64,000 nt of DNA from Bacillota bacterium (GTDB lineage: Bacteria; Bacillota; Dehalobacteriia; UBA4068; UBA4997), in NCBI GenBank assembly GCA_021769035.1, contig JAETTP010000001.1, positions 35,408 to 99,407 on the forward strand, given 5' to 3'. Within the stretch, counting starts at the first letter, position 1; every line of letters begins with the position of its first letter. Position numbers and translations under genes: made by a program. Below, one piece after another: positions 1 through 64,000 of this stretch. Below the pieces are notes generated by a model. That model worked only from the letters and a program-made list of their open reading frames with translations. It ran no database searches and was not told where the DNA came from.

Positions 1-412
1 CCCAGTTTCTCAGTAGTGGTTGCTTTCAAGCCCACCGCGGCGGCTTCTATTCCCAGAGCCGCCGCCAAATTTTGCCGCATAGCCATAATATGCGGGGCCA
101 TTTTGGGCCGCTCCGCCATAATCACCGCGTCCACATTGGCAATCTGCCAGCCCTCGCCGCGCACCATTGCCGCCACCCGGGCCAGTAGCTGCAAGCTGTC
201 CGCTCCGGCATATTGCGGGTCAGTATCCGGAAACAGCCGGCCAATATCCGGCAGGGCAGCCGCGCCCAGCAGCGCGTCCATCAGGGCGTGGCAAAGCACG
301 TCCGCGTCGGAATGGCCCAGCAAACCCAGCGGGTGCGCCAGTTGCACGCCGCCCAAAATCAGCGGCCGGCCGGCCACCAAACGGTGAACATCATATCCCA
401 AACCAACGCGCA
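1..412 (-). CDS. ispF: 2-C-methyl-D-erythritol 2,4-cyclodiphosphate synthase, truncated by window edge
   Basis: Reverse-complement translation starts GTG at 410-412 ([23 protein letters not shown]...[19 protein letters not shown]...). Classic IspF motifs. Overlaps ispD stop. Not in ORF track because it runs off the edge. Confidence 0.85.
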
Positions 413-1171
413 CTAGCAATCGCCTCCCGTCTTCTCCGCCAAAATCAACTCCGCCAGCTGCAAATCCCGCGGCGTGGTGATTTTAATATTATCCGCACTG
501 CCAGAAACCAAAGCCACCTGCCCGCGCACACTGGCCGCCAGCAGGGCGGCGTCATCGGTGAAATCCTTATCCAGGGTGGAGTAGGCCTCGATAAAAGGCT
601 CAATGGCAAAAACCTGCGGCGTTAAGGCCCGCCAAAGCAGCTCCCGCGGGGGGCTGCCCTCAATCGGCCCCACCAGCTGGCCGGGAGCGGAGGCAACCGC
701 CGCCTTGGGCAGCAGCTTGATGGTGTCCGTCACCGGGGCCGCCAAAATAGCCCCCAGATATTCCGGCTGGGCCGCCGCCGCCAAAACCGCCTGCCAATCC
801 GCCTGAGAAAGCAGGGGCCGGGCGGCGTCGTGCACTGCCACCAAGTCCGCCGTGCAGCTGATATATGGCAGGGCCGCCGCCACGGAGCGCAGCCTGGTGC
901 TGCCGCCCTCCACCACCAGGCCGGCCTTGCCCTGCAAATTTATGTCCGCCCCGCAAAGCGGAGCCGATAGGTCTGCAATCAACCGCTCAATCTGCGCCAG
1001 CTCCCCGGCGTGGGCCACCACAATAATCTGGCTCACCTGCGGGGCGCGCGCAAAAAACTCCAACGAATGTTGCAGCAGCGGCTTGCCAGCCAGCGGCAGC
1101 CAAATTTTGTTCACCGCCGCCCCCATACGCTGCCCAAGGCCGGCGGCCAGTAAGATAACCGAAACCTGCAT
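413..1171 (-). CDS. ispD: 2-C-methyl-D-erythritol 4-phosphate cytidylyltransferase
   Basis: [12 protein letters not shown]...[13 protein letters not shown] motif. Start moved to internal ATG ([11 protein letters not shown]) with AGGGG RBS; ORF-track start 1204 is a TTG without RBS. Confidence 0.85.
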
Positions 1172-1233
1172 AAGAACCCCTAACTTTTCTGTAACACCAA
1201 ACAACCCTGATTTTCTACAGTCGATTTACCGGC

Positions 1234-2382
1234 CTACTGGGCTACTGGTCGTACAAATATCATGCGGCCGGTGGCGGTTTGCAACACGCTGCTGACCTCC
1301 GCCTTAATTTTGTGGCCAATATGCGGCCGGCCGTTTTCCACCACAATCATCGTGCCGTCCGGCAGATAAGCCAAGCCCTGGTTGGGCTCCTTGCCCTGGT
1401 GGATAACCTCAATGCTGATAATCTCGCCGGGCAGCCAAACCGCTTTTAGGGCGTTGGCCAGCTCGTTGACGTTCAAAATGCGCACGCCCTGCACCTGGGC
1501 CACCTTGGCCAAATTGAAATCGTTGGTGAGCACGGCGCCTTTCAAATCCTGCGCCAAACGCAGCAGCTTGTTGTCCACCTCCGCAATGTCCGGATAGTCC
1601 ACTTCCATAATCAGCACCCGGCCGGGCAGCTCCTTTTGCAGACGGTTTAAAATATCCAGCCCGCGGCGGCCCCGGTTGCGCTTCAGCACGTCCGGCAAAT
1701 CAGCCAAGTGCCGCAGTTCGTCCAACACAAAGCTGGCCACCACCAGCTGCCCCTCCAAAAAGCCCAGCCGGCAAACGTCGGCCATGCGGCCGTCGATGAT
1801 GGCGCTGGTGTCCACCACTTTCATCTCCGCCAACTGACCGGGGCTGTGCGCCGCCCGCCCCGCCCCGCCGCCCCGCCAGTTCAGCAGGCTGGCCAGCTCG
1901 CCCCGCTTACGGTGTGCCACCAACATGCCCAAATAGGCGAAAAACAGCAGCGAAACCATTGAGATATAAGGCCCGATAACGGATATTTTGCCCACCACGG
2001 TGTTTAACAGGCTGGCGATAATCAAGCCGATAATCAGCCCCAGCACCATGGCGCTAATATCCAGCACCGGCATTTTGAAAATGTAATTAATAAAGCGCCT
2101 AAACTGGCTGGAAATCATATTAAACAGCGGGGTCAGCAGCAAGGCGGCAATCATCACCCCCAGGGAGGTGGTGGCAAAAATCGCAATGGAACGCTCGCCC
2201 CAATCCATACCGTCGGAAAATTTGTAAACCAACCAAAAAACGGCGCAGCCAACAGCAAGATAAACCACCGCATTAAACAAAAGGGTTAAACGACGCAGCC
2301 AAACCGGCTGCTTGGGTTGGTCGCCCTCGCCTTTGGCCTCAAATTTACCGTCCGTTTTTTTAAGCTCCGCCTTAGTTTCCAT
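1234..2382 (-). CDS. yacL: PIN/TRAM-domain membrane protein (YacL-like)
   Basis: Four N-terminal TM helices then PIN and TRAM-like C-terminus. Conserved yacL-ispD-ispF synteny as in Bacillus. GGAGGTG RBS before ATG. Confidence 0.75.
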   Translation of the reverse strand: METKAELKKTDGKFEAKGEGDQPKQPVWLRRLTLLFNAVVYLAVGCAVFWLVYKFSDGMDWGERSIAIFATTSLGVMIAALLLTPLFNMISSQFRRFINYIFKMPVLDISAMVLGLIIGLIIASLLNTVVGKISVIGPYISMVSLLFFAYLGMLVAHRKRGELASLLNWRGGGAGRAAHSPGQLAEMKVVDTSAIIDGRMADVCRLGFLEGQLVVASFVLDELRHLADLPDVLKRNRGRRGLDILNRLQKELPGRVLIMEVDYPDIAEVDNKLLRLAQDLKGAVLTNDFNLAKVAQVQGVRILNVNELANALKAVWLPGEIISIEVIHQGKEPNQGLAYLPDGTMIVVENGRPHIGHKIKAEVSSVLQTATGRMIFVRPVAQ

Positions 2383-2600
2383 AAGTCACCTCCAAAACTA
2401 TACCACTAAAACCATAGCCCTATCCCCAATCAGGGCTGTTAAAAGGTTATTCTATAACCGCTTGGCAAAATCCTGCTGCGGCGGCAAACAATCGTTAATC
2501 AGCCCCGCTGCAACCACTGGTTGACAGATTGCCAGCCCCGGCAGGTTGCCTGGCAACCGGCTTTTCTGTTAAAATTAAACGCAAAGGAGTGATGCAAACA

Positions 2601-3281
2601 ATGATAAACGACCAAAACAATCCGTTAGATTTAGCCGGCCGCCTGCAACAGCTACGCAAACAGCGGGGCCTTTCCCAGGAGGAGCTGGCCGGACGGCTGG
2701 GCGTTTCCCGGCAGGCCGTTTCCAAATGGGAAAGCGCGCAGGCCCAGCCGGAGCTAGAAAAACTGCTTGCCCTCAGCGACTTTTTCGCCGTCAGCTGCGA
2801 TTATCTGTTAAAAGGAGAAGAGGCGGCCCCCCTCCCTTTACAACCGCCGGCTCCGCCGGCCGCACCGCCGCAGCCAAGCAAGACTAACCGCCTGGCCTAT
2901 GTGATAAACGCCAGCCTTTGGGCCTGGCTGGGCCTGCTGATTAGCTGGGCCCTTTGGAGCTACTATTACTATTCCTGGTGCGCCATGCTGGGCGTGGGCT
3001 TTGTGATGATAGGCGTCGCCGTGCTGGCAATGGGCCTGGCCGGCTGCCCGGCGGAACAGCAGCCCGGCCTGCTGCGCCGCTTTTGGCGCTGGAGCATTTG
3101 GCCCATCTGCCAAATAGGCTTGGGCATAGCTTGCAGTTGGCTGGCCAGCCACGGCGCGCTTTTGTCCCCCGTCATCTCTTTTTGGGCTGTCGAATTTGGC
3201 GGCCCCGGCATTTTCGCCGCCTCCTGGGGCGTTTGGCTAATTATCTGCCTGGGCGTTTGGCGTTGGAGCCGGCGGGCATAA
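2601..3281 (+). CDS. membrane-anchored XRE-family HTH transcriptional regulator
   Basis: LRKQRGLSQEELAGRLGVSRQAVSKWE HTH. C-terminal multi-TM region. Start chosen at ATG with AAGGAG RBS 10 nt upstream. Confidence 0.6.
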   Translation: MINDQNNPLDLAGRLQQLRKQRGLSQEELAGRLGVSRQAVSKWESAQAQPELEKLLALSDFFAVSCDYLLKGEEAAPLPLQPPAPPAAPPQPSKTNRLAYVINASLWAWLGLLISWALWSYYYYSWCAMLGVGFVMIGVAVLAMGLAGCPAEQQPGLLRRFWRWSIWPICQIGLGIACSWLASHGALLSPVISFWAVEFGGPGIFAASWGVWLIICLGVWRWSRRA

Positions 3282-3355
3282 AAGCAAGGGCGGCGGCATA
3301 TATATAGCTGCTACTATATTAATCAGCTTTATATATAATAGAAAAGAGGAGAAAA

Positions 3356-4111
3356 ATGCCGCCAACGATCTGGCTAGTAGGCCTGCAACCCGCCGGAAGC
3401 AAACCGCTCCCCTGGTGGAAGCGTATCTGGCAGAAAATCCGCCCCCAAACCCTGCCCGTCGGCACGCTGCCCGACGGCCGGCCGGTGCGCCTGCTGCAAC
3501 TGCCGCTAAGCCGGGCGGCCTTTCAGGCTTTGCCATTGCACCGCCAAAGGGAGGAGCTGCGGCGCGCCCTGCGTTGGCTGCAAAAGCCGGCCCGGCAAAT
3601 GCAGCGTTTGGGCCTGCCCCTGCATTTGCAGCTTTTGCTAAACCGAGCCGAAAGGCCGCCGGCTGCCCAGCTGCCTGACTGCCGCCCTTTGGCGGCGCGG
3701 GAGTTTGTGCGCCAAACGGCGGCCAGCCTGCCCGGCGGTTTAGCCGGCCGGCAAGTGGCCGTTTTGGGCGTGCGGCGGCCCTGGCACCGCCACATTTGCA
3801 GCGCGCTTTTGCAGGCGGAGGCCCAACCGATTTTATACGGCCCGCGCGCCCTTAGCCTGGCGGAATATTACTATCAACGCCTGGGTATAGCCATCCCGGT
3901 TTTTGGCGCGCGCAAGGCTATCCGTAGCAGCGACGTTATTTTGTTGCTGCCGGAGGAGGCGGCTCCCAAACAGGAACAATGCGGCGCGGTTTTCAGCAGC
4001 AAGCCGGTTTTCTGCTTTGCCGAGCCAATGGTGCAGGTTCCGGGCAATTTTGGCGGCCGTTTCAGCTTTGGCGCTTTTCCCGCCGGCCAGGCCGCGGCGC
4101 TGTTGGATTAA
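3356..4111 (+). CDS. hypothetical protein
   Basis: 251-aa ORF with strong RBS AAAGAGGAG. No recognisable motif. Confidence 0.45.
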   Translation: MPPTIWLVGLQPAGSKPLPWWKRIWQKIRPQTLPVGTLPDGRPVRLLQLPLSRAAFQALPLHRQREELRRALRWLQKPARQMQRLGLPLHLQLLLNRAERPPAAQLPDCRPLAAREFVRQTAASLPGGLAGRQVAVLGVRRPWHRHICSALLQAEAQPILYGPRALSLAEYYYQRLGIAIPVFGARKAIRSSDVILLLPEEAAPKQEQCGAVFSSKPVFCFAEPMVQVPGNFGGRFSFGAFPAGQAAALLD

Positions 4112-4285
4112 ACATTTAACCCCTTGGAGAAGTTAAACTCCAGGGGGTTTTGCTTATCTTACAATAATGTAAGATTGCAAGCCAAAATGCAAGCTAAAAT
4201 CTCTGGCAGCGGGCCGCCGCCTGTGCTAAAATATAACCAGAACTAAATGTTCACGTATAGTTGTTTTAGAAAGGAGCAAAAACAA

Positions 4286-5134
4286 ATGGCAATTTTAGAA
4301 GTACAGGATTTACAAAAAATTTACACCACGCGCTTTGGCGGCCAAAAAGTGCAGGCTCTGCAAAGCGTCAGCTTCAGCGTGGAAAAAGGCGAATGGGTGG
4401 CGATTATGGGCGAATCCGGCAGCGGCAAAACCACCCTGCTGAACCTGGTAGCCGCGCTGGATCGGCCCACCGGCGGCCAAATCCTGCTGGAGGGGCAAAA
4501 CCTGGCCCAAATCAAGGAAAGCCGCCTGGCCGCCTTCCGGCGGGACAACCTGGGCTTTGTCTTTCAGGATTGCAACCTGCTGGACACCTTTTCCCTGGCG
4601 GATAACATCTACCTGCCGCTGGTGCTGGCCGCAACCCCCTACAAGGAAATGGCTGCCCGCCTGCACCCGCTGGCCCAGCAACTGGGCATCAGCAGCTTGC
4701 TGGCCAAATACCCCTACGAGGTTTCCGGCGGGCAAAAGCAGCGGGCCGCCGTGGCCCGCGCCCTGATAACCAACCCCCGGCTGGTGCTGGCCGACGAGCC
4801 CACCGGCGCGCTGGATTCCCGCTCCTCCGACGAGCTTTTGGAGCTTTTCCGCCAGATTAACGAAAACGGCCAAACTATCCTGCTGGTGACGCATTCCGTC
4901 AAGGCCGCCAGCTACGCCGGGCGGGTGCTGTTCATTAAGGACGGGCGGGTTTTCCACCAGCTTTACCGGGCGGAACAGCCCCAGCAGCAATTCTATCAAA
5001 GGATTGCCGAGGCCCTGACCCTGCTTGCCGGCGGCGAGGCTTCGGCCCCGGCGCAGCCTCAGCCCGCCGGCGCGCCGCTGGCCCAATCAATGAGCGCGGC
5101 CATGCAAACCGCAATGCCGGGAGGTGTGGACTAA
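4286..5134 (+). CDS. ABC transporter ATP-binding protein (BceA/MacB-type)
   Basis: Walker A GESGSGKTT, signature LSGGQKQR, Walker B LVLADEPT. Start at internal ATG with AAAGGAG RBS. Confidence 0.85.
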   Translation: MAILEVQDLQKIYTTRFGGQKVQALQSVSFSVEKGEWVAIMGESGSGKTTLLNLVAALDRPTGGQILLEGQNLAQIKESRLAAFRRDNLGFVFQDCNLLDTFSLADNIYLPLVLAATPYKEMAARLHPLAQQLGISSLLAKYPYEVSGGQKQRAAVARALITNPRLVLADEPTGALDSRSSDELLELFRQINENGQTILLVTHSVKAASYAGRVLFIKDGRVFHQLYRAEQPQQQFYQRIAEALTLLAGGEASAPAQPQPAGAPLAQSMSAAMQTAMPGGVD

Positions 5135-7239
5135 TGCGCAGCTTTGGCTTTTACACCCGGCTAGCCTGGCAGGGCATGCTGAAAAACGGCCGCGTTTATC
5201 TTCCTTATATCTTAACCTGCGTCGGCATGGTGATGATGTATTACATTGTGTGCGCGCTGCAACTCAGCACCGCCGTGGAAACTATGCGCGGCGGCAGCAC
5301 AGTGCAGGAAATTCTCTCCCTGGGGCAAATCGTTATCGGCTTTTTCTCCCTGCTGTTTCTGCTTTACACCAACTCTTTCCTGCTGAAGCGGCGCAAAAAA
5401 GAGTTCGGTCTCTACAACGTTTTGGGTATGAGCAAGCTGAACCTAGCCCGCGTGCTGCTGCTGGAAACAATCCTCACCGCGGTGATAGCCGCAGTCGGCG
5501 GGCTAGGCCTGGGGCTGCTTTTCAGCAAGCTGGCGGAGCTCTCCCTCAGCCGGTTGCTTTCCGCCGGCCCCAGCCTGGTTTTTGAAATCTCCCTGCCGGC
5601 CATCATCTCCAGCCTAAGGCTTTTTGGCCTGATTTTCCTGCTGCTGCTGGCCAACGCCCTGCGTCAGGTGCACATGGCCCGGCCGGTGGAGCTGCTGCGG
5701 GCCCCCAATTTTGGCGAGCGCCCGCCCAAAGCCAACTGGCTGCCGGCGCTGCTGGGCCTGATTTTGCTGGTCGCGGCCTACTTCCTGGCCGTCACTATTC
5801 AAGACCCGGTTGCCGCGCTGGGCCTGTTCTTTGTGGCGGTGATTATGGTTATCATTGCCACTTATCTGCTGTTCGTCACCGGCTCCGTGGCTTTGTGCCG
5901 CTTGCTGCAAAAAAACCCACGCTTCTATTACCAAACCAAGCATTTTGTGTCCACCGGCAACATGCTCTTCCGCATGCGCCGCAACGGGGCCGGCCTGGCC
6001 AGCATTTGTATCCTCTCCACCATGGTGCTGGTAATGCTCTCCACCACCAGCTGCCTGTTTTGGGGCAAGGAGGCCGCCCTGCGCCAGCGTTACCCGCAGG
6101 ACATTACTTTTCACATCGACAATTTATATTATCCGCCGGACGCGGCCGCCGCGGCGGAGCACCCGGATTTGGCCCAGCGGCAGCTTTATGTGCCGGCTTA
6201 TCGGGAGCTAATTGAGGCGGAGCTGGCCCGGCGCGGCTGGGAAAATCAACCGCGGCTGGATTTCCGGCATCTTTCCACGGTGGCCAGCGTGGAGGGCAAC
6301 CAGCTGCTTTTTGACGAGGCCAAAATGAAGCAGGCCGAGCGAGTGATGCAGCTTAAAGGCTTCTACTACGCCCATTTCCTGCCGCTGGAGGACTACAACC
6401 GCAGCCAGGGGGCCGCGCTGGAGCTGCAAGCGGACGAGGTTTTCATCTGTGAGAACCCGGCCGTGCCCTACACCTGGAACACTTTGAGCCTGCCCCAGGC
6501 CGCCGGGCTGCCGGAGTTTAAGGTGAAAAGCCTGCTGCCGGAGTTTCCACAGGTGGGCGTTTCCAACTCGGAAATTATGGCGGATTTGTGGGTGGTGGTG
6601 CCGGACGTGGCAACCTTGCAGGAAATCTGCACCGTGCAGCAGCAGGCCTACGAGTACGCCTCCGTTTTGCAATGGTACTTTGGCTTTAACCTGCCGGAAA
6701 ACGCCGACCCCGCGGAGGGCGACGAGTTTGTGCGGGCGGTTTGGAATCAGTATGACCAGCTGGCCCAGCAAGCCAAGGCCAACGGGGAGTTTGAGCCGCC
6801 TTACCTGCATTATGCCGACGTCAACAACGAACGCGATTGGTATTACAGCATGAACAGCGGGCTTTTCTTCCTGGCCATCGTGTTGGCCCTGGTTTTCGTG
6901 GCCGGCGCGCTGCTGATTATGTATTACAAGCAGCTGGTGGAGGGCTACGAGGATCAGTCCGGCTTTGGCATTTTGCGCAAGGTGGGCATGACCGACCGGG
7001 AAATCCGCAGCAGCGTCAACTGGCAAACCCTGGTCTTGTTTTTCCTGCCGCTGCTCATTGCCGGCGTGCACCTGGCCTTTGCCTTTAATATGCTGCTGAA
7101 ACTGCTGCTGGCCTTTGGCCTCTCCAACGCGGTTATGCTGGCCCAGATCTGCGGCGTTTGCTATCTGATTTTCGCCCTGTTCTACATCGCGGCTTATCTG
7201 GTGACCTCCCGCGTTTACTATCGAATTGTGGCGAATTAA
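5134..7239 (+). CDS. ABC transporter permease, FtsX-like 10-TM (BceB-type) with large extracellular domain
   Basis: 701 aa. TM clusters flank a ~230-aa hydrophilic loop. Overlapping start with upstream ATPase (GGAGGTG RBS). Confidence 0.8.
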   Translation: MRSFGFYTRLAWQGMLKNGRVYLPYILTCVGMVMMYYIVCALQLSTAVETMRGGSTVQEILSLGQIVIGFFSLLFLLYTNSFLLKRRKKEFGLYNVLGMSKLNLARVLLLETILTAVIAAVGGLGLGLLFSKLAELSLSRLLSAGPSLVFEISLPAIISSLRLFGLIFLLLLANALRQVHMARPVELLRAPNFGERPPKANWLPALLGLILLVAAYFLAVTIQDPVAALGLFFVAVIMVIIATYLLFVTGSVALCRLLQKNPRFYYQTKHFVSTGNMLFRMRRNGAGLASICILSTMVLVMLSTTSCLFWGKEAALRQRYPQDITFHIDNLYYPPDAAAAAEHPDLAQRQLYVPAYRELIEAELARRGWENQPRLDFRHLSTVASVEGNQLLFDEAKMKQAERVMQLKGFYYAHFLPLEDYNRSQGAALELQADEVFICENPAVPYTWNTLSLPQAAGLPEFKVKSLLPEFPQVGVSNSEIMADLWVVVPDVATLQEICTVQQQAYEYASVLQWYFGFNLPENADPAEGDEFVRAVWNQYDQLAQQAKANGEFEPPYLHYADVNNERDWYYSMNSGLFFLAIVLALVFVAGALLIMYYKQLVEGYEDQSGFGILRKVGMTDREIRSSVNWQTLVLFFLPLLIAGVHLAFAFNMLLKLLLAFGLSNAVMLAQICGVCYLIFALFYIAAYLVTSRVYYRIVAN

Positions 7240-7454
7240 TTGGGCGAACAAAATGCAAATTTTTTTTGAAAAAGCTGCAAGTTTTTGTGGTAAAAAACGG
7301 TATTTATGATAGAGAATTAAATACCACGTCAAAATGGATAGTTAAAATAAATCGTTAAGAAAAACTTAATAATTCAGCTTATAATTAATGTTAAAATAAT
7401 AATGTTAAAATAAAAATGTGATATAAATAGTTGTGAATTTGGAGGTGAATTTTT

Positions 7455-8195
7455 ATGAAAAAGATTTGGCGAGCGATACGGATTTTGTTGGGCACGGTTT
7501 TGTGCCTGGGGCTGCTGGTAGCCGGCGGCCTCACCTGGCAAGGCTGGCAGCTTTACAAGGAGGCTGTGGAGGCCCGGCCGCTGGAGCAGGTGCTGGCGGA
7601 GGCCCGCGCGGCGGAAAATTACACCCCGCTGGCGGAACTGCCTCAGTTTTATCTGGACGCAGTGGTGGCCGTGGAGGATCAGCGTTTTTACAAGCACGGC
7701 GGCATAGACCCCATTTCCATCGCGCGGGCGGTGGCGGTGGATTTGCAGGCCGGCGCACTGGTGGAGGGCGGCAGCACCATCACCCAACAGCTGGCGAAAA
7801 ATCTTTACTTCACGCAGGAAAAGAAATTTGAGCGCAAAATTGCCGAGGTTTTTGTGGCCTGGGATATTGAAAAAATGTGCGATAAAGACGAAATTTTGGA
7901 GCTTTACGTAAATGATATTTACTTCGGCGCGGGCTACTACAACATACACGACGCCGCCTGGGGCTACTTCGGCAAGCAGCCGGCGGATTTAAGCGCGGCG
8001 GAAAGCGCTCTGCTGGCCGGGCTGCCCAACGCGCCCAGCGCCTACAACCCCAAAGCCAACCCGGAGCTGGCCGTGCAACGGCAGCGGCAGGTGCTGCGCC
8101 GCATGGTGGATTGCGATATGCTCACCAGCGAGGAGGCCGGCGGCCTGGTTTTTATAGCGCAGGCTCTGGCTTCGGAAACTGAACCAGTAACCTAA
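7455..8195 (+). CDS. monofunctional peptidoglycan glycosyltransferase (GT51)
   Basis: EDQRFYKHGGID and GGSTITQQLAKN GT51 motifs. N-terminal signal anchor. Confidence 0.8.
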   Translation: MKKIWRAIRILLGTVLCLGLLVAGGLTWQGWQLYKEAVEARPLEQVLAEARAAENYTPLAELPQFYLDAVVAVEDQRFYKHGGIDPISIARAVAVDLQAGALVEGGSTITQQLAKNLYFTQEKKFERKIAEVFVAWDIEKMCDKDEILELYVNDIYFGAGYYNIHDAAWGYFGKQPADLSAAESALLAGLPNAPSAYNPKANPELAVQRQRQVLRRMVDCDMLTSEEAGGLVFIAQALASETEPVT

Positions 8196-8231
8196 AAGCC
8201 TGCTAAAATTAAAGGAGATTTTACCATAAAA

Positions 8232-8275
8232 CATATCAAAACGGCGTTCCCGATAATCAGGAGCGCCGTTTTAAT
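8232..8275. terminator. bidirectional intrinsic terminator
   Basis: aacggcgttcc...ggagcgccgtt hairpin with flanking T/A runs between convergent genes. Confidence 0.5.
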
Positions 8276-8281
8276 ATTTCC

Positions 8282-8647
8282 TTACATATCCGCGCTGACG
8301 TCGCCGGTGCCGCCGGTGGCCATATCCGCGCCGTTCAGATAACCGGTGTTCGGCGTGGTTCTGGTGCCGCCGTTGCTGCGGTAACTGCTGTTGGTGGCTC
8401 CATTGTAACCGGCGCCGTTGTAACCGGTGCCGCCAAAGTTATCCAACCCATAGCCGACGCCATAACCCACCCCGGTGTAAGTGGTGCCGTTGCCACCGTT
8501 GTAACTGGTGGGAGTGCCCGTTGTCCCGGAACCGGAGCCCATGCCGGTGCTACCGGTTTTGCTGTTGCTGCAACCGGCCAATGCCGCCAAAAGCAGCAGG
8601 CAGGCCGCTAAAAGACAAGCCAATCTTTTCATTTTAAGTTTAGCCAT
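8282..8647 (-). CDS. Gly/Thr/Asn-rich lipoprotein
   Basis: Signal peptide with lipobox LAGC. Low-complexity GTG/YNG repeats. Start at MAKLK with GGAGG RBS. Confidence 0.6.
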   Translation of the reverse strand: MAKLKMKRLACLLAACLLLLAALAGCSNSKTGSTGMGSGSGTTGTPTSYNGGNGTTYTGVGYGVGYGLDNFGGTGYNGAGYNGATNSSYRSNGGTRTTPNTGYLNGADMATGGTGDVSADM

Positions 8648-8896
8648 TGTTTTATCCTCCATACTAATTTTTTATAACTGCGTTTTTAGTATGTGGTTTT
8701 GCGGCCAAACTATTAGCTCAAATTCTGGCAAATTTTTAAGATATTGACAACCAAAAGCAAAACGAAAACCCCCGCGGCAACAGGGGGCTTTCGCTGTGCA
8801 TTTTGTGTTAAGATGAATACACATTTTGTTCAATATTATTATAGCACTTAAACCAAATCGTTGTCGAGATGCAAACGATATTAAGAAGGTGCAAAA

Positions 8897-8938
8897 ATGC
8901 TTGATTTCTCCATTTTAAAATTGAACAAACAAAAATAG
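8897..8938 (+). other. decayed 13-codon peptide ORF (MLDFSILKLNKQK) at the toxin position of a type I TA-like module
   Basis: ATG after AAGAAGGTG. Ends in the shared aatagccgcc...ggcggctatt terminator as the full-length copies do. Confidence 0.25.
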
Positions 8939-9023
8939 CCGCCCAGTTTCGCGATTGTCGCGGCTATTTTTATTATAGAAGCAAAATCGAGGGCTGACCC
9001 GGTTTAAGGGATCCGCTCTTTGT
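8928..9023 (-). ncRNA. antisense sRNA, family 1 (orphan/decayed-toxin copy)
   Basis: Minus-strand TTGACA(9058-9053)-17-TATACT(9035-9030). Body aaatacaaagagcggatcccttaaaccgggtcagccctc... homologous to copies at 11.5, 22.3 and 53.3 kb. Ends in hairpin plus U-run. Confidence 0.4.
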
Positions 9024-9712
9024 ATTTATAGTATAACAAGAAAAATTTGATTTGTCAACTGGTTTTTTGCCAAATTCATACAAAACAGCTAGGCTTACTA
9101 GGCAAGTATTTTGAAGACCAGGTGAAGAATTTGTGAAAAAAAATTAAAAATAATCTGTATTTTAAACACAAAACCCCTTTACGGATTGCAAAGGATGTGG
9201 TATAATCAGCTAAGATAAACTCTGTGTAAACTGATTTGGTTGTGTCAGGTGATGAGGCACAGGGTTTGGGGCCGCAAAAAACGGCCTGGGAGGAGGTTAT
9301 AATTAACGTTCCTTATGTGCTGAAAAGCGCTCCGCCAAAGCTTGCCGGCTTTGGGCAGCTGTTACAGGGGCAGCCCGCCAAAGGCCAACTGCCAAAAGCG
9401 GCCGCGCAACCCAGCATTACATATAGGAAAGCATTTGAAAATGCGCCGTGCCAAAACGTCGGCTGAAGCTAGCAGCCGGCCCCTTGGCCGAAGAACGTTC
9501 ATTCAGCCGCTGGCACGGGCAAAATTACGCAAACAGCAAAAAGGTTCCGTTTGCCCAATTTGGTAGAAGCAATATAAAAGAGGACAGCTAAAAACAGCAA
9601 TTATTTTTTCTTCTCCTCTTTTTGCCGGCTGTTGCCGGTTTTGCTAAAAACAAACGCAGCTTGCCTTGCTTTTTGCTAACAAATGCAAAAAAGAAAAAAG
9701 GAGGAACAAAAC

Positions 9713-11140
9713 ATGAAAGACAAAAAGTTAGTCAGAATCATTGGCATTGTGCTTTTTGCGGCGTTGATCATCTGGACTGTTTCCACAATCATGGGCCAGC
9801 CCGCGGCTCCGAGTGCAGACGCATTGGGCGGCGCTGACTCAGAAGCGTACAAAACCGCTAAAGCAGCCTATGATGCTGAGATCCTGCAGGGCCAGGCTTA
9901 TCTGACCTTGGGCGTTTTGGTAGTAATCGCTTACTTCTTCATCACTGAAGCATTCCCGATTGCTATCAGCGCAATGGTTATTCCTTGTTATTACTCTGCT
10001 TTCGGCTTTATGCCCTTTAAGACGGCATTCGGCGGCTTGGTTGATAGCTCGGTTATCCTGTTCGCCGGCATGTTCCTGGTTGGCGGCGCAATGTTCCAAA
10101 CCGGTTTGGCGCAGAAGATTGGTATCACCTGCGTTAAGGCGGCCGGCGGTTCCGAAACCAAATTGATCCTGTTCATCATGATCATCACCGGTATTCTGTC
10201 CGCATTCCTGTCCAACACCGGTACGGTTGCCTGCTTGCTGCCCGTTTGCTTGGGTATTGCTGATTCCCAGGGTATGAACCGCCCGAAGCTGTTGATGCCT
10301 TTGGCAATGATGGCTTCCTCCGGTGGTATGATTACCATGGCTGGTACCCCTCCGAATATGTCCGCTGCCGCTACCTTGACTAACAGCGGCATTGACATCG
10401 GCTTCTTCGATTTCGCTTGGGCTGGTATCCCGATTGCTATCCTGTCCATCATCTATATGATGTTCGTTGGCAACCGCCTGATCCCGGAGCGTCATTCCGA
10501 CGTGCAAATGGCTGACGATGAAGAGGGCAAAGTTTATGACGTTAAGAAACAGATCATTTCCGGCGTTGTGCTGGTTGCTGTGGTTGCTGTTATGGCTACC
10601 GGCGTTATCGGCTTGGAAACTGCAGCTGTTATCGGCGGCTTGATTTGCGTATTCACCGGCTGCTTGACTGAAAAAGAAGCTTACCAGTCTATCGACTGGA
10701 CCACCATCTTCCTGTTTGCCGGTGCTTTGGGCTTGGCAAACGCTATGAAGACCACTGGCGCTGGCGCTTTGTTGGCTGACAAGGTTATCGGCATGCTGGG
10801 TGGTTCTCCGAACCCCTACGTTCTGATGATCGTTCTGTTCTTGCTGGCTGGCGGCCTGACCCAGTTCATGTCCAACACCGCTGCTGCGGCTCTGCTCTGC
10901 CCCATCGGCTTGTCTATTGCTGAGGGCTTGGGCGCTGACCCGACCGGCGTTGTTTTGGCCATTGGCTTCTCCTGCTCCGCTGCTTACTGCACACCTGTAG
11001 CAACTCCTCCGAACACCATGGTTTACGGTCCTGGCGGCTTGACCTTCATGGATTACGTAAAAGTCGGCGTTCCGCTGTTCTTGCTGGTTGGCGTAGCCTG
11101 CGTAGCTATTATCCCGATTATCTGGCCTTTCTTCCCGTGA
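9713..11140 (+). CDS. SLC13/DASS-family anion:Na+ symporter
   Basis: Two FLSNT-type hairpin motifs, ~13 TM. AAAGGAGGAAC RBS before ATG 9713. Confidence 0.8.
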   Translation: MKDKKLVRIIGIVLFAALIIWTVSTIMGQPAAPSADALGGADSEAYKTAKAAYDAEILQGQAYLTLGVLVVIAYFFITEAFPIAISAMVIPCYYSAFGFMPFKTAFGGLVDSSVILFAGMFLVGGAMFQTGLAQKIGITCVKAAGGSETKLILFIMIITGILSAFLSNTGTVACLLPVCLGIADSQGMNRPKLLMPLAMMASSGGMITMAGTPPNMSAAATLTNSGIDIGFFDFAWAGIPIAILSIIYMMFVGNRLIPERHSDVQMADDEEGKVYDVKKQIISGVVLVAVVAVMATGVIGLETAAVIGGLICVFTGCLTEKEAYQSIDWTTIFLFAGALGLANAMKTTGAGALLADKVIGMLGGSPNPYVLMIVLFLLAGGLTQFMSNTAAAALLCPIGLSIAEGLGADPTGVVLAIGFSCSAAYCTPVATPPNTMVYGPGGLTFMDYVKVGVPLFLLVGVACVAIIPIIWPFFP

Positions 11141-11198
11141 TAAATGGGTGAAAAATAAAAAGTTGGTACTCCCCTGTTCATAATTCTTTAGTACTGAC

Positions 11199-11238
11199 TT
11201 AACATAAAAAGGAGCGGCTTCCTGGAGGCCGCTCCTTT
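11199..11238 (+). terminator. intrinsic terminator
   Basis: aaaaaggagcggcttcctggaggccgctccttttttat. Confidence 0.6.
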
Positions 11239-11255
11239 TTTATGATTATTAAAGC

Positions 11256-11284
11256 TTGCTATTTAGCAAAAACTATAGTATAAT
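11256..11284 (+). promoter_or_regulatory. sigma-A type promoter of peptide A mRNA
   Basis: TTGCTA-17-TATAAT. Gives a ~130-nt 5' UTR. Confidence 0.5.
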
Positions 11285-11419
11285 ATTAATTACAAAGAGT
11301 TGAAACCTTAAACAGGCGGTTAGCCCTCGGACGCAAAGCAATACATTCGTGAAAAATGTATGGTTGAACGAAAGAGGGATTGGGGCCCTCCTCACAAAAA
11401 CAACGAGGAGGTGATGTTA

Positions 11420-11503
11420 ATGAGTTTTATGGAAGTCGCAACGTTTTTATTAGTACTTATAGCGTTTGCCGATGTGATATTAACCCATTGCAAAAAGAAA
11501 TAG
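11420..11503 (+). CDS. 27-aa hydrophobic Lys-tailed peptide (MSFMEVATFLLVLIAFADVILTHCKKK), putative type I toxin
   Basis: GAGGAGG SD 7 nt before ATG. That SD is perfectly complementary to an upstream CCTCCTC (SD-sequestering hairpin). Stop lies inside the terminator hairpin shared with the convergent sRNA. Confidence 0.55.
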   Translation: MSFMEVATFLLVLIAFADVILTHCKKK

Positions 11504-11584
11504 CCGCCCAGTTTCGCAGACTCGCGGCTATTCTTTTTAGCTAGCATCTGAGGGCTGACCCAGTTTAAGGGATCGGCTCTTTGT
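11492..11584 (-). ncRNA. antisense sRNA, family 1, putative type I antitoxin
   Basis: Minus-strand TTGACA(11619-11614)-17-TATAAT(11596-11591). Terminator is the same hairpin (11499-11532) followed by U-run. Overlaps peptide A 3' end by ~45 nt. Confidence 0.5.
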
Positions 11585-11760
11585 ACTTATATTATAGCAT
11601 TTGTTTTTGTTGTTGTCAATATGCCAAAAGCGGTTGAATAGAAAGTTTATGTTGTAATTTGTTGGTAAATATGCTATAATGGGACAGAAAAGAGTTGATT
11701 CTTTGGATGGCGGCCAACCTTACTCGTAAACTTTCGTTAAGCGAGGAAGGGGGTGAGCTC

Positions 11761-11844
11761 ATGAGTTTTGTTGAAGTAATTCTTTTACTTAGCTTTCTCA
11801 TTGAGGTTGTGGATTTTGTTTACCGAATCACAACAAAAAAATAG
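11761..11844 (+). CDS. 27-aa hydrophobic peptide variant (MSFVEVILLLSFLIEVVDFVYRITTKK), putative type I toxin
   Basis: Own promoter TTGTAA(11652)-17-TATAAT(11675). [13 protein letters not shown] sequestered by upstream ccttactcg. Stop sits in the atagccg...cggctat terminator. Confidence 0.5.
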   Translation: MSFVEVILLLSFLIEVVDFVYRITTKK

Positions 11845-11930
11845 CCGACCCGACCAAAGGCTGCGGCTATTTTTTGTACAAAATAGTTGAGTTAAGGTTG
11901 ATTGCTTGAAAATGCAGTCAACTCTTTTCA
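11836..11930 (-). ncRNA. antisense sRNA, divergent body, putative antitoxin of peptide B
   Basis: Minus-strand TTGACA(11965-11960)-17-TATAAT(11942-11937). Shared bidirectional terminator with peptide B. Confidence 0.45.
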
Positions 11931-12249
11931 TCTATTATTATAGCATTTGTTTTTGTTGTTGTCAATGCCCTTTTGCCGCCCAAACTCTTTAATGCCTAAT
12001 TTTTACCTAACCGCACCAGCAATACCTTTTCTCAATCGCTAAGTGTTCATAGAGGATTACATTTGCCTAAAGTCAAATGTATGCGTGAACACTAAGCTCT
12101 TGCTACGCCTTACAGGCTAAGCACTCGCTAAGTGTTCACGCAAAAAAACAGTAGACTTTTTGAGCTTGTGGGTGTAAAATATATTTATAAAAATTGTTAA
12201 AGCTTTCAGAAATCGACTTTGCTAACTTGCTCGATTGGAGGAATCAGCG

Positions 12250-14604
12250 GTGATTAAAGATTATATCGCCCCGGCTGCGGCACAACGCAAATTAAAAAGC
12301 GCCCACACGCAAAGGCAAAACGTTTATATATACGGCGCCAGCGGCTACGGCAAAACAGAGCTTGTTCAGCAATTTTTAGCCACTCGCCCGCACAAATATT
12401 TTTCCTTCAGCGATTTGGCTGGTAATATTGACAAACTGCCTGCCAGCGACGAGGATATAACCCTGGTGCTGGACCATTTGCAGCTGCTCAGCAGTGAATT
12501 ACTGCGGGAAAAAATCTTGGATTTATGCTATCATCAAAAGGTGTGGTTAATTTTAATCAGCCGCAGCGCCCTGCCCCATTGGTTGCGCCCCAGCTATGTA
12601 AACCAGGGCTTCACCATCATCCACGAGGAGGACTTGCACCTGCGCGGTGCGGAGATGGCCGCTTATCTGCAAACCCAACAGCTATCCCTTTCCGAGGCAG
12701 AGCTGATGCACCTGGAGGGAGCCACCGACGGCAACCCCTACGCGCTACGCTATGCGACCCTGCTTTTGCAGCAAGGCCACAAAATCAACCCGGAATTTTA
12801 TTCGCAAGTTTGGGACGCTTACGCCGATTATCTGGAAAAATTTGTTTTCCCCAGCTGGGACAGCAGCCTGCTGGAATTTCTTATGCAGCTAAGCGTCACC
12901 AATGATTTTGATTTGGAGCTGGCCAAAATGATTTCCGGCAACAGCCGCGCCGCCGTCCTGCTGGAACGCGCCCTGGAAACCGACAATCTGCTGCGCCAAA
13001 AGGGCGGAGTCTACCACCTTTCACCCATCGCCCAGCAAGCCCTACGCAGTCTGAGTGAAAAAAAGCTAGGCACAGAGCGAATCATCGATTATGCCTCCCA
13101 CGCCGCCCTCTATTACGAAATGCACGAGCAATTTTTGCCCGCTCTGCGGATTTTGAACCGCTGCGGCAAGACGGAGCAAATTAAAAGCCTGCTCATTCGC
13201 AACGCCCACTTAACGCCCGGCAGCGGCTACTACTTTGAAATGCGCCATTTTTACCTACGCCTGACCCCGGAAGAAATCAACGGCAACGTGGTGCTGATGG
13301 CCGGCATGAGTATGCTTTTTTCCCTGTTGCTACAGCCGGAGGAAAGCGAAATTTGGTATAAACGCCTGCGTCAGCTGGCCGCCAGCGCCGTAAACGGCCA
13401 AAAAAGGGAAGTCCTAAGCCGTCTGGCTTATCTGGATATTTGCCTGCCCCACCGCGACAGCGCTGATTTGCTGGAAATTTTTGAACGGGTGCCTACCCTA
13501 CAGGAAAAGGGCATTACTCTGCCCGAGGTTTCCCTCACCGATAACCTGCCCAGCGTACTAAACGGAGCCAAGGATTTCTGCTGGATGACCAAACAAACCC
13601 AAAATATCTTAACCTCCCACAGTCATCTGATCGAGCAGGTTCTGGGGCCAACTGCCAAAGGCCTGGTTGAAGCCACCCTGGGCGAAACTATCTATGAAAA
13701 AGGCGGCGACACCTACGAGGTGCTGCGCCTGCTGAGCCGCTCCCGCCTGGAAAGCAACCGCGACAACAGCCTGATGCTGGCTTTTGTCACCATCGGCTTG
13801 CAAATACGTCTAAATTTGCTGCATGGCGACGTGCAGGCCGCCATAGATATTTTAAAACCCTTTGAACAACAGGTGCACGAGCAAGCCGCCAGCCACTTGT
13901 TGCCCAATATCCGCGCCCTGTACTGCCGCATTGCTCTCTATACCGGTAATAAGGCGATAATCAATCGCTGGCTCACCGAAGCGCCCACTGAAAGCAAGGA
14001 CTTCAACACCCTGGAGCGTTACCGTTATTTAACCAAGGTGCGCTGCTATATCTCCTGCGGAGATTATCTGCAAGCCCAAGCCCTGCTAGAAAAACTGCGC
14101 TACTACGCCGAGGAGTACCACCGGCCTTATATTCAAATGGAGGTTGGCCTGCTTTCTGCTATCATCAAGGAGCGATTGGACGGCGATTGGCAGGAGGAGC
14201 TGCTACGAGCCCTGCGTCTGGCCAGCAATTTCGGTTTTATCCGTCTGGTTAGCGAGGAGGGCGCGGCTATCAACCCCCTGCTGCAGGCCGCCCGCAAGGA
14301 ATGTGCGGCAGACCCGGAAATTGACCAGGACTGGCTGCGCACCTTGCTTGCCGAAACCGCCGCCGTGGCGGTGCGCTACCCGGTTTATCTGAAAAAACAG
14401 CTGGCCGAGATGCCGGATTTCAGCCCCACAGCCCTCACCATTCTGCGCTTGCAGGCCGACGGTCTTTCCGTCAACAAAATTGCCGACCAGCTGGGTATGA
14501 AAGCCGTCACCGTCAAATCCCACACCCGCGAAAATTACCGCAAGCTGGGCGTGGCCGGCAACACCGACGCCGTGCTGGCTGCCCGCAACCTGGGCCTGCT
14601 TTAA
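12250..14604 (+). CDS. LAL/MalT-type large ATP-binding LuxR-family transcriptional regulator
   Basis: N-terminal P-loop YIYGASGYGKTE. C-terminal LuxR HTH LSVNKIADQLGMKAVTVKSHTRENYRKLGV. GTG start after GGAGGA. Confidence 0.8.
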   Translation: MIKDYIAPAAAQRKLKSAHTQRQNVYIYGASGYGKTELVQQFLATRPHKYFSFSDLAGNIDKLPASDEDITLVLDHLQLLSSELLREKILDLCYHQKVWLILISRSALPHWLRPSYVNQGFTIIHEEDLHLRGAEMAAYLQTQQLSLSEAELMHLEGATDGNPYALRYATLLLQQGHKINPEFYSQVWDAYADYLEKFVFPSWDSSLLEFLMQLSVTNDFDLELAKMISGNSRAAVLLERALETDNLLRQKGGVYHLSPIAQQALRSLSEKKLGTERIIDYASHAALYYEMHEQFLPALRILNRCGKTEQIKSLLIRNAHLTPGSGYYFEMRHFYLRLTPEEINGNVVLMAGMSMLFSLLLQPEESEIWYKRLRQLAASAVNGQKREVLSRLAYLDICLPHRDSADLLEIFERVPTLQEKGITLPEVSLTDNLPSVLNGAKDFCWMTKQTQNILTSHSHLIEQVLGPTAKGLVEATLGETIYEKGGDTYEVLRLLSRSRLESNRDNSLMLAFVTIGLQIRLNLLHGDVQAAIDILKPFEQQVHEQAASHLLPNIRALYCRIALYTGNKAIINRWLTEAPTESKDFNTLERYRYLTKVRCYISCGDYLQAQALLEKLRYYAEEYHRPYIQMEVGLLSAIIKERLDGDWQEELLRALRLASNFGFIRLVSEEGAAINPLLQAARKECAADPEIDQDWLRTLLAETAAVAVRYPVYLKKQLAEMPDFSPTALTILRLQADGLSVNKIADQLGMKAVTVKSHTRENYRKLGVAGNTDAVLAARNLGLL

Positions 14605-14610
14605 TCCCTT

Positions 14611-14895
14611 TTACTTCCGCACGATATACAAATTGTGATAGCCCAAACGCCGCAAAACCTGGGCGGCCATTTGGCTGCGTCCACCCGTGCTGCAAAACAG
14701 CAGCAAAGCCTGATTTCGGCCGCCCAACCGGCCGATTTCATCGGCCAGCCGTTCCACCGGCAAGGAAACACTGCCGGCAGGGTGCCATTCCTGATATTCC
14801 TCCGGGGAGCGCACATCCAGCAGCAACGCGCCTCGCTCCTGCCGCTCCTGCGCCTGAATTAAGGTAATAAGCGGAGCCTTTGTCATCAAAATCAC
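14611..14895 (-). CDS. rhodanese-domain protein
   Basis: Active-site loop CSTGGRS. Confidence 0.75.
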   Translation of the reverse strand: MILMTKAPLITLIQAQERQERGALLLDVRSPEEYQEWHPAGSVSLPVERLADEIGRLGGRNQALLLFCSTGGRSQMAAQVLRRLGYHNLYIVRK

Positions 14896-14931
14896 CCCAA
14901 AATTTTTTCTTTATTATATGCAAAAAAACTC

Positions 14932-14960
14932 TTGACAGACCGTTATTTTATTGGTATAAT
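14932..14960 (+). promoter_or_regulatory. promoter for tRNA genes
   Basis: TTGACA-17-TATAAT about 55 nt upstream of tRNA-Thr. Confidence 0.5.
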
Positions 14961-15017
14961 CTTAGGTAGCGTTTAACGCTGATGCCGGATGCTGCGCGAA
15001 AAGGCGTCCTAAAAAAT

Positions 15018-15093
15018 GCCGGAGTAGCTCAACTGGCAGAGCAACTGATTTGTAATCAGTAGGTTGCGGGTTCAAGTCCCATCTCCGGCTCCA
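15018..15093 (+). tRNA. tRNA-Thr (anticodon TGT)
   Basis: GCCGGAGTAGCTCAACTGG...GGTTCAAGTCC cloverleaf. Anticodon loop ttTGTaa. CCA encoded. Confidence 0.85.
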
Positions 15094-15098
15094 GACTT

Positions 15099-15173
15099 GG
15101 AGGGGTTCCCGAGTGGCCAAAGGGGGCAGACTGTAAATCTGTTGTCTACGACTTCGATGGTTCGAATCCATCT
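15099..15173 (+). tRNA. tRNA-Tyr (anticodon GTA), long variable arm
   Basis: GGAGGGGTTCCCGAGTGG...ctGTAaa...GGTTCGAATCC. Followed by hairpin terminator 15185-15228. Confidence 0.85.
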
Positions 15174-15328
15174 CCCTCCACCAAAACATTACAATCCGAA
15201 CCTAACGCCAATCGGTGATAGGTTCGGATTTTACTTTATCTGGAAAAACTGAAAATCAGGAAAATCAAAAACGGGCTTGCGGACGAAACTGCCAGTGGAT
15301 TCTGCAAGCAAAGAAAGGAGAAACTAAT

Positions 15329-15739
15329 ATGAGGATTGCAATACCCTATGAAAATGGTCAAGTGTTCCAGCATTTTGGCCACACCAAGCAAATGAAGATT
15401 TACGACGTGGCGGACGAAAAAATCATCAAAGAGCAGCTTGCCGATACCAACGGCAGCGGCCATGGCGCACTGGCGGGCTTTCTGTCCGGGCTGAAGGTGG
15501 ACGTGCTGATCTGCGGCGGAATCGGCGGCGGTGCGCAACAGGCCCTGGCCCAGGCCGGGATCAAGCTCTGCGGCGGCGTGACCGGCAGCGCTGACGACGC
15601 GGCGCGTAGCTTCCTGGCCGGAACCTTGGACTACAATGCAGACGTTCACTGCGAACATCACGATCACCACGACCACCACGGCCATTGTGGCGAGGATAAA
15701 CACGGCTGTGCCGGCAATGGAGGCGCCTGCGGTAAATAA
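15329..15739 (+). CDS. NifX/NifB-family FeMo-cofactor-like domain protein with His-rich tail
   Basis: MRIAIPYENGQVFQHFGHTKQ...VLICGGIG motif. C-terminal HHDHHDHHGH. GAAAGGAGA RBS. Confidence 0.7.
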   Translation: MRIAIPYENGQVFQHFGHTKQMKIYDVADEKIIKEQLADTNGSGHGALAGFLSGLKVDVLICGGIGGGAQQALAQAGIKLCGGVTGSADDAARSFLAGTLDYNADVHCEHHDHHDHHGHCGEDKHGCAGNGGACGK

Positions 15740-15841
15740 AAATTGTTCCCGCAAGCGTGCTATGTGAACAAGGAAGAATAACTTAATTTCAGAAAAACTG
15801 GCTGCAAGGCTTGTTTTAATCTATTACAAAGGGGGATTAAT

Positions 15842-16486
15842 ATGAAAAAGTATGTATGCAGTATCTGTGGCTACGTCTACGATGAGGCCAAAGAAGGCGT
15901 ACCTTTTGACGACCTTCCCGATGATTGGAAGTGTCCTCTGTGCGGCGCGCCAAAATCCGAATTTCAGCCAGAACGCAAAGAGGAGCCGGCTCCAAAGGTG
16001 AACGAGCTCCCCACAGAAACTGCCGATTTGCAAAAGTTATCTGCAGGGCAACTGGCAGCCGTGTGCTCCAACTTGGCCCGCGGCTGTGAAAAACAGTATA
16101 AGGAGCAGGAATCAGCCTTATTTAAGGAGCTGGCTGCTTATTTCAGCTCCATTACTCCGGCTGTGGAGGACGCAACAGTTGAAAATCTTGTCCAAATGCT
16201 ACAAAATGATGTAGACGCCTACCCCGCCGTAAGGGCGACCGTCGACGCTGCTTCTGACCGAGGAGCGGCAAGAAGCTGCGTTTGGGGTGAAAAAGTAACG
16301 AGAATGCTTTTATCTCTAGTTAAACGCTACCGAGCCGAGGGCGAGCCAATGCTGGCCGATACGGATATTTGGGTTTGCACCGCCTGCGGCTTTGTCTATA
16401 TCGGTGAACAGCCCCCGGAGCTTTGCCCGGTATGCAAGGTGCCGGCCTGGAAGTTTGAACGAGTTGAAAGGAGGGCTGCCGTATGA
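15842..16486 (+). CDS. rubredoxin-domain protein (N- and C-terminal CxxC...CxxC rubredoxin-like folds)
   Basis: CSICGYVYD...CPLCGAP at the N-terminus and CTACGFVY...CPVCKVP at the C-terminus. No rubrerythrin ExxH motifs in the middle. Confidence 0.65.
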
Positions 16487-16989
16487 AAAAGATAGCGGTT
16501 CGCAACATCCGTCTTTGCACAAAGGATTGCCTTTGCTTGTATGTCTGCCCCACAGGCGCAACCGACACAGAGAACAGCATAATTGACGCCGGCAAATGTA
16601 TTGGTTGCGGCATATGCGCGGCCTCCTGCCCCAGCGGTGCGATCAGTATGGTGCCGGTGGAGCTTCCTCCTCAGCAGAAAAAAGCCAATGAGGTGGTTTC
16701 TGTTATGCACTCCCTTGCAGAAAGCAAAGCCAACCAGGAAAAAATGGCTATGCAAATTGCTGAGGAAACAAAAAATGACGGGCTTTACCGCTTGATGCTG
16801 GCCGTGGCTAAATCGGAGCGGCTAGTGGCTGAGGATATTCTGCGAGAGTCCGGTTATATGCTCCCTCAGAGTGGTATCGTACATGAGCTTTTGCAGGAAC
16901 TGATAGAAAACCCGCCGACGAAGGCTTTTCCGACGGAAGCGGCCAAAGAATTATTAAAACGTATTCCAAATAATGAACAGAGCGAGTAA
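16483..16989 (+). CDS. 4Fe-4S ferredoxin-domain protein
   Basis: [12 protein letters not shown] cluster motif plus second Cys cluster. Confidence 0.7.
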
Positions 16990-17037
16990 CAAAAATTGTT
17001 GCTAAAGCCAAAGACGCTGAATCAGCTGGAGGGCTGA

Positions 17038-17697
17038 ATGGAATTTCAAAGCTATTTTCCGATATGGGATAAATTATCACCAGCTCAGCAAAGCCGCATT
17101 TTGGACAACCTGGTTTTACGAAAACTGGAAAAAGGGACGGTGGTCCACAATGGCAGTATGGATTGTAACGGACTGCTGTTAGTGAACTCCGGCCAGCTCC
17201 GGGCCTATATTCTGTCAGACGAGGGGCGCGAGATCACGATTTATCGCCTATTTGACCGGGATATTTGTCTGTTCTCCGCCTCCTGTATGCTGCGAAGCGC
17301 CCAGTTTAACATTACCATCGAAGCGGAAAAGGACACCAGCCTTTGGCTTATCCCGGTGAAGGTGTACCGGCATATTATGGATGAATCCGCTCCGCTCGCC
17401 AACTACACCAACGAGATTATGGCCGCCCGCTTTTCAGAAGTCATCTGGCTGATAGAGCAGGTTATGTGGCAGAGTATGGACAAGCGCGTCGCCACCTTTT
17501 TGCTGGAGGAATCCGCCATTGAGAGCTCGGCGCGGCTGTCCATCACCCACGAGATCATCGCCAACCATTTGGGAACCCACCGAGAAGTGATTACCCGAAT
17601 GCTTCGTTATTTGCAAAGTGAAGGAATGGTCAAGCTCTCCAGGGGAGTTGTGGAACTCCTGGACGAAAAAAGGCTGGCCGCTCTGCGGGATATGTAG
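17038..17697 (+). CDS. Crp/Fnr-family transcriptional regulator
   Basis: cNMP-binding-like N-domain. C-terminal HTH ITHEIIANHLGTHREVITRMLRYLQSEGMV. Confidence 0.8.
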   Translation: MEFQSYFPIWDKLSPAQQSRILDNLVLRKLEKGTVVHNGSMDCNGLLLVNSGQLRAYILSDEGREITIYRLFDRDICLFSASCMLRSAQFNITIEAEKDTSLWLIPVKVYRHIMDESAPLANYTNEIMAARFSEVIWLIEQVMWQSMDKRVATFLLEESAIESSARLSITHEIIANHLGTHREVITRMLRYLQSEGMVKLSRGVVELLDEKRLAALRDM

Positions 17698-17702
17698 TAA
17701 AT

Positions 17703-17750
17703 ACCCCTCCTCAACTCCGTCGGAGTTTGAGAAGGGGTATTTTCTGCTTA
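17703..17750. terminator. bidirectional terminator
   Basis: aatacccctcctcaactccgtcggagtttgagaaggggtatttt between convergent crp-like and trx genes. Confidence 0.55.
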
Positions 17751-17836
17751 CGGATTTCAGCGTTCATCTTTTCCTGTGTAAACGGCAATGCCGCCAATAT
17801 TTTTGGCGTTGGTATAACCCAACCGGGCCAGCGGCC

Positions 17837-18142
17837 TCACAGCATAGCCAGGATTTGAGCCTTCGGCCGCGCCCCCAGCGCCTGATTAAGCACCTTGCCC
17901 TCCCTCATCAACACCAGGGTGGGTATGCTCATAACGCCAAACTGACCGGCCAGCTCCGGCTGCTCGTCCACGTTGACCTTGCAAATTTTGACGTCGCTGC
18001 GCTCCTGGGCAATCTCTTCCAGAATAGGCCCCACCATTTGGCAAGGGCCGCACCAAGGAGCCCAAAAATCCAGCAAAACAGGGGTCTCGGCTTGCATTAC
18101 TTCGGCATAAAAATTTTGTTGAGTGATATTTGTGATAGACAT
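17837..18142 (-). CDS. trxA: thioredoxin
   Basis: WAPWCGPCQM active site. 101 aa. GGAGG RBS. Confidence 0.85.
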   Translation of the reverse strand: MSITNITQQNFYAEVMQAETPVLLDFWAPWCGPCQMVGPILEEIAQERSDVKICKVNVDEQPELAGQFGVMSIPTLVLMREGKVLNQALGARPKAQILAML

Positions 18143-18553
18143 AATTCAAACCTCCGTTATCTCTTTATGGTTCCATTATACCCGAAATTTTCTTTTGCTT
18201 CCGTGATTTTGTTACATTATGAAAAAAGGGCTTGACAAATCTACGCCAGTATGCTAAAATAAATAACGTAAAAATTATATAGCTTGAAATACAAGCAGAT
18301 GTTTTAATATCGAAAAGGACTAGGTATCTCTATAGGAGATAGTCTACCCTTTTGCAGGTATTAGAGCATCGGCTTTTTTGTTGTGCCGATTTCAGTTCTT
18401 TGACAGTTTAATCGCAAGCTCACCGACGGACAACCGGCTATGTATGCCACGACCTGCCAAAGGCAGCGAGCGTGCCAAGGTTGGGTGAGGCTTGCAACCC
18501 AAAACTTTAATTCAATCGACTTTTATTTAATTTAAGAAAGAGAGGCACAAATT

Positions 18554-20422
18554 ATGTCAAACTATATAATTGATTCCATTTACAACGAGATTTCTAACGT
18601 GGCGGTTTTATCGTTGACAGCGCAAGATTTAGGCTTTTATGAAACAATAGACAGGACCGCCGAAACCGCGGAAAGGTTTATGCAATCGGCAGCGCTGCTG
18701 CTGCCGGAGCAATTCCTGGCTTTACAAATTACGACAGGCAAGGGCGAAAAAAAGCAAGTTCAGACTTTTTCCAGCGCCGGCGTTGGCATAACCAAGCAAG
18801 ATTTTGGCTGGCTGTTTCAGTCTGTCGCGGATATTGCTTCCTTTTCCGCCAATGCTCCCGCCCGACAGCCCGGCAGCCGGAACAAAATTTATAAACTGTG
18901 CCCAAAGCCCCAAAATACCACTGCACAGCCTGGCAACAGAAATGACGAAAAGGAAGAAGCGGCTTCTTTGAAATATCTTTCGCAGTTGTTTGACGAAATG
19001 GCCCAAACTGCTTCGTCTATGCAAATTCAAGCCGGCGTTGCGGCGGACAATACGCCAACCGGAATGCTTACTTTGAGCTTGCCCGACAAGCTGAGCTTGA
19101 AAATGCGCACCTTGCTCTCCCTGGCTTTTCCTAAAAACCAAGTGGAAAGGCTGGATTCGTCCGCTGCCGACAATGAGCTTCCGCTGGCATTTCTGCAAAG
19201 GATTATGTCGGACGTATTAATAACCCTGTTGAACGATTCCCACCGGCAAAAACCTACCAGCAATTATTATGATTATGATGATGATGCTTTTGAATATGTT
19301 GACGAGCACGATGACGAGGAGCCTCTGGAATACACGGAGCCGGAGCCCGCTTGCCAGCCGCAAAACGACGACACGCTCATTGATGAACTGGATTTGAGCG
19401 TCCGCTCCTATAACTGCCTGAAACGGGCCGGGATTAATACAGTTGGCGAACTCCGACGCTTACAAGACAAGGATTACCGTAATATCCGCAACCTGGGCCG
19501 GAAGAGCATTGAAGAAATCGAATACAAGCTGGCTGAAATTAGTCGGCAGACCGCGCCAGCCCAGCTGACCGCACGCAGCTATCTGGATATGCTGGATGAA
19601 CTGATCGGCCTCCAGGAAGTGAAGGAGCAGGTTCGGAAAATAACCGCCTTTGTTAAAATGAAGCAGGATATGGCAAAGCTCGGCAAGGATAACGTTCCGA
19701 TGGTTCTAAATATGGAGTTTGTCGGCAACCCCGGCACGGCCAAAACCACGGTGGCCCGGATCCTGGCCGGCATTTTGAATGAAATCGGCTTGCTTAAAAG
19801 CAATGAAATTGTGGAAGTGGGCCGGGCGGATTTGGTGGCCCAATACGTGGGGCAAACTGCCGACAGGGTGAAATCGGTGTTTAAACGGGCCAAGGGCAAG
19901 CTGCTTTTTATCGACGAGGCCTACTCCCTGCTGGAAAACAGCGAGGGCGACTTTGGGGACGAGGCGATAAACACCATTGTGCAGGAGATGGAGAACAACC
20001 GCAATGATACGGTGGTGATTTTTGCGGGCTATCCTGACAAAATGCGGGCCTTTTTAGCCAGAAACCCCGGCTTGCGCTCTCGCATTCCTTTCCACATCAA
20101 TTTCGCCGATTACTCCGCGCAGGAAATGACCTCGATTATGCTGCTGGAAGCTGACAAACGGGGCTTCGCCTTTGATAACTCGGCCGTGTTTGATCGGGCG
20201 CTGAGCCTTTGTGAAAGGGCGGTCGGCAACCCGGAAATGGGCAACGGGCGTTTCTGCCGCAATCTGGTGGAAAATGCCATACTCAACTACGCCCTCCGTA
20301 ACTACGGCGCCGAAGCTGAGGCGGAGCCCAACCACAAATTCAGTCTGGTCGCGGCGGATTTTGTCCTGCCGGAGAATGTGCGGGAGGAAAAAGCGGCAGC
20401 GCCCATTGGCTTTAGGGCCTAA
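18554..20422 (+). CDS. AAA+ ATPase of SpoVK/CbbX type fused to RpoA alpha-CTD-like HhH domain and novel N-terminal domain
   Basis: C-terminal Walker [10 protein letters not shown], Walker [18 protein letters not shown] typical of SpoVK. Residues ~275-330 match [20 protein letters not shown] alpha-CTD. 300-nt structured leader from TTGACA-17-TAAAAT at 18229. Confidence 0.75.
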
Positions 20423-20439
20423 GCGCGCCGCCTTTGTCC

Positions 20440-22158
20440 TTAGGCAGCCATCTCCACGGCCCGCTCCAAGGCGGCGTCAATATTCGGGCGGAAATTTTCC
20501 GCCCCCACCAAATCATACATGCCCGATTTTTGGAAAACCGACATCGGCTGCTCGTTCACATGCGAAAAGACCATTTGAATACCCTTGCTTTTGCACTCGT
20601 CGTAAAGGCGGTGCAGGCTGTTAATTGCCGTGATGTCCATGGCCGGCACGGCCCGCATGCGCAATATCAGCACCCGGCGGCCGGTGTTGCGTTCAATATG
20701 GGGAATTTTATCGGCCGCGCCGAAAAAGATGGGGCCGGTCAACTCATATACCATAACATGCGCCGGCACCGGCTTCATGCGGCCCTGTTCGTCGTTGCTA
20801 TCTTCCACGTATTCCCATTCCTTAACCTCGGTGACGTCGGCCATACGCTTCATAAACAGCAGACAAGCCAAGGAAAGGCCAACCACAATGGCTACAACCA
20901 GATCGAAAACCACGGTCAGCAAAAAGGTAACCAGCAAAACCGCCGCGTCGCTCAGCGGAGAGTGTTGGGCAACCTGCACCACGGTGCGCCAACCGCTCAT
21001 ATTGTAGGCCACCTGAAACAAAATGGCCGCAATGCAAGGCATCGGGATCAGCGCGGCATAGGGCATCAGCAGCACCAGCACCAAAAGCAGAACCACGGCG
21101 TGCACCATACCGGCCACCGGTGAACTGCCGCCGTTTTTAATGTTGGCCGCCGTGCGGGCAATCGCGCCAGTGGCCGGTATGCCGCCAAACAGGGCGGAGC
21201 CGGCATTGCCCACCCCCTGCGCCACCAGCTCCATGTTGGAGTTGTGGCGGGCGCCAATCATCTCGTCGGCCACCACGGCGGAAAGCAGCGATTCAATGGC
21301 CGCCAGCACCGCAATAGTGAAAGCGTCCGGCAGAACCGCCGCCACTGTTTCATAGGAAAAATTAGGCAGTGTTAAATGCGGCAGCGCGCTGGAGATGCTA
21401 TACAAATCGCCAATGGTGTTCACCGGCAAATCCAGCAGCTTCACCGCCCCGGCCGTCACCAGCACGGCAATCAGGGAGGCCGGGATTTTTTTCAGCACCA
21501 GCGGCCCTAAAAACAAGATCAGCAGGGCCAAAACGCCGATTCCCACCGCCGCCAAATTGAAAGTGGGAAAACAGCGCACCGCCTCCTCCAGCTTCCCCAT
21601 TGTGGCCACGGGGGATTGGCTGAACGTTAGGCCAAAAAAATCCTTCAGCTGGCCAATAATAATCGTGACCGCAATGCCGGCGGTGAAGCCCAGCGTGATG
21701 GTGTAGGGGATAAATTTAATCATGCTACCCATACGCAAAAGGCCCATTAAAATCAGCATGCCGCCGGCCAAAATGGTGGCCACAGCCAGCCCCTCCATAC
21801 CGTTTTTCGCCACAATGCCAGCCACAATGGTGGCAAAGGCGGCGGTGGGGCCGGCAATCTGCACCTTGCTGCCGCCCAGGGCGGAAATCAAAAAACCCGC
21901 CACAATGGCAGTGTAAAGCCCCTGTTCCGGGGACACGCCGGAGGCCAGAGCCAGGGCGATGGACAGGGGCAGGGCGATGATCGCAACAATCAAACCGGAA
22001 ATTAAATCCTTAACCAGAGTTTCCCGGGAATAATGCTTCAGGGAATGAATCAGTTGCGGGGTTAGTTCTCTCAATTTAATCTCTCCTTGCAATATCTGCT
22101 TAAACAGCAGTTTTAAAACACAATTTATAATTATACTCGCCGGCAAGGGAGATTTCAA
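20440..22158 (-). CDS. SulP-family anion transporter with C-terminal STAS domain
   Basis: SulP TM core and STAS domain. Confidence 0.85.
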   Translation of the reverse strand: MKSPLPASIIINCVLKLLFKQILQGEIKLRELTPQLIHSLKHYSRETLVKDLISGLIVAIIALPLSIALALASGVSPEQGLYTAIVAGFLISALGGSKVQIAGPTAAFATIVAGIVAKNGMEGLAVATILAGGMLILMGLLRMGSMIKFIPYTITLGFTAGIAVTIIIGQLKDFFGLTFSQSPVATMGKLEEAVRCFPTFNLAAVGIGVLALLILFLGPLVLKKIPASLIAVLVTAGAVKLLDLPVNTIGDLYSISSALPHLTLPNFSYETVAAVLPDAFTIAVLAAIESLLSAVVADEMIGARHNSNMELVAQGVGNAGSALFGGIPATGAIARTAANIKNGGSSPVAGMVHAVVLLLVLVLLMPYAALIPMPCIAAILFQVAYNMSGWRTVVQVAQHSPLSDAAVLLVTFLLTVVFDLVVAIVVGLSLACLLFMKRMADVTEVKEWEYVEDSNDEQGRMKPVPAHVMVYELTGPIFFGAADKIPHIERNTGRRVLILRMRAVPAMDITAINSLHRLYDECKSKGIQMVFSHVNEQPMSVFQKSGMYDLVGAENFRPNIDAALERAVEMAA

Positions 22159-22277
22159 GTATTTTGGCGTATTTTTTAGTAAAATAATACTGTATTATTA
22201 AGCCTCGGTTCGCCAGCTCAAAAGTTTTTAACGGTTCTGCGATTGACAAAAACAATTTTCAATGCTATAATATAAAT

Positions 22278-22370
22278 ATAAAGAGCCGACCCCTCAAACC
22301 GGGTCAGCCCTCAAAAGCTTCAGTTAAAAATAGCCGTTACCTTTGGAGCAGGGCGGCTATTTCTTTTTGC
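22278..22370 (+). ncRNA. antisense sRNA, family 1, putative type I antitoxin (copy C)
   Basis: TTGACA(22243)-17-TATAAT(22266). Body aaagagccgacccctcaaaccgggtcagccctc. Terminator aatagccg...cggctatttcttttt shared with convergent peptide C. Confidence 0.5.
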
Positions 22371-22440
22371 AATGGGTTAATATCACATCTGCCAACGCTA
22401 TAAGTACTAATAAAAACGTTGCGACCTCCATAAAACTCAT
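22357..22440 (-). CDS. 27-aa hydrophobic peptide (MSFMEVATFLLVLIALADVILTHCKKK), putative type I toxin copy C
   Basis: One residue different from copy A. Same GAGGAGG SD with CCTCCTC anti-SD. Minus-strand promoter TTGCAT(22602-22597)-17-TATAAT(22579-22574). Homologous ~130-nt 5' UTR. Confidence 0.55.
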   Translation of the reverse strand: MSFMEVATFLLVLIALADVILTHCKKK

Positions 22441-22682
22441 CAACATCACCTCCTCTCCTTGCGTTGAGGAGGGCCCCAATCCCTCAGTCAGCCAACTGTA
22501 CATTTTTCACCAATGCACCGTTTAACTTCCAAGGGCTAACCGCCTGTCTGAATTTTCAGCTCTTTGTATTTATATTATACAACCTTTTAGTTTTGTATGC
22601 AAGCTTATTTTAAAGTTGCCAAATCCTCCCTGCTTGTGCTATAATATATATTTAATAACCAGCACAAGCGAGGGATTTTTTT

Positions 22683-23933
22683 ATGCAAACTAAGGAACTT
22701 TATCAGATAAAAATTTACCAAAACCAGCCGGCGAAGACCCCAGCCGCTTTCGCGGACTGGCTAAACCCGCAGCAAACCGCCCCGGTGCAGCGTTTTCACC
22801 AAACCCTGCCGGATTATCAGCCCACGCCGCTTTTGGCCCTGCCCAATTTAGCGGCGGCCGGCGGCGTGCGGCAAGTGCTCGTTAAGGACGAGGCCAAACG
22901 CTTCGGCCTGAACGCTTTCAAAGCCCTGGGCAGCAGCTGGGCCATGGCCAGCCTGCTGGCTGACCGCATCCGGGTGCAGGCCGCTTTCCAAAACGAGGGG
23001 CTGGCCGCCCTGCAAACCCCGGCCGCCCGACAAGCCTTGCAGCAGCAGCAAATCGCTTTTTGCACCGCCACCGACGGCAACCACGGCCGCGGCGTGGCCT
23101 GGGCCGCCCGGCTTTTCGGCTGCCCAGCGCACGTGTATATGCCCGCCGGCACGGAGCCGGAGCGTCTGCAAAACATCGCCGCGCTGGGGGCGCAGGTTTG
23201 CAACACCGGCCTTTCCTATGACGAAACCGTGGCCGTGGCCGCCAGCCAGGCCCAGGCTAACGGTTGGCTGCTGGTGCAGGACACCAGCCTGCCCGATTAC
23301 ACGGCAATCCCCCAGCTAATCATTCAGGGCTATTCCACTATCGCGGCAGAATTATTAGAGCAACTCCACGCCCAGGGCGGCCCTGCGCCCACGCACGTTT
23401 TTTTGCAAGCCGGAGTAGGCTCCATGGCCGGCGGCATGCTGGCTTTTCTGGCCCAGGCCTTTGCCGCCCAGGGTTGGCCGCCGCCTGCTTTCATCATCGT
23501 GGAACCGACGGCGGTGGCCTGCTGTGCGCTGGCCGCCCAAACCGGGAATATGCAGGCCCAAATTGCCGGCGTGCAGCAAACAATTATGGCCGGGCTAAAC
23601 TGCGGCACGCCTTGCTCTGTGGTTATGCCGCTGTTGGCGGAGCGGGCCGCCGTTTTTGCCGCCTGCCCGGACTTTGTGGCAGCCCACGGCATGCGGCTGG
23701 CTGCCAACCCTCTGCCGGGCGACCCGGCCTTTGTGGCGGGCGAATCCGGCGCGCCGGGCCTGGGCCTGGCCGCCCTGCTGCTGCAAAAACCCCGGCTGCA
23801 ACCACTGCGCCAAATGCTAAACCTAAACGCCGCCTCCGTGCTGCTCTGCCTGAACACCGAGGGCGACACCGTGCCGCGGATTTGGCGGCAGGCGCAGGCC
23901 GGCGGCTGGCCTCTGCCCCCGGAATTAAGCTGA
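22683..23933 (+). CDS. PLP-dependent enzyme, Trp-synthase-beta fold (diaminopropionate ammonia-lyase-like)
   Basis: NAFKALG PLP-lysine motif. ~416 aa. Subfamily assignment is tentative. Confidence 0.6.
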   Translation: MQTKELYQIKIYQNQPAKTPAAFADWLNPQQTAPVQRFHQTLPDYQPTPLLALPNLAAAGGVRQVLVKDEAKRFGLNAFKALGSSWAMASLLADRIRVQAAFQNEGLAALQTPAARQALQQQQIAFCTATDGNHGRGVAWAARLFGCPAHVYMPAGTEPERLQNIAALGAQVCNTGLSYDETVAVAASQAQANGWLLVQDTSLPDYTAIPQLIIQGYSTIAAELLEQLHAQGGPAPTHVFLQAGVGSMAGGMLAFLAQAFAAQGWPPPAFIIVEPTAVACCALAAQTGNMQAQIAGVQQTIMAGLNCGTPCSVVMPLLAERAAVFAACPDFVAAHGMRLAANPLPGDPAFVAGESGAPGLGLAALLLQKPRLQPLRQMLNLNAASVLLCLNTEGDTVPRIWRQAQAGGWPLPPELS

Positions 23934-24001
23934 AAATAGCCAATTAAATATGGAAGTAACTGAAAATATATTTAAATGAATAAATAGGAGTAAATGACAC
24001 A

Positions 24002-24616
24002 TTGCTACAACTAATCAACGCTTTGGAAGCGGAAAACCCGAAATATTTACGCCTGCTGAAACGCCTGTTCAAGCAGGCCTTTCCCCGTTTTGAGCGCAAG
24101 CCCTGGCGGCTGCTCTGCCAAAAGGCGGCCGCCGGCCAGGCGGAGCTGCTGGCTGTTTACGACCGCCAACAGCCCGGCCGTTTTTGCGGTCTGGCCATTT
24201 GCCTGTTCTGGCGGGATTTGGTACTGCTGGATTATCTAGCCGTCTGCCCACAGCTGCGAAACCTTGGACTGGGCCGGCAAATTTTGCCGCTGCTGCGCCA
24301 ACGCTACGCCGGCCGCCGTCTGCTGCTGGAAACTGAACGCCCCGGCAGCCCGCACACCAACTATGCTAATTGCTGCCGCCGCCTGCGCTTTTACGCGGCT
24401 TGCGGCCTGCAAGATACTGGCGTGGCCGTGCGCCTGTATATCAGCGAGTATCTGCTGCTTTGGACGCCGGGCGAGGCTCTGGCCGGCCAGCCAACCGCGC
24501 CGCCGCCCGGCTTTGCCGATTACTGCGGGCTTTACAACAGCCTGTTCGGCGAGCTCACCGCCTGGCGGCTACATATCCAAGAATTAAGCGGAAACGGAGG
24601 AAATTATTTTGCTTAG
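24002..24616 (+). CDS. GNAT-family N-acetyltransferase
   Basis: GNAT motif A region LGLGRQIL. Confidence 0.6.
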   Translation: MLQLINALEAENPKYLRLLKRLFKQAFPRFERKPWRLLCQKAAAGQAELLAVYDRQQPGRFCGLAICLFWRDLVLLDYLAVCPQLRNLGLGRQILPLLRQRYAGRRLLLETERPGSPHTNYANCCRRLRFYAACGLQDTGVAVRLYISEYLLLWTPGEALAGQPTAPPPGFADYCGLYNSLFGELTAWRLHIQELSGNGGNYFA

Positions 24617-25580
24617 AACTCTGCCCAATGCCTCGGCCAATCAAATACTGGACTTTAAGCCGGTCACCCTGGCCGATAAGCCGGAGCTGACGGCCTTGCT
24701 TAGCCAAATCCGCCCCACCATCGTGGAGCAATCCTTTAACACCCTGTTCCCCTGGCAACAGCCCCACGCCTATCATTGGGCGCGGCTGGCCGATTGGCTG
24801 CTCATCCGCACCACCTATCAGGGGCGCACCTCATTTTTGCCGCCGCTGGGGCCCAGCCAAAACTACGGCCGGCCCTTGGCCGCTCTGGAGGCCTACGCCG
24901 CCGCGCTGGAGCTGCCACTGGTCTTTTCGGAAGTCACCCTGCCCTGGCGGGAGCTGATTTTGCAGGAGCGGCCGGGCCAATTCCAAATGTTTAGCGACCG
25001 CAACGCCGCCAATTATGTCTATCGCATTGCCGACCTTACCAATTTAAGCGGCAAAAAATATCACGCTCAAAAAAATATGCTGAACCACTTTAAACGCAGC
25101 TATCCGGAATATCAGTTCCGGCCACTGACCCCGGCCCTGCTGCCGGCCTGCAACGACGCGCTGGAGCGTTGGTGCGCGGAGCACCAAAACAACTGCACCA
25201 ATTTCCCCACCCTGCGCCAGGAAAGCCAAGCTATCCGCTGCATGTTTGACCACTGGGGCCAGCTGGAGCTTTTCGGCGCCTGCATTTTGTTGCAGGGCCA
25301 GGTGCAGGCCTTTGCCATTGCCGAGATTTTGAACGACGATACTGTGGCCGTGCTGATTGAAAAGGCCAACAGTGAAATCAAAGGGCTTTATTCCGCCATC
25401 AATCAGATGTTTTTGGCAGAATATTGGCAGGATTTCACCTACGTCAATCGGGCGGAGGATTTGGGCCTGGCCAATCTGCGCCGCACCAAGCTGGCCTATC
25501 TGCCGGCCCGGCTGGAAATGAAATATATTCTTTATCCCAGCGGTTGGCGGCAGAGCCGGAAAGGAGCCGCCCATGCCTAA
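24609..25580 (+). CDS. DUF2156 (MprF C-terminal lysyl-PG-synthase-like) domain protein
   Basis: Family resemblance to LPG_synthase_C domain. TTG start after GGAGGA. Confidence 0.5.
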   Translation: MLRTLPNASANQILDFKPVTLADKPELTALLSQIRPTIVEQSFNTLFPWQQPHAYHWARLADWLLIRTTYQGRTSFLPPLGPSQNYGRPLAALEAYAAALELPLVFSEVTLPWRELILQERPGQFQMFSDRNAANYVYRIADLTNLSGKKYHAQKNMLNHFKRSYPEYQFRPLTPALLPACNDALERWCAEHQNNCTNFPTLRQESQAIRCMFDHWGQLELFGACILLQGQVQAFAIAEILNDDTVAVLIEKANSEIKGLYSAINQMFLAEYWQDFTYVNRAEDLGLANLRRTKLAYLPARLEMKYILYPSGWRQSRKGAAHA

Positions 25581-26541
25581 GCCAGCTTATCTTCTGCGCC
25601 AAGCTGCCGCCGCTGATATTCCGGCCTTGCAACAGCTTTGGCGCGCCAGCTTTGCCGAGGATCGCGAGGGGCCTTTTGTGGAGTGGTACTTCCGCAAGCG
25701 TTTTCAACCCCAAAACTGCTGGCTACTAACAACCCAGCAGGGGGAGGTTGCCGCTATGTGCCACGCTCCACTGGTAACTATTCAGCAACGGGAAGCAGGC
25801 AAAATAAGCGTGCCTTATATTCAGGGCGTAGCCACGACGGAGGCGCACCGGGGGCGCGGCCTCTGCCATCGGCTGCTGGCCGCGGCGGAGACGGAGCTGA
25901 CCGGCCGGGGCTTTCCCTTTTGTCTGCTCAAGCCGTTTGACCCAGCTTTTTATGAGCCGCAGGGCTATCGCTTTTGCACCTATCTGCGCCAATACAATAT
26001 TGACCTAAACCAACATTTTTTGGAGCGTTTGCCGGCTTATGAGCTGAATTTTCGGCTGGAATTTTATCTGAACCCAGCAACCGGGGCGGCGGCCAGCGAG
26101 GTAGCGGCGGTTTATCGGCAATGGTGCCGGCAGCCGGGCGGGCCGGCGGCTTTCGGCTTCCGCACAGCGACGGAGGCATCCTTGCTGTTGCAGGACCACG
26201 GGCAAGACGGCGGCCAACTGCTTTTGGCCCGCGCCGCCGACGGGCAGCCGTTGGCCTACGCGCTTTACACCGCCACCGCAAACGGCCTTTTTGTGCGGGA
26301 GCTGGCTTTTGAGCAACCGCAGTTTGCAGAAAAATTGCTGCGGGCCCTGGCTGCCGATTACCGAGAGGACACCCCGGCGGCCGTAATCATCACCCCGGAC
26401 AATGCCGCCTGCGCCCAGCCCCTGCCGCAAAACCTGGCCGGCTGGCAGGTTTTGCCCTTTGCGATGCTAAAACCCTTGACTAAACCCGCGCCGGAGTGCT
26501 ACAATATGATGAGAGGAGCGCACTTCTACGAATACTTTTAA
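25573..26541 (+). CDS. GNAT acetyltransferase, Eis-like
   Basis: N-terminal GNAT fold (VATTEAHRGRGLCHRLL) with extended C-terminal domain. Confidence 0.6.
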   Translation: MPKPAYLLRQAAAADIPALQQLWRASFAEDREGPFVEWYFRKRFQPQNCWLLTTQQGEVAAMCHAPLVTIQQREAGKISVPYIQGVATTEAHRGRGLCHRLLAAAETELTGRGFPFCLLKPFDPAFYEPQGYRFCTYLRQYNIDLNQHFLERLPAYELNFRLEFYLNPATGAAASEVAAVYRQWCRQPGGPAAFGFRTATEASLLLQDHGQDGGQLLLARAADGQPLAYALYTATANGLFVRELAFEQPQFAEKLLRALAADYREDTPAAVIITPDNAACAQPLPQNLAGWQVLPFAMLKPLTKPAPECYNMMRGAHFYEYF

Positions 26542-26624
26542 TGAATACATTTATTAATAAATTCCTTTATTAATAAAGTTTCTGCAAAGCTCCAGCCACT
26601 CACAGGCAAATGAAAGGAGAAAAT

Positions 26625-27287
26625 ATGCCCCGAAAAAAACGCAATCGTCCCCGCAAACCGCCGCGCCGGCTGCGCGAGGAGATTGTTTTACTGTTTTGTC
26701 TGCTGTTGATCTTTCTCTGCGGCAGTATTCTGGTGGGGCCGACCCTGCTAAGCAACCCCCAAAAGGAAATTGAGAATGTTTACATTTACCAGCGCATGGT
26801 AAACACCAGCAATATCAGTGAGCTTTTGGCGCAAAAAAATATCAACCTGGGCGAATCCGCCAAAATCAAAGCTCTGTTGCGCGATTCCCTGCCGGCCGGC
26901 AATTATCTGAAAAGCTTCGACATCACCCTGAACAAGCTAACCGTCACCTATGACCTCACCGAAGCTTCCGGCAGCACCCAAGAAAGCTACGATGAATTTT
27001 GGACGGCAGACAACACGGAGCAAATCATTATGTATAACACCGCCGCCTTGTTTGTGTTGGTGCGCAATCTGGAGGTGGTGGAAATTAACGTGACGGGCTA
27101 CAACTTCCCCACCTGCATTTTCACGGCGGAGCAGGCCGCCAGCATCTTCAAGCTGGAAACGCTTTCGCAAATTGACACCTCGGTGGAGTGGCAGCAAGCG
27201 TTGATTATGCAAGGCGTTTACGACGCTGAAACCCGCGCTGCTTTTTTTGAAATTTATCCACTGGAACGCCCCGGCGGCGCCATATAA
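26625..27287 (+). CDS. hypothetical membrane-anchored protein
   Basis: Arg/Lys-rich N-terminus, single TM. GAAAGGAGAAAAT RBS. Confidence 0.5.
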   Translation: MPRKKRNRPRKPPRRLREEIVLLFCLLLIFLCGSILVGPTLLSNPQKEIENVYIYQRMVNTSNISELLAQKNINLGESAKIKALLRDSLPAGNYLKSFDITLNKLTVTYDLTEASGSTQESYDEFWTADNTEQIIMYNTAALFVLVRNLEVVEINVTGYNFPTCIFTAEQAASIFKLETLSQIDTSVEWQQALIMQGVYDAETRAAFFEIYPLERPGGAI

Positions 27288-27309
27288 TTTAACTACAAGG
27301 AGGTAAGCC

Positions 27310-27675
27310 ATGACCATTAATTCCAAGGGCCTGTTCTTCACTGACTTGCTGGCCGCTCAGCCAGCCGACGCCTTTGCCGTCAACTTTCGGCGCACCGTCA
27401 GCCGCGAGCTTTTAAAACGCTGCGGCGAGCTGGAGCTGACCCCCGGCAAATTGGCCAAAAAAGCCAATATACCGTTAAGCACCCTGAACAACGTGTTAAA
27501 CGGCATCAGCATTAACCCCGGCATACTCACGCTGCTTTCCGTCTGCGAGGGGCTGGAGCTGCGCCTGGACGATGTTGTGCATACCGCATTTGAGGCGGCC
27601 GCCCAAGCCCAGGAAGCTTTGGCAGCGGCGCAAACTCCCTCGGCAGAAGCCCAAACCACAGGAGGCGATTTATAA
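27310..27675 (+). CDS. HTH (XRE-like) domain protein
   Basis: LTPGKLAKKANIPLSTLNNVLNG HTH. Confidence 0.6.
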   Translation: MTINSKGLFFTDLLAAQPADAFAVNFRRTVSRELLKRCGELELTPGKLAKKANIPLSTLNNVLNGISINPGILTLLSVCEGLELRLDDVVHTAFEAAAQAQEALAAAQTPSAEAQTTGGDL

Positions 27676-28586
27676 TGACCAACAACTTTCCCGCCAGTCT
27701 GCGTTTTTGCAAAATGCAAGGCTGCGGCAACGATTTCATTTTGTTAAACGGCTTCAAGCAAAAGCTGCCCACCGACGGCTCTTTGATGGGCCTGCTGGCC
27801 CAGCGGTTTTGCCACCGCCGCTTTGGCGTGGGAGCGGACGGCGTTTTGGCTCTTTATCCGGCCAGCCAGCCGAATTGCGATTTTGAAATGCGCCTTTTCC
27901 AGCCGGATTGCTCCGAGGCGGAAATGTGCGGCAACGGCATCCGCTGCGCCGCTGTTTTTGCCATTGAGCAGGGCATTGTTCCTGCCGACAAGCGCGATTT
28001 AGCAGTGCAAACGCTGGCCGGGCGTATCCTGCCCAGCGTCAGCCCGGATTTACAACAGGTGCGGGTGGATATGGGCCTGCCGCGCCTGGCCCCGGCCGCC
28101 ATACCCTGCACCCTGCCAGCCGGCCCCAACGAGCGGCTTTTGGAGCAGCCTTTGGAGGTTATGGGCCGGGAATTCAAATTCTCCGCCGTATCCATGGGCA
28201 ACCCCCACGCGGTAATCTTTATGGACTCGCCCGTGCAAAGCGCCGTGGTGGAACAATTCGGCCCGCTACTGGAAAAACATAGCTGTTTTCCGGCCCGCGC
28301 CAATATTGAGTTTGTACAGGTACAGGATGAGCACAATCTCCAGGCCCAAGTTTGGGAGCGAGGCGTGGGGCCAACCCTGGCCTGCGGCACCGGGGCCTGC
28401 GCTATTGCCGTGGCGGCGGTGCTGACCGGCCGCGGCCAAAGCCCGCTGAACATTCATCTGCCCGGCGGCACCCTGCAAATTGACTGGGCTGGCGAGGGCC
28501 ACCCGGTTTATATGACCGGCCCCGCGCAGGTGGTTTTCAGTGGCCAAATTGAGCTGGCCCAAGTCCTCAAGGAGGCCGCCCTTTGA
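27675..28586 (+). CDS. dapF: diaminopimelate epimerase
   Basis: FCKMQGCGNDFIL and CGNGIRC active-site motifs. Confidence 0.9.
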   Translation: MTNNFPASLRFCKMQGCGNDFILLNGFKQKLPTDGSLMGLLAQRFCHRRFGVGADGVLALYPASQPNCDFEMRLFQPDCSEAEMCGNGIRCAAVFAIEQGIVPADKRDLAVQTLAGRILPSVSPDLQQVRVDMGLPRLAPAAIPCTLPAGPNERLLEQPLEVMGREFKFSAVSMGNPHAVIFMDSPVQSAVVEQFGPLLEKHSCFPARANIEFVQVQDEHNLQAQVWERGVGPTLACGTGACAIAVAAVLTGRGQSPLNIHLPGGTLQIDWAGEGHPVYMTGPAQVVFSGQIELAQVLKEAAL

Positions 28587-29389
28587 GCGGCCAGGCCCGT
28601 CCCCGCTTGGGGTTGGCCTTTGGCGGCGGCGGCATCCGGGGCATGGCCCACATCGGCCTGATTGAACAGTTGGATAAACACGGCGTCCGGGCTGATTTGG
28701 TTTCCGGCACCTCAATCGGCTCCTGCATTGCCGCGCTTTATGCCTGCGGCTACAAGGGCAAGTTTATGGCCGATTTTATGCAAAATATTAATCTGAAGCT
28801 GATTTTGCCGATTTCCCCCTCCCTGGGCGGCCTGATGAACGGCAAAAATTACGCCGAATTTGTGCGCCTGATGACGCGCGGCCGCAATATTGAGGAAACG
28901 GAAATCCCCCTGCGCATTGTGGCCACCGATTTGGAAGGCAGCAAAATGGAGGTTTTCAGCGATGGGCCAATTTGGCGCGCCGTGCACGCTTCCTCCGCCG
29001 TGCCGGGCGTTTTCACCCCGGTTGCTTACCGCGATAAGCTTTACGTTGACGGCTGCCTGGTGGATAACTGCCCCTGCCAGGTGCTGCGCGAGCTGGGGGC
29101 GGATATTGTGGTGGCCGTGGATTTGGACGTTCTGCGCACCGACGAGCCCACACCTGTGGCCAGGCCCAACCTGCTGAATGTGCTGCAACGCTCCATCAAT
29201 GTGATGGGCCGCAAAAACAGCAGCGTGGAGCAAGCGGATTTGGTGCTGCGGCCAATGGATTCTTACATCTATTCTATGGATTTAGGCAAGGCCAATTACG
29301 CTTTGGAGGCTGGCCGCACCGAAGCAGCCGCCCGGATTGAAGAGATTTTGCAGCTGCTGGCTGATTTTCCCCAGTCGACGGACAATTAG
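28583..29389 (+). CDS. patatin-like phospholipase
   Basis: GGGGIRG oxyanion loop. GTSIG nucleophile elbow. Catalytic Asp region. Confidence 0.8.
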   Translation: MSGQARPRLGLAFGGGGIRGMAHIGLIEQLDKHGVRADLVSGTSIGSCIAALYACGYKGKFMADFMQNINLKLILPISPSLGGLMNGKNYAEFVRLMTRGRNIEETEIPLRIVATDLEGSKMEVFSDGPIWRAVHASSAVPGVFTPVAYRDKLYVDGCLVDNCPCQVLRELGADIVVAVDLDVLRTDEPTPVARPNLLNVLQRSINVMGRKNSSVEQADLVLRPMDSYIYSMDLGKANYALEAGRTEAAARIEEILQLLADFPQSTDN

Positions 29390-29451
29390 AGATATAAGCA
29401 AAATTAAGGCGACGCTCCGCTCGGAACGCCGCCTTTGCTGTTATTCTTAAT

Positions 29452-30849
29452 TTAAATTAATCCCTGCACCAATATCACCAAAATAAACGCGGGCAGAAAA
29501 AATTGCAGATAGACCTTGAAGCGGCGCGGTATTTTCAGGCCGTCGCCGGTGTTGGCCTCGGCCAGATACTTGTCAAAACCCCAGCCCCATTTGCTGACGC
29601 AGAACAGCAGATATACCAGGGAGCCCAACGGCAACAGCAAATTGCTGACTAAAAAGTCCTCGCTGTCCAGCACGTCGCGGCTGCCAATCAGGTGCACGTC
29701 GCTCCAGAGGTTGTAGCCCAAAACGCAGGGCAGGCTGGCCAGCAGAATAAACAGACAGTTAACAACAACCGCTTTGCCGCGGCTCCAGCCGAAGTTATCC
29801 TGGGCGCTGGCCAACAGGTTCTCAAACACGGCAATCACCGTGGAGAAGCTGGCGAACGTCATAAACAGGAAGAACAGCGCGCCCCACAGGCGGCCGCCGA
29901 CCATATTAACAAAAATCTGGGGCAGAGTAATAAAAATCAGCGAGGGGCCCGCGTCCGGCTGCACGCCAAAGCTGAAACAGGCCGGAAAGATGATCAGTCC
30001 GGCCATCAGGGCCACAAAGGTATCCAGGCCGCAAATGCGCACCGCCTCGCTGGCCAGGGTGTGCTGCTTGGACATATAGCTGCCGAAGATTTCCATCGCG
30101 GCAATGCCCAGGCTCAGCGTGAAAAAGGCTTGGTTCATCGCCGCCGTGATTACCTTGCCCAGGCCCACTGCCTGCGCCCGCGCCAAATCCGGCAGCAGAT
30201 AAAAGCCCACGCCCTCCGCCGCGCCGGGCAACAGCAAGCTGTGCACTGCCAGCACCACAATCAGCCCCAAAAGGCCCAGCATCATCACCTTAGTAATCCG
30301 CTCCAATCCCTTTTGCAGGCCAAAGCTGCACACCAAAAAGCCCAACAGCACCGTGAGCATCATCCAGCCGGCCATCTCCACCGGGCTGGCCAACAGAGCG
30401 CCAAATTGTTCGCTCACCTGCGTGCCGTCCAGGCCGCTAAACTGGCCGCTGGCGAATTTATAAAAGTAGCCTAACATCCAGCCGGAAACAGTGGTGTAAT
30501 ACATCATCAGCAAATAGCAGCCGGCAATGCAAAACCAGCCGTGCAGGTGCCATTTGCTGCCGGACGGCTCCAGCGCCTGATAGCCCAGCACCGCGCTTTT
30601 GCGGCTGGCCCGGCCCACGGCCAGCTCCATTGTCAGCACCGGCACGCCCATAATCAGCAAAAACAGTAGATAAAACAGCACAAACACGCCGCCGCCGTTT
30701 TGCCCTGCCACATAGGGAAATTTCCACACGTTGCCAATGCCAATAGCGCAGCCGGCGCTGACCAGCAAAAAACCCAATCGGGATTGAAAGTTCTCTCTTT
30801 TCATAATTTGATAACCACTCTCTTTTAACAACCTATAATTATTCTTCAT
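29452..30849 (-). CDS. neurotransmitter:sodium symporter (NSS/SNF) family transporter
   Basis: GNVWKFPY motif. 12 TM. True start may be the internal MKRENF. Confidence 0.8.
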   Translation of the reverse strand: MKNNYRLLKESGYQIMKRENFQSRLGFLLVSAGCAIGIGNVWKFPYVAGQNGGGVFVLFYLLFLLIMGVPVLTMELAVGRASRKSAVLGYQALEPSGSKWHLHGWFCIAGCYLLMMYYTTVSGWMLGYFYKFASGQFSGLDGTQVSEQFGALLASPVEMAGWMMLTVLLGFLVCSFGLQKGLERITKVMMLGLLGLIVVLAVHSLLLPGAAEGVGFYLLPDLARAQAVGLGKVITAAMNQAFFTLSLGIAAMEIFGSYMSKQHTLASEAVRICGLDTFVALMAGLIIFPACFSFGVQPDAGPSLIFITLPQIFVNMVGGRLWGALFFLFMTFASFSTVIAVFENLLASAQDNFGWSRGKAVVVNCLFILLASLPCVLGYNLWSDVHLIGSRDVLDSEDFLVSNLLLPLGSLVYLLFCVSKWGWGFDKYLAEANTGDGLKIPRRFKVYLQFFLPAFILVILVQGLI

Positions 30850-30992
30850 TTTATTTTGGTTTAAATATGTTTAATTCTATCATAAATGAGCAATTTTAGC
30901 AATAGCCTATAAAAATTTTTTCAATTCCGGCAAACTTTTTAAGCATCTTCACCGTCTAATAATATAGAAACCGTGAGAGAGGAGGTGTTCGA

Positions 30993-31481
30993 TTGACGTC
31001 TTTTGTCAAAGAGCTGGAGGCTTATCTGATTGCTGAACAGGCCGGTTTTTATCGCCTGGCGTACAGCTATCTGCACAATGAGGACGAGGCTTTGGACGCG
31101 GTGCAGAGCGCTATCTGCCGGGCCCTAGAAAAACACGGCAGCCTGCGCGACAAGGCCCAGTTTAAAAGCTGGTTTAAGCGGATTTTGATTAACTGCTGCC
31201 TGGATATTCTCCGGCAAAAGCAGCACGTGAGCCCAACCGCAGCCGAGAATTTGGAAAATATCGGCTATGAGGACCCCTTGCCGGAGGACGATCTGCTGGT
31301 CAATCGGATAAACAGGCTTTCATTGGAAGAGCAAACCGTCATAAAACTTCGTTTTTACGAGGATTTGAGCCTCAAGGAAATCAGCCTGATTACGGAAACC
31401 AACTTGAGCACTGTGAAAAGCCGGCTTTACAGCGCCCTAAAAAAACTGCGTATATCATTGGAAGGAGCGATTACCGAATGA
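30993..31481 (+). CDS. ECF-type RNA polymerase sigma factor
   Basis: Sigma-70 region 2 (FYRLAYSYL) and region 4 (LSLKEISLITETNLSTVKSRLYSALKKLR). TTG start. Confidence 0.8.
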   Translation: MTSFVKELEAYLIAEQAGFYRLAYSYLHNEDEALDAVQSAICRALEKHGSLRDKAQFKSWFKRILINCCLDILRQKQHVSPTAAENLENIGYEDPLPEDDLLVNRINRLSLEEQTVIKLRFYEDLSLKEISLITETNLSTVKSRLYSALKKLRISLEGAITE

Positions 31482-32326
31482 ATGAATTCAAACAAGCTAA
31501 GGAAGATTACAACGCCATAGCCATCCCAGAGCAGCTGGATGGCCTGACGCGCGCCGCCATCCGCCAGGGAAAAAGAAAATATCGGCAGCGGCGCTTTAGG
31601 CAGAGCTTTACCGCTTTGGCCGCCTGCTTCGCCGTGCTTTTTGGCGTGCTAAACCTTTCGCCCACAGCGGCCGCAGTGGCTGCGGATATTCCTATCCTGA
31701 ACGGTTTATTCAAAATTATGACTATTCAGAATTATACCCAAAAGGAAAACGGCATTGACTACCAGGTAAGCGTGCCGGAAATAGAGGCGGCGGGGCCGTT
31801 GGCTCAGCAAATTAACGCGGCCATACAGGAAAAGGTGGACGCGCACCTGGCAAAGACCCGGCAGGATTGGGCGGATTATCAGGAGGCCTTTTTGGCCACC
31901 GGCGGCACGCAGGCCGAGCTGGCCGAACGGGAAATGAATGTGATAGTGGATTACGAAATTAAAAGTCAAACCGACACCCGCGTTTCCTTTGTGGTGACAT
32001 TGGCTGAAGGCTGGGTTGCGGCCTTTGAGGAACGTTATTACTACAACTTGGATTTGGCAAATAATCAGCCCCTCACCTTGGAAATGCTGCTGGGTGAAAA
32101 CTGGGTGCAAATCTGCAATGAAAGCATTCAACGCGATATTGCCGCCAGCGCCGATGAAACCGGCTTTTCCTACTTCTTCCCGCCGGAGGAGGGCGGCTTT
32201 AGCACGGTGGACGCCGACACCACCTTTTATATCCGGGCCGACGGCGTTCCGGTGGTAACCTTTGCGAAATATGAAATTGCCGCCGGCGCAGCCGGTATTC
32301 CGGAATTTCCGATTACAGCTGAATAA
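31478..32326 (+). CDS. anti-sigma factor, RsiV-like (DUF4163/DUF3298)
   Basis: Overlapping start with the sigma gene. Single TM after cytoplasmic N-domain. Extracellular domain of RsiV type. Confidence 0.6.
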   Translation: MNEFKQAKEDYNAIAIPEQLDGLTRAAIRQGKRKYRQRRFRQSFTALAACFAVLFGVLNLSPTAAAVAADIPILNGLFKIMTIQNYTQKENGIDYQVSVPEIEAAGPLAQQINAAIQEKVDAHLAKTRQDWADYQEAFLATGGTQAELAEREMNVIVDYEIKSQTDTRVSFVVTLAEGWVAAFEERYYYNLDLANNQPLTLEMLLGENWVQICNESIQRDIAASADETGFSYFFPPEEGGFSTVDADTTFYIRADGVPVVTFAKYEIAAGAAGIPEFPITAE

Positions 32327-32370
32327 CAATGCCGCTTTTTAAACAGAGCAGCTTTGTTAATTCTCCCTAA

Positions 32371-32415
32371 TAAAAACAGCGTAGCCGCCAAAAATTGCGG
32401 TTACGCTGTTTTTAT
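32371..32415 (+). terminator. intrinsic terminator
   Basis: aaaacagcgtagccgccaaaaattgcggttacgctgttttta. Confidence 0.55.
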
Positions 32416-32472
32416 CGAAATTTAAACTTCCGCAGAAGTCTCAAATAGTTCAGCAGTTTGTACCTTTAGGTT

Positions 32473-32870
32473 TTAATCGGCAATCGGCGTGCCGGCAATA
32501 AACTCTTGTAGTTGCTCAAAGGTCAGCGCAAAATCATACACATCAATATTTTCAGCAGTATGCGCTGGGTTGGAGCTGCCAGGCAGCACCGAAAAGCCCT
32601 CCTGAATATGCCAGCGGATAATTACCTGAACCGGGCTTTTGCCATGAGCCTCAGCAATCCGGACAATCTCCTGGTTTTCCCGCAAGGATTCGCCGTCCGG
32701 AGTGCGCCCACCCAGCGGGAACCAAGATTCAAACTAGATACCATTAGCTGCCGGCTTTTCCTGCCAAATCCGGCGCTGAGCCAAAGGGTGACACTCTATC
32801 TGCATAATCGCCGGCTTAATTTCCGCATTGGAGCATTTCAGCAAATAATTCCTCGCTGGCGTCAAAGTTG
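32473..32870 (-). pseudogene. aldo/keto reductase remnant (N-terminally truncated, in-frame stop)
   Basis: Reverse translation ...IKPAIMQIECHPLAQRRIWQEKPAANGI*FESWFPLGGRTPDGESLRENQEIVRIAEAHGKSPVQVIIRWHIQEG... Only ~130 of ~280 aa remain. No start or RBS. Confidence 0.6.
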
Positions 32871-33186
32871 CATTGTTTTCCTCCTATCGTTTAATAAATC
32901 CGTCTACATTATAAAACAAACTGAGCTTTAACAGTTTGGCAGCTTATACTTCAGAATTTTAATCTGAAACTGCCATTTAATACTAAAACCACCGGTTTTT
33001 AAGCCAGTAGTTTTGGTGCAAAGACATTTAATATAGAATTATACTATTATACTACTATACTGTTTTTCTGGGAATGGCTTACTAACGCCCTCTCGCCAAA
33101 TTTCCCAGCCAAATTCGCTTATTTATAAGAAAAAACCGCCGTATTCGGCGGTTTTTTCGATGTGCATCTTTTTTATATACACTAGG

Positions 33187-33263
33187 TGGTCGAGGTGACA
33201 GGATTCGAACCTGCGGCCTCTGCGTCCCGAACGCAGCGCTCTACCAAACTGAGCCACACCTCG
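33187..33263 (-). tRNA. tRNA-Pro (anticodon CGG)
   Basis: Reverse complement CGAGGTGTGGCTCAGTTTGGTAGAGC...ttCGGga...GGTTCGAATCC...CGACCA. Confidence 0.85.
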
Positions 33264-33433
33264 TCAACGAAAAACATTATACCATGGGAAGCACATTTTG
33301 TCAACTGTTTTTTTGCTGATTAAACCAGGATTTTTCCGAAAAAACACTTGACAAGCGGACCATTTTATGTTATCATCACTTTAACGCAATAAAGTAATAA
33401 CGTAAAAAACAAACAGAAAGCGAGATTATTAAA

Positions 33434-34291
33434 ATGAAGAAAAAATTATTACTACTGGCAGCTTGCCTGCTGCTGGCCCTGAGCTGCCTGGCCGGCTGTT
33501 CCACCGATGAAAAACAAGACGCTAACGCCGGAGGCGCCACTGGAGGCAGTGATCAGCAGGAGCTTTCAGGCTGGGCTTACATAGAGGATAAGGGCTCGTT
33601 GATTGTGGGCCTGGACGACACTTTCGCCCCGATGGGCTTCCGTGACGAAAGCGGCGAGCTGGTGGGCTTTGATATTGATTTAGCCAAAGCCGTTGCCGAA
33701 AAGCTGGGCATTGACGTAACTTTCCAGCCCATCGACTGGGACGCTAAGGATATGGAGCTGAAATCCAAACGGATTGACTGCATTTGGAACGGTATGTCCG
33801 CCACCCCGGAGCGCGTTGAGGCTTACTCTCTGACTAAAAAATATCTGAACAACAAAATCATCATTATGACGCTGGATCCCGAGCTGAAAATCGCCTCCGC
33901 TGACGACCTCACCGGCGTAACCCTGGCCACTCAGGCCGACAGCGCCGCGCTGGAAACCATGCAGGCCAACGAAGCTTGGGCCAACATTGCCGAAAACGTT
34001 GAGGAATACGGCACCTACGACGAAGCTATTTTGGCTATGCAGGGCGGCCGCGTGCAAGCCATTGTGGTTGACCAGGTACTGGGCGAATATAAAAACGCCA
34101 ATATGGAAACTAAAATGCAGGTTTGCGAATATGACTTTGGCGACGACTTCTATGCCATTGGCTGCCGCAAAGGCGAAACCGATTTGGCCGACAAAATCAA
34201 CGAGGCCATTCAAGCTTTGATTGACGACGGCACCGCCGCCACTATTTCCAAAAAGTGGTTCGGCACCAACATTGTTATTTTGCAGGATTAA
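33434..34291 (+). CDS. amino-acid ABC transporter substrate-binding lipoprotein
   Basis: Lipobox LAGCS. SBP family 3 fold. Confidence 0.85.
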   Translation: MKKKLLLLAACLLLALSCLAGCSTDEKQDANAGGATGGSDQQELSGWAYIEDKGSLIVGLDDTFAPMGFRDESGELVGFDIDLAKAVAEKLGIDVTFQPIDWDAKDMELKSKRIDCIWNGMSATPERVEAYSLTKKYLNNKIIIMTLDPELKIASADDLTGVTLATQADSAALETMQANEAWANIAENVEEYGTYDEAILAMQGGRVQAIVVDQVLGEYKNANMETKMQVCEYDFGDDFYAIGCRKGETDLADKINEAIQALIDDGTAATISKKWFGTNIVILQD

Positions 34292-34405
34292 ACGCCTGCC
34301 TCAAATATTTGCCCAAACTAAAGGTTCAACAACCCCTCTTCAGGGTGCTGTTGAACCTTTAGCGGCATTAATTCCGTTAGCATTAATTACAAAGGATTTT
34401 GGCAT

Positions 34406-35128
34406 ATGGACTTTAGTTTAGTCACTATTAAAATTTATATCGGAAATTGGCTTAGCAGTCTGGCCGCAAATTGGGATTACGCACAGGTGATTTTGCCATC
34501 TCTATTGCAAGGCACGGTGACAACCATTCAGGTTTTTTTTATAACCCTGCTTTTCTCCCTCCCGCTGGGCCTGCCCCTGGCCTTGGGCAGTGAAAGCCGC
34601 CTGCTGCCTATTCGCTGGTTCTGCCGGTTTTATGTTTTCGTTTTCCGCGGCACCCCGCTGATGTTGCAGCTGTTTTTTGTCTATTTCATTATTCCCATTT
34701 ACACCGGGGTTATGCTGGACGCTATGACCTCCTCTATGATTACTTTTGTGCTCAATTACGCCGCCTATCTTTCCGAGATTTACCGCGGCGGTATCAATTC
34801 CATTGACCGCGGCCAGTACGAGGCGGCCGCCTGCCTGGGCTTGAGCAAGGCCCAAACGGTACTGGGCATTGTGCTACCGCAAATGGTGCGGGTGGTGCTG
34901 CCGGCGGTGGGCAACGAGATGATTACTCTGGTTAAGGACACTTCGCTGGTTTATGCTCTGGGTGTGACGGAACTGCTGAAAGCCAGCCGCTCCGCCGTCA
35001 ACCGCGACGGCAAGCTGATGGCCTATCTGCTGGCCGCCGTCATTTATCTGATCCTAACCTTTGGCCTAACCAAACTGCAAAATTATTTGGAACGGCGGTT
35101 CTCCCGCCATGAAAAGAGGAGTGAATAG
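34406..35128 (+). CDS. amino-acid ABC transporter permease
   Basis: EAA loop region. His/Gln permease-like. Confidence 0.8.
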
Positions 35129-35130
35129 CC

Positions 35131-35895
35131 ATGGCCCCCTTACTGGAACTTAATCACATCTGCAAGCGCTTCGGCAGCCTGCAAGCCCTGGACGATGTGA
35201 CTTTGCACGTCAACAAGGGCGAAACCGTGGCGATCATCGGCCCCTCCGGCTCCGGCAAAAGCACCCTGCTGCGCTCCGTGAACTATCTGGAAAAAATCAC
35301 ATCTGGAGAAATTATTATCAAAGGCCAGCCGTTGGTGCAATCACCACAGGGTAAACCAATTTATCTGTCGGAGCGGGAAATCCGGCGTATTTGCAGTGAA
35401 ATTGGTATGATTTTTCAACACTTCAACCTGTTTCCACATATGACAACCTTGGGCAATATCACCTATGCGCCTATCAAGGTGAAAAAACAGCCGGCTGCCG
35501 AGGCAGAGGCGGAGGCCCGCCGGCTGCTGAAACTGGTGGGCCTGGAGGCCAAGGCGGATTGCTATCCCGCCCAGCTTTCCGGCGGCCAAAAGCAGCGGGT
35601 GGCTATCGCCCGCGGCCTGGCAATGCAGCCGGAATTAATGCTTTTTGACGAGCCCACCTCCGCGCTGGATCCGGAAATCACCGGCGAGGTGCTAAGCGTA
35701 ATGAAGACCCTGGCCGAGCAGCGTATGACTATGCTGGTGGTGACGCATGAGATGGGTTTTGCCCGCGAAGTAGCCGACCGGGTTATTTTTATGGCAGATG
35801 GGCATATTGTGGAGCAAGGCACGCCGCAGGATATTTTTGAAAATCCGCAGAGCGAGCGCCTACAAAACTTTTTGAAATCCATCTTGCGCAGCTAA
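35131..35895 (+). CDS. amino-acid ABC transporter ATP-binding protein
   Basis: [37 protein letters not shown]. Confidence 0.9.
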
Positions 35896-35909
35896 AGGAG
35901 GGCTGCCCG

Positions 35910-36581
35910 ATGTATAAAATTCTGCTGGTGGAAGACGACCGGGCCATTGCCCAGGCCATTTGCCGCCACGTCACCGCCTGGGGATTGCAAATCCAGGCGG
36001 CCAGCAATTTCCGGGATATTATGGCGGAATTTGCCGCTTATGACCCGCAGCTGGTGCTGCTGGACATTTCCCTGCCTTATTTCAACGGTTATCACTGGTG
36101 CCAGCAAATCCGCCAAATCTCCAAGGTGCCGATTATTTTTATCTCCTCCGCAGCAGATAATCTGAACATTGTGCTGGCTATCAACCAAGGGGCGGACGAT
36201 TTCATCGCCAAGCCGTTTGATCTGACGGTGCTGACGGCCAAAATTCAGGCGGCACTGCGTCGGGCCTACAACTTCACCGGCCAAACGGCAGTGCTGGAAC
36301 ACCGCGGCGCACTGCTGAACATCAGCAACGCCAGCCTGACCTATCAGAGCCAAAGGCTGGAGCTCAGCAAAAACGACCTGCGCATTTTACAAGTGCTGCT
36401 GGAAAATCAGGGCAGCGTGGTCAGCCGGGAAACCTTGATGCAGCGGCTTTGGGAAACCAACAGCTTTATCGACGAAAACACCCTCAGTGTCAATGTGGCC
36501 CGCCTGCGCAAAAAGCTGGACGCCCTAGGCCTGACCGATTTCATCATCACCAAAAAAGGCCTGGGCTATCTGGTGCCCTAG
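35910..36581 (+). CDS. OmpR-family response regulator
   Basis: Receiver domain (LLVEDD...D) and winged-helix trans_reg_C. Confidence 0.85.
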   Translation: MYKILLVEDDRAIAQAICRHVTAWGLQIQAASNFRDIMAEFAAYDPQLVLLDISLPYFNGYHWCQQIRQISKVPIIFISSAADNLNIVLAINQGADDFIAKPFDLTVLTAKIQAALRRAYNFTGQTAVLEHRGALLNISNASLTYQSQRLELSKNDLRILQVLLENQGSVVSRETLMQRLWETNSFIDENTLSVNVARLRKKLDALGLTDFIITKKGLGYLVP

Positions 36582-36590
36582 GAGAAAAGA

Positions 36591-37625
36591 ATGACCACCC
36601 TAATCAAATATCTGCAAGCACGCGCCCTTTGGCTGGCCCTGCCACCGCTTTGGGCAGTCTTGCTGTTTACCATTTTTTGGCTTTATGCCTTGCCCTTAAC
36701 AAGCCTTTTTTATGCGCTGGCCGTCTGCTTGGTGCTGAGCCTGCCTTGGCTGCTTTTGGATTTTTACCATTGGCGCCGCCGCCATTTGCAGCTGCAAAGT
36801 CTGGCCCCGGTGCTGCAAGTGGATTTTCACCAGCTGCCGCCGCCCCGCAGCCAAATCGACGCTGATTGGACGGAGCTTTTCCTGAGCGTCTGCCAGCATA
36901 AACAGCAGCAGCTGGAGGAGGCCCGCCAGAGCAACAAAAAATTACAGGATTACTTCATCACCTGGGGGCACCAGATTAAAACCCCTATCGCCGCCTTGCG
37001 CCTCCAACTGCAAGGCGAGCCGCTGGAGCAGGTGCAGGAAATTGAGCAATACGTGGAAATGCTGCTCACCTACCTACATTTGGAGGACCAAGCCAGCGAT
37101 TACGTTATCCGTCAATGTGATTTAGACGAGGTAGTGCAGCAGGCGGTGCGCCATTTTGCGCCCCAGTTTATCCGCCGCCGCCTGCGCCTGAACTACCAGC
37201 CGTTTGGGCAAACGGCCCTCACCGATAGGCGTTGGCTGCTTTTTGTGCTGGAACAGGTGCTCTCCAACGCCCTGAAGTATACGCCGGATTCCACCTCGGA
37301 CAAGGAAAACTCTATCAGTATCACCCTGGAAGCACCCCTCACTCTTTGCGTGGCTGATACCGGCATTGGCATCGCTCCGGAGGATTTGGCCCGTATTTTC
37401 GACCAGGGTTATACCGGAATTAATGGCCGGGCTATCAATTACTCTGCACCCTCCCTGCCCAACGCTCCCAACTCCCCCGGCTCCCAAAAGGCCAGCGGCC
37501 TGGGGCTATATCTTTGCCGATGCATTTGCGCCAATCTGGGCCATCGCATTTGGGCCAGCTCCGTACCGGATCAAGGCACCGTCATCAAAATAGACCTTTC
37601 CAACCAAGAAAGGGTTTGGGAATAG
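36591..37625 (+). CDS. intramembrane-sensing histidine kinase (BceS-like)
   Basis: Two N-terminal TM helices with no extracellular loop. H-box. HATPase GLGLYLC. Confidence 0.8.
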   Translation: MTTLIKYLQARALWLALPPLWAVLLFTIFWLYALPLTSLFYALAVCLVLSLPWLLLDFYHWRRRHLQLQSLAPVLQVDFHQLPPPRSQIDADWTELFLSVCQHKQQQLEEARQSNKKLQDYFITWGHQIKTPIAALRLQLQGEPLEQVQEIEQYVEMLLTYLHLEDQASDYVIRQCDLDEVVQQAVRHFAPQFIRRRLRLNYQPFGQTALTDRRWLLFVLEQVLSNALKYTPDSTSDKENSISITLEAPLTLCVADTGIGIAPEDLARIFDQGYTGINGRAINYSAPSLPNAPNSPGSQKASGLGLYLCRCICANLGHRIWASSVPDQGTVIKIDLSNQERVWE

Positions 37626-37664
37626 CAAAAGCCGCTTCACAAACGAAGCGGCTTTGATTTTTAC

Positions 37665-39626
37665 TTATTCTGCCTCCTCCAGAGCCAACGCCACCTGCTC
37701 CCATTCCGCCATAGCCTCGTCTAAACGCTGCTGAGCCTGTTGCAGCTGCTCATGCAAAGCGGCAGCTTGTTGATAATCGCTGGCTAATTCCGGCGCGGCC
37801 AGCTGGTTTTCCAAAGCCGCTTTTTCCGCCTCGCCCTCGGCAATCGCATTTTCCAACTTTTGCAGACGATTTTGCAAACGCCGCAGATTAGCCGCTTGCT
37901 CCTTGCGCGCCTGATAGTCCTCGCGGCCGGCCGCTTTTTTATTCGCAGAATCCAACTCCGAAGCCGGCACAGCCGTTGGGTTGATAGTCAAGCCGGCCCG
38001 GCCGGCAGCCAGCTGTTGACGCTTCTCTAAATAATACTCCCAGCCGCCGCAATATTCCGTCAGCCGGCCCTGCTCCAAGACCACCACCCGCTCCGCCAAA
38101 GCATTGATAAAATAACGGTCGTGCGAAATAGCCAAAATAGCCCCGTCGTAATTTTGCAAAGCCTGCTCCAAAGCCTCCCGGCCCGCGATGTCCAAATGGT
38201 TGGTGGGCTCGTCCAGCAGTAGCAGGTTGGGACGGCTCAGCAAAATTTTCAGCAGACCCAGCCGGGCCTTTTCCCCGCCGGAGAGCACCCGGCAAGGCTT
38301 TGCCAAATCCTCCGCAAAAAACAGAAAAGCCGCCAAAGCCGTGCGCAGCTCGGTTTCCGTCAGCTTGGGATAACAGTTGCGCAGATAGTCCAGCAAATTA
38401 TCCGACGTATCGTCCAGCTTTTGCACCTGGTCATAGTAGCCGATTCTCAGGCCGGCCCCCTGGCGCACCTCGCCGGCGTCCGGCTCCAGCCGTTGCAACA
38501 GCAGGCGGAAAAGGGTGGTTTTGCCAACACCGTTCGGCCCCAGCAGAAAAACTCGCTCGCCCCGGCGCAACGTAAAATCCAGACCGGCAAACAGCTGATT
38601 ATCGCCAAAGCGCATAGCCAGCCCCTCCGCCCGCAGCAAATCCTGCCCGGAAACCGGCGCGGCCTTAAACTGAAAATGCAGCTCCGGCATGGGCGCTTCC
38701 TCCGCCACCAACTGCTGTTGCAGCTTGGCCAGGGCCTTTTCCTTGCTGTGAGCGGCCACCAAATTCCGCTCCCGGTTCCACTGCTTTTGCTGCTTGATAA
38801 CCCCCTGCAAACGTTCAATTTCCCGATTCAAGTTGGCGTTATGCCGCCGGTCGGCCTCCAGGGCCGCCTGGCTCTGCTGTTTAAAAGCGGAAAAATTGCC
38901 TCGATAAAGCTTGATATGATGATTATACAGGTGCAAAGTTTGCTCCGTGGTACGGTCCAAAAAATAACGGTCGTGCGAAATGACAATATAGGCCTTGTTT
39001 AAGCTGCGCAGAAAATCCTCCAACCATTCCAGCGCGTCCACATCTAAATGGTTGGTGGGCTCGTCTAACAGCAGCAAATCCGCGTCAGAAAGCAACAGCT
39101 TAGCCAAGGCCAGTTTGGCCCTCTGGCCGCCGGAAAGCTCGGCCAGCTGCCGCCCAAAATCATCCTCGGCAAAGCCCAGGCCCAGCAAAGCCCCGCGGAT
39201 TCGGCTTTGATAGGTCAGCCCGCCCTGCTCCATATAATCCTCATGCAGCTGGGCCTGCTGCATAAGCAGATGCTTTTGGGCCACCTCCGAAAGTCCCTCC
39301 GCTTGTAGTTGCCTGTTCACCAGTTCCTGCTGCCGCTCCAGCTCCTGCAAAGGCGCAAACAGCGCAAAAAGCTCCTGCCAAATGGTGTTTTGGTGGTTTT
39401 TCAGCTCCTGCTCCATTTGGCCAATTCGCAGACCCCGGGCGTTCACAATTTCGCCGCCGGTGGGCTCCAGCTGCCCGCACAGCAAACGAAACAGGCTGGT
39501 TTTGCCGGCGCCATTGGCGCCAACCAGCCCGCATTTACTTTTGGCCTCCAGGCTGAAGCTGCAATCCTCCAGCACCGGCCGCTCCTGATATGCTAAAGAA
39601 ACTTTATTTAATGCTAATATTGCCAT
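37665..39626 (-). CDS. ABC-F family ATPase (tandem ABC domains, translation-factor type)
   Basis: Two Walker A (GANGAGKTS; GPNGVGKTT) and two signature motifs. Coiled-coil linker and C-terminal extension. Confidence 0.85.
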   Translation of the reverse strand: MAILALNKVSLAYQERPVLEDCSFSLEAKSKCGLVGANGAGKTSLFRLLCGQLEPTGGEIVNARGLRIGQMEQELKNHQNTIWQELFALFAPLQELERQQELVNRQLQAEGLSEVAQKHLLMQQAQLHEDYMEQGGLTYQSRIRGALLGLGFAEDDFGRQLAELSGGQRAKLALAKLLLSDADLLLLDEPTNHLDVDALEWLEDFLRSLNKAYIVISHDRYFLDRTTEQTLHLYNHHIKLYRGNFSAFKQQSQAALEADRRHNANLNREIERLQGVIKQQKQWNRERNLVAAHSKEKALAKLQQQLVAEEAPMPELHFQFKAAPVSGQDLLRAEGLAMRFGDNQLFAGLDFTLRRGERVFLLGPNGVGKTTLFRLLLQRLEPDAGEVRQGAGLRIGYYDQVQKLDDTSDNLLDYLRNCYPKLTETELRTALAAFLFFAEDLAKPCRVLSGGEKARLGLLKILLSRPNLLLLDEPTNHLDIAGREALEQALQNYDGAILAISHDRYFINALAERVVVLEQGRLTEYCGGWEYYLEKRQQLAAGRAGLTINPTAVPASELDSANKKAAGREDYQARKEQAANLRRLQNRLQKLENAIAEGEAEKAALENQLAAPELASDYQQAAALHEQLQQAQQRLDEAMAEWEQVALALEEAE

Positions 39627-39677
39627 AAATCTTTTTAAACTCCCAAATTAATCTAATCATTATTATATTGACTGAAA

Positions 39678-41078
39678 TCATTTGCCTAAACAAAAACGCT
39701 CAAAAACGCGATTAATAATCTCCTCTGAGGCCGCTTGGCCGCTGATTTCCGCCAACGCCTGCCAGGCCGTTTGCACATCAATGCTGAGCATTGCCGCATC
39801 AAAACCAAGTTGGGCCGCTTCCGCCGCACTGCTCAAGGCCTGCTCCGCCGCCAAAAGCGCCGCCTTGTGCCGATCGTTTAACAAAGCGCTCAGCGGCTCG
39901 CCGCTTTGCTGTTGCAGCAAAGCTTCGCTAAGAGCCTTTTTCAGATCCGGCAAGCCCTGGCCGCGCAAAGCAGCCAATTCCAGCAACGGCAAATCAAGCT
40001 CCTGGCAGAGCTCCCGCAATCGGGCCTGCCAAACGGCTTCCACCTCCGGCAAATCCAGCTTATTGAGAAGCACTAAAATTTTTCGGCCCGGTAAATTGGC
40101 AGCCGCTTCTGTCCGCAGCAAATCCCACCAGAAATCGTCCGGCGGCTGGCTGGCGTCTAACATCAACAGCACCAAATCGGCCTGCGCCAAAGCCTGCTTG
40201 CTGCGCTCAATCCCGGCCTGCTCCACAATATCCGTGGTTTCCCGAATGCCGGCAGTATCCACCAAACGCAAAGGCATACCGTTCAGCAAGTAGTATTCCT
40301 CCACCGTGTCGCGCGTAGTGCCGGCCTGCGGCGTCACAATGGCCCGCTCCATTTGCAGCAAGCTATTCAACAAGGTCGATTTGCCGGCGTTGGCCGGCCC
40401 CACAATCGCCACCAAAGCCCCCTCGCGATAAAAACGGCCCTCTCTGGTTTGGCTCAGCAAGCCCTGAACCTGCGCCCGCACCTCTGCCAAACGCGCCAAA
40501 ATCTGCCGCTGCAATTCGACTTCGTCTGTTTCCTCGGGATAATCTACAGCCAATTCCAGCTGAGCCAGAACATCCAACAAAGCATCGGCCATAGCAATCA
40601 GCTGCTGTTGTAAACTGCCGGCCAACTGTCGCTCGGAAATTTTCAACGCCTCCGCGCTTTTGGCCTCAATAATATCAATTACCGCCTCCGCCTGGTCCAA
40701 GGAAAGCTTGCCGTTAATAAAAGCGCGGGAGGTAAACTCGCCCGGCTCGGCCAGCTTAGCTCCGGCCTGCACCGCCGCCGCCAAAATCTCCCGGCAAACC
40801 AGATAGCCGCCGTGGCATTGCAGCTCGGCCACGTCTTCCCCGGTGTAGGAATGAGGAGCCGGCATATAAACGGCCAAAGCCTGGTCCAACAGAGCGCCCG
40901 CCGCATCGTGCACCTGGCCCAGATACAAACGCCGCGGCTCTGGTTGCAGCCGTCCGCCTTTTTGCGGCTGAAAAATCCGCTGCAAAATCGGCAGCGCCTC
41001 CGTCCCGCTAATTCTGATAATCCCTATGCCGCCGTTGCCCGGCGGGGTGGCGATTGCCGCTATAGTGTTTCCTAACAT
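39678..41078 (-). CDS. mnmE: tRNA modification GTPase MnmE
   Basis: TIAAIATPPGNGGIGIIRISG N-terminus, G-domain GPANAGKSTLLN, C-terminal CxGK-like end. Start at MLGNT with AAAAGGA RBS. Confidence 0.9.
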   Translation of the reverse strand: MLGNTIAAIATPPGNGGIGIIRISGTEALPILQRIFQPQKGGRLQPEPRRLYLGQVHDAAGALLDQALAVYMPAPHSYTGEDVAELQCHGGYLVCREILAAAVQAGAKLAEPGEFTSRAFINGKLSLDQAEAVIDIIEAKSAEALKISERQLAGSLQQQLIAMADALLDVLAQLELAVDYPEETDEVELQRQILARLAEVRAQVQGLLSQTREGRFYREGALVAIVGPANAGKSTLLNSLLQMERAIVTPQAGTTRDTVEEYYLLNGMPLRLVDTAGIRETTDIVEQAGIERSKQALAQADLVLLMLDASQPPDDFWWDLLRTEAAANLPGRKILVLLNKLDLPEVEAVWQARLRELCQELDLPLLELAALRGQGLPDLKKALSEALLQQQSGEPLSALLNDRHKAALLAAEQALSSAAEAAQLGFDAAMLSIDVQTAWQALAEISGQAASEEIINRVFERFCLGK

Positions 41079-41224
41079 AATATATCCTTTTATATCAATA
41101 ATAAAATATTTAATGCTTTTCAAAAATCATTTTTCGTTATTTATTCTAGCATATATAATAATAAATTACAACAGCAAACAGCTTAAACACTATATAAAGC
41201 ATAAACATTTCATTTCATTCCCTG

Positions 41225-41497
41225 TCAGCTTCGTGCTTTTGCAATAAGGCCTTTTGCTTCATCTTTGCTTAAAACCTTGCCATAAGATATCACCTTGCCG
41301 TCCACCACCAAAGCCGGGGTGGACATAACGCCATAAGCGGCAATTTGGGCAAAATCAGTCACATGCTCAATCTTCGTATTCATTCCCAATTCTGCCAAAG
41401 CGGACGAAACTGCTTTTTCCAAAGCCTGGCACTTGGCGCAGCCCGGCCCCAGCACTTTAACCCCATCGGCAATTTTCAGCGTTTCAGCCGCGGCCAT
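41225..41497 (-). CDS. thioredoxin-fold redox-active disulfide protein 2-like
   Basis: VLGPGCAKCQ motif. Alternative upstream start at 41563 would add a Cys-rich 22-aa extension. Confidence 0.55.
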   Translation of the reverse strand: MAAAETLKIADGVKVLGPGCAKCQALEKAVSSALAELGMNTKIEHVTDFAQIAAYGVMSTPALVVDGKVISYGKVLSKDEAKGLIAKARS

Positions 41498-41575
41498 ATT
41501 TTTAGGTTTACAACTTTCAGCACAACAGCAAGAATTGTTTCTTTTGAAAAATCTCATAATCATTACCCCCTAAAA

Positions 41576-42571
41576 TTAGATTAACATAAATTGAATTGCA
41601 TTAAACAAATAGCCCACCAATATAATGCCAACAACGCATATTCCTATAAACAGACCCAACAATTTCGGTTTAACAACCTTGCTGAGCATAACCAAAGACG
41701 GCAAACTTAAAGTGGTAACCGCCATCATAAAGGCAAGAACCCCTCCCAGCAAAGCTCCTTTGGCAAGTAAAGCCTCCGCCACCGGAATTGTTCCAAAAAT
41801 ATCGGCATAAATTGGCACGCCAATCACAGCAGCCAACACCACACCCAAGGGATTACTGCTTCCAAGGACAGCGGCAATCCAGCTTTCAGGGATCCAGTTG
41901 TGAATAAGCGCCCCAATTCCCACGCCAAGGAGAATATAAGGAAACACCTTTTGAAACGTGGAAACCAGCTGTTCCTTGGCATAAATCAATCTTTCCTTTT
42001 GGGTAAGCAATGGTGAATCAATATCCACATTACCGGCTTTAAGAATGTAATCCTCCACATAGTCTTCCATATGCAGCTTTTCAATCAGCATTCCACCCAC
42101 CACAGCAATAATAAGACCCATAACAACGTAAACAATCGCCACTTTTGCGCCAAAAATGCTCATAAGCAGCAATAAACTTGCCAAATCAACCATAGGGGAT
42201 GAAATCAAAAAGGAGAATGTCACCCCAAGCGGCAAACCGGCGCTTGTGAAACCAATAAACAACGGAATGGAAGAGCAAGAGCAAAACGGCGTCACTGTTC
42301 CCAACAAAGCGCCGATAATATTTGCCCAAACCCCTTGAAAACGCCCCAAAATTTTTTTGCTCCGCTCCGGTGGAAAATAGCTTTGAATATAGGTAATTGC
42401 AAAAATCAAAACGCACAGCAGCAGCGTTATCTTTAACGTATCGTAAATGAAAAACTGCACGCTGCCGCCCCAACGGGAAGCGCTTTCCAAACCCAGCCAG
42501 TTCAAACCTTTGCCAATAAGTTCATTAAGCCATTGCATGCCCAGCATCTGTTCCTGCACAAAGTTCCACAT
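41576..42571 (-). CDS. permease (COG0701-like), partner of redox-active disulfide protein
   Basis: ~10 TM protein in conserved pairing with the downstream thioredoxin-like gene and upstream ArsR. Confidence 0.7.
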   Translation of the reverse strand: MWNFVQEQMLGMQWLNELIGKGLNWLGLESASRWGGSVQFFIYDTLKITLLLCVLIFAITYIQSYFPPERSKKILGRFQGVWANIIGALLGTVTPFCSCSSIPLFIGFTSAGLPLGVTFSFLISSPMVDLASLLLLMSIFGAKVAIVYVVMGLIIAVVGGMLIEKLHMEDYVEDYILKAGNVDIDSPLLTQKERLIYAKEQLVSTFQKVFPYILLGVGIGALIHNWIPESWIAAVLGSSNPLGVVLAAVIGVPIYADIFGTIPVAEALLAKGALLGGVLAFMMAVTTLSLPSLVMLSKVVKPKLLGLFIGICVVGIILVGYLFNAIQFMLI

Positions 42572-42686
42572 AATATAAAATCACCTCACAATTTAATATA
42601 TCAAAAAATTTTGATGTGTTTATTAAAAGAAAAGTCATCATTTCGGATGACGTTCCTCGCGTTTCAACAATCGCAAACTCCAACGT

Positions 42687-42965
42687 TTAAGGCGTTGTTA
42701 GCTGTTTAAGCAGTTCCACAGCCTTATCCCTGCCATCAAGGCTTAAATGATAATAAGTCCATTTTCCATCCTGACGGCTTGCCACAATACCAGATTCACA
42801 AAGTATTTTCATATGATATGAAAGACCGGATTGCTTTAAGTCCAGCTGTTCCAGCAAAACGCAGGCGCATTTTTCGCCGCCTCGCAGCAATTCCAAAATG
42901 GCTAATCTGTTAGGGTCGCACAGGGCTTTAAACACCTTGGCATTTTTTTGCAGTTCGTTATTCAT
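42687..42965 (-). CDS. ArsR/SmtB-family transcriptional regulator
   Basis: LCDPNRLAILELL...CACVL HTH/metal motif. Flanked by ATATCAAAAATTTTTGATAT-type palindromes. Confidence 0.8.
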   Translation of the reverse strand: MNNELQKNAKVFKALCDPNRLAILELLRGGEKCACVLLEQLDLKQSGLSYHMKILCESGIVASRQDGKWTYYHLSLDGRDKAVELLKQLTTP

Positions 42966-43129
42966 TGACAACCTCACATCAAAAATTTTTGATATAATTA
43001 TTATATATTGATCTCGGCGATTTGTCAATAGGCTAAATCAAAATATTTTGATATATTTGTAGTGCTATAGGTTATTTCTAATCAACTGTTATTTCAAATA
43101 GCATAGCCAAGCTTGCCAATCGCTAAGTG

Positions 43130-43178
43130 TTCGCACAAAAAACCCTCGCAAGCATTTCACTCCGAGGGTTTTTATTAT
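43130..43178. terminator. bidirectional intrinsic terminator
   Basis: aaaaccctcgcaagcatttcactccgagggttttt. Confidence 0.6.
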
Positions 43179-43871
43179 TTACTGTTTATTTTCAAAATTG
43201 CGGTTGCGGTTGCGCTCGCGCCCATTGTGCAAGGATTTAATAATAATCTTGCGATAGGGCTCCTCGCCCACGCTGACGGTTTTAATCCCGGATTCATTCT
43301 GCAAAGCAATATGAATAACCCGGCGCTCGTGCGGGCTCATGGGCTCCAGCATAACGTCGCGGCCAGTGCGGCGGGCTTTATCCGCCATTTTCTTTGCCAA
43401 ATGGGTCAAGGTTTTTTCCCGCTCGGCCCGGTAACCCTCCACGTCCAGCACAATGCGGCATTTTTCTTCAAACTGACGATTTACCACCAAATTAGTCAAG
43501 TACTGCAAAGCGTCCAGGGTTTCGCCGCGGCGACCAATCACCGAACCCAAACCGTGGCCGGAGAAGGTAATCCAAAGCATATCCTCCTCCTTGTACTCGA
43601 TGGTGTAGCTGGGTTGTTCTTCAACTTTCAGCATCGTGAAAATTGGCTGCAAAAAAGCGATAGCGTCACGGCCGCGATCCTGGTCGTTGTAGCTGACGCG
43701 CACCACAGCGTCTTTGCCGCCAAACAAACCCAAAACACCCTTGGAGCCTGGGTCAACCACTTCAATTTCCACCTGGTCACGGGTCAGACCGATTTCTTGC
43801 AGGGCCAGCTCCACTGCAGCGTCTACCGTTTTGGCAGATTTTTCCAAAACTTGTTTCTCCAAAATCTTCAT
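43179..43871 (-). CDS. jag: Jag/KhpB (KH and R3H domain RNA-binding protein)
   Basis: KH-like and R3H (HERRVIH) motifs. Conserved position after yidC. Confidence 0.8.
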   Translation of the reverse strand: MKILEKQVLEKSAKTVDAAVELALQEIGLTRDQVEIEVVDPGSKGVLGLFGGKDAVVRVSYNDQDRGRDAIAFLQPIFTMLKVEEQPSYTIEYKEEDMLWITFSGHGLGSVIGRRGETLDALQYLTNLVVNRQFEEKCRIVLDVEGYRAEREKTLTHLAKKMADKARRTGRDVMLEPMSPHERRVIHIALQNESGIKTVSVGEEPYRKIIIKSLHNGRERNRNRNFENKQ

Positions 43872-43904
43872 CAGAGTATCCTCTTTTCAAATTATACTTC
43901 GTGT

Positions 43905-44753
43905 TTAACGCCGACGCCGGCGGCGTTTTTTCGGTGTTTGCTCCGAATCCTCAGCAGCAGTTTCCGCCACAGTTTCAGCTTGTTCCTCTTCCGCCGATGT
44001 TTCCTTTTTCTCAGTTTTTTTCAAATCAGACCGACGATGATTTCCCTTGCTCTTGTGGCTGCCGCGCTGCTCGTCCCGCTGGCGTTTTTCTTCGGCCAGC
44101 TCCTCAGCGCGCTGTTGTAATTTGGCCCGCATCGGCTTGTTAATAGCCAGCTGTTGCAGAATACCCACCACCGTGACGCCCAACCAGTAAATGCACAAAA
44201 AAGCCGGAAATGAAGCGGCCATCCAGCCCATCATCAAAGGCATTGCAAACAACATATATTTCTGCATCGGCTGGTTTGGTTTGCCGGTGATGATATAGCT
44301 TTGTAAAAAGGTACTGCCAGCCACTAAAACAACCATTATATAAGTGCTGTCAACCTGACTTAAATCTGAAATCCACAAAAATTTGTAAAATTCCTGGTGC
44401 AACGGCACAAACTGGCGCAGGCCGTTGTAAAGACCAATCATAATTGGAAACTGAATCAACATTGGCAGGCAACCTGCCAAAGGGTTGATGTTGTAATCCT
44501 GATAGAGTTGCATCAGCTTTTGATTCATAAGCTCTGGATTGTTGGCATAACGCTGCTGAAGCTCCTGCACTTGCGGCTGAATTGCCTGCATGGCCACGGA
44601 GGAACGCAACTGGTTGATGTTTAAGGGCATCAAAATCAGCCTGATTATCACGGCGATGGCCAAAATAGCCACCGCATAGCTGGGAAAACCCAGCGATTGC
44701 GTGATATTAAACAGAAATTCCACACAATCCGCTACAAGAGTTTGAAATGACAT
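43905..44753 (-). CDS. yidC: membrane protein insertase YidC/SpoIIIJ
   Basis: YidC 60-kDa inner membrane insertase core. Basic C-terminal tail. Confidence 0.9.
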   Translation of the reverse strand: MSFQTLVADCVEFLFNITQSLGFPSYAVAILAIAVIIRLILMPLNINQLRSSVAMQAIQPQVQELQQRYANNPELMNQKLMQLYQDYNINPLAGCLPMLIQFPIMIGLYNGLRQFVPLHQEFYKFLWISDLSQVDSTYIMVVLVAGSTFLQSYIITGKPNQPMQKYMLFAMPLMMGWMAASFPAFLCIYWLGVTVVGILQQLAINKPMRAKLQQRAEELAEEKRQRDEQRGSHKSKGNHRRSDLKKTEKKETSAEEEQAETVAETAAEDSEQTPKKRRRRRR

Positions 44754-44859
44754 TTTTCTTAATATTTACCTCTTAATCTTTTCCGCCCTCCCCAATCGGG
44801 AGGGCCCGCTGTTTAACTTTTTCTGAAATTTTAGTAAAATATGGCTTAATTTAAAAATT

Positions 44860-45078
44860 TTATTTTACCGGGTCGTAGCCGCCTTTACAAAAAGGATGGC
44901 ATCTTAAAATACGGCGAAGCGCCAGCAAACCGCCTTTCAGCGCACCATATTTTTCAATAGCCTGCATTGCATAAGCCGAGCAGGTGGGAATGTAACGGCA
45001 ATTTGCACCCAAAAGCGGTGAAATTGCAGCCCGATAAAATCGAATCAGCGCCAACAAAATTTTACTCATTGCGCTCAC
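44860..45078 (-). CDS. yidD: membrane protein insertion efficiency factor YidD
   Basis: [14 protein letters not shown]...[11 protein letters not shown] motif. Confidence 0.85.
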
Positions 45079-45503
45079 CTATCTTTTTGACCAACCGCGG
45101 ATTCGTCTATCGTTTGTACCGCGATTTTTTCCGGTTGTTTAGCGGCGGTCAACAAGCCGCCATCCTGCAAGGTTTTCAGCAGCTTTTTGCGCAAAGCCGG
45201 CACGCTTTCTGCTTTGGCGCCCTGGCGAGCAATCAGCACATAATCAAAGCCAGTTGCAAAAGCTGCCAGTTCCAAACGGCAGGCCTCGCGCAGTTTGCGG
45301 CGCACTCGGTTGCGCTCCACCGCATTGCCAATCTGTTTAGATACGGAAAAGCCCAGGCGCGGCCCGCAAGCGGTTTGCTTTTTTTTAGGCCCCGTGACAC
45401 GCCGAAAACACAGCACAAACGCCCGATTTTTCAGAGATTTACCTCTTTGATAAACCCGACGAAAGTCCTGCCTTCTTTTCAATCGAAATTGTTTTTTTAA
45501 CAT
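45075..45503 (-). CDS. rnpA: RNase P protein component
   Basis: RNR motif region and basic composition. Position after rpmH. Confidence 0.9.
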
Positions 45504-45520
45504 CTTGGCTTAACCGCAGA

Positions 45521-45655
45521 TTAAGCAGAGAGAACTTTGCGCCCTTTTGCCCGGCGGCGGGCCAAAACCTTGCGTCCGTTTTTGCTGCTCATACGCGCCA
45601 TAAAACCATGTACTCTCTTGTGTACACGTTTTTTCGGCTGATAGGTTCTTTTCAT
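45521..45655 (-). CDS. rpmH: 50S ribosomal protein L34
   Basis: [44 protein letters not shown]. Below the ORF-track length cutoff. Confidence 0.9.
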
Positions 45656-45943
45656 AGTACATTACCTCCATTCTGTTTTTGCAAGTTTAGCATTTAACTG
45701 CATTTTAAGCAGTTAAATTATATCATATACAAAACGGCGGCTTTTGTCAAGCAGTTAATTACAAAAAGATGTTTATAAAAGTTTAAACTTTTCCACAAAA
45801 TATACCTTGTAAAAGTGGAAAAAATTTGGTATTATAGATAAGCGGGATATTTTTTCGCCCAATTTGGTTGACATTTTAAATTTTGTCCCCAGTTTTCTGT
45901 TGAAAACCCCGCCGGATTTTTTTACCCTAGGAGAATTTATTTT

Positions 45944-47293
45944 ATGAAGTATGAGCTATGGCCGCAAATTTTGGCCGATTTACAACAACACCTCAGTCAG
46001 GAAACTATTGAACGTTGGTTCAACAACGTCATCGACGTTGACAAGCGCCAATCCACCCTATATATCAAAGTGCACACGGACGGACAGGCGGAATGGATGG
46101 AAAAGCACTATGCGCAAATTTTACAGGAAAGTGTAATCAAGGTAGCCGATGAAAATTTGGACGTGGTTTTCATCATCAGCGATAACCAGCCCGCCTTGGC
46201 CAATCAACAGACGCAAACCCAAGCAACTTACCAGCCGGAGGCCTACACGGCCCAAGGCAACCGTTTTAATTTCAATCCGCGTTACAACTTTGAAAGCTTT
46301 GTGGTTGGCAGCAGCAACCGTTTTGCCCACGCAGCCGCCCTGGCGGTGGCCGACCGCCCGGCCAAAAACTATAACCCGCTGTTTCTCTATGGCGGCTCCG
46401 GCCTGGGCAAAACTCATTTAATGCACGCCATCGGGCACCGGGTGCTCAGCCTGCGCCCAAACACCAATATTCTCTACATATCCACCGAAACTTTCACCAA
46501 TGAATTTATTTCCTCGGTGCGGCAGGGCTCCGCCCACAAATTTAAAAACCGTTATCGCACCGCCGACATCTTTCTAGTGGACGATATTCAGTTTTTAACC
46601 GGCAAAGAAGGAACCCAGGAGGAATTTTTCCACACCTTTAACGCGCTTTATGAGCAGGGCAAGCAAATTGTGATCAGCTCCGATCGGCACCCCAAGGACA
46701 TCGCCACTTTGGAGGAGCGTCTGCGCTCGCGCTTTGAGGGCGGTCTGATTACAGATATTCAGCCGCCGGATTTGGAAACCCGTATCGCAATTCTTCAATA
46801 TAAATCATCGGTGGAAAATTTAAAAATCACTAACGATTCGATCGCCTATATCGCTTCCAACATTCCCTCCAATATCCGCGAGCTGGAGGGCGCTCTGAAC
46901 CGAGTAAAATATTACGCCCTGGTGACTAACTCGCCGATTATTGATTTAAGCCTGACGGAAAAGGTAATGGAGGATATTTTGCCCAACAAGCAAAAGCAGG
47001 CCCTTTCCCCGGATTTAATCAAAGAATGTGTAGCCAACTACTTCAATCTGCAAAGCGCGGCCGATTTAGCCTCGCCCAGGCGCGATCAGAGTATCACCAA
47101 GCCGCGCCACATTGCGATGTATCTTTGCCAAACCCTGCTACATATGAGCCTGAACGAAATCGGCGAGCACTTTGGCAAACGCGACCACACCACGGTTTTG
47201 AACGGAACCAAGAAAATCACCAATAACCTGAAGCTGGACCTCAATTTGCAGCAATCCATTCAGGAGCTGACCGATATTATCAAACGGGCCTGA
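45944..47293 (+). CDS. dnaA: chromosomal replication initiator DnaA
   Basis: AAA+ GGSGLGKTHL. C-terminal DNA-binding domain. DnaA-box variants TTTTCCACA upstream. Confidence 0.95.
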   Translation: MKYELWPQILADLQQHLSQETIERWFNNVIDVDKRQSTLYIKVHTDGQAEWMEKHYAQILQESVIKVADENLDVVFIISDNQPALANQQTQTQATYQPEAYTAQGNRFNFNPRYNFESFVVGSSNRFAHAAALAVADRPAKNYNPLFLYGGSGLGKTHLMHAIGHRVLSLRPNTNILYISTETFTNEFISSVRQGSAHKFKNRYRTADIFLVDDIQFLTGKEGTQEEFFHTFNALYEQGKQIVISSDRHPKDIATLEERLRSRFEGGLITDIQPPDLETRIAILQYKSSVENLKITNDSIAYIASNIPSNIRELEGALNRVKYYALVTNSPIIDLSLTEKVMEDILPNKQKQALSPDLIKECVANYFNLQSAADLASPRRDQSITKPRHIAMYLCQTLLHMSLNEIGEHFGKRDHTTVLNGTKKITNNLKLDLNLQQSIQELTDIIKRA

Positions 47294-47364
47294 ACGTTTA
47301 TATTGACAACAGTACTATATTATAGTAAAATATAGGCAAATAATTTTTATAGTGAGGTATAGTT

Positions 47365-47472
47365 ATGCATCTTCCAGTTTATTCTTATGTCTTATCGGCT
47401 GTCAATGTAGTAATATTAGTTGCTATGACCTATTTGGTCTATCGAGTAGCTAAATTTTTCCTGAAAAAGTAA
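47365..47472 (+). CDS. 35-aa hydrophobic Lys-tailed membrane peptide (MHLPVYSYVLSAVNVVILVAMTYLVYRVAKFFLKK)
   Basis: Promoter TTGACA-17-TAAAAT at ~47306. SD GTGAGGT. Strong terminator gagccgcccttttcaaacaaagggcggctttttttgtg immediately after stop. Confidence 0.45.
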   Translation: MHLPVYSYVLSAVNVVILVAMTYLVYRVAKFFLKK

Positions 47473-47539
47473 AGTTTAAGAGAACGAGCCGCCCTTTTCA
47501 AACAAAGGGCGGCTTTTTTTGTGTAAACACTTAGCGATT

Positions 47540-47950
47540 GACAAGTCCACTTTTTTTAGATAACAGCTTTTCCACCTGTGCAGAAAAAAAACTTTTTCTT
47601 AAACCGAAATCTTCAAAAAAAACCTATTGTGATATTCCGTTAATTATAGTATAATATTCAGACACAGAAAAGTTTTTCCACCGAGTTTTACAGATTTTGG
47701 AAAACTTTGTGCACATTGGCTGTTATTAATCTGTGTAAAACTAATTATGCCAGTTAAAAAAAGGTTTTTTGCACAAAATTACCCCAGGCAATTAACATTT
47801 TATACCCACGCCAAAAAAGGCAGCAAAACCTTATAAAATCTGGCTGCAAAAAGTTTTCCACAAAATAAACACAGCTTATTATTATTACCACCATTTAAAT
47901 AACTATAATAATATATATGAGCCTCACAACAATAATATTACCAAAGGAGT
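47540..47950. other. oriC region (dnaA-dnaN intergenic)
   Basis: Multiple DnaA-box-like 9-mers (ttttccacc x2, gttttccaca). AT-rich unwinding stretch. Internal TTGTGA-17-TATAAT promoter. Confidence 0.5.
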
Positions 47951-47958
47951 AAAATTCA

Positions 47959-49071
47959 ATGAACATTAATTGCCAAAAGGAAGATTTACTGTATGCCGTT
48001 CAGATTATCGGCAAAGCGATTTCAGCCAAAAATACAATGCCAATCTTAAACGGTATTTTAATTATTGCTGAGGAAAATTTTATCACCCTGCGGGCCACCG
48101 ATTTGGATATTGCTATTCAGTGCAACGCTCCGGCTGATGTGGTGGAAACCGGCGAGCTGGTGATTGCCGACGGCAAGCGTTTTATTGACGTGGTACGCCA
48201 ACTGCCGGATAATAATATTAATATCAGCCTGATTAATGATTTTGATATTAATATAAATTATGGCTCTTCTTCTATTAATATGCGTGGTTTTGCCGCCGAC
48301 CAATTTCCGCAGCTGCCCAATCTGGCCGGGGATATGCAGGCCAGTGTTAAGGGCGAGGTTTTTTCCCGCATGGTTAAGCAGACGGCTATTGCTTCCGCTA
48401 ACGACGAAATTCAGCCAATCCTCACCGGTATTATGCTGGATATTAACGGCGAGCAGCTGAATTTGGTGGCTACCGATTTTCACCGGCTGACCCTTTGTCA
48501 GGGAGTTTGGCAGACTCAAAACCAACAGCAGACTCAGGTTATCGTGCCGGCTAAAACTATGTTGGACGTGGCTAATCTGGCCGATGCGGAGGAACAGGTG
48601 GAAATCAGTATCAGCCATAACAACGCTTGCTTTAAGATGGGCGCAACTATTTTTGTTTCCCGCCTAATCTCCGGCCAGTTCCCGGATTATCGGCCGATTA
48701 TTCCCAAGGAGGAAAGCTTTAAACACCAGGTTTACGTCAACAAGCAGCTGTTGGGCAGCGCGCTGCGCCGGGCCAGCCTGCTTAGCAAGGACATAAACAA
48801 CACGGTGCGCCTGAAGTTTGAGGAGGGGCAGATCGTTATGACCGCCAACACTACGGATATTGGCAATATCCGCGAGGTTATCCCGGCTGATTTTCAGGGC
48901 GAGGAGCTGATGGTGGGCTACAACCTTAAATATCTTTTGGACTTTTTGAAAGTGAGCAGCAGCGAAAATATTTATATGAAGCTTTCCGGCAATTTAACCC
49001 CCGGCGTGATGTTGGAGGAGGATAACGCCAGCTTTACTTATATCGTGCTGCCGCTGCGTTTGATTGACTAA
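47959..49071 (+). CDS. dnaN: DNA polymerase III beta sliding clamp
   Basis: Three-domain beta-clamp. Conserved position. Confidence 0.95.
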   Translation: MNINCQKEDLLYAVQIIGKAISAKNTMPILNGILIIAEENFITLRATDLDIAIQCNAPADVVETGELVIADGKRFIDVVRQLPDNNINISLINDFDININYGSSSINMRGFAADQFPQLPNLAGDMQASVKGEVFSRMVKQTAIASANDEIQPILTGIMLDINGEQLNLVATDFHRLTLCQGVWQTQNQQQTQVIVPAKTMLDVANLADAEEQVEISISHNNACFKMGATIFVSRLISGQFPDYRPIIPKEESFKHQVYVNKQLLGSALRRASLLSKDINNTVRLKFEEGQIVMTANTTDIGNIREVIPADFQGEELMVGYNLKYLLDFLKVSSSENIYMKLSGNLTPGVMLEEDNASFTYIVLPLRLID

Positions 49072-49079
49072 AAAGGCGG

Positions 49080-49316
49080 GTGAGGCAAATGCCGAGTGAA
49101 ATACAGCAGATTAGGGTGGAAAGCCTGCCGATTACGCTGGCCCAGTTTTTGAAATGGTGCGGTGCAACGCTGACCGGCGGCCAGGCTAAGGAGTTGATTC
49201 AGGCCGGCCGGGTGCAGCTGAACGGCGAGCCTTGTTTGCAGCCAGGGCGCAAGCTACAACCGGGGGATTTGATTGAATTGCAGGGGAGCCGCTGGCAGCT
49301 GGTTTTGCCTGAGTAG
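49080..49316 (+). CDS. yaaA: S4-domain RNA-binding protein YaaA
   Basis: S4 fold. Conserved dnaN-yaaA-recF order. Confidence 0.8.
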   Translation: MRQMPSEIQQIRVESLPITLAQFLKWCGATLTGGQAKELIQAGRVQLNGEPCLQPGRKLQPGDLIELQGSRWQLVLPE

Positions 49317-49352
49317 GCTTGTTGAAGCAAGGGGGAATGGCTTATCTTACGT

Positions 49353-50468
49353 TTGGACAGCCTGTTGCTGCGTAACTTCCGCAATTATGAGGAATGTTCG
49401 CTGCAATTTCATCCCAAGCTGAATGTGATAATCGGCGATAATGCGCAGGGCAAAACCAATTTGTTGGAGGCTATCTCCTATTTGAGTTTGGGCTCCTCCT
49501 TTCGTGGCCAGCCTAATGATAAGATTAAACGTTGGGACAGTGATTTCTTCTTTTTGCGGGCCAACTACCAAAACCAGCTGGGCCCGCACAGCCTTTCTGT
49601 CGGTTTTCAAAAGCGGGAACGGATTTGGAAAAAGGACGAACAGCCTTGCAGCCGGCTCAGCGAGATTGTGGGCCAGCTGCATACTGTGGTTTTTAGCCCG
49701 GAGGATTTGAAGCTGGTGCAGAGCGGGCCGGACAAGCGGCGCGCCTTTTTGGATAGGGAAATGGTGCAGCTGCTGCGCGGCTATCATATTTATTTGAATA
49801 ATTACAAAAGGGCCTTGGTGCAGCGTAATAATTTGTTGAAGCAAATGCCGCCGGATTTGCTGTTTAGCTCCGCCGGCGACGAGCAGCTGGCAATTTGGGA
49901 GGAACAGCTGGCCATCAATGGGGCAGAGATTGTGCGGCGGCGCAGTTTTACCTTGCAGGCCCTGAATGAGATTTGTCAACAACTGCATTCGGAACTGACC
50001 GGCGGCCGGGAGCGTTTGCGCCTGGCCTATAGCTGTGCCTGGGCGGAGGCGGCCGGCTTGCCGGCGGCCAAGCTGGCTGATTTGCTGCGTCAAAGCTACG
50101 TCCAGGGCCGGCGGGAGGATAAGCAACGCCGTTTAACATTGCTGGGGCCGCACCGAGATGATTTTGCTATTTATATTAACGAGGTGGACGGCCGTACCTT
50201 TGGCAGCCAGGGGCAGCAGCGCACGGCGGCCCTAGCTTTGAAGCTTTCTGAGCTGGAATTGGTGCATAAGCTTTCCGGCTACTATCCATTGCTGTTGCTG
50301 GACGATGTTTTTTCCGAGCTGGACAGCAGCCGGCGGCAGGCTTTGCTGAGCCTGATGTTGAACAAGGCGCAGATTTTCATTACTTGCACAGAAATTGCCA
50401 GTGATTTGCGTGGGCTTAATCCGGCTGATTATCAGCTTTTTAAGGTTCAGGCCGGCAGTATAAAATAA
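49353..50468 (+). CDS. recF: DNA replication and repair protein RecF
   Basis: LLLRNFRNY, GDNAQGKTNLLEA Walker A, SMC-like signature. TTG start. Confidence 0.9.
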   Translation: MDSLLLRNFRNYEECSLQFHPKLNVIIGDNAQGKTNLLEAISYLSLGSSFRGQPNDKIKRWDSDFFFLRANYQNQLGPHSLSVGFQKRERIWKKDEQPCSRLSEIVGQLHTVVFSPEDLKLVQSGPDKRRAFLDREMVQLLRGYHIYLNNYKRALVQRNNLLKQMPPDLLFSSAGDEQLAIWEEQLAINGAEIVRRRSFTLQALNEICQQLHSELTGGRERLRLAYSCAWAEAAGLPAAKLADLLRQSYVQGRREDKQRRLTLLGPHRDDFAIYINEVDGRTFGSQGQQRTAALALKLSELELVHKLSGYYPLLLLDDVFSELDSSRRQALLSLMLNKAQIFITCTEIASDLRGLNPADYQLFKVQAGSIK

Positions 50469-50514
50469 ATTTGGGCTGAAATATAATAAATAATAAAATT
50501 AAGGTAATATTGTA

Positions 50515-51309
50515 ATGCAGAATTTGGATAAGATTAAGCAGGCGGAAATTGCCGTTTACGATTCCGGCGTGGGCGGTATCAGCTTTTTGCCCACAGCTTG
50601 CAGTTTGCTGCCGGCGGAGCGTTTCGTCTACTATGGCGATTTGGCTAACGCGCCTTACGGCGACCGCAGCCAGGCTTTTATTATTAATCGGGCCAGGGAG
50701 ATTGTGGCTTTTTTCCGCCAGCGTGGGGTTAAGGCTTTGGTGATTGCCTGCAACACGGCCACCAGCGCGGCGGCGGCCACTTTGCGGGCGGAGAACCCCG
50801 ACCTGCCGATTTTTGGCATGGAGCCGGCGGTGCATTTGGCTGTTAAGCGCGGCGAAAAGAAAATTATTATGCTGGCTACGGAGTTGACAGCCAACGGTGA
50901 AAAGCTGCGCCGGCTTTTAAGCGCGGAGGCCGGGGCGGCGGAAATTGTAACCATTGCTTGCCCCGGTTTGATGGAGTTGATTGAAACCAATTTGGTTAAG
51001 GGTGAAACGGCGGCGATTAAGGAATATTTGCAGGCTAAGCTTTTGCCGCAGGTGACGGACGGCTGCGCCGTGGTGCTTGGCTGCACGCATTATATTTTTT
51101 TGCGCGGTTTGCTGCCGCGGCTTTTTCCTGGTTTGCGCCTTTACGACGGCAATTTTGGCACAGCGCAAAATTTGCGCCATCGTTTGGCGCAGGCCGGCTT
51201 GCTGTGCCCGGAGGAGGGGCAGGCTATGGTTGGGGAAATTCCCTGCTTTGGTTTGCCGCCGGAAAAGTTTGCCGCTTATCTGAAGCTGGCCAGTTCATTG
51301 GAATATTAA
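50515..51309 (+). CDS. murI: glutamate racemase
   Basis: YDSGVGGIS, VIACNTAT, LGCTHY motifs. Confidence 0.9.
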   Translation: MQNLDKIKQAEIAVYDSGVGGISFLPTACSLLPAERFVYYGDLANAPYGDRSQAFIINRAREIVAFFRQRGVKALVIACNTATSAAAATLRAENPDLPIFGMEPAVHLAVKRGEKKIIMLATELTANGEKLRRLLSAEAGAAEIVTIACPGLMELIETNLVKGETAAIKEYLQAKLLPQVTDGCAVVLGCTHYIFLRGLLPRLFPGLRLYDGNFGTAQNLRHRLAQAGLLCPEEGQAMVGEIPCFGLPPEKFAAYLKLASSLEY

Positions 51310-51315
51310 GCTAAT

Positions 51316-51347
51316 AAAGCCCTCGGAGCGTGTACTCTGAGGGCTTT
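51316..51347. terminator. bidirectional terminator at island boundary
   Basis: aaagccctcggagcgtgtactctgagggcttt. Confidence 0.55.
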
Positions 51348-51359
51348 AATTAAAGATTA

Positions 51360-51686
51360 TTATTTATTTTTTCTTTTCTTGATAATTTTTTCCAGAAAAT
51401 ATTCTGAATATTGGTTGGGATTGTTAATAATCTCGTATGCTGCGATTGCAACCTGAATCCCGTACAAAGCGGCGGTTGTGGTTTTGGCTGAAACGTGGTC
51501 ATTAAAGTTGCGACGAAGTTCCTCTATAGTTTCATTTGAAACTTCTTTTCTCAAGCTGTTTAAGATACTAATAATGTTATCTTGCGTTAAATTAATTACG
51601 GGATTGTTGATTTCAAGTTTTAACCATTCATTCGTTTCCATAATGCTGTTTACTAGGTTAAAGCAAAATTTTGGATTTGTAAGCAT
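51360..51686 (-). CDS. hypothetical 108-aa protein, AT-rich codons, helical; possible HEPN-like Rx4H (RNFNDH)
   Basis: Start at MLTNPK with AGGAGG RBS 8 nt upstream. The ORF-track N-terminal extension MPNPKIRGV... is antisense to the sRNA promoter and is rejected. Confidence 0.5.
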   Translation of the reverse strand: MLTNPKFCFNLVNSIMETNEWLKLEINNPVINLTQDNIISILNSLRKEVSNETIEELRRNFNDHVSAKTTTAALYGIQVAIAAYEIINNPNQYSEYFLEKIIKKRKNK

Positions 51687-51755
51687 AAAAAAACCTCCTA
51701 AAATTTCGTTTGTAAAAGTCTTGCCAAAACAGGAGGTATATGCTATAATATTTAC

Positions 51756-51823
51756 ACCTCTTATTTTGGGGTTGGGCACTCACATTTGCTTTTGTGGGCG
51801 TGGTGGGTGTCCTTTTTTTATTT
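51756..51823 (+). ncRNA. sRNA X1 (promoter-to-terminator unit), convergent with RHH1
   Basis: TTGCCA(51721)-17-TATAAT(51744). Hairpin gggcactcac...gtgggtgtcc plus U9. No ORF. Confidence 0.4.
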
Positions 51824-51991
51824 GCTGAGTTCTTCGTCTACTTTTTCGTTTAACCAATCAGCTTTGGTTCTACCTTGAATTCTAAGTTTTGCTTCTAATG
51901 CTTCAACTTTTTCTCTTTTAAGCATTACGTTAAACTGTTTCATAGTTTTGCGTCTTTCACGAAAATACTCAGCTCTACTTTTTACGGCCAA
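51818..51991 (-). CDS. ribbon-helix-helix (CopG/ParD-like) small DNA-binding protein RHH1
   Basis: TTG start with AAAGGAGG RBS 7 nt upstream. ...KQFNVMLKREKVEALEAKLRIQGRTKADWLNEKV has beta-strand then two helices. Own minus-strand promoter TTGACA-17-TATAAT (52048-52019). Not in ORF track. Confidence 0.5.
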   Translation of the reverse strand: MAVKSRAEYFRERRKTMKQFNVMLKREKVEALEAKLRIQGRTKADWLNEKVDEELSK

Positions 51992-52148
51992 ATCGTCGCC
52001 TCCTTTGGTTGCCTGCTACAATTATATCAAGTTGCAGGCTACTTGTCAATAGGTTTTTGAAAAATTTAGATTGTAAGCATAAAAAACATCCTAAATTTTC
52101 GTTTGTAAAAGTCTTGCCAAAACAGGAGGTATATGCTATAATATTTAC

Positions 52149-52216
52149 ACCTCTTATTTTGGGGTTGGGCACTCACGTTTGCTTTTGCGGGCTTGGTGGG
52201 TGTCCTTTTTTATTTT
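52149..52216 (+). ncRNA. sRNA X2 (near-identical duplicate of X1), convergent with RHH2
   Basis: TTGCCA(52114)-17-TATAAT(52137). Same hairpin plus U-run overlapping the RHH2 stop codon. Confidence 0.4.
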
Positions 52217-52380
52217 TTTAACCTGTTATAGACCTCTTTAATACCTTGGCGAATGATTTCAGATTTTGTCAATCCAGTTTCTTGGACACAAAATTCAAGA
52301 CGTTTTATATCTTCTTCTGATAATCTAATTCGCGTATTTAATATTTTAGGGTCATTGGTTGGACGTCCTTTTGGGGACAA
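52210..52380 (-). CDS. ribbon-helix-helix (CopG/MobC-like) small protein RHH2
   Basis: TTG start after AAAGGAGGTG. (M)SPKGRPTNDPKILNTRIRLSEEDIKRLEFCVQETGLTKSEIIRQGI. Promoter TTGACA-17-TATAAT (52457-52428) overlapped by palindrome GTATCCACA-N14-TGTGGATAC. Confidence 0.6.
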   Translation of the reverse strand: MSPKGRPTNDPKILNTRIRLSEEDIKRLEFCVQETGLTKSEIIRQGIKEVYNRLKK

Positions 52381-52523
52381 GTTTTCACCTCCTTTTAGTA
52401 TCCACAATTATTATATGATATGTGGATACATTTGTCAAGAGGTTTTTGAAAAGTTTAGATTGTAAGCATAAAAAAACCTCCTAAAGTATTGAAATAACCC
52501 TCGGAAGCTGGTATAATAGATTT

Positions 52524-52599
52524 ACCGACCTCTAAAGGTTGTGTGTAATAACAGTATTGCTTGGCTTGTTTAGGGTGTTGCAATACTGTTATTTTTTTT
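52524..52599 (+). ncRNA. sRNA X3, convergent with RHH3
   Basis: TTGAAA(52489)-17-TGgTATAAT(52512). 11-bp stem aacagtattgc/gcaatactgtt plus U8. RHH3 stop lies in the stem. Confidence 0.4.
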
Positions 52600-52762
52600 G
52601 GCTCAAAAGTAAACTTATTCCTTGCCTAATTGCTTCGCCTTTAGTTATATTATTTTCTAAACTGTAAGCTTGCAATTTTTCTTCAGTTTCTAAATCTAGT
52701 CGAATACTGTACCGAATTGTTTTTGGATTATCTACTTTTGGACGACCAGTGCGTGGACTCAA
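52589..52762 (-). CDS. ribbon-helix-helix (CopG/MobC-like) small protein RHH3
   Basis: TTG start after AGGTGA. (M)SPRTGRPKVDNPKTIRYSIRLDLETEEKLQAYSLENNITKGEAIRQGI, paralogous to RHH2. Promoter TTGACT-17-TATAAT (52820-52790). Confidence 0.6.
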   Translation of the reverse strand: MSPRTGRPKVDNPKTIRYSIRLDLETEEKLQAYSLENNITKGEAIRQGISLLLSQKK

Positions 52763-52877
52763 ATCATCACCTACTTTCTGCCACACCATAATTATATAAA
52801 AAGCGTGACAAAAAGTCAATAGTTTTTTTGAAAAAATTCAGATTGACAAAAACAATTTAAAATGCTATAATAATAAA

Positions 52878-52963
52878 AAAGGCACCGTAAGTAAGCGGTT
52901 AGCCTCATCGTTTTGGTGTTATTTTTTAACAACCGTCACTACTGACACTAGTGGCGGTTTTTG
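52878..52963 (+). ncRNA. antisense sRNA X4, putative antitoxin of peptide D2
   Basis: TTGACA(52843)-17-TATAAT(52866). Terminator ccgtcact...agtggcgg plus U5. Overlaps last codons of convergent peptide. Confidence 0.45.
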
Positions 52964-53031
52964 CTATGTCTAAACTTAATCTCAATCGAAATTTTAAAAA
53001 TTCCAATATGAAATATCAGCTTTATTGGCAT
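52948..53031 (-). CDS. 27-aa amphipathic basic-tailed peptide (MPIKLIFHIGIFKISIEIKFRHSKNRH), putative type I toxin D2
   Basis: AAGGAGGTG SD 7 nt before ATG. Anti-SD atcctcc-aaaa-ggaggtg hairpin. Minus-strand promoter TTGACA(53238-53233)-17-TATAAT(53215-53210). ~170-nt 5' UTR carrying the CGCTAAGTG hairpin motif. Confidence 0.5.
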   Translation of the reverse strand: MPIKLIFHIGIFKISIEIKFRHSKNRH

Positions 53032-53308
53032 AGGCCTCACCTCCTTTTGGAGGATATTGACTAACCGTTAAGTGAGCACTTAGCGACTGCCAAGGCCGCA
53101 GGCCGCAGACAGAGCTTAGTGCGAACAAATACCGCAGGTGCAAATAGAATTGTCTGAAAACAAAACTTTGCTCCTGCGGTGCCTACCGTTTGTTACGATG
53201 CCTGTTTAAATTATACAAATTATTGTTCTTATTGTCAAGCTGCGCATAAGTTTTTGCTAACCTAATTTTGCGATTGACAAAAGCGATTTGAAATGCTATA
53301 ATAAAAGC

Positions 53309-53403
53309 ACAAAGAGCCGACTCCTTAAACCGGGTCAGCCATCAGAATTTAACAATTACATAAGTAATAGCCGTTTTTCTTGGTCAGGGCGGCTATTTTT
53401 TTT
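53309..53403 (+). ncRNA. antisense sRNA, family 1, orphan copy D (toxin decayed)
   Basis: TTGACA(53274)-17-TATAAT(53297). Body aagcacaaagagccgactccttaaaccgggtcagcc. Terminator aatagccg...cggctat-U9. Opposite strand 53404-53440 keeps only the 3' half of the toxin ORF (…LVLITFADLILTHCKKK*) with no start. Confidence 0.45.
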
Positions 53404-53508
53404 GCAATGGGTTAATATTAAATCGGCAAACGTTATAAGAACTAATAAAACCGCTACTAAATAGCCCTTAGTAGCGGTTTAGTATTATTTTTTTTGAATG
53501 TCAATATC

Positions 53509-54552
53509 TTAAAAAAGCCAGGCGCGAGCATAGGGCTGCCAATGCCATTCATTCAACAGAGAATCCAAATAGGGGCTGGTGGCGGCTGGCGCAGGATTTG
53601 GGGCTGCCATATTTTGATTAGGCATGGCCATTCTGGAAGCCACCGGCGCATTAACAATTTCGGAAATGGCAGGTGCAGCCGGGGCTACTGGAGCCATTGG
53701 AGCAGTAGCGGCGACGGTTTCTGCTGCTACAGTTGAATTAGCCGGTTGTAGGCTTTGTAATGCCTGTTGAAGGGTTTCGGTGTTCTGCCCGGTTAAAGTG
53801 GACAATATATTCATAATTTGCGGATTGTTGCTGACGTTTTTCAGCATTTGCAGCATTTGCGGATTTTCCTGCAATTCAGCCAGGCTGGTGGGCAAGTGTT
53901 GGTTGCCCAAGCCGGCAAAACCGGCCAGGCTGCTTAAACCGCCCAAGCCGCCTAAACCACCTAAGCCGGGGAAACCGCCTAAACCGCCAAGCCCACCCAA
54001 GCCAGGCAGGCCGCCCAAACCGGGCAGGCCGTTGGCTAAATTGCCCAGGCTGCCTAAATTGCCGCTGGCCAGGCTGCTTAAAAGTTGCAGGGGATTGGTA
54101 TTGGGCTTGCTTAGCAGACTGTTCATCATTTTGGCAAAGGGATTGTTGCTTTGATTAGCCTCTGCTTTAGGCTGAGCTTCCTTTTTTTTCTCATCAGTGA
54201 CTTTATCGCTAACTTCATCACTAACTTCAATAGGGGTGGTTTCAATGATGATGGTAGCCATTTCCGATTCTGTTGGCGTGGTCGATTCAGAAATTGGCTC
54301 TTCATTTGTGGAATTGTTGTTTGCTGGGGTTTCTGCGCTTGCTTCAACCTCAACTGTGGCCTCAGCCTCAGTTTCTGCCTCGGCATTGACTTCAATTTCC
54401 GCTTCAGCGGCTTCTATTGCTTCTTCGGAATCACCAGTTTCAGCCGCTTCTGTTTTGCTGTCTTTCACTTCCAGCTCGCTTAAATGTTGGGCCAGCTGTT
54501 CAAGCGCCTGGCTGGTTTCATACAAACGACTGATTAAATCAGTGTTGCTCAT
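53509..54552 (-). CDS. acidic low-complexity protein with EA/ET-rich N-domain and GLGG-repeat core
   Basis: AAAGAGGTG RBS. Preceded by terminator of upstream gene. Repeats LGGLPGLGGLGGLGGFPGLGGLGGLGGL. Confidence 0.6.
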   Translation of the reverse strand: MSNTDLISRLYETSQALEQLAQHLSELEVKDSKTEAAETGDSEEAIEAAEAEIEVNAEAETEAEATVEVEASAETPANNNSTNEEPISESTTPTESEMATIIIETTPIEVSDEVSDKVTDEKKKEAQPKAEANQSNNPFAKMMNSLLSKPNTNPLQLLSSLASGNLGSLGNLANGLPGLGGLPGLGGLGGLGGFPGLGGLGGLGGLSSLAGFAGLGNQHLPTSLAELQENPQMLQMLKNVSNNPQIMNILSTLTGQNTETLQQALQSLQPANSTVAAETVAATAPMAPVAPAAPAISEIVNAPVASRMAMPNQNMAAPNPAPAATSPYLDSLLNEWHWQPYARAWLF

Positions 54553-54613
54553 TTCTTCACCTCTTTCTTTAATAAAAGGCCGGTCTTAAGGATAAGGCCG
54601 GCCTTAGCGGGAT

Positions 54614-54958
54614 TTAGTTGTTGTTGCAGCCGCAACCGCAGTTCCAGTTGCAAACAAGGCCCAGGATGCTTTGCAGAATGGTCAGAGTAACCACAATGTT
54701 CACCCAATCGCCAATGAAGTTGTAGGCAGCGTTGCCCAGGTTGGAACCATAGTTGTTGCCGCAGCCACAACCGCATCCACAGCCGTTCCAGTTTCCGCAG
54801 CTGTTGCAGCCATTGTTGCAACCGCAGGAATTACAGCCGCAGGTGTTGCAACCGCAGGTGCTGTTCCCACAGGTCATTGGGGTGTTGTAGGTTACGGTTG
54901 GCATTGTGCCGCAGGAATTACAACCGCAGCTGTTGCCATAGATGGAATTTAAGAGCAT
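54614..54958 (-). CDS. Cys-rich protein with CGCNSCG repeats
   Basis: AAGGAGGT RBS. ~30% Cys/Gly/Asn in C-G-C-N-x-C-G units. Hydrophobic C-terminal segment. Confidence 0.55.
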   Translation of the reverse strand: MLLNSIYGNSCGCNSCGTMPTVTYNTPMTCGNSTCGCNTCGCNSCGCNNGCNSCGNWNGCGCGCGCGNNYGSNLGNAAYNFIGDWVNIVVTLTILQSILGLVCNWNCGCGCNNN

Positions 54959-55044
54959 TTTGTTGACCTCCTTTTAATTTTGATATTTATATTTATGAAT
55001 TAACAGGGCTGGTGGTGCAAACTATTTATCAGCCCTGGTTGTTG

Positions 55045-55338
55045 TTATTGCCCGGTGCAGGGTGTGAAAGCTTCTTCATCGTCGCAGGGGCGGCAGGTGC
55101 AGCAGACGTTGCCGGTGAAGCTGACGCCGCCTAGCGGCCAACGCCGGCCAAAAATTCCCCAACCGCCCATAGGAGTGAAGCAGCGGTTATCATGGCAGGT
55201 GCAGATGAAGTTTCTTTCCTCGCCGTTACATTGGGGAACACTACAGATGAAGGTTTCTTCCTCGCTATTACACGGAGAAAAACAACAGGGGCAATTTCTC
55301 CTCCCGGAGCAATTACAAAAATTATTACAGCAGGCCAT
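55045..55338 (-). CDS. Cys-rich protein (97 aa, ~20 Cys)
   Basis: Start at MACCNNFCNC with AAGGAGGG RBS 7 nt upstream. Terminator hairpin cagggctg...cagccctg follows. Confidence 0.55.
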   Translation of the reverse strand: MACCNNFCNCSGRRNCPCCFSPCNSEEETFICSVPQCNGEERNFICTCHDNRCFTPMGGWGIFGRRWPLGGVSFTGNVCCTCRPCDDEEAFTPCTGQ

Positions 55339-55487
55339 ATTAAGCCCTCCTTTTTTATGTTCAGCTTTGCGCTTTACATTTGTTTTATAGTACAAGATAT
55401 GCAGTTGTAACGGGGGCGGTGCTTGTCTGCCGGATTTGGCTTGTTTTGTTTTAAATTTTTCCTTAGGTATTGAAGCGAGAAAAAAAA

Positions 55488-55845
55488 TGTGGTATAATGT
55501 GAGTACTCAGTGAAATCAAGCCGCAGGCGATGATTGAACTGTAGTCGAACAAATACCATAGTGCAATCTGTTGTGATAAGGTGAGATAACCTTGTTTCTA
55601 TGGTATAATGTGAGTACTCAGTGAAATCAAGCCGCAGGCGATGATTGAACTGTAGTCGAACAAATACCATAGTGCAATCTGTTGTGATAAGGTGAGATAA
55701 CCTTGTTCCTATGGTATAATGTGAGTACTCAGTGAAATCAAGCCGCAGGCGATGATTGAACTGTAGTTGAACAAATACCATAGTGCAATCTGTTGTGATA
55801 AGGTGAGATAACCTTGTTCCTATGGTATAATAATATAATATTAAG
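55488..55845 (+). repeat. 111-bp tandem direct repeat, 3 full and 1 partial copies, each with an extended -10 promoter and a TGAGTACTCA palindrome
   Basis: TATAAT at 55493, 55604, 55715 and 55826 (period exactly 111). Copies differ at 1-2 positions. First copy has -35 TTGAAG. Confidence 0.9.
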
Positions 55846-55886
55846 GAAATAAAAGCTCGATTTGATTAATTTAAGGAGGCATAACC

Positions 55887-56024
55887 ATGAAGCATATTCA
55901 AGTTGTAATTGCCGGGAAATTGCAGGAAACTGCTAAAAACGGCGGCTGCGGCAGCTGCCAAAGCTCCTGTCAGTCGGCATGCAAGACCTCTTGCACTGTT
56001 GGCAATCAGGCCTGCGAGAAATAA
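55887..56024 (+). CDS. SCIFF (six-Cys-in-forty-five) ranthipeptide precursor
   Basis: 45 aa MKHIQVVIAGKLQETAKNGGCGSCQSSCQSACKTSCTVGNQACEK with exactly six Cys in the canonical spacing. GGAGG RBS. Confidence 0.85.
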   Translation: MKHIQVVIAGKLQETAKNGGCGSCQSSCQSACKTSCTVGNQACEK

Positions 56025-56034
56025 TCGCTGGCTA

Positions 56035-56075
56035 TTCCGCAAAAAGGGGCGCTTTTGAACAGCGCCCCTTTCTTA
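56035..56075 (+). terminator. attenuator/terminator hairpin between precursor and maturase
   Basis: aaaaaggggcgcttttgaacagcgcccctttctt. Weak U-run. Confidence 0.4.
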
Positions 56076-56112
56076 TCGGATTAAATTTTGTTTATAAAAG
56101 GAAGTTGATTTT

Positions 56113-57477
56113 ATGGAGCAAATAACAGCTGCCGATTTGGCAAAGCTGCATTGGTTTGCAGTGCCGGACGGCTTTTTGCTTTTGGACATAAACAGCGGCT
56201 CCGTGCTGCGTATTGACGAAGCCACCGCCGCTTGCTTGGACAAGCTACAAAACGGCGAGGCTGTGGCCGAGGGCAGCGCCGAGGCGGAAATTTTGGCGGA
56301 GCTGGCCCAGCTGCGGGCTGACGGCCTGCTTTTTACAGAGGACGCCTACCAGGATAAATATCAGCCGCCGGCGCCGGTGTTGAAATCCCTGTGCTTGAAC
56401 GTTTCCCACGACTGCGATTTGCGCTGTCGCTACTGTTTTGCTTCCACCGGCAGCTTTGGCGGCAAACGGGCCCGCATGAGTTTTGAGGTGGGCGCGGCGG
56501 CTCTGGATTATCTGCTGGAACATTCCGGCAGCCGTAAATTTTTGGAAGTGGATTTTTTTGGCGGCGAACCGCTTTTGAATATCGACGTGGTAAAACGGCT
56601 GGTGGCTTACGGCCGGAAGCGGGAAAAGTATTTTGGCAAAACCCTGCGCTTCACCTTTACCACCAACTGCGTGGGCCTGACCCCGGAAATTTCCGCTTGG
56701 GCAGAGGAAAATAATATCAGCGTGGTTTTAAGCCACGACGGCCGGCCGGAAATGCACGACCGGCAGCGGGTTTTTCCAAATGGCAAGGGCAGCTATGAAA
56801 TTGTAACGGAGCGGATTAAGCAGTTTTTGGCCCAAAACAGCCGGGGCAACGCCATTGTGCGCGGCACCTATACGGCTTTTAATAAGGATTTTACAGAGGA
56901 TATTAAGCATTGGCTGGATTTGGGCTTTCCTCGGCTTTCTATGGAGCCGGCGGTGGAGCTGCCGGACGGCCCCGGCAGTGAGCGCTGCCTGCGGGAGGAG
57001 GATTTGCCGGCCCTGCGGCAGGAATATTGGCGCTTGGCCGATTTGTTCCAGCAGCGGCGCGAGGAGGGCCGGCCCTTTGAATTTTTCCATTTTAAACTGG
57101 ATTTGCGGCATGGCCCCTGCCTGCCTAAGCGGCTGACCGGCTGCGGTGCGGGCTATGAATATCTGGTGGTGACGCCGGAGGGGGATTTTTACCCTTGTCA
57201 TCAGTTTGTCGGCCGGGAGGGCTTCCGTCTGGGCAGCCTCAGCGAGGGTATCACCGAGGCCGGACGAGAGCTTGGCGAGCAATTCCGCCAGGCCCACGTT
57301 TACAACAAGCCCAAATGTCGGGCCTGTTGGGCGCGCTTTTTCTGTAGCGGCGGCTGCCACGCCAACGCGGAGCTTTTTCATCACGATATTTTGCAGCCTT
57401 ATGAATTGGGTTGTTCAATCAGTCAAATGCGCCTGGAGTGTGCGATTTGGCTGGCTGTTAAGGAGGTTGAAGCATGA
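56113..57477 (+). CDS. radical SAM/SPASM-domain SCIFF maturase (thioether-forming)
   Basis: CDLRCRYC radical SAM cluster motif. C-terminal SPASM Cys clusters (CGAG...CHQF...CRAC...CSGGCHA). Confidence 0.85.
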   Translation: MEQITAADLAKLHWFAVPDGFLLLDINSGSVLRIDEATAACLDKLQNGEAVAEGSAEAEILAELAQLRADGLLFTEDAYQDKYQPPAPVLKSLCLNVSHDCDLRCRYCFASTGSFGGKRARMSFEVGAAALDYLLEHSGSRKFLEVDFFGGEPLLNIDVVKRLVAYGRKREKYFGKTLRFTFTTNCVGLTPEISAWAEENNISVVLSHDGRPEMHDRQRVFPNGKGSYEIVTERIKQFLAQNSRGNAIVRGTYTAFNKDFTEDIKHWLDLGFPRLSMEPAVELPDGPGSERCLREEDLPALRQEYWRLADLFQQRREEGRPFEFFHFKLDLRHGPCLPKRLTGCGAGYEYLVVTPEGDFYPCHQFVGREGFRLGSLSEGITEAGRELGEQFRQAHVYNKPKCRACWARFFCSGGCHANAELFHHDILQPYELGCSISQMRLECAIWLAVKEVEA

Positions 57478-59183
57478 AGCTGAACGGTGCAAGGATGGTT
57501 GTGGAGGCCATCAAAGCGGAGGGTATCAAAACAATTTTTGGTTATCCGGGCGGCCAGGCGCTGCCCCTTTACGATGCGATTTATGATAGTGGGCTGCGCC
57601 ACGTGCTGACCCGGCACGAGCAAGGCGCGGTGCACGCGGCGGACGGTTTTGCCCGGCGTAGTGGGCAGGTGGGGGTTTGCGTTTCCACCAGCGGGCCTGG
57701 CGCTACCAATTTAGTAACCGGTATTGCCACGGCTAATATGGATTCCATTCCGCTGGTCTGCATTACCTGCCAGGTGACGCGGCCGGCTATTGGTAAGGAT
57801 TCCTTTCAGGAAGCGGATATGATAGGCATTACCACGCCGATTACCAAGCATAATTTTTTGGTGCAGGACGTACAGGATTTGCCGCTGATTTTGAAGAAAG
57901 CTTTTCATATTGCCCGCACCGGCCGGCCGGGCCCGGTGGTGGTGGATATTCCTAAAGATGTTTTGACAGACGAGGGCGAATGGGCCTATCCCGATAATCT
58001 CGACAATTTAAAATGGAGCTATCGGCCTAAAAGTGAGGGTGAAACCGACGATTTGCAGGCTATCTGCGACGCGCTGGGCCGTAGCCATAGCCCGGTGCTG
58101 TTTGTGGGCGGCGGTTTGGTTAGCAGTAACGCTGCGCCTGAGCTGGCCCGTTTTGTGGAGCTGACGGGGATTCCGCTCTGCACCAGTTTGATGGGCCTTT
58201 CCGCTTATCCGACGGACGCGCCGCTGCATTTGGGTATGCCCGGTATGCACGGCACCTATGCGGCTAATATGGCCATTCAGCATGCGGATTTGCTGCTGGG
58301 CCTGGGCGTGCGCTTTGACGACCGGGTGACCGGCAGCCTGCAAACGTTTGCGCCGGGGGCTCGGATTGTTCATCTGGATATTGATCCGGCGGAGTTTAAC
58401 AAAAACGTGCGGGTGGATTGGCGCTTGCAGGGCGATTTGAAGTGGTCGTTGGGCTTGCTGATTGAGCAGGCCGAGGCCGGCGCCTTTGCGCCTAATATTG
58501 CCGACTGGCAGGAAAGCTGCCGCCGCTGGAAAGCGGAGCGGCCTTTGACCTATCAAAATTCGACAGAGGTTATCAAGCCAGAGGCCGCCATTGAAGCTTT
58601 ATATCAGTTGACTAAAGGCGAGGCGGTTATCTGCACCGACGTGGGCCAGCACCAGATGTGGACGGCGCAGTATATGGGCTTTAAGCACCCGCGCACCTTT
58701 TTAACCAGCGGCGGCCTGGGCACCATGGGCTACGGCTTGCCGGCGGCTTTGGGCGCGGCCATTGTGGAGGAGGCTGCGGAAACGCCGCGCGAGGTTTGGC
58801 TGGTTACCAGCGACGGTAGCATTATGATGAATTGCCAGGAGCTGGCTACGCTGGCCGAGGAGGGCCTGCCGGTGAAGGTGTTGGTGCTGAACAACCGCGG
58901 CCTGGGTATGGTGCGGCAATGGCAACGAATGTTTTACGAGCGGCGAATGTCGGCTTCTAAACACGAATTTAAGCTGAGCTTTGCCAGGCTGGGCGAGGTT
59001 ATGGGCTGCTTGGGCCTGACTGTGGAGAAGCCGGAGCAGCTGCCGGCGGCTTTGCAGCAGGCACGGGATTACGCCGGACCGGTGGTGTTGGAGGTTATGG
59101 TGGACGAGGCCGAGGACGTTATGCCGATGGTGGCTCCCGGAAAGTCCCTTTCAGATATGGTTTTTGAAGGAGGCGATTGCTGA
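57474..59183 (+). CDS. ilvB: acetolactate synthase large subunit
   Basis: ThDP-binding GDG...N motif, FAD domain. Overlapping stop/start with small subunit. Confidence 0.9.
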   Translation: MKLNGARMVVEAIKAEGIKTIFGYPGGQALPLYDAIYDSGLRHVLTRHEQGAVHAADGFARRSGQVGVCVSTSGPGATNLVTGIATANMDSIPLVCITCQVTRPAIGKDSFQEADMIGITTPITKHNFLVQDVQDLPLILKKAFHIARTGRPGPVVVDIPKDVLTDEGEWAYPDNLDNLKWSYRPKSEGETDDLQAICDALGRSHSPVLFVGGGLVSSNAAPELARFVELTGIPLCTSLMGLSAYPTDAPLHLGMPGMHGTYAANMAIQHADLLLGLGVRFDDRVTGSLQTFAPGARIVHLDIDPAEFNKNVRVDWRLQGDLKWSLGLLIEQAEAGAFAPNIADWQESCRRWKAERPLTYQNSTEVIKPEAAIEALYQLTKGEAVICTDVGQHQMWTAQYMGFKHPRTFLTSGGLGTMGYGLPAALGAAIVEEAAETPREVWLVTSDGSIMMNCQELATLAEEGLPVKVLVLNNRGLGMVRQWQRMFYERRMSASKHEFKLSFARLGEVMGCLGLTVEKPEQLPAALQQARDYAGPVVLEVMVDEAEDVMPMVAPGKSLSDMVFEGGDC

Positions 59184-59698
59184 TGGAAAAGCGTGTGAAG
59201 AGAAAGCAGTTGGCGGTGTTGGTTGAGGATAGCCCTGGCGTTTTGACCCATGTTTCCGGCTTGATTTCCCGCCGCGGTTACAATATCGAGTCTATTGCCG
59301 CCTCCAAAACCGAAAAGGATAACGTCACCCGTATATCTTTGGTGGTGCAGGTGACAGACGATTGGCAGCTGGAGCAGATTATGGCCCAGATTGAAAAGCT
59401 AGTGCAGGTTTATCGAGTGGTTCACCTTTCCAAAGCCGGTTCTATGAGCAGGGAATTGGCTCTGGTGAAAATTAAGTCCTCTGATGAAATGCGTCAGGAG
59501 ATTATGAGCGTGGTGGAGGTTTTCCACGGCCATATTATTGATTTCAACGCGGTTTCGATGGTTATTGAGGTAACAAATGACAGCCGCAAAATAGATTCTT
59601 TTTGCGATATTATGCAAAAATACGGGATTATTGAGATTATCCGTACCGGTGAGATTTCTCTTTCGGTTGAGCCAATCAGCTTTACGGAGTTTATTTGA
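59183..59698 (+). CDS. ilvN: acetolactate synthase small (regulatory) subunit
   Basis: ACT domain LAVLVEDSPGVLTHVSGLISRRGYNIESI. Confidence 0.85.
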   Translation: MEKRVKRKQLAVLVEDSPGVLTHVSGLISRRGYNIESIAASKTEKDNVTRISLVVQVTDDWQLEQIMAQIEKLVQVYRVVHLSKAGSMSRELALVKIKSSDEMRQEIMSVVEVFHGHIIDFNAVSMVIEVTNDSRKIDSFCDIMQKYGIIEIIRTGEISLSVEPISFTEFI

Positions 59699-59802
59699 TT
59701 GGGAGCAAGAAAGCAGCAGAAATAATTGGCATGGTTTGGCAATATTATTAGATAATCTGTAAGCGATTATCGCTTGGTTATTTTATAATATACGAAAGGA
59801 AA

Positions 59803-60681
59803 ATGGCAGAACTAATTAACATAGTCTGTCAATATTATAAAAAGATGAATTATACGCAAGGACATGTGGATTTGATTAAGGCTCCGGATGACCTTAAAGG
59901 TTTGCTGGAGCTGCGCAAAAAGCTGAATTTAACAATTCCTATTGGCCAGCTGAAAGAGATTGTTAAAGAGCTACCTTGCACCATAATCGACAAAATGACC
60001 GACGTGCAGTTTGTGCAGCTGCTGATGACTAGCGGCTTGCAGGGTTATCTGCTGTTTGTTGGTGATAAAAAGGTGGACACCAGCTTTGCGGCTTGGTGCG
60101 CGCATAAGGGAGCGGCGGAAATGCGGGAGCAGGGCGAAACTGTGCTGGAACCGCAGATTGCCGACCCGCGGCCATTTTATCGGCTTGCTCGGCTGCTTTC
60201 CGATAATGACGCAACGGTGATGGAGGAAATTCGTTTTGCCGGCGGACAGGCTGCGGCGGAATATTTTGCAGCCCGCAGAGAGCAGTTTATGGAGCGGGGA
60301 ATTCAGACGATGACCCAGTTGGCTGCTTTCAGCAGTGGTGAGATTTGGCTGCTTGGTCTGGTGGACGTGTTGATTAAGCAGCATTATGCTTGCGAACTGG
60401 ATTGGAAAGAGCCGATTGAGGAGTTTGCCGGAATGGTTTCCCAGCTGTTTGTGGTGCGAACGGAGGGCTTGCCGGTGAATAATTTTGGTCTGTTTGAGGA
60501 TGACGACGTTGAAATTTGGATTGAGCGGGTTAATCAGGCCTGGCGGCCGTTGGACTTTGTTCTGCTGACTATTGATATAGACAGTGATTCATACGTGCTG
60601 GCGCCGGCGCGCAGGCAATTTTTAACGGATATACAGGAAATTGCGCTGGAAGCCGGTATTAAAGTTTCGGTGTGTGGATAG
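59803..60681 (+). CDS. hypothetical protein
   Basis: 292-aa ORF followed by hairpin terminator 60706-60750. Confidence 0.5.
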   Translation: MAELINIVCQYYKKMNYTQGHVDLIKAPDDLKGLLELRKKLNLTIPIGQLKEIVKELPCTIIDKMTDVQFVQLLMTSGLQGYLLFVGDKKVDTSFAAWCAHKGAAEMREQGETVLEPQIADPRPFYRLARLLSDNDATVMEEIRFAGGQAAAEYFAARREQFMERGIQTMTQLAAFSSGEIWLLGLVDVLIKQHYACELDWKEPIEEFAGMVSQLFVVRTEGLPVNNFGLFEDDDVEIWIERVNQAWRPLDFVLLTIDIDSDSYVLAPARRQFLTDIQEIALEAGIKVSVCG

Positions 60682-60811
60682 ATTTATTTTTGAGTATTAA
60701 TATTAAAAGGGCGGCGTTCTGTGTAAAGAATGCCGCCTTAATTGTTTTTTTGAAAAATGGGTGTCCGTTTTCTATTTAAAAGTTGTGTATATAGGTGAAA
60801 GGAGGATTTGT

Positions 60812-61372
60812 ATGGAGGACAATGAGATTATTCAGCTATATTGGGAACGCAATGATTTGGCTATTAAAGCTACCGCAGATAAATACGGTCATTATTGCAG
60901 AACCATTGCCAAAAATATTCTGAATAATGACGAGGACGCGGAGGAATGCGTAAACGATACTTACTTAAATGCTTGGAACGCTATGCCAACGCATTGGCCG
61001 GAGCAATTAGCGACGTTTCTTGGTAAAATTACACGTAACTTGTCTTTTAATGAGTATAAGCGTGTTCATAGCCAAAAAAGAGGCGGCGGTGAAATGGCGC
61101 TGGTTTTAGATGAATTGGCCGATTGTGTGGCTGATAGCGACGATGTGGAGCAGCTGATTGACCGGCAGGAACTGATAAAGGCAATTAATCTGTTTGTAAA
61201 AAATCTTGTCGCAGACAAACAGAAGATATTTGTTCGCCGTTACTGGTATGCCGATTCGGTTTCTGCTATTGCTAAAGACGGAGGTATGCTGCCGGGAACC
61301 GTATCAAAGAGGCTGGCGCGAATGCGAAAACAGTTAAAAGCATATTTGACGGAAAGGGGCTTTGAGTTATGA
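60812..61372 (+). CDS. sigma-70 family (ECF-like) sigma factor
   Basis: Region 2 (IIQLYWERNDLAIKATADKY) and region 4 HTH (SVSAIAKDGGMLPGTVSKRLARMRKQL). GGAGGA RBS before ATG 60812. Confidence 0.75.
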   Translation: MEDNEIIQLYWERNDLAIKATADKYGHYCRTIAKNILNNDEDAEECVNDTYLNAWNAMPTHWPEQLATFLGKITRNLSFNEYKRVHSQKRGGGEMALVLDELADCVADSDDVEQLIDRQELIKAINLFVKNLVADKQKIFVRRYWYADSVSAIAKDGGMLPGTVSKRLARMRKQLKAYLTERGFEL

Positions 61373-61830
61373 GAAAAGAGGATTTTTTTGAAGTCCTGGG
61401 CGAATTGGACGACGATGTTGTGAAAGGAGCGGCTGCACCAATGAGGCGGCAGATTAATTGGCGGGTTTGGGGGGCTATGGCGGCTTGTTTTGCTCTGGTG
61501 GCCGTTCTTAGTTTGGCTGTGCTGCAAAACGGCCTTGACCTGATTTCGGATGATGACGCTAATCCCCCTGGCGGTAATGTCAGCATAAATAATAACCCGT
61601 CCGGCGGCGGTAAGCTGGTTGTAAACTTTGAGGGCCGGGTTAGTGAAGCGGAGCAGGGCATGATTACTTTGGAAAACGGAAAGATTGTTAAGATTACCGA
61701 AGATACCAATATTTTCTTACCTGACGGCAGCGCCGGCCAGATTGCCGTGGGAGATTATATTCAGGGTTATGCAGAAAACCCGGAGAGCGATGAGATTAAG
61801 GCAATATCTATCTTGATTACACCGCTTTAA
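61369..61830 (+). CDS. single-TM membrane protein, putative anti-sigma factor
   Basis: Overlapping start with sigma gene. Cytoplasmic N-domain, one TM, extracellular domain. Confidence 0.5.
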   Translation: MRKEDFFEVLGELDDDVVKGAAAPMRRQINWRVWGAMAACFALVAVLSLAVLQNGLDLISDDDANPPGGNVSINNNPSGGGKLVVNFEGRVSEAEQGMITLENGKIVKITEDTNIFLPDGSAGQIAVGDYIQGYAENPESDEIKAISILITPL

Positions 61831-61908
61831 TTTGTAAATGAGTTTTTGTAATATTAAAAGGGCGACGTTTCTGACCGTATGGAATGAGAAATGTCGCCCT
61901 TAGGTTTT

Positions 61909-62766
61909 TTAATGTTTAATATTCTGTTCCTGTAATTTGTTTATTTCCGCGATGGATAAGCCGGATATTTTGGAAATTTCCTCAATATCGTATTTAGCTA
62001 AAAGAAGCATACTTTTGGCAATAGCCGTCATTGTTTCCAAACGGCCCTCTTGTTGGCCAATTTTTCGGCCCTCTTGCTGGCCTTGTTGCCAGCCTTTTTG
62101 CATTCCTTCTTGAATGCCTTCTTGCCAGAATTTTTCCAAAGCTTGATTCATATCTTTAACCCCCTCTTTACTTTCCTTAAAGAAGCTTATTCTTTTTGCC
62201 AGTGTGCTATAATACATTTCTGCCGGATTTGAGCAAGAAAAATCATGCATTAATTTACCTAGCGGCGTATCATCCTGCCAGGAACCATTAACGTAAATAA
62301 TATGGGATCCGTCGCCAAAGTTACTATTAGTATCAATAATATAGCGTTCAATTCGGTAGATTGGCCGGCCGGCTTTCAAAACGTCGTGTTCGGTTATAAA
62401 TATTACATAAGTTTCCGGTAAGTTGCTAAAATCGTCGCCCTTAGGCAACAGGCTTGCGTCTAACATACTGCTATTGTAACGGGCTCTTTGCGGCGCTGCA
62501 CCGCTATCGGAGCGTTGGATTTCAATGTTATATTTTTTACCCTGACTATCTGTGGCCAGAATATCCAGCTGAACGGAGCGGTTTAACAAATTGGTCATAA
62601 AAACTTGCGTATTTACATTTGTGACCTGTAAATCTGGTTTTTCCAACACAATACGCAGCACCAACTCTGCGCATTCAAGGTTATTTTCAAAGCATTTGCT
62701 CAGTAAAATATCGTCCATAAGGCGCAGACTTTGCAGCAGTTCCCGTCTTTTTTCAGTCATTTCCAA
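61909..62766 (-). CDS. Rpn/YhgA-like PD-(D/E)XK nuclease family protein
   Basis: N-terminal PD-(D/E)XK core. C-terminal QEG/QQG repeat helix typical of the family. Confidence 0.7.
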   Translation of the reverse strand: MEMTEKRRELLQSLRLMDDILLSKCFENNLECAELVLRIVLEKPDLQVTNVNTQVFMTNLLNRSVQLDILATDSQGKKYNIEIQRSDSGAAPQRARYNSSMLDASLLPKGDDFSNLPETYVIFITEHDVLKAGRPIYRIERYIIDTNSNFGDGSHIIYVNGSWQDDTPLGKLMHDFSCSNPAEMYYSTLAKRISFFKESKEGVKDMNQALEKFWQEGIQEGMQKGWQQGQQEGRKIGQQEGRLETMTAIAKSMLLLAKYDIEEISKISGLSIAEINKLQEQNIKH

Positions 62767-62947
62767 AATTTCATCACCTATTTATATAATAGCATAAATA
62801 CTTACTTTTTGCAATAGCTGACTTATTGCATTTTCTTCATATAAATGGTATAATTTAAGAACGATTATAACAGCTTTATTTGGAAAAGGTTGTTATGGTT
62901 AAAAATGTGTTTCACGTGAAACGTTTTTTTTGAGAGAGGGTTAGATT

Positions 62948-64000
62948 TTGGCAGGCTTGAGTGATAAAAATGTAAATGATTGTTTTGTGGCTGGAGAATA
63001 TGATGTGGTGGTGATTGGTGCTGGCCATGCCGGCTGCGAGGCTGCCTTGGCGGCGGCTCGTTTGGGCGTCAGCACTTTGTTGATTACGCTTTCTATGGAT
63101 AGCGTGGCTTTGGCGCCCTGCAACCCCTCAATCGGCGGACCGGCAAAGGGTGTGATTGTGCGGGAGGTTGACGCAATGGGTGGCGCGATGGGCAAAATAA
63201 CTGACCTGACGCAAATCCAAATCCGCTTGCTGAACACCAGTAAAGGGGCGGCCGTGCAGGCTTTACGGGCCCAGATTGATAAAAAGGCTTATCAGCAAAC
63301 CATGCTGGCTTATTTGCAGGCCCAGCCGGGACTGGATATTAAACAGGGCGAGGCAGTTGATATTCTGACTAAGCCAGGGCCGGAGCGGCCTTTAGTTTGC
63401 GGTGTTCGTTTGCGAACGGGTGCAACCTATCGCTGCCGCCGTTTGGTTATTACCAGCGGCACTTATATGAAAGGCAGTGTGATTATGGGCAGCTGCGCTT
63501 ATCCCTCCGGGCCGGCTGGTTATCCGCCCTCCGTTTATCTATCCGACAGTTTACGTGCTCTTGGTTTTGAGTTGGGGCGTTTTAAGACTGGCACCCCAGC
63601 GCGTGTGGATAAAAACACCCTGGATTTTAGCCGTATGGAGGAGCAGCCCGGAGATACTAGCGGTTTGCATTTTTCCTATCAGCCATTGCCGGCCGGTTTG
63701 CAGAGGCCGAGCATTTCCTGTTGGCTGACTTACACCAATCAGGCGACGCACGAGGCCATTTTGCAGAATATGCACCGCTGCCCACTTTATAGCGGTTTGA
63801 TTAAGGGTATTGGGCCGCGCTATTGTCCCTCGATTGAGGACAAGCTGCGCCGTTTTCCTGGCCGGGAACATCACCAGCTTTTTTTGGAGCCGGAGGGCTT
63901 AAACACAAATGAGTATTATGTGCAGGGAATGTCCACCAGTTTGCCCGAAGATGTTCAGTATGCTTTTATGCGTACTATTCCGGGCTTGGAGAAGGTGAAG
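62948..64000 (+). CDS. mnmG: tRNA uridine 5-carboxymethylaminomethyl modification enzyme MnmG, 3' truncated by window
   Basis: YDVVVIGAGHAGCEAA FAD motif, GPRYCPSIEDK motif. TTG start. Confidence 0.9.
   Translation, partial: MAGLSDKNVNDCFVAGEYDVVVIGAGHAGCEAALAAARLGVSTLLITLSMDSVALAPCNPSIGGPAKGVIVREVDAMGGAMGKITDLTQIQIRLLNTSKGAAVQALRAQIDKKAYQQTMLAYLQAQPGLDIKQGEAVDILTKPGPERPLVCGVRLRTGATYRCRRLVITSGTYMKGSVIMGSCAYPSGPAGYPPSVYLSDSLRALGFELGRFKTGTPARVDKNTLDFSRMEEQPGDTSGLHFSYQPLPAGLQRPSISCWLTYTNQATHEAILQNMHRCPLYSGLIKGIGPRYCPSIEDKLRRFPGREHHQLFLEPEGLNTNEYYVQGMSTSLPEDVQYAFMRTIPGLEKVK

Follow-up and report, generated by a model that had tools for sequence, protein, structure and literature searches.

Between the promoter of a SCIFF precursor gene and its native leader lie three head-to-tail copies of a 111-bp cassette, each ending in a −10 box of its own. 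We read them as a sporadic, structured cassette that nests in promoters and has been amplified in tandem by way of its −10 repeats, so that the SCIFF operon would now be served by four stacked promoters and a repeated structured leader. To this reading we assign a probability of about 0.5. The evidence for it comes from the window, by which we mean the whole 64-kb stretch of DNA analysed here, from the corresponding sites in related species, and from homologues of the unit elsewhere. The points of interest are the exact nesting in a promoter, the self-supplied −10 box, the covariation in an element with no entry in Rfam, and the multiplication of the unit in tandem ahead of the SCIFF operon.

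Composition of the array and its occurrence in independent samples

Tandem Repeats Finder places the array at 55490–55831, with a period of 111, 3.1 copies, 99% matches and a score of 670; a repeat search likewise returned three copies in register, at 100, 99 and 98%. The length is three times 111 bp plus 9 bp, with copies 99% identical, and a periodicity of this kind cannot be attributed to chance. A reading made earlier from the sequence only had recognized the 111-bp units, which are real, and had counted three of them plus a fourth, partial unit in an array that ran to 55845. The three units stand. The fourth amounts to the 9 bp TGGTATAAT (55823–55831), after which the SCIFF leader begins, and the array ends at 55831. 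TGGTATAAT is present four times, followed three times by GTGAGTACTCA and the fourth time by the native SCIFF leader. The copies vary at two positions of the unit, where the combinations C57/T108, C57/C108 and T57/C108 are each unique to one copy; in copy 3 the change from C to T, at 55768, converts a G–C pair of the structure described below to G–U.

Table 1. Positions of the promoters, element copies and genes of the SCIFF region, and of the diverged paralogues found elsewhere in the window.
Feature	Position	Strand	Basis
P1, ancestral SCIFF promoter, sigma-A type	55470–55498	+	promoter scan 10/12 with TG; conserved in five siblings
Element copy 1, 111 nt, GTGAG...CTATGGTATAAT	55499–55609	+	fold −34.7 kcal/mol, z −4.4; model R1 119.5 bits
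Copy 1, domain 1 hairpin	~55499–55550		
Copy 1, linker CGAACAAAT			
Copy 1, domain 2 hairpin	55553–55606		
P2, promoter-like site	55581–55609	+	promoter scan
Element copy 2, 3′ end is the P3 extended −10 box	55610–55720	+	repeat search, model R1
P3, promoter-like site	55692–55720	+	promoter scan
Element copy 3, 3′ end is the P4 extended −10 box	55721–55831	+	repeat search, model R1
P4, promoter-like site	55803–55831	+	promoter scan
Native SCIFF leader, RBS AAGGAGG at 55873–55879	55832–55886	+	homologous to sibling leader directly 3′ of −10 box
SCIFF precursor gene, 45 aa, first gene served by the array	55887–56024	+	Pfam PF13165 on identical peptide in related contigs
SCIFF radical-SAM maturase gene, same operon, followed by ilvB and ilvN-like genes	56113–57477	+	maturase gene on short contigs from many public runs
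135-aa open reading frame, translation artefact of the repeat	55374–55781	−	111 = 37 codons, minus strand open
Diverged paralogue, 56–58% identity, same two-domain fold	53072–53186	+	nhmmer E 7.5e-6; model R1 81 bits; fold z −5.0
Partial, more diverged paralogue, domain 1 hairpin and short second hairpin	12053–12139	−	model R1 29.4 bits, E ~3e-5

The features of this region are collected in table 1. P1 consists of the −35 box TTGAAG (55470–55475), already noted in the earlier reading, a spacer of 17 bp up to the first TATAAT, and TGTGGTATAAT. Its −10 hexamer ends at 55498, and copy 1 of the element starts at the very next base. The last 9–11 nt of copy 1 (TATGGTATAAT) are the extended −10 box of P2, and the internal junctions of the array all read GTGAGA-17-TATAAT with TG before each TATAAT (three sites in a consensus scan); the extended −10 motif thus stands at four sites of the window, P1 to P4. 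The P4 box lies 55 nt upstream of the SCIFF ATG, before the native leader, and the right junction of copy 3 can be aligned to the leader of a sibling species. The same type of scan found no terminator-like site in the array or after any of the units.

The genes on either side diverge as originally described, with a Cys-rich protein on the minus strand and SCIFF on the plus strand. The 135-aa open reading frame across the repeat had been dismissed as an artefact, correctly so: it has no homologue among 5.8 billion proteins and no record as a called gene. We rejected a coding reading of the minus strand on the grounds that the invariant blocks of the unit are 100% identical in nucleotides, third codon positions included, and that the variation in its stems is compensatory. 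Nor do we take the array for a 5′ UTR serving the divergent Cys-rich gene, since strand asymmetry and promoter boxes alike point the opposite way.

Might the array be a product of assembly, a single unit expanded or some other copy number mis-assembled? At 333 bp it is longer than short reads, and no other assembly in the searched collections spans it. However, the unique SNP combination of each copy shows that three distinct units were resolved, and the contigs of other samples behave as a repeat would make them behave. For the left edge we took contigs that carry the upstream 114-aa gene, and for the right edge short contigs that encode the SCIFF maturase, from many public runs. In at least 8 samples, contigs of the same species stop at 55499–55521, just inside the first unit; on the other side, those maturase contigs that extend upstream begin within the last unit, at 55775–55802. 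In at least 10 other samples both edges of the array break short-read contigs in this way, which is not the behaviour of a single copy. Since the breaks occur at both edges, those samples probably hold at least two copies; the three SNP-marked copies of the window argue for at least three units here. Among the samples with the array are SRR22319404, SRR22319477 and ERZ27288348. A strain variant that is about 99% identical breaks likewise, and its last copy has T, not C, at unit position 108. The junctions of promoter with unit and of unit with leader are present both in independent samples and in this variant. The sequence-only reading had itself named an assembly error as the objection to be feared; on these data it is an extremely unlikely one, and the array is confirmed as real.

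Empty sites, homologues and the −10 boxes

How did the array come to lie between a promoter and its leader? The closest comparison is a sibling species with an identical SCIFF peptide, 95% maturase identity and 203 bp between the divergent genes. The window aligns to this sibling up to 55498 and resumes at 55833, so that the 333 extra bases fall precisely where the −10 hexamer gives way to the ancestral transcribed region. The array is likewise absent from four further relatives (88–83% maturase identity). In all five siblings TATTGAAG-N17-TGnTATAAT is followed directly by a leader of 35–75 nt and the RBS, the SCIFF promoter being conserved in these species as TTGAAG-17-TGnTATAAT. Since the promoter runs straight into the leader in five sibling species that lack the array, the array is an insertion. 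We conclude that the cassette is an inserted element and not a duplicated piece of the SCIFF promoter. Its tandem triplication occurs in this species only.

Homologues of the unit occur in three other uncultured Bacillota with Peptococcaceae-like relatives, as a single copy in each. A scan of metagenome contigs with the core ATCAAGCCGCAGGCGATGATTG gave two full-length, single-copy homologues. One (L047) has an XRE-type HTH gene on one side and uvrA, which it precedes, on the other, in an arrangement that is identical in five MAGs of one species (also L051–L055); the other (L048) lies upstream of a gene for an ECF-type sigma factor. The remaining two of the four loci returned by this core 22-mer (L046 and L049), like the match L023, are chance or coding matches and were set aside. 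Profile and covariance-model searches added a full copy upstream of orf195–uvrB–uvrA (L059). Identity to the window unit is 82–87% for L047, 78–79% for L048, 65–67% for L059 and 56–58% for a diverged copy in the window itself, at 53072–53186. That paralogue shows compensatory changes and is without −10 boxes. Opposite it, on the minus strand, runs a small toxin-like ORF with a perfect minus-strand promoter at 53238–53210, and the copy falls, in antisense orientation, within the presumed 5′ UTR of this ORF. The toxin-like mRNA at 53203–53041 has in its 5′ UTR a 12-nt linker in common with the unit RNA. All told there are about six independent members, drawn from one exact 22-mer scan and its neighbours.

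Beyond these the searches were negative. No full element was found in the relatives L057, L058 and L060/L061. A 22-mer taken from the 5′ portion of the unit, which is variable, had 0 matches in a collection of one genome per species for 185,579 species, a result of little power for diverged copies, and a second 22-mer had 0 matches in metagenome contigs. Viral contigs searched with four patterns gave nothing except a chance coding match (L050), and blastn against phage and plasmid collections gave nothing meaningful. Searches of the literature returned nothing on SCIFF together with a promoter and a tandem repeat, nor on the core sequences. In Rfam 15 the array had no match when the whole window was run at the gathering threshold; with the limit relaxed to E<=10 for segments of 3 kb and 241 bp, the lone match was a chance snoRNA (E 8), and at E<=1 the L047, L048 and L059 copies had none. 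No tRNA or tmRNA origin of the unit was found. With its relatives the element makes up a small family of two-hairpin structured elements that had not been described before.

What the promoter-flanked members have in common is their position. In all four lineages TRTGnTATAAT stands immediately 5′ of the element start GTGA, and in four species the element ends in TRTGGTATAAT, with TATACT in L048; at either end, nTATAAT follows TGTG or TATG in each of the four species. The 3′ box lies 40–95 nt upstream of a start codon in the four lineages. The extended −10 boxes that had been picked out in the array are conserved at both ends of every promoter-flanked homologue. By motif (TGnTATAAT, or TRTGnTATAAT in Firmicutes) and by their distance from a gene these boxes match the extended −10 promoter of sigma-70/sigma-A, and start sites about 7 nt after each hexamer are predicted.

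A second pair of filled and empty sites is provided by the uvrB genes. In L060, which has the synteny Metallophos–uvrB–uvrA and is empty, an SOS-box uvrB promoter ending ...TTGTGGTATAAT is followed by a 30-nt leader and uvrB. In L059 the same synteny is filled: the sequences are homologous up to ...TTGTGATATAAT, and the element follows. The SCIFF and uvrB comparisons together place the element exactly at the −10/+1 junction.

To which partner does the 3′ box belong, the element or its target? The inverted repeat reported earlier in each unit is real, and its 3′ arm does overlap the next −10 box; its arms are of 9 bp rather than 8 (ATACCATAG/CTATGGTAT, 36 nt apart). The 3′ arm of the domain 2 hairpin doubles as an extended −10 box, and with it each copy closes in a new promoter-like site. 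Because the paired part of this box covaries with the 5′ arm inside the element, the 3′ box is the element's own and not a duplicated target. Its last three bases, AAT, are not paired, and three of the four lineages keep them all the same (ACT in L048), as expected if the box works as a −10 hexamer. The element does not have the ends of a MITE: GTGAG... and ...GGTATAAT are non-complementary, the stems are all internal, and there is no demonstrable target-site duplication.

A two-domain structure and its possible functions

All members share one architecture: a long hairpin (domain 1), a linker and a second hairpin (domain 2). In domain 1 the internal loops are invariant, symmetric G-A/G-A loops and the apex reads GCC-GNA-GGC, the conserved linker is CGAACAAAU, and the domain 2 hairpin is closed by a 9-bp stem. 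In nine sequences, 90.4% of cells are paired and double-sided changes occur in 22 of 35 pairs, in an alignment that was fitted to the model and that represents about six independent lineages. None of 500 shuffles reached 22 of 35 covarying pairs, and slid registers gave 0–6. The compensatory changes run from AAUCA/UGAUU to CUGC/GCAG or AAGC/GCUU and, in the closing stem of domain 2, from CCAUAG/CUAUGG to CCGCAG/CUGCGG or CCACAA/UUGUGG. On the promoter strand the window unit, L047 and L048 fold at −34.7, −31.4 and −31.4 kcal/mol, against −24.8, −24.1 and −20.9 kcal/mol on the opposite strand. Fold z-scores on the plus strand lie between −3.1 and −5.0, with the minus strand weaker in these same three, and in plus orientation the promoter-flanked copies contain 1–4 G–U pairs and 0 A–C pairs.

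These data bear directly on the operator that had been proposed. The 10-bp sequence TGAGTACTCA, at +1 of each unit, was proposed as a possible site of an HTH repressor, with the triplication stacking promoters and titrating the repressor. It is indeed a perfect palindrome in each of the three units, at the expected start position and next to extended −10 boxes, and its three sites in 64 kb all lie inside array units. Yet no homologue conserves it: its place is taken by TGAATATCGG, TGAACACTTA or TGAGCACTTA. Its bases covary with a partner strand 30–40 nt downstream, which marks a stem and not a protein site; and with TGAGTACTCA forming the 5′ strand of the covarying outer stem of domain 1, there are no grounds to postulate a cognate HTH regulator. 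Some 0.1 perfect 10-bp palindromes are expected by chance in about 100 bp, so the palindrome alone is a weak argument, and there is no further site in the 64 kb that could define a regulon. A promoter–operator cassette is accordingly very unlikely. The other option raised with it, a repeated structured leader, gains support, the inverted repeat having turned out to close a hairpin as its stem and to vary there in a compensatory manner.

Is the structure, then, the reason for the element? The blocks GTGAAATCAAGCCGCAGGCGATGATTGAAC, of 30 nt, and GAACAAATACCATAGTGCA, of 19 nt, do not differ at all among three of the species, which suggests a sequence-specific function, with a ligand, a protein or an RNA as the possible partner. 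The covarying pairs include positions 1–6 of the element, upstream of the start expected from the adjacent −10 box. Because these positions precede that start, the full structure would need a transcript begun farther upstream, at another promoter or in another unit, or else single-stranded DNA. The promoter-nested reading does not account for the identical blocks, for the covariation at positions 1–6 or for the copy at 53072–53186, and these leave room for a dedicated function as RNA or as single-stranded DNA.

A functional RNA might indeed have come first, as a new cis-regulatory leader, riboswitch-like or protein-binding, or as a family of small RNAs transcribed from promoters of their own; triplication would then provide dose or cooperativity, and the −10 boxes would simply be its promoters. 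This is possible, and the strong covariation across three helices argues for it, as do the invariant elements (the GA/GA internal loops, the GCC-GCA-GGC apical hairpin and the CGAACAAAU linker), the fold asymmetry that favours the promoter-bearing strand, the vicinity of uvr genes in two of the four species, and the SNP C57U, which preserves its pair as G–U. But the genes downstream are unrelated and of no single functional class (SCIFF, uvrA, an ECF sigma gene, orf195–uvrB), and orthologous sites in close relatives lack the element. Nor is there an expression platform: no terminator follows the units and the RBS is not sequestered. In the full-leader fold, which is dominated by pairings between units and uninformative on regulation, the RBS does not pair with the array. 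A discrete sRNA gene would have a terminator, which the units lack; there is no match in Rfam; and the pairs at the base of the structure precede the predicted start site. We hold this alternative only tentatively.

Several resemblances to known motifs were considered and set aside. A LexA box in the linker CGAACAAAT fails in that the inverted GTTC half is absent and GAAC is directly repeated. The symmetric tandem G-A loop is the one feature shared with hammerhead, C/D-box and K-turn motifs; there is no bulge and there are no core motifs. The TAGCGA of ssoA CS-6 is confined to the two diverged paralogues, where it falls within a stem. As a separate observation, the linker CGAACAAAT has 10 nt in common with the true SOS box upstream in L059 and L060.

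Proposed mechanism, known systems and significance

We return to the reading of the array as a promoter-nested cassette amplified in tandem. Transcription from P1 would start about 7 nt into copy 1, so that the leader would measure about 380 nt and carry as many as three structured units. The starts of P2 and P3 would fall within copies 2 and 3, and P4, furnished by the last copy and standing before the native leader, would restore a near-ancestral transcript. Because the array is without a terminator, transcripts from all of the starts, P1 to P4, would be expected to read into SCIFF, the maturase and ilvBN. Judged from the consensus matches, the net effect would most likely be to preserve the transcription of these genes, or to raise it in dependence on copy number; 5′ hairpins might stabilise the longer transcripts.

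As to origin, the near-identical −10 boxes of 9–13 bp that flank the element could have let it reach promoters and then amplify in tandem. The route may have been slippage or illegitimate recombination between −10 boxes or, alternatively, a site-specific single-strand mechanism that inserts 3′ of TATAAT. The lack of relation among the downstream genes is matched by a sporadic distribution. No transposase or other mobilising gene was found among the roughly 20 larger ORFs of the window that were scanned.

A stronger version, which we regard as conceivable and speculative, makes the element a promoter-homing one: a hairpin cassette of about 111 nt that lands precisely behind sigma-A −10 hexamers, leaves the host gene unsilenced by means of its own 3′ −10 box, and expands in tandem. 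Integration would proceed by a dedicated single-strand mechanism, or with the −10 consensus serving as a portable recombination site, and the element would act as a 'promoter parasite' that rewires 5′ leaders. In a variant of this idea the RNA of the element might also be a regulator in trans or in cis, one diverged copy being antisense in the 5′ UTR of a type I toxin-like gene.

Mobilisation by an enzyme of the HUH/Y1 type is a more specific proposal still. Both the PATEs, which derive from the IS200/IS605 family, and the REP/RAYT elements go in 3′ of a specific short sequence and leave no duplication; they carry strand-specific hairpins near both ends and could re-insert beside themselves. 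A non-autonomous element of this kind would be recognized by its hairpins and would insert 3′ of TATAAT, the tandem copies arising by successive insertions behind the terminal TATAAT of the previous copy. The two independent pairs of filled and empty sites, in which the insertion lies exactly 3′ of TATAAT and nothing else has changed, fit insertion 3′ of such a fixed target. Re-insertion head to tail at the element's own TATAAT end would yield the exact 111-bp period, and the two subterminal hairpins with their strand bias, the covariation at positions outside the RNA from the adjacent promoter, and the sporadic occurrence are all consistent with it. However, recombination between boxes of 9–13 bp accounts for the same facts with no enzyme, and the ORFs scanned in the 64-kb window include no cognate transposase. 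The two hairpins are mutually unlike, whereas the ends of IS200/IS605 elements resemble each other. Near-identical copies are confined to the array, the other copies in the window being 33–58% identical and without TATAAT ends; and the variable-part 22-mer is absent from the one genome searched for each of the 185,579 species, which again says little about diverged copies. On balance we consider a mobile element of this type unlikely.

How does the cassette compare with other short repeats? Putative mobile promoters are upstream sequences of 50–100 nt, at least 80% identical, that precede non-homologous genes within or between genomes (PMC3488235; Matus-Garcia, Nijveen and van Passel 2012). 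The units of the window and of L047, which are 82–87% identical over 111 nt, stand before SCIFF and uvrA and both have promoter boxes, fall within this class, which is defined by similarity alone (PMC3488235). The element goes beyond it in having a covarying two-hairpin structure, an exact position at −10/+1, its own replacement −10 box at the 3′ end, and tandem amplification.

Short, non-coding, intergenic elements that fold into stable hairpins, occur sporadically and can supply promoter elements to adjacent genes include the Correia elements of Neisseria, the pneumococcal BOX elements and REP/REPIN sequences. The present element resembles them in each of these respects. It differs in having no terminal inverted repeats, no demonstrable target-site duplication and a very low copy number. 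BOX elements contain a tandemly repeated internal module, with a variable number of boxB copies; here, by contrast, the whole element is repeated and not a sub-module, and the insertion point is a promoter hexamer.

Tandem arrays of structured RNAs have precedents too, in the multicopy sRNA genes LhrC1-4 of Listeria and in the glycine riboswitches. With these the array shares head-to-tail structured copies of about 100 nt, with a promoter before each, as in the sRNA genes, or within one leader, as in riboswitches. Unlike tandem sRNA clusters, its units have promoter-like sites but no terminators of their own; unlike riboswitches, the element has no expression platform, no consistent regulon and no membership in Rfam. 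The four in-phase extended −10 promoters before one operon also recall stacked or duplicated promoters that raise expression, but the DNA duplicated here is an inserted foreign cassette in which a stem arm doubles as a −10 box.

There is a practical warning in these results, for short-read assemblies of this species all break at the SCIFF promoter because of the array. The family is in addition a candidate for a structured-RNA family, with good covariation and no Rfam entry. Upstream of SCIFF, a widespread and poorly understood RiPP operon, the array would offer a testable case of promoter architecture that varies with copy number. If our reading of the promoter-nested cassette is true, it would provide a concrete route to the rewiring of promoters, one by which the number of promoters and the structure of the leader change in steps of 111 bp.

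The replication-origin region and the genes around SCIFF

Since dnaA, dnaN and recF all lie within it, the window spans the chromosomal replication-origin region, and the distance from dnaA to the SCIFF operon is about 9 kb (see table for coordinates). Elsewhere in the window, one 622-aa protein joins the C-terminal domain of RNA polymerase alpha (PF03118) to an AAA ATPase with the accompanying lid domain, an unusual fusion.

What might the genes divergent from SCIFF encode? None of the three found a match in Pfam. One product, of 347 aa, is of low complexity with GLGG repeats; the other two are small and very Cys-rich, the first of 114 aa with CGCN repeats and the second of 98 aa. Sibling species keep these genes at variable length (109 and 80 aa). 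The encoded proteins may be spore-coat-like.

Between the racemase gene and the gene for the 347-aa protein lies a species-specific islet of about 2.2 kb, whereas the same interval in the sibling species (L006) measures only about 850 bp. The islet holds two small RHH/CopG-like genes and a pair of internal repeats, together with toxin-like modules and the diverged copy of the element, the two-hairpin structured repeat found upstream of SCIFF.

The uvr loci of relatives

The canonical Gram-positive SOS (LexA) box, CGAACAAATGTTCT, is present both in L059, where the element precedes orf195-uvrB-uvrA, and in L060, where the uvrB promoter is empty. In both it precedes the uvrB promoter's -10 box by about 65 nt. 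The first 10 nt of the box are identical to CGAACAAATG, the conserved linker inside the L059 element, which is probably a coincidence.

A further relative lacking the full element (L057) has, between uvrA and uvrC, a weak hairpin (32.5 bits) resembling domain 1, the first hairpin of the element. It has the GA/GA loops and an apex of GCC-GUA-GGC; either distant membership of the element family or chance may account for it. In the species that carries the element upstream of uvrA (L047, L051–L055), inserted genes for an ApaLI-like restriction endonuclease and a methyltransferase occupy the uvrA–uvrC interval.

Coordinates of the features described (window positions unless a locus is named)
Feature	Position	Strand	Remark
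dnaA, dnaN, recF	45944-50468
622-aa fusion protein	18554-20422
Three genes divergent from SCIFF	53509-55341	minus
Islet	about 51300-53500
RHH/CopG-like genes	52210-52407; 52589-52819
Internal repeats	51665-51823; 52060-52215		94% identity
Toxin-antitoxin-like module	52843-53238
Toxin-like ORF promoter	53238-53210	minus	perfect 12/12 match
Toxin-like ORF	53040/53031 to 52948	minus
sRNA-like unit, promoter	52843-52871		perfect 12/12, with TG
sRNA-like unit, terminator	52931-52959
sRNA-like paralogues	53266-53453; 22235-22418; 8989-9038
sRNA-like paralogues	11442-11620; 11842-11965	minus
SOS box	L059 849-862; L060 about 3657-3670
Domain-1-like hairpin	L057 12981-13052
Endonuclease and methyltransferase genes	L051 12910-14731		also L052, L053

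Toxin-antitoxin-like loci

One segment of the islet resembles a type I toxin-antitoxin module. Its minus-strand promoter would give a leader of about 170 nt followed by a small toxin-like ORF, MPIKLIFHIGIFKISIEIKFRHSKNRH. This leader is the diverged element copy in reverse complement, and a CCUCC/GGAGG hairpin holds the Shine-Dalgarno sequence of the ORF. Convergent with the ORF is an sRNA-like unit.

Further sRNA-like units, paralogous to one another, each have a perfect TTGACA-17-TGCTATAAT promoter, a transcript of about 90 nt and a terminator. The copies are 78–82% identical among themselves, and none matched Rfam at the gathering threshold. Small hydrophobic ORFs, such as ...MSFMEVATFLLVLIAFADVILTHCKKK and MSFVEVILLLSFLIEVVDFVYRITTKK (end positions 11503 and 11844, respectively), are convergent with them. 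Paralogues and hydrophobic ORFs together probably constitute several type I toxin-antitoxin loci.
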